Below the pieces are notes generated by a model. That model had not been told where the DNA came from. It ran no database searches and worked only from the letters and a program-made list of their open reading frames with translations. Positions 1 to 64,000 of a DNA stretch of 64,000 nucleotides are shown here, in pieces. How positions within the stretch are numbered: position 1 is the stretch's first letter; every line of letters begins with the position of its first letter. The position numbers were made by a program, and so were the translations under genes. This stretch comes from Yuukianura sp. NJ FZ-2021. Its lineage: Eukaryota. The stretch lies in contig CM102283.1 of the NCBI GenBank assembly GCA_046563655.1, forward strand, positions 8,680,001-8,744,000, read 5' to 3'.

Positions 1-3000
1 AGGAAAAATAATTTTTGTTTAAATCGTTTCGCCGAATTTTAGCTAAAAAGTTAATCGCAAACGCTTCAAGATTTCATTGATGTTAGTTTTTATAGCACAG
101 ATCATTAAACATATCATGGAGTGTATGACTACTGGAACTTCAGTTCAGGATTTCTGGACGATTGGACATACATTTCAAGCCTTTTTGGACACGAACATAA
201 CACAGCACTGTATAGATTTAGACATGTGCACGTCCATTTGACTTTTCTAAAGTCCATAAGCTCATAACTCATCTTTTTTCTATTCCTTTCAACCATTTTT
301 TATATTCTTTCAACTTTTTTTTTATATTCTTGGCCCGCGCTTTTATTTAAATTATTCAGGAAGCATGCAACGAGCACCTTACACTTTTCCCATCGTCTTC
401 TGTGCCTTATTCCAACTTAAAAATGGAGTCTCATAGCCATTGTCTTCTGGAAATTTTGAAAAAAAAAATTCGCGGGTAAAAGCTTCCCTTTGTTCAGTGT
501 GTGGCACGTCAGAAGAGATGCTGATTGATAACTTTCGTTTTCAAAAAACTGAAAAAAGAGAAAAGAGATTTCAGATTTTCTGATCGTTTACTTTCTCTTT
601 TTTTCATTTTTTGAAAAAACTAGTTTTTTCCGGGTGCTCAACTTGATACAAAATCAATTCTGAAATGAAAATCCATCTAAGCTGCACCTCTTCAAATAAT
701 GGTTGTAATGAGGTCGTACATCACACCGCCAGCTTCTGTTTTTTTAGTTTCGTTTTTTCGAAACCCATTTTCAAAAAAAAAGAGCGGGATTTTAGGATCA
801 TAAAGTGTTTATGGTCGGATTTACTCTGGCGAAAAATCATAAAGATTGAAAAATCTAAAGGTGGAAACTATTCGAAACAAAAAGTGTTTAGCGACTTTTT
901 TTTTGAAAAAGTTTTTTTTTGTGAGTAAATCGCTGCTCATAACTCAAAGTTTCTGAAAATCAGGCGATGAGCTCCACCCACTCGACATTATATTGACTTG
1001 GCCAGTGTTTTAGTCCTACTGTTCACTATTTGCGTGGAATCAATGAAGAGAAGGGAGGCATTAGTCTTTGTCATTGCTTGTCCAAAGTACCCGTGTCCAG
1101 AGAGCCCTTGTCGCCATGGTCACTTGTCAAGAAATATTTGAACCTGTCACATGAAAAACAACCAAAAGGACTTAGACCAAATCGAACCATTTCTTACAGA
1201 AGTGGGACATCGGAGTAAGTCTAAGCAGTGGACTCAACATTAGTCACATTTTGAGTCGTTTCCAATAAATTATTTTACGAAAAAGTTTCTGCGCATGCTC
1301 AAATTCAATGCTAAACCTCACCCCCGCCTAACTCTTTAGCAATTCCAGACCAAGGACGAAGAAAAACATCCAAAATCTACAAGATATTGACTTGCTAAAA
1401 TTTTTTGGAACCGAAAAAGGCCTCCCGCGGGGCTCTATTTTAATAAAAAAAACTGTTTGTAAATGTTAACATTTTTTTGAAAAAAAAAAAAACTTACAAT
1501 CTCCTTTTTCATTTATACTAAAAACCAAGGGTAAACTTGAGCTCCAGCGGTGTTTACTCTAAAAATTGCCAAAATTTTGTAATTTTTGAAATTCAGCATT
1601 CTGTTTTTTATGGTCTCTCAAATCCAATTTGTACTGAAAAGCATGAGATTTTGAAAAAAAAATGCCAAAATAACAACGAAACATGGTTTTCTGACCTTCT
1701 AAAACTACAAAAAGCGCGCCAGAAGATGAACTCCCGGATGAACAATTTGAAATTGGCATTTCCCGCTTTTTTCCAGATTTCGGCTAGCGCATTTTGTAAT
1801 TCACGTAAAAACTTTTACTCCATTTGAGCACCGTTACTTTCACCACACACAAAAAAATAAACAACGTTTTCTCTTATTCATTTCCCAATTGGGAAAGCCT
1901 ATATGGAACTCATCAACAAAAACTACTCACAAATTTATAAACGGTCTGCTTGAAATGGCAACATTTTCGAAAAAAGAAACTTTCAAAAACGAAAATGGCC
2001 GAGAGCCAATGCCTTTGCCACTCCGAATTCCAAATTCAACAAAAGTTTTTCTAAATTTGTTTTTTTAATAATCTTAATCTAAAAGTGCTAAAAGTAGAAC
2101 AGCTTTACAACAACACTCCGCTTCGTCTGGAAATTCAATTACATCTTGAGACTTAAAAAAAAAGAGAAAGCAGTGGCGAGAAAAAGTGGAGAAAATTCAC
2201 TTAAAAATTCCATTTTCATACTTTCCCTCCCTCTCACTTTACTTTTTTAAGTCATAATCAGTTTTAAGAATAAAAGGAAAGTAAGTGTGTAGTAAGCAGT
2301 TACGAGACAAAAGCATCTCAAAGAATGAACTTTTTATCTTATTAATGGACCCCCAGACCTTCTGCAACATTTCCGAGGAACAAAATAGAAAAATTTTGAA
2401 AAAAGAGAAAGTTTTGAACTTTTTGTTCCAAAAGACAAAAAACTGGAAGATCCAAAAACATGACATAATGTAACATAATGAGAGAGGGGTGAAACTAATT
2501 TGTCCAAAAAAAGAGAAAGGAAGAGCGGAAAAGAAAAATTGATCAAACAATTTTTAGACAAAAGAATACAAAATTCATAAATTACAAAACTGTCAATTTT
2601 CCTGCAAAAAACGAAACTCCAGTTTTGAAAAATTGGGAAATAATGAAGGGTTTTGTTGATTACTTGGAAGGATTGAAACTATATACAAGCGGGAAAATTT
2701 AAATTTTAGCGCCTCTGCGTGTCTCAACAAAGTTTTTAGTTGGTTTTAGTCCAAAAAGCTTGGGATTCGGAAACTCCTTCTCCACCTGTCTGCATATCCT
2801 CTGCGTGTTTCCGGAGATTGACATTTTTTGGCGGGAACGCCGTACGGTAACGATTTTTTGCATTTCTGTTGCTTATTTGCTTCTTTTGGTTTAATAAAAT
2901 AACAATCGATTTTTTTCTGGAAGAAAAATGGATGACGAAAATGTCAAATCTATGCAAAAGAAAAAAGTAAATCCGGGCTTTTTAGAATAAGTTTCTTGAA

Positions 3001-6000
3001 AAAGCTCTGAATCAGCATCCCTTCATCAGCGTCGAGGATGAGGTTTTTATTTTTTAAATTTTTTGAAAACGAGAGGAAAGAAGGACGGGAAAATTTTTCA
3101 AATTTGTAGACAAAAAATTTTTCCAATTTTTTTTTCATCTTCACGAAATAATCCTCTTCCGAGTGTCCAAATCATCAAAAAACAAAAATTCAAAGAAATT
3201 GTATCAAAATTTTGAAAATGTGAAAGGAAGATGATTGGAATTAGAAAGCAGGAAAATTCAAAATTTAACTAACAAATTGAAAATCCAAAAGACTATAACT
3301 TTTTATATTAGTTGTTAGGCTAATAAGTTAGGTTTGAGTTTATTGTTGGGTAATCAGGGAGAAAGTGGGTTGAATAATTCAAAAGAAAGCGTAAGAATAG
3401 CCTTAATAGGAAAAGGAAGTGCCATTGTTTGATTCCATTAGACGGTAGGTACTTATTTTAGTTAGTAGACGAATGACGACACTTTGTACCAACTTGGAGA
3501 CGGGAGGGAGTCTATGTCTTTTCAAATTTTCCCTCCAATTTGACTCGGCTGTCATCTTGGCCCGTAGTCTCATGTCTCCCCTGATTAAAAATTGAGCCAC
3601 TTTCTCCCTCTGTCTCCGTTCTCACATTCATCTTCTCATCATTTCCTATTCTACTTTTTCACTCTGATTTCTATCTGTCGTCTCCCCACTTTACTCTATC
3701 TGAATTTTAAAAAGTCTCAAAATGTTTTAAAAAACACAAGCTGTTTGAACAGGGTTGGTGCGAACCCGGTTCACGTGCTTTAACTTGGCGCCGGAATTCA
3801 AAAAATTGTCAAATGTCGCGGCGGAAAAAAAAGTTGCCGTGTTAAAGGTTTTCACCGTTTTTAAAATTTTTGTTTCGGTTTTCTTTACATTTGACAAAGT
3901 TTATTTATTAGTTAGCGTTGTGCAATAATTGTTTCGGAAACAAAATTTTTGTGCGAAATTATTCCATTTTGAGTGAAAGTTTTTAAATTTCCCGGGAATT
4001 CATTTTCAGAAACTGATGAACCCTGTTTTTTGCATTTTTTTTTTGAAAAAATCTTTCCCGCCACAATATGCCTCCAAATATTTCCTGTCAATAAGAATTC
4101 AAACAGGAGCGAGATGATGTTGATGGAAGTGTGGAGAAAGGAAATTCAAGTTCTTTATGATTTCTGAAATTTGACACTTTCTCCTTCACTTTCTCGGTTC
4201 AAAAAGAAGGCAAAAACAGAAAAAGTGTGATAGACGCCACTTTTGTAAAATTGACAAGAGAAGCGTGCCAATTGGAATTGTCCCACGGTTACTTCCACCT
4301 TGGAAGTCCAACACTCTTATGTCAAGTACTATGACTTGGAGTGAATTTGTTTTGGGTAAGATTACGTTGGATCCAGGAGATATCCAGACAAGATGGATTG
4401 TTCGGAGTAACCTCAGCGGAAATCCGTTGGTCTTTCTATTCGGATCTTCTGGACTAGTTACCTGACACTTCTGGATGGACTTGGACAGGGGAAGGAGGAA
4501 CACACAGTCCATTAAACAGGCAATCAGAGATCACTCAGCCTCAACATCTCCAGGAAATCTCAAATTCACATCTCACACCTTCAGAAAGTTGGCTTGAGGC
4601 TCTCACCTCTGCGCCCCCTCTGTGGCTGAGTGAAGTGAAAGTGCCAAAGAGAAAGCATCACCCCACAGCAGGAGATTCACTTTTCAACGCCAAAAGTCAC
4701 GTAAGAAAACCCGGTTTTCGAAAAAGGCGGGAAAAAGTAAGAGCAGAAATAAAAAGACCATAAAATCCCAATAAACACACACTTAGGCAAGACACCCTCA
4801 AAATTGCATTGAGCCACGCACTTCCGCTAATTCTGTTGAATTACAAAAATTACTTTGCGGGCCAACTTTTTCTTAACTACGATGTTTCCGTTTTCCCAAA
4901 AAAAAAATGTTAGTTTTTTTTTTAAAAGAACTTTGGGTTTGCATCATTTTTTGGTTTTCGACTACTTTTTGGTTGGAAAATTGAATTTTAAGAAGGAGGG
5001 GGAGGTAACACATAATGCAAAATGCAACTGTGAGTTGAATGCTGAATTTGACAAGATTTTCGAAAAAAAAAGATTTAAAAAACAGAGTCAGATTCGTGAC
5101 TCGTATGTAAATGACTGATTTCCTGAAATTAGAAAAGAAAAACTTTCGTATCAAACAGCAGCAGGAAATGAACTTTTTGAAACTTTTTTTTTATTAAACT
5201 CATTTTGATAGCTGGAGCTGTGTAGAATTCTTTTTGATTTGATTTTTGTTGTTTCGTGTTTTTTTTAAAGTTGCAAAGAGAAAGCACGATCATCTTACTA
5301 ACTTTTTCTGTTACTTTTACTTTCTCTTTGACTTTTGGATGAGCTTAAAGTTTTTTCTAGCTGAGCTGAAAATTTTCCTTTTTCAGAAAAAGTTTCTTTT
5401 TTTCAAAAAGTTTTTTTCAAAAGTAATTTGTGCGTTATCTCGGTTGTGCGTTTGGTGAGTGGATCTTTTTTATTAGCATTTCTTGATTCTTCCTAAATGA
5501 CTAAATCTGTTTTGATGGGCTCTTAGGAAAGAGTTTTCTTGTGCGTTGCCACCGTGTAGCCACCTAGCACTTTCGGTGTAGCCACCACCTTAAGTCTTTT
5601 GTAGTTATTAATTCTAATAGGCTTTCTCTCGGAATCAATCAGCACTTCCATGAATCAGCAGGTTCAATTGGCACAGGAGTTTGAGACTTTTGAGAAGCAT
5701 CTTCAGCAGATAGGCTACTAGACTCGCTGTAATTGGAATGAATGGCGTTTGAGAAGGGAACAGCCGATGGTTGCTATTGGCAAGTCGCCATTGGACACTC
5801 TCCAGCACCATCACTTCACTCTACAACCTCCCCTCAGTACTTAACTGACACTTGTACACCATGGTCCACTCTAAAATACACAAAAGTCAACTCAAAACCG
5901 TAGCAAATCTAACGTAAACTTAAAAAAAAAATCAACTTTCTGCACAAATTTGAAACTCACAGAAAAAGAAATTCACAAAATCTCTGCAAAACACGGAAAC

Positions 6001-9000
6001 ACAAATTCATTTCTAAAAATTTGGCTGCACTTTAACCCAAAACTCAACACGAAAGCAAAAGTTATGCAAATTTCAAAATTGAATTTGATTTCATTTCAAA
6101 TTTGAAAAATTACCATTTCCGCCACTTACAATAGACGCTATTTCGTGCTTCGTTTTGGTTAGTACGAGAGAAATGTGGAACAAAATTTGTGTTTAAATTT
6201 TTTTGCACGTTTTTTTAGCTCCAGGTCATTTTGAATCACGGTGTACTTGGAGACAGCGGACGTCTGGTGGAGTGAGTGAAGAAATGACCCAGGAGACCTG
6301 GATTTGTGCTGGACTCTGCTCGATAGAAAAAGACTTCCCCGCTAATAACTGCTTCAGCACCAATAACAACCCACTTCAAGATGGACTTGAGACACTTCCA
6401 GAACAGGACAAGAGCCTCACTTCACCAAAAATAAATCTCAAAAAATCAGATATGGCAACAAGCTACTCCTCAACAAACAACCAAAAGTGGAACCTTTTCA
6501 TCCAAAAAAAGAGAAAAGTTGCAAAAAATTTGGCGAATATTTCCATTTCCGTGGCTTATCCTCCTCTCCCATCCAAGAATAACTTTCTCCTTTCTCTTTT
6601 GCAATATTTGCCAAAAATACTACTATAACTCCCTCCTCTGGTCCATTTTCCTTTCACTTTTCAAAATGGCATGAGACTAAACTAGTCTCGCATGGGAAAA
6701 ACTTGTTTAGTCCCACATGGAAAGAAGATTCTTGCAAAGGAGTTGCTTTCATCAGTAGGAAAAACTCATTTCTTGACACAAAAGAACCAAAAAAAAAGTT
6801 GTAGAATAAGATATTTTTTGGGTTTAGGTTTGCTTTTTTGAAAATCCTTTTGGCTATTGGCCAGCCCTAACCCTCCTCCCTCATTACCCTGAAACTGGGT
6901 TCTTTCTACTGCAACTGTCCCGTGTCCGGAGAGAAAGTTACTTTGTCCCATGTTTATGGAAATTTAGTCGAGAAATCGGAGAGTTACGGAGAAAGTCTCA
7001 TCTTGCCCCGGTTTGCTACAAGAGACTTTCCTCATCCCTATCCCGTATCCAGTGGAGAGGACAATGGGAGGACTAGGAAAGAATGGATCCCGGAAAACAT
7101 GATTTAGGACAAGGATTTCAGTTCCAAGAAAAAGACTGAATTACACACATACACACACATAGTATACAGGGGGAGGCTAAAAGAAAGCCAAAACCCCAAA
7201 AAAGTTGGTATAATGGACATGGACGGAAGGGGAGGGAGGCAGGACGTCCATGGACGGAAATCCGTCCACCGGAGAAAACAAAGATTAGAGAAAATTACTC
7301 TGGACGGAACTTTTTCGACAATGGTATCCCATGGAAACCCGGAGATTAGACCATGTGATATCCGTCCATGTCAAGAAAGTTACGTCCATGGACAGGTTGA
7401 GACGGAAAAATCCGTCCATGGACGACCAGGTATGGACGGGGAGCGGGGAAGTCTAAATATATGACAATGGAGAAAGTGCAGGGAGGATCCCTGTGACTTC
7501 CAGAATCTTTTTAAGTTGGAGTCAAATTCTTCCGGAATTCTTCACTTTTGTCTTGTCCGGGAACGGGGGAAGAGAAAGTGCCTTTTTAAGGGAACAAGAA
7601 AAAGTATGGTAGTAAGTTTCAGATTTTGTGAAATTTGAGAATAAGGCGGTTGAACATGATGGTGGTTCGGATGAAGCGGCGAGGAGCAGTAGGGGGTTCA
7701 TGTTTTCTAATTTTGAAAATTCCCCTCCATTTCTCCGTAGTGAAATAAATAGTCAATTAGGAACTTTAGTTGAGAAAGTAGAGATGGAGGGTGAGTAATT
7801 TGGGGGTTGTGTAAGCGTGAGATTGATTTCCGAGTTCCGATTCTTGACAGACGAAGTGACAGGAGAGGACCAAGAAGTTGAATGTCTTGGACTACTTTGG
7901 TTCTAACAGAAGTACTTCAGAGTCACGTGAACTTATACGTTCCTAAAATACTTTCTCCAGGTGAAAAAGTTCCGTAGAGAACCCACTAAGGAAAGGTTAA
8001 GAGAACAAAAAAGAAGCTGGGAAAGAAAAAAAACTGGAAAACTAACCGCGGATTTCAATTTTTTCAAAAAGAAAGTTCAGTGAAAGTCGAACCAACAAAA
8101 AAAAAACAACAAAGCAGCAAAAATTGTAAACACCGAAGGGATAATATCAATAAGTCAAAAAAAAAAAAAACTTTCACCAACTTTCACTTTCTTTGAAAAA
8201 CCGCGAACTTTTTTTATTCAAATTTTCTTTCTCCAAATTTTTTTTATACTACTATGTAACATATAGGCAACTTTTTCTGAAATTCAAAAAATATTTTTTT
8301 ATTTGAATTCTAGAATGACTGGTACAGCAAAATTTTAAGTTTTTTGAAGTGATGAGGATTTATTTTTGAATAATTTTTATTCTGAAGCAGCGACAGGCGG
8401 ATTTAGCCAAAATTTGAATAACTTTTTTGTCTCCCGCGCTTTTTTTAAGGGTGGGGGTAAAAAATCGGTGGGGGGAGGGGAAAACCAATAGTTTATTGTG
8501 GCGCTTTTGGGGGAATTGATTGACTCCATTGATTAACCCACTTCTTCACTACTACTACGGGACAGGACAGGTTGAGATAACCCACTCCTGGGAAAAGAAA
8601 GGAATGCGGCTAACTTAGAACACAAGAAAATGTTATACCGGTGTGACCAAAGTTAGTTCTGGACTTTTACACATGTAGTCCCACTTCCCACATGTAGTCC
8701 CATGCTCTCTACGTGCACTTCCTGCTTCCTTACAAACAGTTCAAATCTTAAGTGGACCTGGAGAAAGTGCAAAATCAAAGGAAGTTCGAGGAAGGTTACT
8801 TTTAAAACTCTGATTTGAAAACCTTATACTTTTGTAGTAACTATCACAAATGGGTGGGTACTGATAAGCGGAAGTGGCGGTGGGGCCGGTCCCACCGTGG
8901 CGGACTTTACTTTAAGTGGTCCACCAAACTTTCCTAAACTTCAGTTTCTCTTTTTTACTTTCACCAGACTTTACAACCCTAACCCAATATTTCCCATTTT

Positions 9001-11030
9001 CATCGATTTTTACCTTGTTTCCAAATTTTCATCGATTGTTTTCACTTCTCTCGTCAAAACCAACAAATTACTAAAAATTGCCTAAATCCAACAGAACAAA
9101 ATGGAAAAAAATAACAAAATAGTTAATTTATTTACTTAACCTAACCTGCAATTAACTTCTAAACACGAACGTCTGGCGTTAATTATCTTAATTTATTTTC
9201 GTCTTTAATCAAACTCTGTGTATTTTGAATAATGAAGCCAAAATAGAATCCTATTGATTAATCGAATTTGGAGTAAACAGGAGCCGAATTAATTCCCAAG
9301 CTCTACTTAATTCTAAATACTTCCTGGAACGAGCAGCAAAATCCACATTCATTATCTGAAAAATTTGAATCTGATTAAAACTTTTGTAAAAATACAAATC
9401 GGAAACCGATTTTGATCGATTAAAATCACCTCCAATGTCCCATCTCTACAAAGTTCTTTTCCCTAGAGTAAAAGGGGCTATTGGACCCCACTAGAAAGAT
9501 TGGAGATGCATTAGAGCGGGATTTATGGGGAGTGATAGGCCACAGACCCTCGTGGAATTGACGACTTTACTATGACTGTGGCGGGGACTTTCAAATTCAA
9601 AATCCAAACCTTGGTCGTGGTGGTACTGGTGGTTGCGTGAGCCCCGCCGTGGTGGGGCATGGTGGGAATCGGAGCAGTTGTTACGGTGGGGTTCATTTGT
9701 GAGTCTCTGGGTGATTTCCCCTGAGTTTCTAAAAGCAGGAAGGTTCGGGTGTCACTTTAAGAAATTTACAAGTGAGAAGTGACCAACCGACGGTTAAAGA
9801 AAAAAATTGAGAAAAGTATTAAAAGAAATCGAGGTCACGCACTTTCACTTTCCACGGTCCATCACTTCAGTATGTTCGAAAAACGAAAAAAAAAACTCGG
9901 TCATTTCGAAATTTTGACCTTGAAACTTTCTATTGAAATTTACTTATTCAGTTTTATGGCTATGGAAAAAGCAATTAAGGTATTGAGAACTTTAATCTAA
10001 AGGTTTTCAGCACGAGTTGAATAATTTCATCATTTTCAGCAAAAAGAAAATTTTCATAATGAAATTTGTGTGTCAATCGCCTCTCAAAAATGGGACACTT
10101 AAAATCGATTCCACCAGTTTTTGGCCATTTGAAAAAATTCAAATTCCCGCAAAAATGGTTTTTCTTTCCTGCAGTTGTGAAATCTTCCAAAATCTGCAAA
10201 AGATTACATCATTTCAGCTTTTTTCTCAAATTTTACATAATTTTGTTGAATTGACCCCATTTTGAGACAATTTACAAAGAAAATGGAAAACGGAAAAGCC
10301 GGAGGACGAAAAAGTGAAAAGATTTTCCGCTTTTTTCGAGATGTGGAAAAGCGAGTGTCAATTTGTCTCTGTTGTGGTGAAAGTTACCCATGCGACCTGC
10401 CAAAGCCACCTTATTGCCCCACCCCTTCAAGGGGGGGGTTCCTAAGAGGGGGGGGTTCAGGAGTGCACTTTGGCGGTGAAAGTCATTTTGAACTGTTCCC
10501 GCTTTTCGAGCGGCCTCAACACGGCCACTATTGGAACACGGTTTGAATCCATTTGGTTATTTATGTCCCACCGTCTTTTTTTTCACGGTGCCTCTTTGGA
10601 CGGTTTGGCGGATGAAGAAAGGCTAAAAATGGGTTAGAGGGGAAAGCCTAATGAAAGGAGACAGACATCAATTCTTATCCTTTGTTAATGGGCTCTTTGC
10701 AAGAGGCTCTCTCCATAACTCCCCACCCACCACCCAAAAAACAACCCCGTTTCCCGCCACTTTGTGCCCCACCACTTCTGCCCCGCCGCGACGGAGGGTG
10801 GGGGAAGGCAGGGTGCTTTCTCCAGGAGAAAGTCGCTCTCACTCGTCCAACAGACAGAGAAGGAGACGGAGTGAATCCAAAGGTAGTAAGAGTGCTTGTG
10901 GTTTGTTTCAAGGCGACATCAGCTGACCCACCGTGGTCATGGCCCCACCGTGCCCCACCATCGTTGTGTCCCACCAGGATCAGTGCTGAGGGAGGTTCGA
11001 ATGTTGCGCCTCAGTCAGAAGAGTAGAACG

Positions 11031-14000
11031 ATGATGGATGCAATTGGCGGGATCAGGGCTCTATTGAAATGGGAGTCATCACGTCCTGACAACTTTGTCT
11101 TCCGCCTTCACTACAAAGTCTCCTTTGGGTGCCTCCTCGTCTGTTCATTCATTGTCTCCGCCAAGCAGTACGTTTTTAAAATTTTTTCAAAATTTTGAAC
11201 AAAAAGTTGTTTTTGAACATTTTTAGAACAATAGACAGTGTAGAGTTTCAAGGTAGGATGGTTTAAATACAAATTTCCAGCATTAGGAGGTTCAACAAAG
11301 TCGTCGAAATCCGATAAATCCGGAAACTCACAAATTGTTTTTGAATTTCCAAAAAGTTAGAGTTTCAGTCATCGGAAATTTTGAAATTTTGACATCATTT
11401 GCAAAAACAAAGCCACCCGATCCCGAAGTTTAACTTGAAAATTTTCTTTTCACAAATATCACCTTTGTTTTTGTTTTTTTAGTGGCACTAAATTTTGCTT
11501 TTCCACAAATGTGAACAAAAAATTGAAAATTGAAAAATGTGACTGTGTGACACCTGATTTAAATTGTTTGAGTGTCGCATTTCGAACACTTATAAGTTTT
11601 TTTTTTCAAAATTTCCTCGTTTTTTGCAAATTTTTTATTTGTTGAAGGTTATGGTTTTTGAGGAAAAAAACGTTTTAATTTGAAATTTTGACCTCGATAG
11701 AGATGAGTCACATCCGCACATCAAAAGCAGCCTTTGCTTTGCCTTTGCTTCAAAGCCTATCGCTCCCATAAATTTTCTAGTTTTCACTTTTGGAAGAAAC
11801 GACAATCTGAAAACAAAATCTTAACGGCTTTGTTCTTGTTTTCGATTCAAAACAAGAAAAAACGAAAAAAGGGCGGTCATATTTCATTGACAAAGTAAAT
11901 ACGCGTGGCCTACTATATGAAACCTTATGAAAAAAGTGCTAGAGAGAATCCATGCAATAAATTTTGCACACCAAAATTCTTTTTTGCCAATATTGGCTTG
12001 ATATAGAGGGAAGCAAGGTTAATCAATTTTTGATTGACACTTGTGCACCCGCCCACCCCCAAGAACAGTTTTTTAGTTCACCTAAATAACAGTACTGCTA
12101 AAACATACTGTCGTTTACTGTTTCACTTTTGTTCCAATTTCTAAAAAAAAATTGTCCCAATTTCCAAATTTTCTAATCAATCCAATGACTTTTGGCCTCA
12201 TTCTGTCCATAAGACGCTGCCCTTTCCCACGTTTACTTTTCCAAAAAAAAAAAAATATGTTGTCAACACAAAATTTTCTATAATAATTTTTTTTCGTAGG
12301 ATTTGACATTTCGTTTTCCAGAACCTCTGATTAAGTTACATTTCAAAAAAAAAAATTCCGCCAAATTCTAATTTTTATCAAATTCTATCATTTTGAACCT
12401 TGCTTTGTCCAAATCGTTGGTATTATAAGAGAAGAAAATGGAAGCATTAAAACTGAATAAAATTGGTTTCATAAAAAGAAAATTTTTGTGTTTTTTTTTC
12501 TATGGATTTGAAATTTTGAATCCAAAATTTCCCATTTTTGGTAAACATTTCACATTTCCTGTTAAGACAGCAAATAATATTAAACTTCAACATGAAATGA
12601 ACTTATCAGCAACCGACAAGGTTACACAACTAGACCAGACTAAAAATTGTTTTTACATCTTTTTAGAAATTTTGAACTTTTTTGAAAATTTTGGCTTTTT
12701 TGAAATTTTGAACAGGTATGTAGGTGAGCCGATTGTGTGCATAACGACACCAGCAGTTGAGCGCCTAATAGACCAATACTGTTGGATCCATTCCACTTTC
12801 ACCGTCATGCGCCCTGACAAGTACGGACGGCTCACTTACTTTGCCGGATCAGGTAAAAGTAGAGTCAATTGATTTAGTAGGTTAATCTTAATTGAACCAA
12901 AGATGACACTTTTGTATCAATTTTCTGACCATGGCATGCCCAAGGTGCTTCTCGTCACCCGTCCATCACTTATCTCCACTCCATCTTCCTGGCTCCACCA
13001 ATCACAAATCGCGTGCAACTCCTAACTGAACTTGGTTCTACTTTGTAATGTGAATCAATTTCCAAAAGTGGCAGAGGGAATAATTGATAAGTTTTGGGGA
13101 TTGAGTCGTCACGCGACTCCGTCTGCCCAAATCCTAACTTTTTCTTTTAATTTCTTACTGTACACAAAAACCTAAACAAAAGTAAAAGTAAAAGCTGTAA
13201 GTCCCACTTGGTCCAACCCCCAAAAAGAAACTACTTTATTAAAATCCTCTCATCCGGAAGATCACAATCCATAATTCAGCACAAGGACTTCAAAACTTTC
13301 CCTAATTGGATTTCCTCCGATTCCTATCCGCTTCTGTTTCCTTACTTTTCTGACGGATTCTGACGAAAAGGCACCCCCTTCTTCCTCTGTTCAACTCTAA
13401 GGGCCCCCCTGATCCCCCAAGGGCCCCTGTGTTTCTAGAACAAAGAATATGGACACAATAGGCTAGTTTTTGTTAGTCTTTTCTAAATTAAGATTAAGGT
13501 CACCTGGGAAAAGTTATAACTTTGCCCAAAGATTTTCATTTAACTTTACTTTTTTCTTTAGTTTTAGTTTTTTTGGAAAATCTAGTCTTTTCATGGTGGA
13601 AAAGTTTAGGTTAGGGTTTTCTTTACGTTAGGTTCTGAACGTAGTCGTTTTCAAGCTGTGACTACACCCATGTTCAATTTCTTCGTGAGTGACATTTTGT
13701 TCTGCTCGACCAAGTTTTGTGCTAACCGTCTCCAGTTTTCTTTTTAAAAAGTTTAAAACCAACTTTCTCATTTTCAATATAATATCAACTTTTAACAAGC
13801 TTTTTCTAAGGATTTCTAACATTAGGCGACAAATCCTCAGTTTTTGTTCAAAAATTTGGATTGACTCTGGGGAGAAATCTCTTTCTTTCTCTTTCATGCA
13901 AAAGTGATGATGAATTCATTAGTCTCGGGATAAAGCCATTTCTAACAAAAAAAAAATTCAGAAAAAAAAATGAAATTTTGAATCCGAACTTTCACAATCC

Positions 14001-17000
14001 AAAAAATCCGGATATCGATCTACCTGATTAGCCATTTTCCAAAAGAAAATCAAAAAGTTGAAGCCCAAGGTTTTCAATTTCCAGGCTGAAAAGTGTCTAA
14101 AATTGACACTTTTTTAATAGATTTCATAAAAATTTAAAAAATTCGATTGACCTAAAAAATTTTTAGTGAGTCAAGAGGTCTATTCCTTTATTTTAAAAAG
14201 TGTATAAGAAATTTGCACTGTAGTTAATGTACTGGAAAAAAAGTGAAATTGGAAAGAGGTGTTTTAGAACAGAACAAAAAATTAGCGTTAATTCAACTGC
14301 ATTGAAGCAAGAACGGAGCGAATTGTCGTAAAAGTCAAACGGCTTTCAAGTTTGCCATAAAAAAATTCTACTTTTTTAGAAAGAAAAAATTTTGAGACAG
14401 AAAAAATCTTAAGTAGCTTCCACTTTTTTTGTTAGAGGCCCCATTTTTTTTTCTTTTTTTTTTCTCGTAAAGAAACGAAACTGTAAAGGTTAAATAATTC
14501 AAACTGTCATCAATCAAGAATGTGTTTGTGTGTATGATGCTTGAACTGGACTCAAAATGACAGTTTTCTTAAAAAGTGAAAACAACCTTAGACCATTAAC
14601 GACTTAAACTGAAACTGAAACTAGACTATGACTATTCATCGGAAAACGACAAACAGACAGTCTTAGAGTCACAACATCGTTCAATTTGTGATACATTTTT
14701 TATAAAGTGAGTTTTGGAATGGAGGTAATCAAAGCGTGGCCCACATTTTGTACGACCTTGGTCAAAATAACTGTTATACTCCTTCCATTTCCAAAATGTT
14801 AGGTTAGGCAAAAACAAGGTTTTACAAGTTTTTCTGAAAACAGAATTTCGGAAAACTGAATTTCTGAAGTTCTTTGAAGAAATCAACTTTTAGCATCACT
14901 TTTGTAATCGGGAAAACCAAAAGCAAACATGTTTGTGTGCAGATATAATTGGTGATAATAATTTCTAAAAGTGTTGATCAAAACGCCCACTTACTAAGTG
15001 GACTAAAAGTTTTTAGTTTAAGTTAGTTTTTTGGTTAGGTTATTGTGTCAACCGTGTCAGTAGGTCGATTAATTATGTATTGACGAACCACTTATTCAAA
15101 GGACTCGTGAAAGTGCTTATATGACACATCACCACAATAACATATGCTTGTGGCCTTGTTAACTTAATCAAAAATAGACATTTTGGGAACAAAGTTTCAA
15201 ATTTTCAAAGAAAACGTAAAAGTGCACGCTCCAATTTTTCTGAATTTGGAAAAAAATGTAAAGGTGGCCCACTAACCCAAAGTCAAAGTCACACACTTGA
15301 CAATTTTTGCTGAATCGGTTGAGGAGAAAGTGCGTGCCTAATGTGGGTTTTTTCGAAAAACCAACTTTTTTGCATTCAGAATCATTTTTTTTTTGTTTTC
15401 TAGACGAAGACAATGGACACAACGAGAAGGTGGAGGGCTTCCCAAGGCCGCCACGCAAAGGTGACGCCTATCCTGGTAAGTCTTGTCAAAAGTGTCGGAA
15501 CACGTTTGTCTCTGGGACAAATGTTGACATGACCTTGACTTTGTCTTTGGATTGACCTCGTGACCTTTAAGGAGTGCAAGGTTTGGGCGGGAAAGATCGA
15601 AAATTGTACCATCGTTACTACCAATGGGTGTGCTTCGTGCTCCTCTTCCAAGCGCTGTCTTTCTACATTCCAAGGTACATTTGGAAGGTTTGGGACGCGG
15701 GAAGGCTCAAACTACTGATTTCGGGCCTCCAAGTCCATTCCTTCAATTCCACACACCAGGTCGTACGAAAGGATCAGGTGATTTATTATAATTTATATAT
15801 AATTATACATAACTAAAAAAATATAATTTATAAAAAAAAAATAAGATAATTTTTACAAATAATTTTACATACTCGGTACATTCCAATGTACAGACAAAGC
15901 GTACGGACAAAAACTTGTCAGATTTCATTAGTATTGAAACTTTTTTTAATTTTCAGATCGTAGACTATTTTATGTCTCACCGCGGTGGGTGGGGTCTTTC
16001 ATACGCTTTCAAGTTCTATTTCTGTAAGTTTGAATTCGAAGATTCTTTTGGCGCCAATTCTTTCCCATGACCTTTGACCTTAGGCGAGATCCTGAACCTG
16101 GTGAACGTAGGTGCTCAATTATACTTTATGGACAAATTCCTGGGTCACTCCCTGTCGTCCTTTGGGCTGGACTTGCTCACCGTGACGGACGACGATCCCT
16201 ATCGACGCACGGATCCACTCGCCGTCATATTCCCCAAAGTCACCAAATGTAAGTTAGAGTGACCTCAAAGGCCTCTCTAACCCACTTACAAATAGTTACT
16301 CCCTCCAATATCTCCCTTCCTCAACTACGTTAACAATTTCCTTTTAAGTTTCCTTTGTACAAGGTACCTTCAATGCTCACGGGATCGGGGGCTCCATTGT
16401 GAGCCACGACGCCATTTGTGTTCTCTCGATAAACAACATCAACGAGAAGATTTATATATTCCTCTGGTAAGCATTTCAAACAGCACCTCACCGCAGAACT
16501 AACCGAATTTCATAACTTCCCGCCAAAACTAATTTCTTCCCGCCTTTTACTCAAAGTCTAACGGTGTCTGGATTAATTAATCATTCACAACTCAAACCTT
16601 TGAGTCTCAAAGCAGAGTAGTGACAGGCGGGATCGCTTTGAATTTGATGTGCGTTTGGTATCAAAACCAACCCAAAACACAAACATTTTCAGGTTATGTA
16701 ATTTTTTGGCGGGAAAGTTCAAATCCGGTTACCGGTTAAGTTTAGATTTAAGTTCGGTGTAAGTAGAAGCTTATGGTTTTGATCTCCGGGGAGAAAATTG
16801 AGATCTTCAGTCCATGTTAAGGGCGAAGGGTGAAAGTGAATGGAGAAAGTTGTTAGTTTATTAGAAGCATCGCCAGCTCATCCTCCAACCTAACCTTAAT
16901 TACTTAACTCATAAAGTTCGTAGGCGGAGCTCTCAGTTAAGCCTTCACCTAACCTCAAATCCTAAAAATCTAAGGTTCTAAATATGTTAGCCCCTCGCTG

Positions 17001-18348
17001 AACTTTCTCCGGCCCACTTCCGGTCAAGTGCCTTGGAAGTCTCGGCAAAAAGAAAAGTTAGGCTAACATTATATGTTGAAGGGGCTAAGTAATGACACAC
17101 CCAAGTCATAATCATTCCCTTCCCCTGCCTTAGCAGAGGAAGCAGCTCATAAATCAGACTTCCAATTCCTTCCGAATCAGAACAAACGATATCCCTTACT
17201 CAAAGTAACTAGCACGATACACAACTTCCACACACCTTCAACTGCCACTACTACTGCTGACCACAAATAAATCCACAAAAACTAACCTAACAATCCTAAA
17301 AACTAACGTAACAATCCTAACGTAGAGCCAGCTTCAGTTCATTAGAGAAAAACTTTCACCTTCCTTTCACTTTCGGCTCAATAAAAGTCAAGTCCAATAG
17401 AATTCGGAGCCAAAGCAACAGTAGGGTACAGGGCTCCTTGTCTAGAATAATTAGAATGACAAGGGACAAGAGATGTAGGTCAAACGACTAAAAAAAAGAC
17501 TATCGAGACTATAATGTTCCATAGTCATAGTATAAAAGACTAACGAAATCGATTCTCATATTTCAAAGGCAGTACAACTGCTCAAACTGTGTCTTTTGGT
17601 TTATTATCATAATCCGCCAATACATGGACAGAAACAGCAGCAGCATTTTTTTACAACATTTTTTGCGAAAACTGAAAAAGTTTGCTGAATTTCGAAAAAC
17701 TGTAATCCGAAAAGCTCAACATTTATGATATACAAAGAGTTGTGCGGAAAAAGTATTGAGGTCAATGACCTTTTATGACAGTACAAGTTAAATGGCCTGC
17801 AAAATTTTTGCAAAAAAGAGAAACTTTTTTGTTTCGAATAGAGAATTTTTTGGAATAGTTTTCAGAATGTTCGACACGCTTTTCTTTGGCTTTCACTTTT
17901 TCTGGATACCATTTCTGGAGCCATTTTTTGCCTGGAGAGCAAAAGTTAATAAAAACCGGCTGGTGTTGAGTTGAGCGCCGCTGCATGTTTGAATTTGAAA
18001 TTTTGGAAAATGTAAAATTTTTGGAAATTTTGAAATTTCAGGTTCTGGTTTCTGTTGCTGATAGGAGTGACTGTCCTTGGGTTACTGTACAGACTGCTCA
18101 CACTCTTATCCTGGAGAATACGTTATAATCTTCTGAGTTTAAACTACGGCTCCTCAGCGACATCTCCCCACCTTCGCAACATTGTTCATTGTGTCGGCTC
18201 TTCTGATTGGTTCATTTTGTACCAAATTTCTAAAAACATCAACACTTCCCTCTTCGTTGGTCTGGTCAAAGACATTGACGAGAGACTGAACGCACAGAAG
18301 GAACTGCGCAACTGCCGCGGAAGAGCCAGTGGTGGTACGGCTGTATGA
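11031..18348 (+). CDS. inx: Innexin (invertebrate gap-junction/hemichannel protein), 8 exons: 11031-11167, 12716-12852, 15404-15475, 15572-15777, 15957-16023, 16084-16248, 16364-16466, 18042-18348
   Basis: Spliced translation gives DNFVFRLHYK, QYVGEPIVC, YCWIHSTF, HRYYQWV, PRYIWK, FPKVTKC, C-VLSINNINEKIYIFLWFW and DWFILYQ, all typical innexin motifs. All introns are GT-AG and phase-compatible. Confidence 0.96.
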
Positions 18349-19069
18349 CAACGTCAACAGAAAGTTAATTTGAATTTCCCGCCTCCGCCATAACTTTACT
18401 TGCTTATACTCAACTGAAACAAAACGGACTTCCAAAAACTCATAAAAAACGACATTTACGTTTAGTAAAAACAGCGCAAGAACGTTATTTACTACAACGG
18501 CGGAAGACTTGAACAAGGGTAAAACGTGTATTCGAATAACCGAAAACCAAAACGTCAAGAATGGCCTTAGACGGACTAAAACTTTGCCTCTACAGAAGAT
18601 ACGTACACGGTCAATTCACAATGGAAGACAGCTTAATAAACGTTAGAGTTAATTAACACTAGGTTTTACTAAAGAAATCAAAAGGTGCTCTCCAACAAGA
18701 CAGAAAAGTACGTTACTCTGTCCTGATTCCTAGCAACGTGTGTCTACCCTTACAAAGTTTCCAAGGTTCCAGAAGAAAGTTGAAGTTCCATATAAAAATA
18801 TCCGAGTAATAAAGAATTTTTCTGATAAGCTGTCACTTTTCTTCTTGGATGGATCATTTTCCTATGAAGAAAACATAAACTGAGAATTTACGAAAACTTT
18901 ACTTTTTGACAACGTTCATGACTAATGCTGGCTATAATTTGTGAGCCGGTTTTAAAGTGGACTGGTTCTAGGTTGTTTTGGAGCTAATTGCTGCATTTGA
19001 TGTTGATGATAATGACGAAAGAGACGTGAAGATGAGTTAAGGTGAGTAAGCTTAGGACGAAGTCTCTTT

Positions 19070-19407
19070 CTACCCGGGAATTCCGAGAAAGCTGAAACAT
19101 TTACAAGATGTAATATCTGTATTCAAGATGTATCTGTAATTTTGGTTTGACATTGGCTTTGAATAAGTTAAGTACCTGAAAACAGTCAATTCTGGCATGC
19201 CTTTGTCCACACCCCGCTTATATCCTGAACGACATAATGTAAAACGAATGAAATGCAAGCACTGAAAAGAAATATGAATAATTTACAGGTCTTAAATCGT
19301 TCCATACCTAAGTAAAGGATGAGTGGGATATAGCCGTAATGGAAGGTTGTTCCGATAATTCCCGTTACGACGCCAATTCGTTCCTTCATGTCCTTCGGAA
19401 TTGTCAT
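19070..19407 (-). CDS. TOM7: Mitochondrial import receptor subunit TOM7, 3 exons (19407-19308, 19224-19176, ~19092-19070)
   Basis: MTIPKDMKERIGVVTGIIGTTFHYGYIPLILYLG-YKRGVDKGMPELTVF-SFLGIPG matches the FHYG(F/Y)IP..LYLG..G..P Tom7 signature. A further in-frame ATG at 19431 is possible. Confidence 0.92.
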
Positions 19408-20691
19408 CGTTCGTCCCGCCCCTAAATTCATTCTAGCAAGATTAGTTTACGAATATTTTACGAACGTAAATGATTGAATTGAAGGCCTAAATTACCGTTT
19501 CCCTTACCTTTGCTCTTAGCGAAGTCCTCTATGTATTAGAGTCGATAGGACTGGCACAAGTATACCCGAAATGCTACTTTGTGTTACACAGTAGCAAAAC
19601 CGACCAAGTATCAATATCAAAGATCAATTAGAAAGAATTAACGATTGCAAGTGTCAAAATCAAAAAACGTAATGAAGATTCAGTAAATTAAAATTTATCA
19701 CATCGTTTCGTACCAAATAAGATTCGAAATGCAGTTAATCAGTATTGGCGAAACGACGAATTGCGTTTCCCATTTTACGACTTTTCAATAAATCAAAAAA
19801 TACTTGTAAAAGTTAATTATTTTAAAGGTGGTTTTTACCTGATTTGACAAATTTTGGATTGAACAAATAATCCAAAATTTTTAAAAATTAAAAAAACGTG
19901 TCGAAACTAAGCAAGTTTACCTTTACTAACGATAAGATGTTTTAGTTTTGCGTTTTGTACGAACAGAATTGCAGTATCATCAATGTCAATTGAAATGCAA
20001 AATTACAAAATACAAATCAGTTTGAATTTACAATTCACGAGGAGGAGAAATTTAATTTTCGCGGCTATCTTTCTATTGGTCAAATATTTGAAAAACCCGG
20101 CGTTTGAAAGTGGGAGGCCCAAAGCTTGTTTTGTTTTGATTTTGGTTCCTTTCTTATAAAGTTCAACCGGAAATTGCACTTACAAACACCCCCGGGCGTT
20201 AATGTTGCCAAACTCCGTTGAACAGCCGATTCCGATTCCGAATTCAGAGAAAAAAAATGACAAAAGAGCAAACTTCCTGCCACTTTACTTCAAAATTTCA
20301 TTCTTGAGTGAATGAATCACTCTATCCTTCACTTCAACGTCGTCGTCTCGGGTCAACTTGTTTTTGCAGTTTAGATTAGTCATCGTTCTTTTCGTAACAG
20401 GAACTGAGTTACGTTGTGTGACTCATACCGTTTATGCTGTAGTTTACGTAAATTACTTCGTACATCCATTATCTCCGTTCTTGTGAATCAGAAAGATCTG
20501 TGGTGTTTGGTGTCAATTTAGGAAACCGCATTAACGATCGGGTAGGGCTGGGGGTGGGGGTTGACTATTCCTGGTACTGCAGAGACGGAAGATCGTCCTT
20601 CCTAGTAAGGTCAAAGATCAAACATTGAAAAACGAAATGTCGACAGCCTGCAACTAATAATTTTTTTACTATAGGAATACAAATTGGAAAA

Positions 20692-23104
20692 ATGGCACAT
20701 CAGAGGGCGAACGTCTATCCAAATTTACGATATGAAGCGGAAGAAGGAAACGCCAAGCCATTCCATAAGGTAGTTATTGAGATAATTTCAAATTCGGCAC
20801 AATTTTGTAATGAATTTAACATTGGAAGATTTAGAAGGTCAAGTCCAGGATCTTTTATTGAAAGAGGTGTAACAATGGAGACATACATCTTGGGGTTTTA
20901 AGTGCTGATAAGCTAATTAGCAACACCTAACATGTAGCAGAACATAGGTTTTTTGCACAACAGCGATTTTTGTCGCTTGGCAGGGTTAGTTTTGAAGTTT
21001 ATCTTCATCCCCTACTACAACCAGAACCAGCCAATTTTTTGTCTCCTAAACGCTGTTGCTAAAAAGCGGAAAAGTAAATAATGTGATTAGAGCTCCTCAT
21101 TTCCTATCGGCATTTTAGTTATTCACTTCAAGTTCTCTGAATTTACGAGGCTTAGCTAAACGTTACTACTGTGATAGCTCGTACTTTTAGTTAACAGTTT
21201 GGCCTTGTCAGTCTCAGGTCCGTTTGTCTGCTAACAAGATAAAAGATGCGTTTCGCATTAGGTTAACATTCCAAATTTTTTGGAGTGCCACTTTTCTATT
21301 TGTAGGCTAACCGTAAAGTCAGCTCGCGAAATAGGCTAATCGTATTGTGTACCTTACAAATTGGTTTACTGTTAGTGCGAGCTGTTGCATTTACACGTTA
21401 ATTACCGGCAAAAATGGCAAACAGGAGAGAAGGTGAAGCAGGGGGTCCCCCGTTGCTACCGTCATTCTCTCAAGTAAAACAATTAGAACCATACTGTTAA
21501 CTTAGAATTTGTAAAAATTTGTGTCAACGACATGACGAGTTAACCTTCAGATTATTGACCTATATTTTGTTTTCAGGTTGATGCTGATGGAGATGGAGGC
21601 ATTGAGTTACACGAATTGAAACAAGTGTTACCGCATGTCCCACATTCACAACTAGCACAGGAATTTGACAAGTACGATGTCAACAAGGACGGAGTTCTGT
21701 CCCGGGAAGAGTACAGTCACATGGTAACAAATTAAGCAGAATTATGACTAAAAGTTCTAATCCGGGTATTGCATTTCTGTGTTTTCTGTGTTGTAGGTCC
21801 GACGACGAGCTTTTGAATTTGCAAACCTCATTGTTGTGCCGAAGAATGCCCGGAAACGTCAGCCCCCGACCACTCCTACCACTGACAGGGTTGATGGGGT
21901 CAGTAACTTACGAGAATGAAACGTACCTACAGCGTTTGGGTTTTTTCAACTTCTTTTTCTATATTTTTAGGCCTACAGTGAAGAATATTCGTTGTGTCCC
22001 CCTCCAATATTCATGTTTCTTATAAGTATGGTTGAAATTGGGATCTTTGCGTACCACACCCATAAATTAATTGAGCAGAGAGGATGGGTGGGGATCAATG
22101 GCCCAGCTCCAGTCGAGAGTATTTTTATATACAATCCATTTCGCCGTAAGTCATCTTAAATTTCATGAAACCGAAGCCCAAAATCAACATGAAAGTTTTG
22201 AATTTCAAATTTTGCTAATCGACAGGTTGTGAAGCCTGGAGGTACCTTACTTATATGCTTGTCCATGCCGGGTAAGTCCTTCTGTTGTAAAACTTGCTAA
22301 AACATAACACAACTTTACTACTGGTGCACTGACACACTGACTTACCAATTTTTTTTTAATTCAGATGGGTCCACCTCTGTAACAACATAATTATGCAGCT
22401 ATTCTTGGGAATCCTGCTAGAAATGGTACACAAATGGCGTGTTATTGTTGTGTACTTGGCGGGAGTCATATTCGGCAGCCTTGCAACTTCTTTAACAGAT
22501 CCAGACTACTACTTGGGTAACTTTGACTGTACCAATTGACAAATCAGATCATAAGTTTTAGTTGTGTGATTAAAATCTTGATGTAACTTTAGCCGGAGCC
22601 AGTGGCGGTGTCTATGCCCTGATCCTCGCTCACATGGCCACAGTCATCCTGAATTGGGAGGACATGGAGCTTCCATGGGTAAAAGTCCAACAAATTACTT
22701 GAAAAACATGGTTTCATTTTGAAAATTTTGAACAGGTTCGTGTCTTACTGTTTTCGGCATTTTGTATTCTGGATGTTGGAATAGCCATATATTACCGATA
22801 TACTGGCGATGGAATATCGAATAGGGTCAGTTTAACTTTAACTTTCCATAAATTAATCTGTTTTAATTAACTTTTATTGTTATCACAGATCGGTTATGCT
22901 GCTCACTTCGGCGGAGCAGTAGCAGGACTGCTGATTGGAATTCACGTCCTCAAAAACATAACTCCACAACCGTGGGAAATTATTGTATGGCGCGTGAGCA
23001 TTGTGATTTGGGTAGTACTGGCAATCTTTGCTGTTTCTTGGAACATCTTCTACACAGATTACTTTCCACCTCCAATGCCTCCTTGCGACTTCGCCTCTAC
23101 TTAA
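20692..23104 (+). CDS. Rhomboid intramembrane serine protease with two N-terminal EF-hands (RHBDL3/rho-4-like)
   Basis: EF loops DADGDGGIELHE and DVNKDGVLSREE (from 21577). EAWRYLTYMLVHAG-WVHLCNN, catalytic GASGG (~22595-22610) and AAHFGG (~22900). Multiple short GT-AG introns. Confidence 0.93.
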
Positions 23105-23828
23105 ATTCCACAAATCCACAATTCCATTTTATTATGCAGCATACAAGGTATTACCCAATCCACATATCATGGTGGAAGTTTTGTTGATTATTTTTAACTT
23201 GACCTCAGTTTAGTTAAACTGGATTTTGTTGTTAAAAGTGTTCACAATTAATTTAGTTGATGTTAGGTTCCTACTTTGGGCTCACATTTATTTCACAAGA
23301 TTTTAGTTCAATGTTCATTTTCTTGGCAGCAAAGTAGTAACAACAAAGCTGGACTTACAAAGTAGTTTAAATTTCAGTAGTAGATAAATGCAAGAATATA
23401 ATATTTTGCTGAGCAAGAAGAGCTAAGGAAATTATTTATACACAAATTGTTTATATTTTCCTTTTAAACATCCGTTTAAATAAAATATAGGAATTTCTTT
23501 GAAATTGGCATTGTAGTCGAAAGTTTTAGAAAAACTTCTGGAATATTCGTAGTGAACATAGTGGAATACAAAGTTACTAGGAATAGTTTTAGTTATAACT
23601 ATAATTATAATGGAAATATTGAAAATTGTACTTTTTTCTGGATTTACGAATATTTTTTTTAGCGTGAAACGCATTTCGTCCCTGAAAGACTTCGATAATA
23701 TAAAAGACACAAAAGTGCTTTTGAGCTTCTTAGTTTTAAGTTATACACCTCAGAAATGGCAAGTACTTACAAGTTGTGCGATGCTTTCTGAAAATCCAGA
23801 TGCTTTTTCTTGAAAATTTTCAAAATTT

Positions 23829-26800
23829 CTAGAACCTCTCATTGGTACTAGTAGGTTGCGTCAGTTTATTTTTCTTTCCAAGAATTCCCATAAGTTCTTT
23901 TGGCATGTAGTACGGTTTTTCAGGACTTCCATCGTTGCGTTCACAGTCTTCAACTAAAAAGTAGGAAAAAAGTAAACTAAACTTTCGGTTTTACTCAAAA
24001 ATTTCAATTTTCTGAAAATTTCTTACGGAAACAGAGGAATAGTGTATCCACGGCCATGTCATACACACTGAAAAACAGTGTTGCGATGAAGTACGACCCA
24101 ATGGCCACAACAATCACTGGTGCCAGGTAGAAGTTAAGTGTGTGCATCTGAAACAGAATTTTATGAATATCAAATAATGAAAATATTTTATAAAATTATG
24201 AACTTGTACTTCAAAAAATTTCAAAACTTTTTTTTAGTACCTCGTCGTCAACTTTAAGCGATGCATGCTGGTTGGCAAAAATTTGAAAAGCGACGAGCGT
24301 CATTCCACCGACAATAAAAAGTTTTCCAATGAACAGCAGAAAGTCAGCAGCTTTGTCCAGCACAAACGCTCGAACAACGTTTCTCATGAGCAGCATAAAA
24401 GCGTCTCTGGCGCTTGTGCAGAAGTTCTTTCCGTAAACTGCACACATTATGTAAGCATTCCGGTTGATGAAACGCATGAACTTCTCTAGGCAGTAGAAAA
24501 AGCATTTGCAGCAGCACATGATTCCTTTGACAAAAGGATTCTCTTGGTTGTACTGCTTCAGTTTATGCTCCAAGTATTCCAGGAAGTATCGAATCAGTTT
24601 TACTATGGAGATGACGAGTGAACCAAATGCAAGAGTTCCCAAATGGTAACGAACTGTGCGGAAAAGGCTGCTGGAAAGTGGAAACGTTGGCAAATCGATT
24701 TTCCTGTCCAAGGTCCAGTACCTACCACGTCAAATTAATTTTTAAAAAAATCATTTTTAAAAAATTGTACAAAATTTCTCAAAAATGTTACCATCCCGAG
24801 AATGCTCCCGCCAAAACCATATCTCCAAAGGCACTTATGAAACACAGGGTCCAGATTACGCCGAAGAAGTTATAAAAATGGTACCATCCCACGTGAGTAA
24901 CCTTCCCGTAAAGTGCGAACTGGCAAGTGTTGCTCAAAACACATTCCGATTGGTCCCCACACTCTTTTGCAAAATTCTTCATATGACACCTAAAATTCAA
25001 AAAACATGAAAACAATTTTCAGATTTTTTCAAATTAAAATTTTTTGAAATCTGAGAATTCTTTCTTGCTTACGTAGTTCCTTCTACTAAAAGCTTCGCAG
25101 TATCCCCAATACCGCAAGTACAATTTTGAGCCACGCGGAATACTTCTTCTGAAGCTGAAATTAGAAAGACTCCAACAAGTAAGAAAAACGTAATCACGAC
25201 GACTTGGAGTGCCCAGGGTGCCAGTGGCCAAATCAACGTAAACAGCATATCTCCAACGGCCCTGTCAAAAGTGAAACGTTTCTAACTACTTTTTAGTGCA
25301 AAATCAATTAAACTTAAAACGTTTTTATGTCTCACCTTGCCCCTTGACGAATCAGCGAAACTGCGATTGCCAGTCTGGAACGGAGGAAGATGATAATGAT
25401 GATGTAGATGATGAGACAAATTCCAGTGGCAATGGCAAGGTACAGCCAAGTATCTTTTGAGTTCAGAAGTGAATCAAAATGGTTTGTCAGTTCTTCCTGT
25501 GTGATGAAACGTTCTGCTTGTAAATCTCTGAGCATCTCTGGACCTTCAACAGGTTCTTGACCACGTAAATGAATGTACTTGTCAACGCTAAAGTAGCAAC
25601 CTACAGAATGATACAAGAATTTGTTAGTTGAACTATTATTAAAGTAGGAAAATCACTCTTTCTAAATAACATAATTCCAAATTCCAAAAAGTTAAAAGTT
25701 TAGTAGGAAAATCACTCTTTCTAAATAACATAATTCCAAATTCCAAAAAGTTAAAAGTTTAGTAGGAAAATCACTCTTTCTAAATAACATAATTCCAAAT
25801 TCCAAAAAGTTAAAAGTTTAGTAGGAAAATCACTCTTTCTAAATAACATAATTCCAAATTCCAAAAAGTTAAAAGTTTAGTAGGAAAATCACTCTTTCTA
25901 AATAACATAATTCCAAATTCCAAAAAGTTAAAAGTTTAGTAGGAAAATCACTCTTTCTAAATAACATAATTCCAAATTATAAGAAGTTAAAAGTTTAGTA
26001 GGAAAATCACTCTTTCTAAATAACATAATTCCAAATTCCAAAAAGTTAAAAGTTTAGTAGGAAAATCACTCTTTCTAAATAACATAATTCCAAATTCCAA
26101 AAAGTTAAAAGTTTAGTAGGAAAATCACTCTTTCTAAATAACATAATTCCAAATTCCAAAAAGTTAAAAGTTTAGTAGGAAAATCACTCTTTCTAAATAA
26201 CATAATTCCAAATTCCAAAAAGTTAAAAGTTTAGTAGGAAAATCACTCTTTCTAAATAACATAATTCCAAATTCCAAAAAGTTAAAAGTTTAGTAGGAAA
26301 ATCCTTTTAAGTTTAAAATTGAATTTTTTTTAAAAACTCTGGACTTACTGAATGCTAAGACGATAAACATTCCAACCAATGATGCCCAGACCATAATACA
26401 GGCGAAGATTCTCATCAAGCAAATCCAAATCAGCGACGCAGCGGCACCTCCGCCCAGCAAAAGCACAATTAAGTGCCAAGTAGCACGTAAGTCCTCAAAC
26501 AAGTACTCAACATTCTACAAAGGACAAATATTGGCAATATTACATACTGTTCAAAAACTTGAAAATTTTAACTTTTCTTAATACCTGCTTGGCATTCAAG
26601 AGTTCGATTAACTTAATCAGACCCTCAACAACGTCGTTGAATTTTACAACACTTGAGATCTCCTGCATCGCTTCCTTTTCAATCATTCCCGGAATGCAAC
26701 GTCGCTGAACTGAAAACATAAACGTAAAATTAAAAACCGAATTTCAATTTTCGTTTTTAAAAAAATATCTTAACCCGAGCAGCGGTATAAATTTCCAAAA

Positions 26801-29285
26801 ACATGCTTCTTGCAATACAACCATTTCTAAGTTTGTTACTCAAAGCAAAACCATGATGATACACCGTAAACCCAAACAAATCCATGACCAAAACCATGAT
26901 TAGACAAAACACGATGCTAACTTGAAGCTTTTAGCATAAAAACCAAAGACATAAGCAATGCTCGGCTGTGATTACTTTTAATTAGTTTAAAGCATCACGA
27001 CACACACCCTGCAGCATCTACTTACGAACACTTTTCACATTCTTAATTGGATTTCGGCGCCAAATCTTCACTTTGGTTGCATTGTCTACAATTGAGTAGA
27101 ATCCGCAGCAAAAATTACACAAAAATGTAAAAATTAGAAAATATTGTGGACACAGTGTTATTAAGATGTTTCAACAATAAGAGTAACTGGACACTATTTT
27201 TGTTTCTTTTCAACTCACGTGGTTGTACTGGCAAAATGTACTTGGCACAAACATTCTTCCGTATAAGTTCTTGTACTGTGTACATCGTTTTGTTTACGAA
27301 TGGCAAGCAAATCATCTTCTCCTTAATTTCATTTTCGTTTTCATTTCGCAGCATAGCTGACTCAGGAGCCCATGGACCAAAATCCGGGCATTTCTCCACA
27401 CAGACCTAAAATTATCATCAGCATTCCATAAATCACAAAAATCATTAATTACTTAAGAATTTGGTAAACTTACCTGCCACGTAGGACATCCGTTAATCAA
27501 AACTTTTGGAGAAGCACATCGAGTAATGTCAAAGAAGTACAGGAATGGTTTGTTCTTGACGTCTTCGTCCAGTCCGCATTTTCTTCCCCAGCTATCAACA
27601 GGATGAACCAAAATACTGGGATCACCTTTCTTCAACGCTGAAAATTAAATTGAGTAATCGATTACTTTGGTGTATATAACATGAAATTCAAAAATCGTTT
27701 TATAAACGATTTTACTTACCGATTACGGCAATGACACCCCATCCAATTAAAAATACGATGAAGAAAAGGAGACATATGACGTCCGTGCATCCACGATTCT
27801 TAATCGGTCCAGTAAATTTCGGATCAAATTCATGAGGCGGTCCTGTAAAAAATCAAAATAAAGTATAAATCAATTAAGTAATCGAATTAATCGTTTTGCT
27901 ACAGAATATACCGTGTTGTTCCTGAATATGAAACTGTTCTACTTGGTCGTGCTGAAGTGGAGGCATTTTGGGGATGTCCGTTCTCAGACAAAGCCAAAAG
28001 TGACCTTATTGCCACTTCTAATGTTTAGTCATCAAATCCTGGCGTGCAAAAACTAATGTTATGAACTTATCGACTGAAGTCAACGATTGAACTGGTTTAA
28101 TAGGCACGCCGGAAGTGGTATTGTGGTCATTTATGATAAATTGGCACTTGGTTTTTAGTGTGATACTGATTGATGAGTCTTTCTGGATTGTGAATAGCAA
28201 CACTCTTGCAGAAACATCTCCAGTCACCTTCACCGCTTCATCTTACGGCTATTACTTCCTGGGTTCCGTTAGAAACTGTTGCAGAACTTAAGAATTTAAA
28301 GTAATTGAACCTGTCAGGAATCTGTTTAGTTAAATTTTTAAACAAAAAAATGTCCTTCCAGACTCACTTCGTTCTAATGAGCGTCTGTTAGTGCCAAAGT
28401 ATCCATAAATAAACACGTCAGTTCCAATGCATCAGTCATCGACACTTTACTAAATTTTAGTATGTGGTTTGTGGATCCCCAATTGCAAAACATACCTTGC
28501 ATTGAATGTGTTGCAAGGGAAATACTGCCACCCTTCCAGTAAACCTCTAATTTCGTTTACTTTGATTACGCTTAATTGCACGTTCGTTCCTCAGAACATG
28601 GTCGTTAAGTTAGTAAAAGTTGGATCGTTAAATCAATTCATGACGCACTTCTGTCATTTGCTAAAGTGCTAAAGGTTGTTGCAGTCGGCAAAATCAAAAC
28701 AAGATGGACTCGAACTATACGTAGACTGGAACGGCAGGGCCATGACTTAGGTTTTTCTTATTGCCGATGACCTGTTGACATTCAGTGGACCAAGTCTATT
28801 GTTAACTGCTAGCAACACACGGAAGTTAAGATGTTAAGTTAAGAATCCCGACAATGTAAAGTTCATAGTATTTCTTACAAGCTGACAAAAGTTTATATGC
28901 CGACTTCTAAATTGATGAATCTAACAATGGTAATCATGATAATTTGCGTTTGACGTATGACCTACATCCCTCTCTGACGTCGCTGGTGCGAAAACCTTAT
29001 GCTTAAAACCATCTTCTCCATACTGCCTGTCGTGCCTGTTGCCATCATCCTGTTCCTGTTCATTTTATACCAACAAAAAGTGAACGTAACCTTGGAATTT
29101 ACCACACTTTTTGCACTTTCATTGCAAATTCGACCTCTAAAAATATTCCGCACGATTAATTATGTATGATATGAGTATACTGCATAGTAACAATTACCGT
29201 ATCTACGATCCACTTCGTCCATCATCATCTCCCCAGCTTCATCCCCTTCGTCGCCATTCACTGTCCCCACCTTCCCTTTTCCCAT
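23829..29285 (-). CDS. Choline transporter-like protein (SLC44/CTL family); alternative first coding exons 29285-29198 or 27966-27912; stop at 23829
   Basis: [85 protein letters not shown] and DGSPEKPYYM are typical CTL2/CTL4 motifs. Confidence 0.95.
25643..26303. repeat. 59-bp tandem satellite, ~11 copies, inside an SLC44 intron
   Basis: Unit AGTAGGAAAATCACTCTTTCTAAATAACATAATTCCAAATTCCAAAAAGTTAAAAGTTT repeated almost perfectly, with one variant copy near 25980. Confidence 0.98.
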
Positions 29286-29734
29286 TCTCCCTGTCCCTAC
29301 TTTAATTGGAGCTTAACTCCGTTAATCTCAATTAATCAATAATGAATCTGGAAGTGGTTAATTTGTAAAGGAAAACTAATTAAGCCAGTGCTAATTAACA
29401 CACTGACTTAACTACTAAACTACAAAACTAAAGTTGACCTCTGCAAATGTAAAAAATCCCGTTTGTAAACAAAAAAATCAAAACAAAAAATAAACTCCCC
29501 GAATTCTCCCCCTCCCTTTTCTCTCAAAATTCAAAATTCGCGGAAATTTTTTTATAGGCTGGTGAAAGCAGCTTGGCGTCACTTTCTCTCAAATTCAAAA
29601 AATTTCGAGTTGCAAATTACAAAAACTGTCTAAAATTTAAAAATTTTGTATTTTAGCTTAGCATGGCTTAATTTATGTGCTAAATTTTGAAGAATTGGTT
29701 TATTTTTATACTGGTACATACAATTTTAGGTTGA

Positions 29735-30552
29735 TTATTGATCGAAATCTACTAAAGGTTCAGACAAAGCGACAATAAAAGTTTTCACTTTGTCTTTGAT
29801 GTTGTGTTGTTTTGGATTTTTCTTCTTTGAACTTTGACCTGTATTGTTTTTGATGAAGTTGATTGGTGATCCAGTCGGTAGAGACACAGAGCCCATTCCA
29901 GGCAGTGACGGAATAGGAATAAATCCAGTAGCATTGGGTTTGATGGCAATTACACAGTAAGATCTCGTTGGTTTTTTCCCGCCTTTGCATAACCGTTTAC
30001 CTTTGACCTTACAGACGTTGACCTGTTTGTCCTTTTCAACTATGGGTTTGATTGAAGGTGTGCCTGGAACCATGTTGGACTCGGGAGCAACACAGGCCGA
30101 AGTGTCTACGTCGGTTGCACTGCGACATTTCGAGTAGTCTATCCTGTTTTGCTGAAATCAAAATTTTGAAAAACTTGATTTTTTCAAAATTTCACCAATT
30201 CTTTGTTTCGTTTTTTACCGAACAGTAACATCGTCCCATGATGCAGTATGCGGTGGAACTCATTTGCTGAAGTGTTGGTTTCCGTAAACCATCTCTAAAA
30301 TTTCCCGCCTTTGTAGAAGATGGCGGGCAAACTTGTTCACACGGTCTTGCTGACAGGCAGTATGAAACGGAGGCCTAAAAATAACAATTTCAAAAAAGAA
30401 AGTTCAGAATTTAAGAATTTCACAAAAAATGTTTCAATTTTTCGGAATTTTGTTTTTAGAAAAGTAAAATTTACGCTTTTACGGAGCTGCCCAAAGTCAA
30501 TGTTTTGAAGAATTGTAACAAAAATCAAAAGTGCTGAACGTCCGAAAAACAT
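29735..30552 (-). CDS. Uncharacterised, probably secreted Cys-rich basic protein, 3 exons
   Basis: MFFGRSALLIFVTILQ (signal-like) | ASVSYCLSARPCEQVCPP...AYCIMGRCYCS | QNRIDYSKCRS...SACVAP...VCKVKGKRLCKGGKKPTRSYCVIAI. Both introns are phase-0 GT-AG. Confidence 0.7.
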
Positions 30553-30813
30553 TTTCGCAAAAGCTGCATTTTCTGCAACAAACCAACGCTAGATCAAACT
30601 AAATTTTCGTAATCGCTGCGTACACAAATATTTATAAGGTTCCATTGACACACATTCGTCCAATGATACAACACCCATTATGCGTACATATTAACGCAAA
30701 TTTCTTAACGCAAACTAGTTACATTAATACATAATTACTAATTAATTAATTACTAATTTAACATAACTTCTGATAATTTTTATTCTTGTGTGCACAGAAT
30801 GTTGCACAAAAAT

Positions 30814-30827
30814 GTTCCCATGCCGAC
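30814..30827 (+). promoter_or_regulatory. Degenerate X-box (RFX site) upstream of the adenylate-kinase-like gene
   Basis: GTTCCCATGCCGAC compared with consensus GTTNCC-AT-GGNAAC; two mismatches in the right half-site. Confidence 0.3.
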
Positions 30828-31043
30828 GAAATAATTCTTTCATGAATTCATTGTGCAAATGCCTTCTTGTCAATAACTTTTATTTTTGAATTTTGATTTT
30901 GAGCACAAAAGGTAAAGTTATGAGTTGTGTATTTTGAAACATGATTTCAAAATTTTATGTTCAAAAGGTCAAAGGTCACTGCTGCTACACTTGATTTAAT
31001 GCATTTCTACCAACTCCTGATTCCTCATAGTCCAACTTTTCAA

Positions 31044-31961
31044 ATGGGCGGACGACTCACGAGGTTCATGCACCAAGTTCAGAAAATGAACGAAGTAAGT
31101 TTTCCAAAAAAAAAATCTGCCTTTTTTTTCAAAAAAAATATTTTTTTTTCTAACTTTTTACAAACTAACAAGCTTTCTGTTCCGTAGAGGTACGCCATTG
31201 ACGTCATAAAAGAAATGCAGACAAAACGGTGTCCGATATTCTGGGTTTTAGGCAAGTCCAAAACTTTGTGAAACTTTTCAGACAAAAATTTTCAGATTCA
31301 TTTCGAAATTTTTAAAAACCTAGGTGGACCGTGTTCTGGAAAGACAATGTTGTGTACGCGGATAGCCAGGAGATACAACTTCCATCACATCAACTTGGAC
31401 CAACTTCTGAGAGAAGATTTGACACGAACTGACGAATGGCGTGACATTTGTGAAGCTGATGGAAAAATGATGCTGTTGCCAAGGGAGTACATCATTGGAC
31501 TCATCCAGGAAGAAGTCCAAGTCAATTGCTTCAATTGTCGCGGATTTCTGCTGGAAGGATATCCACGCAGTGTCAGTCAAGCTGAAGAACTCGTCAGAGA
31601 AGTAATCCAACCAAAAAGTCAAAATTTCAATTTTGAAAATTTTATTTTTGAAAATATCATTTTTCAGGTCGGTCCTCCCTGTGCCGTATTTTATTTCCAC
31701 ACGTCGCTTCATACAATGAAAGTGCGACTGAAGCATGAACGACCGTATTTGGCTCATGTTGGTCTCGGAGATGAGGCCAACTATATCAAAATCTACAGTT
31801 TTCTGAAATACTTTCATCCACTACTGGTCCAGTATCGAGACAAAGCAATTCGATTGGACACCGAGGGAACAGTGGACACAATATTTTTAAATCTTGCCTC
31901 CATTGTTCAAAGGATTCTCAAACAAAAGAAAATTCGAGTGCCAAAACGGATTTTGCAATAA
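31044..31961 (+). CDS. Divergent adenylate kinase/NMP kinase-like protein, 4 exons (start 31044, or 30999); includes a GC-AG intron at 31252-31323
   Basis: PIFWVLGGPCSGKT P-loop, YNFHHINLDQLLRE, GFLLEGYPRSVSQAE and IRLDTEGTVDTIF fit the AK1/UMP-CMP kinase fold. Confidence 0.85.
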
Positions 31962-32084
31962 AAAAAAAGTATGCAGACAATTCTTTGTAAAACTGTAAAA
32001 AATGGAACACTTTTCAAAGGAAACTTGATAGAAATTCAAAAATTCCGCAAATTTTTTTCTATTATCGTAAAACATCAAATTGCA

Positions 32085-32098
32085 GTTGCCATGGCAAC
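32085..32098. promoter_or_regulatory. Perfect palindromic X-box (RFX binding site)
   Basis: GTTGCCATGGCAAC, ending ~190 bp before the ATG at 32286. Confidence 0.75.
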
Positions 32099-32285
32099 GG
32101 CAAAATGGTTTTCGAATTTCAGCGTCATTTGTTGCTTTGTTTTCAACTGTGGATTTGCATGTCTCGGGAAAATTTTTGACTCCTCAAGAATCATCGCATC
32201 GCTGATTTCAGATTTTGGTCGAATTTGACCTTGACGCAGATTATTTTTGAAAAGTTTTTGAAATTTTGAATCAATTGGAATCAAA

Positions 32286-33925
32286 ATGTGCTGCAGTCAC
32301 AACAACTGTTGTTGCTTGTGTGCCTTCATGTACACTGTGTTCTACAGTTGTCTCCATTTCCTCAAGGGATTGGCCCTCTTACTGCCACTTCTAGTAAGCA
32401 CTGCAAATTCAAAATTTTGATTTCAAACTCTCAAAATTTCAAATTTTGATTTCAGATTCATGAAATTCTGTTGTTCTCTATCAACACCTCGATCTGTGTA
32501 GGACTGACAGCGATTTTGTCCTTCTTCCATGAAATTTGTTGGTATCGCCCGCTGCCCGCTGATGTGCAGGCAGTTTTGGCACTCGTTTTTCTGACAGCAT
32601 TCGGTGAAGCTTCGACGCTCATGCTCCGATCATCGTACATCCTCAAGTACTACAAGAAACAACTACGCCAGTATCCATGGATTACACGAACCGTAAATTT
32701 AAACCTCCAAAAAGTGAAAAATTTTGAAATTTTTTGAAATTTTTGCAAATTTTTTTCCCAGGTCACTTCTGTCTTTGGCCTGTTGACTGTTTCTGTGGCA
32801 GTGGCTCACTTGTACTTTGGCTACAAAAGTGCCCATCCTTCGTACTACATGGGATCGTACATCAGTGGTGACCTCCGGGTCAACGGTGACCTCGACAAGG
32901 TCGTTGACCCCGAGACGCTAAATTCCACTTCCACGTTTGTCGTGCTAATTAGTCTGTCGTATCTGACTTACGACCTTCCGCGTGTCACTGACTGGATGAT
33001 TTACCGCTTCCGAATGAACCCGATCGACCTTTATGTCCAGCTCGGCTCAAAACTTTATGTTGGCTACTTCGTAAGTTCCAAGAAAACTCAAAATTTTTGA
33101 AAAACTGAACTTTTTTTTTTCAAAATTTTTACTTTTTTCAGTTCATGCAGATCCTGCTTCTGGTTATCTATGCTGTACCGCTCCTTCTGCTGGCGTTTGC
33201 TTTGCACTTTGTAGAGTTATCTCCAGTCTACGTTTTTCCAGTGCTCGTTTTGAATGGGATTGGAATCGGCATTAACGTGGCGCACCTTGAAAACATTTAC
33301 ATTTCGCGCTACGGTCACATGCAACGTCCAAATTTTCCTTACGAAGTATGTCAAAGTCACTCTTTTCCTCAAAATTTCAAAATTTTGTTCAAAATTTGCT
33401 ATGAAGCTGACTTGGGGAATTGAAATTTTGAAATTTTAGAACTGCCTGGCAACGCGCGTGAATTTGTTCCAGTACATCTTGGTTCCATCAGTTGCAGTTG
33501 CTTACTATGGCACTGGACCAATCCGCACGCTCCATCCAGAAGGCCAATTCTATCTGTACACTCTACTGATCTCATTGGCTGCTCTCCAGGCAACCAAGTG
33601 CATTTTTACCAACTACTACAAGCATGCTGTCAACCAAATTCGGCGCATGCTCAGAGACAACCGTCTGCGCATGTTCCTCCAAGACCTGCAAGAAGCCCAG
33701 GCAAATGCAGACGAAGCAGAAATTGTTCAAATTGAGGATACTCCGGAAGAATGTGCTGCTGAGTTGGACAAGAATGCGAACAATCCAGTGCCTAAAGATG
33801 CTGCTAAGCAGCAATCAGCCAATCAGATGCTGGATCAAATTTTAGAAAATGTTCAAACAGAACAGCCCCCTCCAGAATCTGGAGGCGATCTGGCCAAACC
33901 GGAGGAGAAACCGTTCCAACCTTAA
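32286..33925 (+). CDS. Uncharacterised multi-pass membrane protein A (~447 aa, ~9 hydrophobic segments, acidic C-tail); exons 32286-32393, 32456-32692, 32762-33070, 33142-33345, 33440-33925
   Basis: Four phase-0 GT-AG introns give a continuous ORF. Cys-rich N-terminus MCCSHNNCCCLC and many hydrophobic stretches; no family recognised. Confidence 0.8.
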
Positions 33926-34269
33926 AAAGTTACAAAAAAAAAAAAAAGAAAGCAAATCAACGTATATAAGTTCTTTCAAAATTCAACTTTTACTGAAATT
34001 CCTTAAGGACGTGTGTTATGCGTCTAATAAACAATAATCGTTAAATTTAGTAACCACGATAACGGAGCTTGTGCAGTTAGTAAAAGATGCAGACATCGAC
34101 AAAAAGAAACACCCTTAAGTGAGTGGTGAAAAAGGATCAGTGGAAAGATGATCAAAAAAAGTATGCACTTTGAAACAAACAAACTACTGACACAAGTTCG
34201 GTTGCCGTCGTCTGGGTTTTAAAATAACTTTTCCGAGACAGTGACATTGAAATTGAAAAATGGCGTGGC

Positions 34270-34517
34270 TCAGCGTAGGAAGGTCGTACAATGACCCACA
34301 ATATATCAAACTTTAGGAAAAGACTTGATCTAGTACCCTGTCGGAGAAAATTACACAATTTTAGTTCTAACTGTGAAAAAAATTGACTCAAACATTCCAC
34401 CCCCATATTTACATAGATAGAACTAAAATTTTGTAATTTTCTCCGACAGGGTACTAGATCAAGTCTTTTCCTAAAGTTTGATATATTGTTGGTCATTGTA
34501 CGACCTTCCTACGCTGA
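34270..34517. repeat. Long inverted repeat (foldback): 100-bp arms 34270-34369 and 34418-34517, 48-bp spacer
   Basis: TCAGCGTAGGAAGGTCGTACAATGACC...TTAGTTCTA is the reverse complement of TAGAACTAA...CCTTCCTACGCTGA with ~2 mismatches. Weaker complementarity extends ~25 bp outward. Confidence 0.93.
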
Positions 34518-34678
34518 TCCAGACCATTTTCCATTTGATGAGTTACAGCCGCATTTTGACCCCCCGTTTCCAGGGTGTTCGCACACCTTAAAAAACGAAA
34601 CTTTTTATAAGAGAGAAGAAATAAATTCAATGGTTCAAAAAATTTCTTGCTGCATTTCAAGTTTTTTGAAATTGAAAT

Positions 34679-34692
34679 GGTGCTATGGCAAC
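34679..34692. promoter_or_regulatory. X-box (RFX site) upstream of membrane protein B
   Basis: GGTGCTATGGCAAC, ~190 bp before the ATG at 34883, the same spacing as for paralog A. Confidence 0.6.
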
Positions 34693-34882
34693 CAAGATGC
34701 AGAATTTTGAGGCATTTTCCAAATTTGCAATTCGAAAACAATGTTGAGCAGTGCAGCAGCAGCAGCGTTTCAGTTTTAGTTCAACTGCAGCAGTCGTCGA
34801 AGGAAGTCGACGTTTTTTTTCTTAGTTTAGAATTTGAAAAATCTTGAAATTTTTACATTTTTTGAACAAATTCGATTCCAAA

Positions 34883-37363
34883 ATGGCGAAAAAATCTAAA
34901 GAGAGACCAAAACGAAAAGATAAAGGAGCTCGGCTTGCCGATTCTGAAATGTCGTACCCACCACCTCAAGAACGACCACCAAAGGGTACCAGCCGGGTAC
35001 CGAAAAATAACAGTCAGGTTCCGAAAAATACCAGTGAAGTACCGAAATATACCAGTCAGGTACCGAAAGATACAAACCGGGTACCAGAGGATACCAATGA
35101 GGTACCGACGGGTACCAGTCAGCAGCAAGTACCGAAAGATACGACTCCGGTACCAGAAGACCAGCAGGCGACGAAAGATGAAAAACAGAAGGAGGGTTGT
35201 GGGAGCCATCTTTTGGGAGTGCTCATTCTATTCCCGCTTCTGGTACGCTTTGTACCAAAAACGAAACAAAAATTTTGAACATGCGCAGATTTCGGTTTTA
35301 ACTGCGAATTTTATAGATCTTCCACTTCCTTTGCTTCATTGTCATCTTAGCACTGGGCATCGGTGTCGGAATTTTGTCCGCCGTCATCCACGAGATTTTG
35401 TGGGACACAAAATTTGCAGCATTTTGGCAAACGTATGTCAAACTTAACAATTTTTCAAATTCAACTTCAACTTCAAAATTTTAAAAATCTAGTTTTTGAA
35501 AACTTAAAAATCGTTTTTTAGATATGTGACTCTCGTCAGCATCTACATTTGTGTCGAAATTTTCTTCCGTGTTGGATTTCACACGTCAATGAACAAATGG
35601 ATGAGTCGGCAGCAGGACAAGCATCGTATCGAACTCTATTACGTAAAACTGTCAAAATTAAAAAAAAACTTTTCAATTTTTTCAAAATAACGTTGTTTTT
35701 TTTTTTAGATTCCGCGTGGATTGTACGCCTTGGGCTACATGGCGGCAATCTGTCTCCTCTACTACGCTTACCAAGGATCTCACACGGTGGTGGTTACTAG
35801 AAATACTGGCAGTATCACCACAGTTGCTCCGAATGTCGCCAATACTTCAGCCGGCAACTCTACGACCACTACCACGACCACCACGACTACGACCACTGCC
35901 AAACCACCAGGTCGGAATTCGACTTTTGATGGAGAAGGTGACGATGCCAATGCTTGGAAGACGAATCCGTTGAGTCTGAGTCCAACTGAAGACTACTTCC
36001 ACTATTCCATGATCTTCTTCATCTCATTGTGTTACATGATGTACACAATCTCAAAAGAAAATGACTGGATCACCCATCGACGAACAGTGATGGAACAGAA
36101 TCATCCAGATCCCGTCCTGCGCGGAGGAGTCACGACATTCATCCTCTTTCTTGTAAGTCTGCACATAATGTTCAAGTAGCATTGGATTTCCAAATTTCAA
36201 AGTTTGAAAACTTAGTTGAAAGTTTTTGAATTTTTGAACTTGAGGCTACTCATGCCGTGATGACGTTCATCTACATCCTGCCGCTCATCGGAACCGTTTT
36301 CCTGTGTCGGCAATTTCGGTTGGGTCCGATCTTGACATTTTCTGCCGGTAACTTGAATCTGCATTCAAAACCAATTTTGATTAGTTGTTAAAAAGTCTCA
36401 AAAGTTGCAACTTTTAAGTTGAAATTTACGAAATTAGGGAATTCTTTATGAAATTTTTCAATTTTTAGGAATTTTCATGGCCATCTTGGTTGGACTTGGA
36501 GCGTTGTATATCGAACGTCGTCGTCCGTTTCCGACTAAACCAATGCGTCCACCAGGATTTGCTTTTGAGGTAGCCAGAAACTTCTGAAATTCATAAAAAT
36601 CTAAATTTATTAACAAAAAAAATAATTTTTTTTTCAAAATTTCAGAATCACCTTCGAATTCGACTTGCTTTTCTCCAGCTCGGTTTACTTCCTTTGGCAG
36701 CGTAAGGCTAAACAGGCAAAAAAAAACTTTGCGACAAACGCAAGTTTGCGACTTTTTTAAATTCTGAATTTTTTTTAAATTCTTACCGCCAATGTTCATT
36801 TCAGCGGACGATACTTCGATGCCAATCGAGCGATTGTGCTGGATTCCGAAAACGACGATTTCCTCATGTTCGTCGGAGAAGTTTCAATTGGAGTCGTCCA
36901 GGTTCTGAAGATCTTCGGTAACGATTTGTTCATGCTCAAGGCCAAATACTGTTCAGCAAAGGACAAAGAATCCAAAGTGCCTGGAAAAGTGCTGGTAGAA
37001 GATGGAATGGAGTTTCCTTATCCTTATGTTGGAAGTGAAAGTTTGATCAGCCTCACCCAAAGTACTCAGACGCTTAACGGCGAAGATGCCCCATCTGAAA
37101 TTGACATGAAAGATTCATACTCAAACTTCGAACCAGACGATGAACTGGACCAATCGATTAGTAGTCAGTACTTACCCGAAGCAGAGTCGAAACCAATCGT
37201 CGCTCCTGCCAAACCATCCGAAAGTGAGCCAGTAGTTGACGCTGAAAGTCGTCCAGCAGTTAATGCTGCTGAATCTCAAAGTAGTTCAGTAGTTGATGCT
37301 GAATCTGAATCTACCATTGCACCACCGGTACCAGCAGATGATGATGCTGCTGACGACGAATAA
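34883..37363 (+). CDS. Uncharacterised multi-pass membrane protein B, paralog of A, 8 exons, with N-terminal 7-aa repeats, a poly-Thr loop and an acidic tail
   Basis: Exons approx. 34883-35242, 35317-35432, 35522-35642, 35709-36152, 36245-36347, 36469-36569, 36646-36701 and 36805-37363 splice in frame via GT-AG. Aligns by eye to protein A. Confidence 0.8.
34985..35165 (+). repeat. Coding 21-bp tandem repeat (VP[K/E]xT[S/N]x units, ~8 copies) in exon 1 of protein B
   Basis: Recurrent GGTACC/GTACCGAAA units; translation VPKNNSQ VPKNTSE VPKYTSQ VPKDTNR VPEDTNE VPTGTSQ. Confidence 0.85.
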
Positions 37364-37756
37364 CCTCGCCTTATCTCTCAAAAGTAGAATACTGGCTACT
37401 GCCAGTACATCAAGCACTATTATCCTAAATTCTAAAACCTAAGCACAAGTATCGCTAATCACAGTTTATTCTCAAAATTCTCGAAACAGAAAACCTTCAG
37501 TTAGGGTTACAATTCCTGGAAAAACTTATCCCTGCCCTAACTTATTAATAAACCTGCGAACTTAAAAACGAAATGAAGTTTAAAATTATACGAGAAATTA
37601 ATAGAAGTTTAGACTTTGAAAACGTTACAAAAACGTTAAGCTTAACCTGTTAAATAATCTGCGTAAAGTGTAGTAAGTTAAACTTCTAGACGTGGATCTG
37701 AGGCATTAGTGGTAAAATGTAGTCCGTGTAGAGCTAAAGTTGTAAGGTGTAAGTTT

Positions 37757-38221
37757 TTAAGGGAACTCTCCATATCGTTGACGCAATTCATCCAATTCAA
37801 TTTGTCCATTTCTCAACTGTTCTCTAAGGTTAGCAACCTGTTTGGTTAGTATCTCCTCGTTGTACTTGACCAATAGAGTATCCCGCATCCGTAGTTGATT
37901 CTTTTCGGCTTCGAAGAATTTGATTTGCTCTTCAGTGGTAAGATGTTGGTACTTTTCTTTTGGCGTAGCGCTAACGAATTCTTCGGAGATCTCTTCCCAA
38001 CTATCGTCCAGAAACGATTGCAGCAGTTTCATCCGTAGTCCCTCCGTAGTCTGAAATTTCAAACCCAGTAATCGTTAAACACTACGTACGAGATAACCAG
38101 GAGCATAACATAACGTTTGATTCTCGAAAAACTTCCACAATCTGCGGTAAAGTTCAATAACCTTTTTAACTTCGGCGATCAGCTGGTCCACCGTGAGCTT
38201 CTTGTCCGATTTTTGGGCCAT
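37757..38221 (-). CDS. Small (~140 aa) coiled-coil protein of unknown function, 2 coding exons
   Basis: MAQKSDKKLTVDQLIAEVKK...APGYL | TTEGLRMKLL...LDELRQRYGEFP, joined by a very short GTACGT...TTTCAG intron; heptad-like C-terminus. Confidence 0.65.
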
Positions 38222-38664
38222 TGGACAAACGTTTTTGGAGCAAATCAAGATGGAGGTCAACCGTGAGCTAGCGTATGTCAAATACCTGTGTAAACAACCA
38301 ACATGTATTGATAACAAAACGTTGAGAAATCTGAGTCCAAACGAAATGAATTTTAGCTAAGTTAATTATAAATCTCGACTTACCGGAACTGGTACCGAGA
38401 TTCCTTGAATCTTATGCCGTAAAGAACTTCCCGGAATTGATGAAACAGAAATCCACAATTCAATTAACAGATGACGGATGTAAAGTGCTAAACAAAAATT
38501 TTTTTAGTGAAGAGCGACAACAACGAAAGCCCGTCCTCTGCACTTGGTGACGACACACTGTCTGGCAATGGGATTTTTAATAAAAAAAAATAATTCCAGA
38601 GATGGGCTGCTACTAAAATCTTTTAATCGATTTAACTAAATTCGACTTTAATTAACTGCAAATT

Positions 38665-40062
38665 TTAGATGAGGAAATGCTTAATTTGGATTTCCTCTCC
38701 CACATCGGCGTAGTCGCCTTCAAATCGTCCTTTACGGAAATGGCCAAAGTTGATTGGACGGTATTTGCATGGATTGGCGTCCGAAATACAGGGATCCAGT
38801 GGCGTCACGTCGCAACTGTAGGCCGGTGTGTAGAAAAATGGAGCGCTGTATCGTTCATGTTCATGATTAACCAGTACACGATGTACTGGAGCCTTGTACA
38901 AACTGTAAAAAAAAAACACTCAAAGATGAGCACAGATAAATATTTTGGAGGTTTAGATAATCGGTTCACCCATTGGACCAGACTTGGACCATGTCTCCAA
39001 TGTTTACAACAAATGAATCTGCATACCAAAAAAATAAGGAAAAAAAATAAGTGAATGTCTAGAGAAAATATTGTGAAAATTAAAAAGTTGTCACCTTGTA
39101 GTGGATAAACGTCATAAAATACTCCATCTCTCTCCACTTGTAGCGAGGTCACCTCCATGTCCTGCTCAGTGTCCATGACAGAAAAAAAAAAGAATTAATT
39201 AAACTAAGAATTAATTAAAGTATGTATTAATTAATTAGACGTATAATTTAAATCACCTGCCACAAAATTGTAAGTGCCGATGGATCGGCGTGGGGCCCGA
39301 CTCCTAACTGTGCCTTAGGATTTGGACATGGTGGATAGTAGTTGACGCGCATAAAGCATGCGTCCTTGCATCCCTCAAACTCCTTCCGCAGCGATTTAGG
39401 ATCCGCTCCAAGCGATTCAAAAATGGCTGACATCAACTTCTCAGAAATTGAAAACATACGCTGCAAAAAAAAAATGAAATAACAATAATTTTAGTATTTC
39501 GCAAACAATTAATATCAATTTCTAATTGCTTGTACTAATTAGTTTTATTAATCTTACATCAAAGTACTGGAGCATAGTTTTTTTCATCTGAGGCATCGAT
39601 GTTGGCCATTGATTCTCTCCATCGACATCTAAGTGTCGATTTTCTTTTGAAATCAGTTCCGAACCAAAGTCGTACACTTCTTTCCAATCCAGCTTCTGCT
39701 TTGTAAATTCAGCGTCGGAGTATCCTCGAAAATTGTTCTAAAAAAACAAAACCAGTAATTTGAAAACTTTCTTGAAGGTCAATTGAAAACAACATCTGTA
39801 TTCTGTTTACCTGTGTTCGAGCGACTGTATTCTTGAATTCCTTTGGTTTACCGAAAAACTCTCTGCTAACTTTTTGAAAATTTTGAATTTCTTGGTCACC
39901 AATTTGGTGACCAACGACGTAGAAGAAACCCCATTCCTTACATGCTGTTCCAATCGCTTCAACGGTATTCTTCACATCAACTGCATCGCTGCCTTCGATT
40001 AACAACGGAGTGATGTTGATTGTCGGTATGTTCAAAGTCGACTTTTCAAATTTACTGGGCAT
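38665..40062 (-). CDS. 2-oxoglutarate/Fe(II)-dependent dioxygenase of the DIOX_N + 2OG-FeII_Oxy (IPNS/plant-type) superfamily, 6 exons
   Basis: IPTINI...ACKEWGFFYVVGH (DIOX_N), DWKEVYDFG, MRVNYYPPCP, HAD (HxD), VVNIGDMVQVWSNG, APVHRV (distal His) and RYSAPFF (RxS). Confidence 0.95.
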
Positions 40063-40448
40063 GATGTTAAATTTTAAATTTTCGAAAAACGAAAGTGTAA
40101 GTCAAGATGCGTCTGGTTCTCTATAACTGTAACAAAAGTCAATGATGAAATCCGAAAAACTTTAACGCATATCCTAACTCATGTTATTTCAAGACGTTAT
40201 CAAAAAGTTCAAGTTCATAAGAAATTATGAGGGCAAAGGTCAAGTGAAGCCCTTTGGCCCAGATAATTTCGTGAAATGACTGTTTTGACTCAAAGATTTC
40301 CATAAAAAAAACACTTTTTAGAAAAAACCATTGAAAACGAAAGTTAATTCTGGGAAATAATAGTAGCTTGTACTTATGATCTCGATTCGGAGTAGAAGTG
40401 TGTGTTAACTTATATGCTTAGTATATCACAGATTTATATAAGTAAAAA

Positions 40449-43400
40449 TTAGGCAATTAACAACGCAGACAGGTTCAAAATGTCCACTGAACCCACTTTC
40501 ACACGGTAGAAATGGAAACCCTGTGGCACACGATACCGATTTTGAGCCTGCAACAAAAAATGTTAAGTAAATTAAGTAATTCAGCAATTAATTGAGTAGT
40601 TAATTAACTTACACGTCGCGCGACACAGTACTCCTTCTCCTGGACGATACCCAAAAATCCTTCCACAGCTTTGTCTAAAAAACCAAAACTTAATAAATAA
40701 CGAAAGCTACTTTATAATTGGATATCTGTCTGTCTGTCCGTCTGTCTGTTGTTTTGTTGTCAAGTGCTAATTGAGCATTAGTTACCTGAGCTATTGATTA
40801 ATTTAAGGCAATCTGTGTGTAAGAAATGGACACTCTTGGTATTCAAGTAGAGTATGTAGCAAGTCAGTTTCTCATTCCAGTAGATGAAAACAGTTTCTCC
40901 TGGTTTACAACCTTGGATCGAAATTCGATCCTTTTGTACCAATTTGGAAGCAGCGTTGACCTAATCCACAAACAAGTTACAAATTACAAAATCACTGAAA
41001 ACTTGAATTTAGTTTTAAAATCTTTGTGAACTTACGATTCTTTGCGAGGGCATGAGCAATTCACTCAAATCCCTAACGATATCCGAGCTAAGCATTGTTG
41101 TTGCATCTATTGCACTTGTGTCCAGTCCATAAACACTTTTAGTATTGCCAGCACTTTGTTCCTCGTCAGCTTCAATTACACTTCCTCTCTGGCCCCCTTC
41201 TGACATGTTTCTGTTTCTGGACGTTCCTGGAGAGCTTACTGACGGTGGTCCAGCTTCCAGCTTTCGTAAAATTTTGCGTACTGAATAAGGGCTGAGCCCG
41301 TCAGGAACAACTCGTTGGAGTGAGTCCACAACTCGGTTCAATTCGGCCAGCAGTTCATCAGTTTTCGGAAGTCGGTCATTGGGATCCATTGTACGCTGCA
41401 AAACAAGATTTTTAGAACAAACTTTTCAAAAATCTAGAAGTTACAATTTTAATTTTTAATTTTTACCTCAATTGAGTCCACTGGGCTCTTTTGTTCAATT
41501 GACGACATAAACTTGAATCGAGCTTTCATCCCTTCAACTTCTGCTTTTGATTTGTCCTTGACGATTTTCAGTGCCTCATCCTTCTCTTGGCTAAATTGTT
41601 GCCTCAACTCTTCAATTTGTTTTTCATGGTCAGATTTTAGTAGTCGCAGAACTTCTGCGTTACTTTCCACAACCGAGGTCAACTTGTTTTCAGTTTCAAC
41701 TTGAAGGCTTTCCATACTTTGTTCTAAGAGATGCACTCTCTGTTTAAGCGATTCCAATTCATTTGTCCTGGCATCAACCAAACTTCGCTGATTTTCAACC
41801 TCCCGCTCTTTCTCTTCGACTTGGCCATGGAGTTTCTGGATTTCAGCATCTTTTTCTGTCAGTACTTTTGCTAGTTCTTCTTCTTTAGCAGTTAGTTCTG
41901 ATTGGGTTTTCTCAACTTCCAGTTTCAGTTGGACATTTTCCATTTCCAAGTTGCTTCTGGTGCTTTCATCACTTCGTGTGGACGTTGGAAGGTCAAGGGT
42001 GAAGTCTTCATCGCATTGTACCCAAGGGAATCTGGCTTTTAATTTCTCGACATCTTCCATGAGAACCTAATGAATCAAAAATCAAAGTGGTATTGCAGTA
42101 CACATCACAATTCACAAAAAAACATAACTAATTAACGATTAACGTACTTCTGGTAAATGTGAATCAAATGGTTCAGGCGGTAGATTAGCAAAAGGTTTTG
42201 GAAAGTCGTCTAATCCTTGGAATAAACCGCGAAGAAAGTGGCGTTCAAATTTTTGTCCAAATTCACGACGTCGCTGAAGCTCCGTTTTGTAAATCTGGTC
42301 CATCCTAGTCGCTAATTCATTCGCCCACTAAAAATCAATCAAAATCAAAATTTTAGTACACTATTAGATGAGTTTTATGAAAAATGTTTGTGTATTTGAT
42401 TTTACCTCGAGAAATGTTGATGTAAACTGCTTGCGGCGTACGACTTCTACAACAGCTTGACAATAGATTTGCGGTGCATTGTGAATTTGAGACATGATTT
42501 CAATTTGAAACTTAATCCGCTTGAGTCTTTCGATGTACATTGTCAATTTGTTACTCGCGTCCACCAGCGACTTCTGAACGTACATTACCCATTTGAGTCT
42601 AGCGTTGAGGTTGACGCTCAGTTCCTCCTTTGCTTTTTGACATCGACGACGAATGTCATCCAGTTGAGAATGATTTTTTAGCATAACGAGAAGTTGGTGT
42701 TGGTGGGATTGACAGAGATCGGGAAGAATCGAGGAGTCCTTCAAATCACTGGCACGGTTCTGATTCTGAATGAATGCTTGTAGAAGCTCATATTGATCCT
42801 GGACTAGTTTCCGAGCTTCGATCAGCAATTGGTCGAGACCAAACAGACGTTCCTCCAGGCCCTTGATTTCCTTCATGGAAGCCTGACTTCCTTTGTCCAC
42901 GACAGCAGTGGCTTCCCATTCCAGCGTTTCGATCACTTTTGGTTCCAGGCTTTCCAGGGCCTTTCGACAAGTAAGGGCGAATTGTCGTAGAGGATTTGTG
43001 GTGTCTTTGGATTCTATCCAACCAAAAAGCGTTTGTGTCTGGCCTTCGATGAGACTAGGAACAACGTCTACCCCCTCAAGAACTTTCAAATCGTCTTCAA
43101 ATCTAAAATTTCAAAAAAAAAGTTTCAGTTTTCAAAACTGAATAAAATTGGATATTTTAGCAGTACTCACCCGTCAAGCAGTTTCAGTTGGTCGTCCTTC
43201 TCAGCATTGTGAACGTTGTACGTAACTTGGAACAGATCAATCCTTTTCTTGAACGAGATGATAATGTCTTCCAAGTTTCCAACCACGGCAGCCCAACCTT
43301 GATGTTGAAGATGTTGGTCATGAGTCAGTTGCTCACATTTGCGTGACATCTCCTTGGCCACGTCATGTAACTGCTGAGCAAGTTGGCAGCGACTGACCAC

Positions 43401-43922
43401 AGTCATGTAAGTCGGAGGCAGTGCAAGGCAGCCTTCTACTTGATCCTTGATACTGTCTAGGTCTGAATGAAAACTTAAAAAAGTTAGAACCAGTTTCATT
43501 TAAGTTTCAACTGTAACTTACCCGTGAGGTTATCGTTGCTTCCATAATGCATATGAATCTGATTGGTGTTTACTTGGCCGGAAGTATTCGGTGAAGACGA
43601 CTCAATATGTTGCTTGTTGAACAGAAAAATTGGATTTGTGTCTGTTCCAGCATGGTAGTAGCATACCCTCTCTGTTGAATTCAAGCACTCTCCGCCACTA
43701 ACTAAAAGCACTTGACGATCAACAGGGATTCGATACTGAACCCAAATTGCTTCCTTGAGGTTACCGACGCTATAACATAGCAACAACCACAATTAATTCA
43801 TTCAGCACTAGATTAATTAATTATTTGAACCTGTCAGTATCGGTAAGTCATTACCTTTCCAGTGCCAAGTTCATGTCAAACGTCATCATCGTACCCGAAT
43901 CCACTTGAAAGACGTACAACAT
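40449..43922 (-). CDS. RB1CC1: RB1-inducible coiled-coil protein 1 / FIP200 / Atg17 (autophagy scaffold), ~10 exons
   Basis: MLYVFQVDSGTMMTFDMNLALE, QVLLVSGGECL, AGTDTNPIFLF, HDQHLQHQGWAAV, MKEIKGLEERL, SILPDLCQSH, AVVEVVRR, then a coiled coil and the C-terminal NRYRVPQGFHFYRV (Atg11/claw). Confidence 0.95.
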
Positions 43923-44689
43923 TTTGGAGGCCTTCAGGACTCCCCCCGACTATTACAAATGGCAACCTCAACCACCATATGCACAGCACCTACAAAATTA
44001 ATCAACATTCAATTAATTCATTCGACTAATTACGCTGAACGTTTCGAATTCGAGGCACAGCGTCAGATCGCTACGTTTGTCTCCAGGTAATTCTAAGCCT
44101 AAAACTGAAAAAATGTGTCAAACTTGGTTTAGATATGACCTGTTAAGTGCAGAACTCGTCAGTATGAGGTCCCGAAATCAGCGTAGCTCAATGCTCAATC
44201 CTAATTGATGATTTAATTGCGTAAAACGTATTTACGTCGAATAATAATAGGATGAGAAGGACTCTTTGTCCTTTGTATTTTTTTGTTTATGAAATAACAA
44301 AGGTGAGCATAGGAGACTTTCCTTGTTCGTAAACAGCTGATGTGAATTCAAAGATTTTTTGCGTTGAAAATACTGGCGGTTGCACAAACGGTTCCTCCGA
44401 TGACTCACGTAACATCTCTGTAAACTTTGATTTACGATTTCCATAAATCAGCGATTTTGTGACGATTACTGATTGTCCTTTTTTGTCATTTCAGGCCTTT
44501 AACAGCAATCAGCTGAGACTGGAGTTTCAGATATTCGAGAAAGGTTGCTGATCTTACTTGAGTAAGTAGACACTTCAATTTGATTTATATGTCATTACAT
44601 TACATTAGATTGCCGGATGGCGGACACTGATTGCTTTTGTTTTTGACAGGAAAGTTTGCGGTTACGATTCTGGAAGGGCTGTCAACACA

Positions 44690-47600
44690 ATGGACACGTC
44701 AGATGACTTCGATACTCCGCTTGGACTGGGATGTGCTCTGGAAATGTTCTCAGAGAAAACCGAAGTTTTTGAACTCCTACATGCCATGCCAAACGTTTTC
44801 CAGAACAATACGAACAATGAGAAGAACTACGAAACGTTTCTGATGATCCTGGATCGTTACCAAGAGCAGCCACATCTCCTGGATCCCCAAATGGAAGACA
44901 TGATCAACACTTGTCTTGATATTTTCCGCTCTTCAACATCTCCAGCGTTACTGCCGTTGAAGCACCTTAGCCTCAAGTACCTCAAGCACCTTTTCAAGGT
45001 ACGTGGAAGGAAGGAAGTCGTGAAGCGGTTGCCACATGAAATCTCAGAGCTGGTTCCGGTACTTACGTTTCTGGAATCTTTGAATTTGGAAGATGCATCA
45101 ATCTGGGAAAGCGGTTACGTTCTTGTCCTTTGGTTGTCAATATTAGTCATGAATCCATTTAGCCTTAAACTTCTGGACGCGTCAAGTGATGGACTGTCTG
45201 TAAATGAAAGGTTGGTAAACATTCTCCATCTAAAGACACATTCAAAATGAATGATTCAATTCACGATTTGAGTTTACAGTAATCTTTGTGTTTTGATAGA
45301 CTAATGGCCCTTTGCTACAAAGCGAGTACCGTAAAGAATTCGATTGCTGAAGCTTCAACAGAACTGCTTACGAACTTCCTTACTCGTCCGGATATGCAAG
45401 TAATTTATATGGGACAGTTCGTGACATGGGCCAGAGCCAGACTAGGTCCAAGTACTACCGATGCTGGCGTCCGAGTTGGTGCCTTTCGTTCGCTCTGTGG
45501 ACTTTTCAAGCATGCAAAGAGAGAAGAAATACTGACCTATGGCACTGATGTGCTCAACGATCTTGCGAGTTCATCATTCGATCGAGCCGATACTGTCATT
45601 CGGAAGTGGGGAACGAAGTTGTTGCAACGGATAGGACAAATATTTCTCAAAAGTCGAGTGAGTCTTAAATTATTAATCAAATTCTTAGATTAATGATTCA
45701 CTAATACTGTCACTGTTTTATGTTTTCAGCTTGCAGCATGGCGGTATCAACGCGGCAATCGATCACTGTTGCAAAATCTTCAAGGATGTGCTGGAGACAC
45801 AAGTCATAAAGGAGGAGGAGCCGAAAATGAGATGATTTCCAGAGAAGATCCGAATGCTTACGAAGAACTTCGTGAATACTCGACAGAAATTGAGAAAATC
45901 TTGGATCTGCTTTTGAATTTATTGAAAGACAAGGACACCGTAGTTCGATGGTCAGCGGCCAAGGGAATTGGGAGAGTCACAAACCGACTTCCGAAGGATT
46001 ATGGTGACGAAGTGGTGGAATCTGTACTTGGAAGTTTTAGTGAACGAGAGGAATCTGGAACGTGGCATGGAGGTTGCTTGGCTTTAGCAGAGTTAGCTCG
46101 TCGCGGTCTGCTACTTCCCGCTAGACTTCCTGCAACGATTACTGTTATCCAGCGAGCACTTATCTACGATGAGGTAAGTTTATCAATTATGATTAATGAA
46201 TATTTAGTTTCTAAAGCATTGCAATTGGAAGTATTTTGTGACTTTTGTTTCAGATCAAAGGAAATTTTGCCGTTGGAAGTCATGTGAGAGACGCTGCTTG
46301 TTACGTTTTTTGGGCTTTTGCTCGTGCTTTTGAACCCACTGTGATAGCACCTTATGTCACACAATTAGCGCCTTCACTTGTTGTGACAATGCTGTTCGAT
46401 CGGGAGGTAAGTCACACTAAATACTAACAATGGAAAGCATTAACAGAAACGTTTTTTCAAAATCTTAGATAAACTGTCGCCGAGCTGCTTCTGCCGCATT
46501 CCAAGAAAATGTTGGCCGTCAAGGAAACTTTCCGCATGGAATCGACATTGTTGCTCTGACTGATTTTTATACAATCGGAGTCAAGACGAATTCCTTCACC
46601 AACGTTGCTGTTCGAGTAGCAGAGTTTTCTGAATACATTCGTCCTATGATCGATCACCTGATTGCTCTCAAGTTCAATCACGTTGATCCACAAATTCGAG
46701 AACTGACTGCACAAAGTCTAGGAAAACTTGCGATATTGGATTCAGAGTACGTCCAGAAAATGTTAGCTGAAAAACTGATTCCAGTTGCAACTGCCATTCA
46801 CACTCCAACTTCTCATGGTGCTATTCTCTCCATTTGCCAAATCATGACAGCTTTATCCAAGGTAGGAAAACTGCAATTGGCAGCATCCGATACTTCGGCT
46901 TTGAGGAATTTGGTTGTGAAGCTACTGAACAAGCAGTTCAAGGAACTACCTTCTGGGCATATTCTGCTACGGGAGGCTGTTTCGTTGTTTATCAAAACTT
47001 GTGCTGAAACGAGGTAAGCTGTAACTAATACTGGCCAGTATTTTTAGTTAGAAGTAATTGAATTGGTTGATTAATTGAATAACTAGGTTTCCGGTGCACG
47101 AAGACAAGGAAATACTGACTGTTTGGCACGCAGTACTGGAAGATCATATTTCGTCAGTGTCGGGTGCATTGAGACAGAAGACGGCCGAAGCTTTTCCAGC
47201 GTTTCTCCAAGAATATTACTACAGCGATCCGTTTAAGCGCGGAGAAATCAAGCGAATGATTGACATTTTCACACAGAATCTCACTTCTCCAGTAATCCAC
47301 ACCCGACTGGGTTACATTCTCTTGTTCGGTAATAAGCAAAGTACTAAATTTTGAAATTCCCGCCAAAAAATTATTTGAATTTTTTTTTTCTGTAGCGCAT
47401 ATTCCAACTCACATTCTACGGGACTCGTTCCATGCAACTATTACTAAACTCTGTAAATGTACTGGAGTCATGTCAACGTTGGATAAAGACTGGGCAGATA
47501 CAAGAAAAGAAGCAGTGGCTGCTCTGGGCTCAATTTTCTCCAATGGAATACTGCCTGGTCCAGAAAACGAAGTTGATTGGCGCGACGGTGTACCGCTGAA

Positions 47601-48731
47601 TGCTGTTGACACGGATCTCGTTTTCACTGCTCTCAAAACTGCCATGTCAGATTACACAACGGACAAAAGAGGCGACATTGGATCATGGGTTCGGGAAGCA
47701 GCCATGGACACTATCAAAATACTGCTTGTTGGTCTCCAATCAGCTGGAGTCGAAGCGAAGAAAGTACTGACAGAAGAAGTTGTCACGACCTTTGTCAGTC
47801 TCATTCTGAAACAATGTGTTGAAAAGATAGACAACGTTCGAGTACATGCTGCTAAAGTGTTCACGGAAATTGTTCATTCTAATCCACCAATCGGCGACAT
47901 TCCACATCGCGATCAAATTCTGGAACTTTTTTCAGAAGAATTTTGTTCTACCGTGAATTGGCGAGCTCCGACCGAATGCTTCCCGAAGTTTCTCCAGCTT
48001 TTGAAACTTCCTGAATTCACTCATGGAATTCTGTCTGGCCTTGTCCTGGGTGGCAGTCGGATTCAAGGCGGCGGAACTGTTGCACTGATGGACTATGTTA
48101 ACGGATTTCCAGAAGATGAGAAACAGGCAGAGGTCACAAGGATTTCTTGGATGCTATTGCAAATTTTCCGGGAAAATTCAAAAGTTGAGAGAGTGACGAT
48201 ACCACTGATGGAGTTTTTGACTCAACTCTTGCAAGCTGGGTTCTTCGTGCCTCTGATTTCGGAAGAACCGGCAGAATTCGGAGCAGAGTTGGTCAAGTGT
48301 GTGAAAACGGAAACTTTGAATTCCAATAGAATGGAAAAAGTGCTTGGGGGTATCGAGCTACTGACGGAGTTGCTGCAGGGGTCACCAAGTCTTGTAAAAT
48401 TGTAAGTTAATCTTGAAAATTTTGAATTTTGGTATCAAATTGTCTAATTAATTGTTAATTGACTAATTTCAGAGCCCTTGGTCGATTGGTCATCTACTTG
48501 TGTCACTCTTACCCTAGAGTGAGGACTCAAACTGCGACGAAACTCTACGAAGCCCTGATTACTTACGATACGCTGGAAAGCGTAATCAGCGACATGCCTG
48601 CAGCGATGGCTCTTCTTAGTGAAACGCTGTGGACTGGAACGCTGGAAGAATTGAAGCCCATTCGGAATGTCCTTTGTACCTACTTCAACGTCCCATGCCC
48701 AGTGCCTATTTCAAAAAAGTTACCCGCCTAA
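44690..48731 (+). CDS. TBCD: Tubulin-specific chaperone D, ~9 exons
   Basis: [88 protein letters not shown] and DYTTDKRGDIGSWVREAAM. Confidence 0.97.
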
Positions 48732-48962
48732 AGTTACTAATTTCAAAAATAGCACTATTCTAATTAACTAACTGAGGAATTAGTTAAAATTAACAATTAT
48801 TGTTGCAATTAGGTAAGCTTTAGTATAACTTAACATATTTCTACTTTCTGTTTCTAGCTGGTCTAAGGTCTAATTAACACGTTGGTTACGCAATGTCCAA
48901 ATTTTTCGATTCAGGCAGAAATAAGAGTTTTAATATTTTGCTTTTTAGAATTTTAAAATTTT

Positions 48963-49997
48963 TCAAAAAGCGTTTGAAATCATGGCATTTTTGTTAACCG
49001 GCATCCAGAAAATTTTTTTCCTCGTTTTCGTGACCACAGGTTTTATGGGCCTGAAATTCCTATTGATTGACTTCCCGTTGCTGTCCTGGATTTGCCTAAA
49101 AGCGCTGACTTGCTTTTGGGACACGGGCATGCGCTGGGTAAAGACGCTGAAAAACATAAAATTTTGAACAAAAAATTCATAATTTTGAAATTTTTTGGTT
49201 TACCTCCACAGAATCTGCTCACTGCACGGTGGCTGTACGGGAAAAACAATATATTTTGGTAAACAAAAAGTTTTTTGTGGAAAGTTTTTGTTTAATTTTT
49301 TAAAATTTTCATTTTTTTTTTAGATTGTGCAACTCACTGTTGTGAGAGACCCTGCATAGCGGAACACGTCGAACACTTTGGGCAGAAATTTTCCAAGATT
49401 GAGTTGCGTCGTGACCGGAATCGGCTGAGTCGTGACACTCTGAACTTGCGGAAGCATTGAAACTATTGGCTTCAGTACTTTTGAATCTACCGACGACATG
49501 CCATACAGTATCCCGAGTACACCCATTCCACCATTTCCATTGTCCTGTTCATGCACAATATGCATTTCCAGTGGAAATCGCTTTGATTTCACCAAATGCT
49601 CAGAGCCCCAGTGAAAATGGAGTTGCAAGAAGTTGTACGTGCCCTTCCAGCCATTCCCTTCAACTTGCAACTTGGGTGCTGTTTGGCCACTGGGGGGCGG
49701 AGCAAGTGACAACATGACAGTATGCCCGTTGTTCTCAATTTGGAAAGTTTGATTTTGGTAGTAACTTTTGGAAAATGTCAATTTTTTGCCTGGTTTCACT
49801 TTGACTGTACTATTTGGTAGGATGTTGACAGGAGACTGCGCAGTACCGAACTTACACTTGCCTTTCCAGTACTTTGGACCGCAGTTCCCTTCGTAGCACC
49901 AATCGTCACCAAGGATATTGGGTGGAAATGTGCTTGCCAGTATTATAAAAGTAGAAATAATTAGTTTTGAACACACTTTTGGTACAGTGAAGCTCAT
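48963..49997 (-). CDS. Secreted alpha-carbonic anhydrase, 3 exons (49997-49338, 49232-49204, 49146-48963)
   Basis: Signal peptide, WCY..CGP..W..C..G..QSPVNI, NNGHT, zinc ligands QLHFHWG and EMHIVH, YAGSLTT-PPCSE, NFRP. Confidence 0.95.
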
Positions 49998-51938
49998 TTT
50001 AACGTGAGGAATGTCGATTTCGGCAACAAAATCAGTCTAAAATCAAATTTGAAACATTGTCATTGGAAAAAATGAGTTTGTTTGGTTAAATTTGAGTTTT
50101 TGAAGTTCCGTTGTTCTGAATTGCTTTGCTTGTCCACTTCCGCTTCAGTTAGTTTTTTCCCAATTACTTTTTGATTTTTTTTTTTTTTTTACAAATTTTG
50201 AAAACCAATTATTTTTTGAAGTTCCTGGAACATGCAAGCATGAAAACACGAGCCGACGTCATCAAGTACTAAACTGGCTGGTGGAACCAGTGAAATCATG
50301 ACAGTGTGAAATCTGTTCAATTTCAAAATTTTGAAGTTTGGTATTACTTTTTGGAAAACGTAAAATTTCTTCGTGCTTTGTGTCACTTTGATAATGTTCT
50401 TTGGCAAAATGTTAACGGGAGACTGAATTGTTCCAAATTTACAATTTCCTTTCCAATTTCATGGTCCGAAGTTCCCCTCATAACACAACACTCTTCTCCA
50501 AAGGTCAGCAAGGGCATCAGAGCAAGAAAAAGTAAGTTTCCAAATTTTTGAATAAAGAAAGTAACATTTTTGTACTATTTCAAATTTCAAAATCACGTCT
50601 GCAAGCTTTCGTCCTCTGTATTCAAGAAAATACAGAGAGTTCCAAAACAGAATTAAAAAAAAAGACGAAACTTGTTAGTAACTTCCGCATTGCTATCTAA
50701 CCAATTAATCTTTCGAAAAATCTTAATTCGTTCGTGTTTAAATTCTCTTTTTTTTGAAAATCTAGACAAAATTGTTACTGACTACACCAAACTAAATTTC
50801 TTTATCACAAAAGCTTTTGCAGCAGGCATTGACGCCGCGGAGGAAATTTTAAAAAAAAGTGTTTTTTTTTTTCTAAAAGTACCGATAGCTGAAATATCAT
50901 CTTTAGCCAAAAAAAAATTGTGAAAACTTGCAGAATTATTGCAAATCGACAAATTCCATCAGTGTTTTGTACTTACTTCTCACGTTTCATGTGCTTTCTC
51001 TTTTGTTTGTTTTACTTTTTAGCATTCTAGGAGGCGTGTGAAATTGACTAGAGTACCAAGGTTTCAAAATTTCAGAAAACAATCACAAACGGTTGTCACG
51101 AAACACGTAATTTCGAAACTTAGATTTTAACAATGGAACGCCGTTTCATGGTCAAATGGGGGAGGAAACTCCAGCACTTTTAAATCTATTGGAATAAGCT
51201 GCATTCCATTCATTCCATTTTTGCTTTCATTTTCATTTTTTTTTTCGTTTTCTGAGAAAACTCAAATTTTCATATACTTTCTCCACTTATAGTCTATGTG
51301 TTTAGAGTTAGTTCCACAAAAAATGACAGGGTTGGTTACATGCAAAGAAGTGATTTGGGTCCGTCCTTAACGCTCTACTTTCTTGCTTTTCAAAATTTTG
51401 TGTTCATGCGACGACGCCTTTCAAAAAAACAGCGAAGCACTAAACCGTTGTGGTGGAAAATTTATAAAATTTTATGAAAAATTGTTGTTTTGCAGGAGGC
51501 TATAAAATTCTTGTTCAAACTTCAAAAACGTCAATAGAAGGAGAGTGAAAGTCGGAATTTTGGGTCTGAATCACTTCCGGTGGGACGACAGGAACAAAAT
51601 GCTGAGACTTTTGAAATCAGATTATTCGGAAATGTTGAAATGTACTACGGTGTGCTCAGTTCATGCGATTCAACATTTTCGTGTTCAACTATAATAGGTT
51701 TTCTATTCTGGTGCTGTACTTAAGTGGAAACAATGAAATAAATGTCTTGGCACAAAATCAACAAAGGTTACCGTTTTCTAAAACCTTTGCGTTTTAGAGC
51801 ATAATACTAAGGAAAATGAAAAAGAGAAAGTCAGTCTCCCGGTGAAAGTCAAACGAATAAGTCAACCTGTCAAAATTCCTTTGAAACACTTGAAAAAGGC
51901 GGGAATTTGCGGTTTAATATTTCCCACCACAACTCAAA

Positions 51939-54864
51939 ATGGCATTCAAATTCAAAGCTGCTGTGGTGAAAGTTCAAATGGGACAGGCAATCGTAAAACC
52001 TTTGAAAGCTGGGCCGCTGTCAGCCAAAATCGTGCTGGATGGAAAAAATACTGATACTTATCATCCCGGAAGAGAAATCATAGGTCACGTTGAGGTCACG
52101 TACAACCAGGAATTTCAGTTTTGCGGTAAACGGAATTCCTAAATTTGAAAATTTTTCAAAATGTGAACGTTTTGTATCAAGGTTTGTTGATTTTGATTTT
52201 GCTTTAACAGGTTGGATAATATCTCACGTTTTTTTTTTGAATTCGCAAAAAAAGTGTCGCCTCATTTCAGGGCATCTTAGTCATAAACAGAGGCGCAAAA
52301 CATATTTTCTTACATATTACATATTTCTATATTTTTAAAACATATTTCTTGAAAAAAAATATAAAAAATATTTAGCAAAATATTGTAAGATTTTACCAAA
52401 AAAGTGGCATTTTTGCAAATTTTATACTATTTGTCATGCACAAACCGTTTGTCAAGGGTCCATGTAGTGTTGGCATAATTTTATAATTTTCAAAAATAGC
52501 CACAACATAGTCACAACATAGCCACAACATAGTCACAACTAGGGGTCGGAATCCGGGTTTCTTAAAATCCGGATTTCGGATTTTGACGGATTTCAATCCT
52601 GAAATCCGGATTTAAATCCGGATTTCAATTTCTGTGTTAACTCCCATAAGAAATTCAAAATTGGTTTAAGCTGTCAGAAATGCAGGTTGGAAACACTCGT
52701 AGCTAAAACCTTGATGATAAATTCGGCGTGTTTATTTTTTGAATCAAATTACTAGTGTTGAAAAAAAATGAAACATTGGCACAACATTAGCACAACATTA
52801 GCACAACATTAGCACAACATTAGCACAACATTGGCACAACATTAGCACAACATTAGCACAACATTGGCACAACATTAGCACAACATTAGCACAACATTAG
52901 CACAACATTGGCACAACATTAGCACAACATTAGCACAACATTGGCACAACATTGGCACAACATTAGCACAACATTAGCACAACATTGGCACAACATTGGC
53001 ACAACATTAGCACAACATTAGCACAACATTGGCACAACATTAGCACAACATTAGCACTACATTGGCACAACATTGGCACAACATTGGCACAACATTAGCA
53101 CAACATTGGCACAACATTGGCACAACATTAACACAACATTGGCACAACATTAGCACAACATTAGCACAACATTAGCACAACATTGGCACAACATTGGCAC
53201 AACATTAACACAACATTGGCACAACATTGGCACAACATTAGCACAACATTGGCACAACATTGGCACAACATTGGCACAACATTAGCACAACATTAGCACA
53301 ACATTAGCACAACATTAGCACAACATTGGCACAACATTGGCACAACATTAACACAACATTGGCACAACATTAGCACAACATTGGCACAACATTGGCACAA
53401 CATTAACACAACATTGGCACAACATTAGCACAACATTAGCACAACATTAGCACAACATTGGCACAACATTAGCACAACATTGGCACAACATTAGCACAAC
53501 ATTAGCACAACATTGGCACAACATTAGCACACCATTAGCACAACATTGGTACAACATTCGCACAACATTAGCACAACATAGTCACAACACAGCCACATCA
53601 TAGTCACAACTTAGCCACAACACAGTCACGGATTAATTAGACGATTTTAAAAACCAATCTTTGCGCAATTCGGAAAAATATTAATTCCTTTTTTTTTTCA
53701 AAATTTACAATTACAAAACCTTGCTTTTGAACATTTGAAATTTCAGGACTAAAACTAACTGCAGAAGGGCTCGTACATATAAAATACCGTGAAGACAGAT
53801 ACGTTTTTGACAAAAAAGATACTATTTGGACAGAGTCAGTGTATCTCGTTGGAGCTTACGGTGAGTTTCAAAAAAAAAGTTGAAAATTTTGGAATTTGGA
53901 AAGAACAGAATTTTGAAGTTTCTTGAAAAGTAGTTTTTGTTATGAAAGGACAACATAAAATTCGGTCTAAAGCTGGCGAAGAAGCGTCGTATGCCTTCTG
54001 TTTCAAAATTCCGCCGGACATGCCTGGTTCCTACAAAAGTGACTTTGGTCTCGTCACGTACCAACTTTATGTTCAACTGGATTACGGTGAAAACAAGATG
54101 AGCAAGAGAGCCCTTAGGTGCATTACGGTCAAAGGTCAACTTGACCTTGACCCTGATGACCCCTCAACTTATGAATCAGTCGAAATTGAAGCACGGGATG
54201 AAAAAGCAGTGAAACAAGTCGCTCATAACCGGAAGTCAACGGATCATCAACTTCGGTTTATGTTTAGAATTGAGCAGTCAGCGTTTCTCGGTGGAGAAAA
54301 ACTTCCGTTTTTGCTGGAAACTGAAAATCCTAGAAAGGCTTACAAAATTGTTAGCTCCAAAGTTGATCTTGTGCAGGAAGTTACGTATCATGGCGGCAAG
54401 ATTTTGAAGACAGTGAGGAAAACGCTGGCTTCCGTTTCGGAAATCAAGAAAGATGAGAAACCTAATGCCATTTTCTTTGATGCCGCTGAAGCGCATGCCA
54501 AAGAAAATCAGTGGGAAGGGAAACTTGAAATTCCGCGCGGGATTTGCCCTACAACGAAAACCGGCGTCATTGACATCATGTATTACTTGAGGGTAAGAAC
54601 AAAGAACAAAATTTTTGAAACTTTTCCAAACTTTTAGAAACTTCAAAATCTTCCCGCTCAGGCTTGTGAAACTTCAAAGAAATCCCGCTTAAACTTCTTT
54701 TGTTTCAGGTTACACTCACGACCAAAACGGTGAAGCTGATTGGTCGATGCCCAGTGATCATTGGAACGTCGCGGGAAGGTTTGACTTTGGAAGCGATTGA
54801 AGAAGCGTCAAAATTTTACACTACAAGCTCACTCCAGGCTCAGGATACGCTAGACGACGACTAA
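51939..54864 (+). CDS. Arrestin-domain-containing (alpha-arrestin-like) protein, 4 exons (51939-52125, 53747-53860, 53949-54592, 54709-54864)
   Basis: YHPGREIIGHVEV, YAFCFKIPPDMPGSYKSDFGLVTY, AFLGGEKLPF, LVQEVTY, IPRGICPT...IDIMYYLRV and PVIIGT fit the arrestin N and C domains. Confidence 0.88.
52772..53630. repeat. 11-bp minisatellite (CACAACATT[A/G]G), ~75 copies, in arrestin intron 1; degenerate copies also at 52497-52539
   Basis: Directly visible tandem array with A/G variants. Confidence 0.97.
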
Positions 54865-55149
54865 AAAACGTTTTGGTGCTGATTTTTATTTTGATTAAAA
54901 CTATTAATCAACCGTGGTGAGTCCACACACATAACTGAAACTAATTTTAACGAAACAAAAGTTAGTGATGAAGGTGATATTAATCGTTATGTAACTGTTA
55001 TTAATCGATACAAAAAGTGTAGCTGACACTTGTAGCACTATAAATGGTGAAATCACTTCTGAATAGTCATCCGTATAAAAATTGTACCGTGTCAATGACA
55101 TTACCTAACCGGATTAAACTCAAGTTCAGAGTATTTGTCTGCAACAGCG

Positions 55150-55815
55150 TTTTGAAAAAACAGCGATTCTTTTCAGCGTATTTGAAACTAATTGAGGCTG
55201 GAACAATTAAAGAAGTTGGAAAAGTCATTGTTTCTTTAGGTTCTATTTCGTTTTCACAAAACTAGTGACGGTAAGAAACCTTTGACCTTTGAACTTGACA
55301 GGTTAAAATAACAAGATCTAAAGGACTTTCTGATGTTTTGTAAAGCTAATGTAATTGGTCGAGGAAGTTTACTTGACATATAACGTAGACTGCTCAGTTT
55401 GTTTTGTTCAAAAGACTCAAGCCGGAGACAATCGTTGCTTCGGGACATTTGAATAGCAGTGGAGCAGACTGGTCCAGTGCCACTTTGACATTTCCTGGAA
55501 CCTTGCTAACACATACTTTGTGTACACTTCCTAACGAAGCTGTAGTCATTAGAACCAAGGGTACATTGAAGGTACTTCCTTTGTAGCATGAACTTCAATT
55601 ACTCCTACTTTCAAGCATCAATGCACTTCCTAATTTCCATTCCATAATGAATTTATAAACGCTTTCAGCTCCTCTCTCCAACCAAACTGGAAAAGCTGGA
55701 ACCTGAAAACTGATGGCATGCTTGAATTCTGCACACTAAAGACAGACAAAATTCAATTTCTGGTACTGGACTGTCCTATGAGTGCCAAAAAGTACGTCGG
55801 TGTCTACTCAATAGT
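55150..55815 (+). pseudogene. Degraded partial duplicate of the downstream DHDH gene
   Basis: RFFSAYLKLIEAGTIKEVGKVIVSLG resembles RFFPAHFKLRELIDAGTIGEVKQVIAPMG. ASGHLNSSGADWSSATLTFPG...TLPNEAVVIRTKGTLK resembles AGGHLNSDGVDESASATLIFP...TLPNEFLAIGTKGVLK. YECQKVRRCL resembles YQCQEVRRCI. It has deletions and stops and no 5' exon. Confidence 0.85.
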
Positions 55816-56200
55816 TAGTAGATTTACTATGAATCAATCAAATTGACGATTAACCGGAAATCATCAATTAACAAAAATTTTACTATTTTAACATAAATTT
55901 TCATTCATTCCCATGCCTGATGCGTATCCTACAGAATGAAAACTAAAAAAAAAGCACAAATAAAGAAGTTTTAGTTTTCTAAAAAACCGCATCGAGAATG
56001 TTTGGCTCCGCTTTCAACTTATGAATCATACAGTATATAGAGATGACCTTTTGACCTTGGCCATAACTTGTCTTATAAATACAAACCTAATGAAATTATC
56101 TGAGTTGCTTTCATAGCAAAGTCAGATAATTCTTGGACCTTGTATACTAAATCTACCCAGACTAAAGTAAAATCCATTTGTAGAAACAGTTAAATTGTGA

Positions 56201-57707
56201 ATGAATTTCAAAATTGCCCGCTTTTTCGGTCATCAATTACGGCGGTTTCCACGTTTTACGACATGTGAAGCCTTAATGTCGACATTCGTGTGTAAAGTGG
56301 CTGCTAGTGGCCCCACCCGGTGGGGAATTATGGGCGCTGGACACATTAGTAACGACTGGGCAGTGGGCATTTCAACACTTGATCCCAAAGAACATCAAAT
56401 TGTGGCCGTTTCGGCGCGAAAATTGGAATCCGCTGAGATTTTTGCAAAAGAACACGAAATTCCAACGGCTCACGGATCTTATGAGGACTTGGCCAAAAAT
56501 CCAGACGTCGGTAACTTTGCGACTGAAAAAATTTGACCGCTGTTTTTTTTTCCCGAAATTTTTAAATATGTTTTTCTTTTTTGAATTTCAGAGGTGGTGT
56601 ACATCGGTACGATTCATTCCGAACATTTCCGATTGGCCAAACTGGCTTTGGACCATGGAAAACACGTTTTAAGCGAAAAACCACTGTGTATGAACGTCAA
56701 ACAAACAACTGAATTGGTCAATTACGCACGACAGAAAAAATTGTTCCTCATGGAAGGCATTTGGTCGAGATTTTTTCCCGCGCATTTCAAATTACGTGAA
56801 TTGATTGACGCTGGAACAATCGGCGAAGTGAAGCAAGTCATTGCTCCTATGGGGCTCATCTTCCCAAAAGATTCTCGGCAATGGCGAATGTACGCGGCAA
56901 ATTTCAAAAAAAAAAAAAAAATCAGAAATTTTTATTTTCGAATCGTTTTTCAAAATTTTGATTCTTTTTCAGGTCAGCACAGTATGGCGGTGGAACTACT
57001 TTGCATATTGGAAGCTACCCAATACAATTTGCCACTTTTGTGTTCCAAGGGCTCCGGCCCTTAAAAATCTTAGCAGGGGGACACTTAAACAGCGATGGAG
57101 TTGACGAAAGCGCCAGCGCTACGCTGATTTTTCCCGAAGGCAAAACAGCTACTCTCCTCACTCATAGTCAAGTGACGCTCCCTAATGAATTTCTAGCAAT
57201 TGGCACAAAGGGAGTACTTAAGGTTAGTCACGCAAGAGACTTAATTATTGTTAATTGTGTTCATAAATATGACAAATGAACTTTTAATTCCCTTTTAACT
57301 TAGCATAATTAAGTTACACTCAATCATCTTTTTAATTTTCAAAACAGCTTCTCTTTCCCGCCTGGGGACCAACACAACTCGTAACTCCCGCGGGAGAAAC
57401 ACTGGAATTCCCCCTGCCAAAAACTACCAAGAAAATCCATTTTTGGAATACAATTGGACTGTTTTACCAATGCCAAGAAGTGCGTCGCTGTATTCTTAAT
57501 GGTAAGCAAACACTAATTAAAACGCAATTAATTAACAAAAATTACGAAAAATAAAACCAATTTAGTTTCCAAATTTTCAAAATTTTGGACTTTGGAATTT
57601 TAGGCTTAACGGAATCTCCTCACATGACTTGGGATGACTCCATCTTGTTAGCCGAAATTCAAGAATCTATTAGAAAGCAAATTGGAGTGAAATTCCCAAC
57701 GGATTGA
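56201..57707 (+). CDS. DHDH: Trans-1,2-dihydrobenzene-1,2-diol dehydrogenase / D-xylose 1-dehydrogenase (Gfo/Idh/MocA family), 5 exons
   Basis: RWGIMGAGHIS, HGSYEDLAKNP, HVLSEKPL, FLMEGIWSRFFP, GGGTTLHIGSY and GLTESPHMTWDDS...IRKQIGV; TATAAATA near 56074. Confidence 0.93.
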
Positions 57708-58518
57708 AAAAACTGGTGAAAGAAATCTCAGACTTTTTTGAAACGGTGAAAGTAATTTTAGACTTTTTTGAAACTACTTTATTTTGCCGCCTTTTTCTCA
57801 AGTTTCCAATAATGGCAAAGGCCCATTTCAAAGAAAGTTAAATCAAATTAGCGGATGCGTTTCATGCTACAAATTCCAAGGAAGCTGACATTGGAAAGCC
57901 ATAAAGGAAAAGAAGATTTGTCTACTCAAAGGAGCCAATAAAGTGAAAGTCTTTGCAAAAAAGTGAAAGTCTTCTTAAATCCAAACCTAACAAACTCAAT
58001 CCAATCCCACCCACACTTTTTTTTCCGAACAAAAAAGAGAGAGAACTTTTCTGAACTATTTTTTTATGATGATGTATTTTTCTGAATTATCACGACTATT
58101 CAAAGCCTATAAAAAGAGAGAAATTTTGAATTTCTTTCTTTTTATAGACTTTGAAAGACTATAAATTAAAACATGCAAAAGACTATTAACTAAAAAATGC
58201 TAGAAATGTTATAACTTATAACTTAGAATTTGAGATCAACGATTCATGTAGAGCCAGAAGTAAAAAAATTAACATGACAGAAACCTTATAAGAAAATTGA
58301 AAAATTAATTACAGAAACCTTGTAACTAAAGTTGAAAAATTAATGAAAAATTAGCTCTTTTGAAAAAACACAAAGACTCCATCTCATCTCCCACAATAAA
58401 GTTTTTGGAGTTCATGAATTTTGTGCAGAGAAAGATGAAACGGACTCCTGGGACACACGATACGTTTGTGGCAAAAAAAGAATCAGGGTTCGTAAACGAA
58501 GAGAGAACTTTTCTACAC

Positions 58519-58648
58519 CAGGTTGTCCAATAACTCGTAGTTTATGCCTTCCTATGGTAATTTTTTGCATGTAATCTAAATGGGATTGGTGGTGCTAAAA
58601 GTTGTTTGAAGCAAGATTTTTGAAAACCCTGAGTTATTGGACAACCTG
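58519..58648. mobile_element. MITE-like element with 18-bp perfect terminal inverted repeats
   Basis: CAGGTTGTCCAATAACTC (58519-58536) and GAGTTATTGGACAACCTG (58631-58648); no clear target-site duplication. Confidence 0.55.
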
Positions 58649-58760
58649 TTGTAGGAAATACAATTCCGCTGTCAAGGAACCTTGCAGAAAAATGAACTGA
58701 CAGACGGAAACCTTAGACTAAAAATGAAAAATTAAGTCAAATTGTTAAAAAACCATAGGA

Positions 58761-61547
58761 TTAGACTTGTTCCGTCGCAACTCCGTTTCTGGAACTAAGT
58801 TCCGTGTTTGTGGTGATGTCCTTTGGGGTGGCTACTTTTTGTTGTGGGAGACTTCGGGCAGACGAGGCGTGGTAGTTTCTGGAACTTTGGTAATTAATTC
58901 TGATCGTATTATGCGAAGTGGAGCGGGGGAAAGGTTCCCCCTGGGAGTCCTTGGGACAAATGCAGGAAAAACATGGGAACATGGATCGGAGGAGAGCGAA
59001 GAAATGCTTTCTGAATTTGGCGCCAAAGACACAGTAGATGAAGCAGTTAATGGAGGAGTTGAAGACGACGAGGAAGTTGGACAAGTCAACAAGGTCCTGG
59101 GACAGGGGCATGTCCATGGACTCCATGAAGTTGTTCACGAATGGCAGAATGTTGCAGAAAATAAAAACAGCTACGACAATCAAGAGCATTATGGCTAAAT
59201 TGATTTCACGACTCTCCACTCTGGTTAGTTCTTGTCTCCGCGTATTGCTTTGATGGACCTACAATTTTCAAAAAAAAGTAAATCAAGTTTAAGTGAACTC
59301 AATTTTTTAAACGAGCTACACAAAGCTGCTTTTGTGATTTAAATAGCTGTCATGTCATGTTTAAAGAGACTGGATTTTTTAATCTTCAAAAAGTTCAGAA
59401 GACAACTTTCCAAAAAGTAGAAAAAGATGAACTTTTAGTTTAAATTTTGAATAAATTTTGAACAAAAGTAGAAAAGTTTGTTCTGGAATGCGATTATTTT
59501 GGAATTTCATTTCTGCCTTTTCATTTTCTCCTGGAAAATGTCATGCCAGAACAACTTTTTCTTTTGTCTTTGAAAAACTTTATAAAATTGGCAGTTTTTA
59601 TTGCTTTTTTACTTTCACTATGAAAAATGAGCACGGAGTTATTACTTGTGCTAGTTAATTAAAGCGTTTTCAGGCACGTAACAGGCAGTTGACATTTTCA
59701 AAATTAAAGTAAATGGATTTTTTGTTTGTGTTGTTGTTTGTTTGTTTTTTTTTTGCAAAAACAAACAAGGAAGATTAAGACAAACGAAGAAAAATACCGC
59801 ACATTCTTGTTGTTCTTTTTTCTAAGGAGAAAGTATCTTGTTTACGCCGTTTAACGAGGGATTCCCGCTGTTTAGTACCCAATTTTCACTCTTTTCTCAT
59901 TCAAAACACGATTTTAGAAAATTGCTTTCTACCGAGCGTCTTTTCTTGCTGTGTGACTTGAAATTTTAAGAGATGGCTTAAGGCTAAAGTCCAATGTCAA
60001 ACGGAATCATAGTAAATTATATCATAATGAGCTCTGAAAATTGGCAACAAAATTGCTGCAACCGCGATACACATTTTAGCACACTTGCCAAAATCTTTCT
60101 TAAACATTACCGAAATGATGCCAAAGTAAATGACAAAAAAATTACTCCCGCATGTTCAAAACTTTTCAAAAGGAATGCCGCAATGACACACTTTTTGAAC
60201 TTCCAAAAACAAAGACTTTTTTTTCAATTTTCTTTTAATTCTTAGGAGAAAGTTAAAAAATTAAAGAAACTTACTGCTCTGAAGATGATGGAGTTGAAGA
60301 CGACCAAAATGACGAGTGGTAGGAGAATCATGAAGACGAAATTTGCCCACTGGACGTAGAGTGTGATGTAGAGATTGTCACAGCGCAAAACCGTCATTTC
60401 GTTTCGAACTGGAACAGTCGAATTCTCTCTGCTCACGGTCACAAATTCACCCCACCGTGGCAGATTGTACACCGTGGAAAAGAGAAAGACGACAAGAGTG
60501 TACAATTTGGCTCTTGACCAGGTACAGAGTGACCTTGCGTACAGAGGCCGACAAACTGCAATGTATCGCTCAACAGTCACTGCAATCACGGAGTATACCG
60601 ATCCAGTTTGGGCTGGAAAATTCCAAAAATAAAAGTTCAATAAAAGTTAACACTACAATTTAAATTGGAAATCCATTTTGAAACCTACTTTTCACTAGAC
60701 TAAAAGTGGAGTCTCTAGAGATGACGCAAACATAGAATCATTAAGAGTCAATGTGTTACTGCGTGAGAATATCAATTCGACTGGCAAAAAAAAAATTGTA
60801 ATTTGAAATTCCCTAAAGTGCAAGTTTCTCTTGAGACTCGTTCTTCTTAATGCGTCTCTCTGCATCTGTCTGTCTGTCCGTCTGTCCGTTATTCTGCCTG
60901 TTACTCCTCCTGTCTGCATTTGTCTTTTTTTGCATTTGTCCATCTGTCTGTCTGTCTATCTGTCATTCTGCCTGTTTGTCTGCCTGCATGCATTTGTCAT
61001 TTTTCTGCATCTGTCCGTCTGTCCGCCTGTCTGCATCTGCCCGTCTGTCTGTCTGTCCCTCTGCCTGCCTGCATTCGTCATTTTTCTGCATATGTCCGTC
61101 TGTCTGTATGTATGTATGCATGTATGTCTGTTTTGTTTTTGTGTTGAAACTAAAGCATTTATGTTTTTGAAACTTAACCGGTTAACCGGAAATGCTGCAA
61201 AGCATCTTACCGGTCATCCCAGTTGCATAGAGTACTGGAACAGCATATTCAGAAATGGCGGCATACTCCATTCCCATTCCCAGCGAACCGAGGATGACTG
61301 GAATGCAGAAGATGAGGATTGTGTTGACAATTAGGACGGTGTCAAACAGCGTCAATCCAAGTAGCAGACAGTTTAAACTCGTTTTCATCTTCGGTCCTGC
61401 CAATACTATTGCACTGCAAGCATTTCCAAAAACACCCAGGAGACAAACTACTGTTGTGAGGAAACCAACGACAAATACTTGGTAGTGACTGACAGATCCT
61501 TGTCTGGGAATGTCATTGCAAGGACCGCTTTCGCTACTCCAAAACAT
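58761..61547 (-). CDS. Rhodopsin-class neuropeptide GPCR, FMRFamide-receptor-like; exons 61547-61211, 60612-60275, 59258-58761 (further 5' exons possible)
   Basis: GVFGN (TM1), LTLFD (TM2), AQTGSVY...VTVERYIAVCRPL (TM3), YNLPRWGE, REINLAIML..VAVFIFCNILP and NFLVVFNSSINCFIY. Confidence 0.92.
60855..61132. repeat. Degenerate TGTC/TCTG microsatellite in a GPCR intron
   Basis: Low-complexity tctgtctg/gcatctgt runs. Confidence 0.85.
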
Positions 61548-62574
61548 CCCTGTCAAGATAATGCTTTTCACCACAAAATTGAAAGTCCTAAATTTTTCCG
61601 GGTTGGTTAGTTTGTAAAACCTTTTGAGTTTTTGGTTGTAATCACTTTTGCACAAAATGTTGTAATTGATTTAACATTGTTTTGACAATGTACTGGTATG
61701 TTGGATTCTAGAAGAGCTTTGTGCAGCAACCTTGTCGGATGCAATCCGCTTCCAAACTGTCGAAAAGTCTGAAAGTTCCGCAGAATAAAAGCCTATGAGA
61801 AGCTTTTAGGCTTTTGAGGTCTGCGTCCCGCATGTCGCTGTAACTCATCGCCAAACGCAAGATCCCATTTCATTCCAACTTTTTTGTATGAAGTTATTAA
61901 TTTTAATGTCGTCAACAAGCTGAAAAAATCTGTGGTCAGCTAGACACGATTTACATGTATACAAATTTAATATAATTTCTCTCATCAGGAACAATTTGAA
62001 CTGTGCGTAAAAATTCATAACCACAACCTGGTGCTCTAAATTTTAATAAACATTAACTTTACAACGTCAAGGACTTGACACTTGAGTGTTTTTTGAAAGA
62101 GTCCAGATTTTATGTTTTGAATTTCTGTTTTTTTTTTAAGATTTAGTTTCTATCATTCCAGACTTGCGCTTCTCTGCCCTTGTTAGAAACGCAGAAGGTG
62201 AAAATCTAGTTATGGAATCTAGATTTTCAAAAAGTGAGTACAATGAAATCAAATTCTAATCTCAATTCCAAATTTTCATGTTCACTCTTAATGTACTATC
62301 AGTTGAACATTCAAAATTACATTAGAGAGTAATTGCAAACCGAAATATAGAGAAAAATATAGAATATAAATGTACATTCTATATTTATATTCTATATTTT
62401 GAAATAAGGAAGCGCCACACTTACTACACAGTTTACACGAAGAAAATTTTACAAATACTAATGAGTTATATGAATGTCAAACTCGTGAGTGGTGTTAAAA
62501 TCAGAAAAAAAAATTCCCGCCCTAATTTTTCCGATTTGTATGAAAATTTGGGGTATGGTAGTCCCTACGGGATA

Positions 62575-62700
62575 GCAGTTTATGCGCAGTTAGTGCGCAC
62601 TTTCTGCGCAGTGAGTGCGCACTTTCTGCGCAGTGAGTGCGCACTTTCTGCGCAGTTAGTGCGCAGTTTATGCGTAGTTCATGCTCAGTTTCTGAACTAC
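62575..62700. repeat. Short tandem array of 11/22-bp units built on TGCGCA
   Basis: TGCGCAGT(T/G)AG alternating with TGCGCACTTTC. Confidence 0.85.
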
Positions 62701-62900
62701 GCAGATAAAATGCTACTCTTTGAGTCATAGTTAGTCTATTGTTAGTGAGTCCACACTTGTAATTTTATTTTAATAATTAAAACTATGTTTTATTTATGTC
62801 GTTATCATCTCACGTTTCACCACCCTACTTATGGCAACATTTCGGTGTTAGTCCCGAAGTGCCCGGAGGATTTCGGAAAAAAAAAGTTTCCAAAGTACCA

Positions 62901-64000
62901 GAAAATCACTCTTTCTAAATAACATAATTCGAAATTCCAAAAAGTTAAAAGTTTACTATGAAAATCACTCTTTCTAAATAACATAATTCGAAATTTCAAA
63001 AAGTTAAAAGTTTAGTAGGAAAATCACTCTTTCTAAATATAATAATTCCAAATTCCAAAAAGTTAAAAGTTTAGTAGGAAAATCACTCTTTCTAAATAAC
63101 ATAATTTCAAATTCCAAAAAGTTAAAAGTTTAGTAGGAAAATCACTCTTTCTAAATATAATAATTCCAAATTCCAAAAAGTTAAAAGTTTAGTAGGAAAA
63201 TCACTCTTTCTAAATATAATAATTCCAAATTCCAAAAAGTTAAAAGTTTACTATGAAAATCACTCTTTCTAAATAACATAATTCCAAATTCCAAAAAGTT
63301 AAAAGTTTACTATGAAAATCACTCTTTCTAAATAACATAATTCCAAATTCCAAAAAGTTAAAAGTTTACTATGAAAATCACTCTTTCTAAATAACATAAT
63401 TCCAAATTCCAAAAAGTTAAAAGTTTACTATGAAAATCACTCTTTCTAAATAACATAATTCCAAATTCCAAAAAGTTAAAAGTTTACTATGAAAATCACT
63501 CTTTCTAAATTACATAATTCCAAATTCCAAAAAGTTAAAAGTTTACTATGAAAATCACTCTTTCTAAATAACATAATTCCAAATTCCAAAAAGTTAAAAG
63601 TTTACTATGAAAATCACTCTTTCTAAATAACATAATTCCAAATTCCAAAAAGTTAAAAGTTTACTATGAAAATCACTCTTTCTAAATAACATAATTCCAA
63701 ATTCCAAAAAGTTAAAAGTTTACTATGAAAATCACTCTTTCTAAATAATATAATTCCAAATTCCAAAAAGTTAAAAGTTTACTATGAAAATCACTCTTTC
63801 TAAATAACATAATTCCAAATTCCAAAAAGTTAAAAGTTTACTATGAAAATCATTCTTTCTAAATAACATAATTCCAAATTCCAAAAAGTTAAAAGTTTAC
63901 TATGAAAATCACTCTTTCTAAATAATATAATTCCAAATTCCAAAAAGTTAAAAGTTTACTATGAAAATCACTCTTTCTAAATAACATAATTCCAAATTCC
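62901..64000. repeat. 59-bp tandem satellite (same family as 25643-26303), at least 18 copies, running off the window end
   Basis: Same unit as the SLC44 intron array, with TTTAGTAGG / TTTACTATG and ATAACAT / ATATAAT variants. Confidence 0.98.

Follow-up and report, generated by a model that had tools for sequence, protein, structure and literature searches.

Genes A and B, which lie in tandem in the 64-kb window (the whole stretch of DNA that was analysed), are real paralogues. We consider it probable (roughly 0.58) that they are functional ancient duplicates, which encode multi-pass membrane glycoproteins without a named relative and are each driven by a proximal X-box in ciliated cells of an invertebrate. 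RFX binding, expression in ciliated cells, ciliary localisation and any pairing of A with B are predictions made from the DNA.

Gene A (32286..33925, forward strand) is composed of five exons (32286-32393, 32456-32692, 32762-33070, 33142-33345 and 33440-33925), and the spliced model encodes 447 aa. Gene B (34883..37363, forward strand; the end coordinate includes the stop) is composed of eight exons (34883-35242, 35317-35432, 35522-35642, 35709-36152, 36245-36347, 36469-36569, 36646-36701 and 36805-37363) and encodes 619 aa. All introns of both genes have GT..AG borders, and those of gene A are all in phase 0. The start of gene A is backed by a Cys-rich MCC N-terminus that is kept in the A-type orthologue on the metagenome contig L001 (see below). 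Exon 1 of gene B contains a coding 21-base tandem repeat (34987-35122), which is absent from the B-type orthologue on the same contig. Opposite-strand and overlapping ORFs of the A/B region gave no Pfam matches, and Pfam scans of 22, 43 and 150 other ORFs of the window returned widespread families only. An adenylate-kinase-like ORF is located upstream of gene A, with its stop 124 bases before the gene A X-box, and a high-copy element ends near 34585, about 95 bases away from the gene B X-box. The sequence-only reading had placed the pair in an arthropod and sperm context. This framing is without support, and the intron signals of the window (short introns, TTTYAG acceptors) look nematode-like rather than arthropod-like. 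A match to Srv in one ORF of the window (22.7 bits versus a cut-off of 21) was borderline and is no proof of a nematode, and a feature-based atlas search with the TBCD exon yielded no hint of the taxon.

The relationship of the two genes is evident at the level of protein and gene structure. Each of the blocks quoted in the sequence-only reading as shared by A and B was found and aligned, and blastp gave an E value of 5e-16 with 23% identity across 373 aa. Four phase-0 introns, which had also been claimed, are common to both genes and are positioned after A36/B120, A115/B199, A218/B347 and A286/B415, while three more introns of gene B have no counterpart in A. Other paralogues of A or B were not found within the 64 kb.

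L001, a 6.7-kb contig of a distant relative, harbours an A-type gene followed by a B-type gene, in the same order and orientation as in the window. Its A-type protein shows 38% identity to A (E 9e-97), with the four intron positions identical, and its B-type protein shows 56% identity to B (E 0), with six introns in common. Cross-type comparisons among the four genes gave E values between 5e-16 and 4e-34, and the four phase-0 introns are present in each of these genes. Because L001 keeps the A- and the B-type in the same tandem order, the duplication is older than the split from the L001 organism, in agreement with the earlier view of an old duplicate pair. The adenylate-kinase neighbour is absent from L001, and a Pfam search of its flanks revealed a sub-threshold Vps5 match alone (17.7 bits versus a cut-off of 27). 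Another locus that was considered as a relative (L002, GC 65%, 20 residues matched) turned out to be spurious.

The X-box is described as GTNRCC N1-3 RGYAAC with AT as the commonest spacer in the excerpted text of bioRxiv 10.1101/2021.02.03.429678, and its preferred position as -50 to -200 from the ATG in that of PMC1794439. The X-box of gene A (32085..32098) is GTTGCCATGGCAAC, a perfect palindrome of 14 bases with AT as its spacer, whose first and last bases are 201 and 188 bases before the ATG. It has 0 mismatches to the consensus, and no other site in the window matches GTNRCC-N2-RGYAAC or the palindrome exactly. The X-box of gene B (34679..34692) is GGTGCTATGGCAAC, that is GGTGCT-AT-GGCAAC, with its first and last bases 204 and 191 bases before the ATG, so that the proposed position about 190 bp upstream of each start codon is confirmed. 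Its 3' half and AT spacer are perfect, and both departures from the palindrome are in the 5' half; it has 2 mismatches to the consensus, a degree of divergence at which it still counts as an X-box, and it retains the five key positions that are named in the accessible part of the bioRxiv report. When both strands of the 64 kb were searched for sites with up to two mismatches from GTTGCCATGGCAAC, these two X-boxes were the only ones found, against 0.20 expected. None of 100 dinucleotide-preserving shuffles gave two such sites, and block shuffles had a mean of 0.117 sites and reached two in 1 of 300. The promoters of A and B do not align outside the motif. Being alike in the motif alone, they point to a motif and a distance that were kept while the rest diverged, and since the flanks are not alignable the pair of motifs is not simply the result of recent copying. 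Each of these two X-boxes contains an ATG that might open an additional exon further upstream. This was rejected, as the two reading frames run into a stop after 46 and 20 codons, an ATG is lacking in the X-box on L001, and the MCC start is conserved. Forkhead-like and GACGC-type sites near the X-boxes are too short for a judgement.

The B-type gene of L001 has a perfect 15-base X-box (0 mismatches, 3-base spacer) that lies 228 bases before the ATG. With gene A at -201 and gene B at -204, all three sites are close to the start codon, as in X-box genes, where the majority of motifs are found within 250 bp, and validated X-boxes of C. elegans are 14 or 15 bp long according to the excerpted text of PMC3245922. 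The L001 site is the single GTNRCC-N3-RGYAAC match on the contig, where 0.01 would be expected. The 1135 bases upstream of the A-type gene that are present on the contig contain no convincing X-box; the best candidate is at -176 but matches poorly in its 5' half, and equally loose sites occur about once per kb. The suggestion of RFX control kept by both copies is therefore valid for the window, where each gene has its X-box, but not across the two species, since at this one orthologous locus the X-box is conserved before the B-type gene, while the A-type candidate is at background level.

Both the A-type promoter of L001 and the imperfect gene B motif would fit the view that the palindromes do not work as RFX sites, having arisen by chance or serving another factor, and that A and B are ordinary lineage-specific membrane proteins. 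The occurrence of two rare motifs equally far ahead of two paralogues, with flanking promoter sequence that cannot be aligned, and of an independent perfect X-box at a similar distance in the L001 B-type gene argues against this explanation, which we regard as improbable.

RFX factors have non-ciliary targets too. The X-boxes may be real RFX sites while A and B act outside the cilium, for instance in secretion, membrane traffic or the neuronal membranes of RFX-expressing cells, in which case RFX control would not imply a ciliary protein. The same motif evidence fits such a role, and the protein sequences have no pointer to the cilium and no Pfam or PDB relative. Of the C. elegans genes with X-boxes conserved across species that were tested in PMC1794439, as far as the excerpt of that study goes, 24 of 25 were expressed in ciliated neurons, a C. 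elegans rate that is extrapolated here and speaks against a non-ciliary role, while the remaining one, which encodes an uncharacterised integral membrane protein, was pharynx-only and is compatible with it. A canonical AT-spacer X-box near the ATG is moreover presented as the signature of the ciliogenic programme in the accessible part of bioRxiv 10.1101/2021.02.03.429678, and we consider a function outside the cilium to be quite unlikely.

A hydropathy scan predicted about 8-9 membrane segments for A and B. This supports the multi-pass character of the proteins that had been claimed, but not a firm number of nine. Acidic C-terminal tails, also noted before, were recovered in both proteins and carry a net charge of -9 in A and -23 in B; basic loops are present besides these tails. 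The long loop carries N-glycosylation sequons in A, in B and in the B-type protein of L001, and the region encoded by exon 4 of gene B includes a threonine-rich low-complexity loop. In the predicted topology the chain crosses the membrane roughly 8 times, both termini are cytoplasmic, and a glycosylated outer loop separates passes 3 and 4. An internal 4+4 repeat was rejected, as hhalign of the protein halves gave a probability of 4%.

The searches for a family used single exons of 34-203 aa as profile queries, which weakens each profile search. When eight window exons, six L001 exons and the fragment P0002 were scanned singly, at accordingly reduced sensitivity, no Pfam gathering cut-off was reached. 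Profiles built from four exon alignments had best E values of 2.2, 0.41, 0.98 and 0.25 against the PDB, none of which is significant. A HMMER scan of 1.84 billion protein representatives with the exon-2 profile, which has 79 positions, returned four matches; P0001 and P0002 are real fragments, and P0003 and P0004 are repeat-protein artefacts. In word-based searches, which miss relatives below about 40-50% identity, gene A exon 3 and the last-exon profile had no match, and the B exon-4 profile recovered the fragment P0005 only. A feature-based atlas search with B exon 4 gave no usable match. The relatives retrieved by the Pfam, PDB, HMMER and word-based searches are thus unannotated fragments, none of them named, in line with the statement of the sequence-only reading that no family could be assigned. 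Serinc (PF03348) was the sole multi-pass family to appear in the Pfam scans of the A/B exons, with a sub-threshold match to gene B exon 4 (E 0.035, 13.5 bits versus a cut-off of 24). Membership in this family was rejected, because the match is below the cut-off, spans the threonine-rich loop and is absent from the exon of the L001 orthologue.

Alternatively, A and B may have diverged strongly from a known family of transporters, channels or receptors, to which the exon-by-exon searches could not link them. The short queries, the identity limit of the word-based searches and the restriction of the all-protein HMMER scan to a single short profile leave room for this. The Pfam result for all 14 exons and P0002, the best PDB value of 0.25, the lack of an internal repeat and the outcome of the atlas search speak against it, and we judge this origin as possible, if doubtful.

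Under the reading favoured here, that of membrane proteins driven by X-boxes in ciliated cells, the inverted repeat some 200 bases ahead of each start codon would be occupied by a dimer of an RFX-type factor (in nematodes, DAF-19). Binding would switch on A and B in these cells, and the proteins would act in the ciliary or the periciliary membrane. It is conceivable, but as a whole rather unlikely, that A and B supply the two kinds of subunit to an undescribed, lineage-restricted ciliary membrane complex (a receptor, channel or transporter of sensory cilia). Both types have been kept in tandem since before the species split; in this reading, direct RFX control would originally have applied to both genes, and the strongly conserved B-type outer loop would bind a ligand or partner.

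The study of X-box genes has been fruitful in revealing new genes for cilia and ciliopathies, and nearly all X-box genes known encode conserved machinery. The A/B family is known only from unannotated environmental and newly sequenced DNA and is missed entirely by current annotation. A gene pair that bears X-boxes and was kept together would qualify as candidate sensory equipment of cilia that is specific to a lineage, and would also show retention or loss of RFX control after gene duplication.

One of the closest parallels is provided by the xbx genes of C. elegans and other direct targets of DAF-19/RFX, which like A and B have an AT-spacer GTNRCC N1-3 RGYAAC motif no more than about 250 bases from the start codon. 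A counterpart X-box before an orthologue in another species, here the L001 B-type gene, is a further similarity. Unlike these targets, A and B encode proteins without a named relative, one of the two orthologous promoters has no clear site, and the RFX control is predicted. A second comparison is offered by human TMEM138 and TMEM216, adjacent genes for ciliary membrane proteins that are co-regulated by RFX4, as described in the excerpted text of PMC3631122. Both pairs are head-to-tail neighbours whose multi-pass membrane products are of small to medium size, and in both the intergenic DNA is the site of RFX-type control, which is putative for A and B. As far as that text covers them, TMEM138 and TMEM216 are mutually non-homologous and have one intergenic site between them, whereas A and B are paralogues, each with a site of its own.

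Three-frame reading of positions 31900–37600 yielded two spliced genes on the plus strand: gene A, encoding 447 aa (exons 32286–32393, 32456–32692, 32762–33070, 33142–33345 and 33440–33925), and gene B, encoding 619 aa (exons 34883–35242, 35317–35432, 35522–35642, 35709–36152, 36245–36347, 36469–36569, 36646–36701 and 36805–37363). Their introns measure 62–104 bases, with GT..AG borders and acceptors that are mostly TTTYAG. All sequence blocks quoted for the two genes in the sequence-only reading were found and aligned, and the proposed paralogy was borne out by blastp (23% identity over 373 residues, E 5e-16). The spliced models also have the four intron positions in common that had been claimed, all in phase 0, with three extra introns in B only, and both proteins end in acidic tails as described (net charge −9 for A, −23 for B). 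The claim of about nine transmembrane segments was approximately matched by the roughly 8–9 hydrophobic segments of a Kyte-Doolittle scan. An internal repeat was ruled out by comparing the two halves of the protein. No other A/B paralogue was found in the 64-kb window, and opposite-strand ORFs of the A/B region had no Pfam match. Short AAATTTTGAAA-like tandem units crowd the introns of both genes (e.g., 32405–32468 and 32718–32755), and these same words lie directly upstream of both start codons.

The X-box is the binding motif of RFX (DAF-19 in nematodes). As the sequence-only reading had noticed, one lies at a like distance before each gene: GTTGCCATGGCAAC (32085–32098) starts 201 bases before the ATG of gene A, and GGTGCTATGGCAAC (34679–34692) 204 bases before that of gene B. 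These are the sole sites within two mismatches of the palindrome on both strands of the 64 kb (2 observed versus 0.20 expected). Two such sites were reached in none of 100 dinucleotide-preserving shuffles and in one of 300 block shuffles (mean 0.117 sites), which counts against the rival view that the window motifs are non-functional. Only this stricter measure carries weight, as the loose criterion (up to two mismatches to the degenerate consensus) gives about one site per kb. The gene B motif has two departures, both in the 5′ half; the AT spacer is kept, the 3′ half is perfect, and all five positions that bioRxiv 10.1101/2021.02.03.429678 calls crucial are retained. Outside the motif the two promoters do not align with each other, so that the motif and its distance are what has been kept. 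An ATG inside each X-box (32092 and 34685) opens, upstream of the main start, a short frame 46 or 20 codons long. As the X-box of the related metagenome contig L001 has no ATG, this probably just comes with the motif.

L001 (6682 bases, from a distant relative) was retrieved by an A-type exon-2 alignment scan of metagenome contigs. Its A-type gene starts with the ATG at 1136 and has five exons and one GC donor; a B-type gene (ATG at 3474, seven exons) follows 672 bases past the A-type stop, with order and orientation as in the window. Identity to the window orthologues is 38% for A (E 9e-97) and 56% for B (E 0), and cross-type E values among the four genes range from 5e-16 to 4e-34. Since both types are present in the same tandem order, the duplication predates the divergence of these organisms, and the pair has stayed in tandem. 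The four phase-0 introns are common to all four genes; at one of these positions, intron 4 of the L001 A-type gene (2194) appears to have GC, not GT, as its first two bases. Of the two types, B is by far the better conserved, including parts of a long loop with N-glycosylation sequons, and the A type has a conserved Cys-rich N-terminus starting MCC. A coding 21-base tandem repeat in gene B (34987–35122, 6.5 copies), giving a Pro/Lys-rich N-terminus of about 100 aa, is absent from the L001 B-type gene, whose exon 1 encodes only 17 aa. The gene B intron 36702–36804 is also absent there, and P0002, a B-type protein fragment, runs uninterrupted through the exon 2/3 intron position; in both cases an intron has been gained or lost in this family.

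L001 contains exactly one GTNRCC-N3-RGYAAC match, GTTACCAGGGGTAAC (3246–3260; 0.01 expected per contig), 228 bases before the B-type ATG; validated C. elegans X-boxes described in PMC3245922 include 15-base ones. Upstream of the L001 A-type gene there is only a weak candidate at −176 (3′ half perfect, 5′ half poor), which is not significant at background density. At this one orthologous locus an X-box was recovered for the B type, with no convincing A-type site. Each species thus has one paralogue with a perfect X-box (window A, L001 B-type); the other paralogue's site is imperfect in the window (gene B), and L001 has no convincing one before its A-type gene.

No exon of A or B reached the Pfam cut-off. 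When 1.84 billion representative proteins were scanned by HMMER, an exon-2 profile gave four matches, two of them repeat-protein artefacts and two genuine but fragmentary: P0001 (A-type, 51% identity to gene A exon 2) and P0002 (named only "hypothetical protein"), from one contig each. Word-based searches for longer proteins gave no match with A exon 3 or the last-exon profile, and a B exon-4 profile added only the fragment P0005 (49% identity). Four exon-alignment profiles reached a best E of 0.25 against all PDB sequences, and a feature-based atlas search gave no usable match. The earlier failure to assign a family thus stands for Pfam, PDB, HMMER and word-based searches with single exons. 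As all these searches used single exons, not spliced proteins, the family may be a very distant, divergent member of a known one, a question on a separate axis from the rival readings of the X-boxes.

A foldback element lies between A and B (34001–34585; 129-base inverted arms 34251–34379 and 34408–34536, 92% complementary); its contig depth, about 100–150 times that of the flanks, marks it as a high-copy repeat. Contigs of runs X1 and X5 join 34000 to 34586, one side of the X1 joint being only 26 bases, and faintly suggest copies without the insertion. The stop of an adenylate-kinase-like gene (31046–31961, plus strand; Pfam ADK, E 2.4e-14) lies 124 bases upstream of the gene A X-box; this gene has a glycine codon directly after its apparent start and does not adjoin the pair in L001. 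Pfam matches of single ORFs further identified innexin (10890–18348), Tom7 (19189–19446), choline-transporter-like (24211–25018), 2OG-Fe(II) oxygenase (39251–40101), ATG17-like (42364–43110), tubulin cofactor D (44609–48405), carbonic anhydrase (49320–50036), arrestin-domain (53927–54637) and rhodopsin-type receptor (58761–60646) sequences. The innexin genes show that the host is an invertebrate. Its splice signals look nematode-like, and no phylum-specific family was found among the window ORFs with Pfam.

According to PMC1794439, C. elegans X-boxes sit preferentially between −50 and −200 relative to the ATG; of 25 genes tested whose X-box is conserved across species, 24 were expressed in ciliated neurons. 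On these figures, extrapolated from C. elegans to this invertebrate, we favour, at somewhat better than even odds (roughly 0.6), that RFX acts directly on both A and B, that the two are expressed in ciliated cells and that they encode membrane proteins. The expression figure also speaks against the less likely rival that both are under RFX control but have no ciliary role. The proteins would cross the membrane roughly eight times, with termini in the cytoplasm, including the acidic tails, and a glycosylated loop on the outer side; the A-type N-terminus is likely palmitoylated, and A and B might pair. The observation behind the proposed ciliary/sensory membrane family is confirmed and its interpretation supported in part: A and B are new candidates for the known class of X-box genes, in a protein family so far unnamed. 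A parallel in humans is the TMEM138–TMEM216 pair, neighbouring genes for ciliary membrane proteins that RFX controls; as described in PMC3631122 they are not paralogues and have one common site, whereas A and B are paralogues with one motif each.
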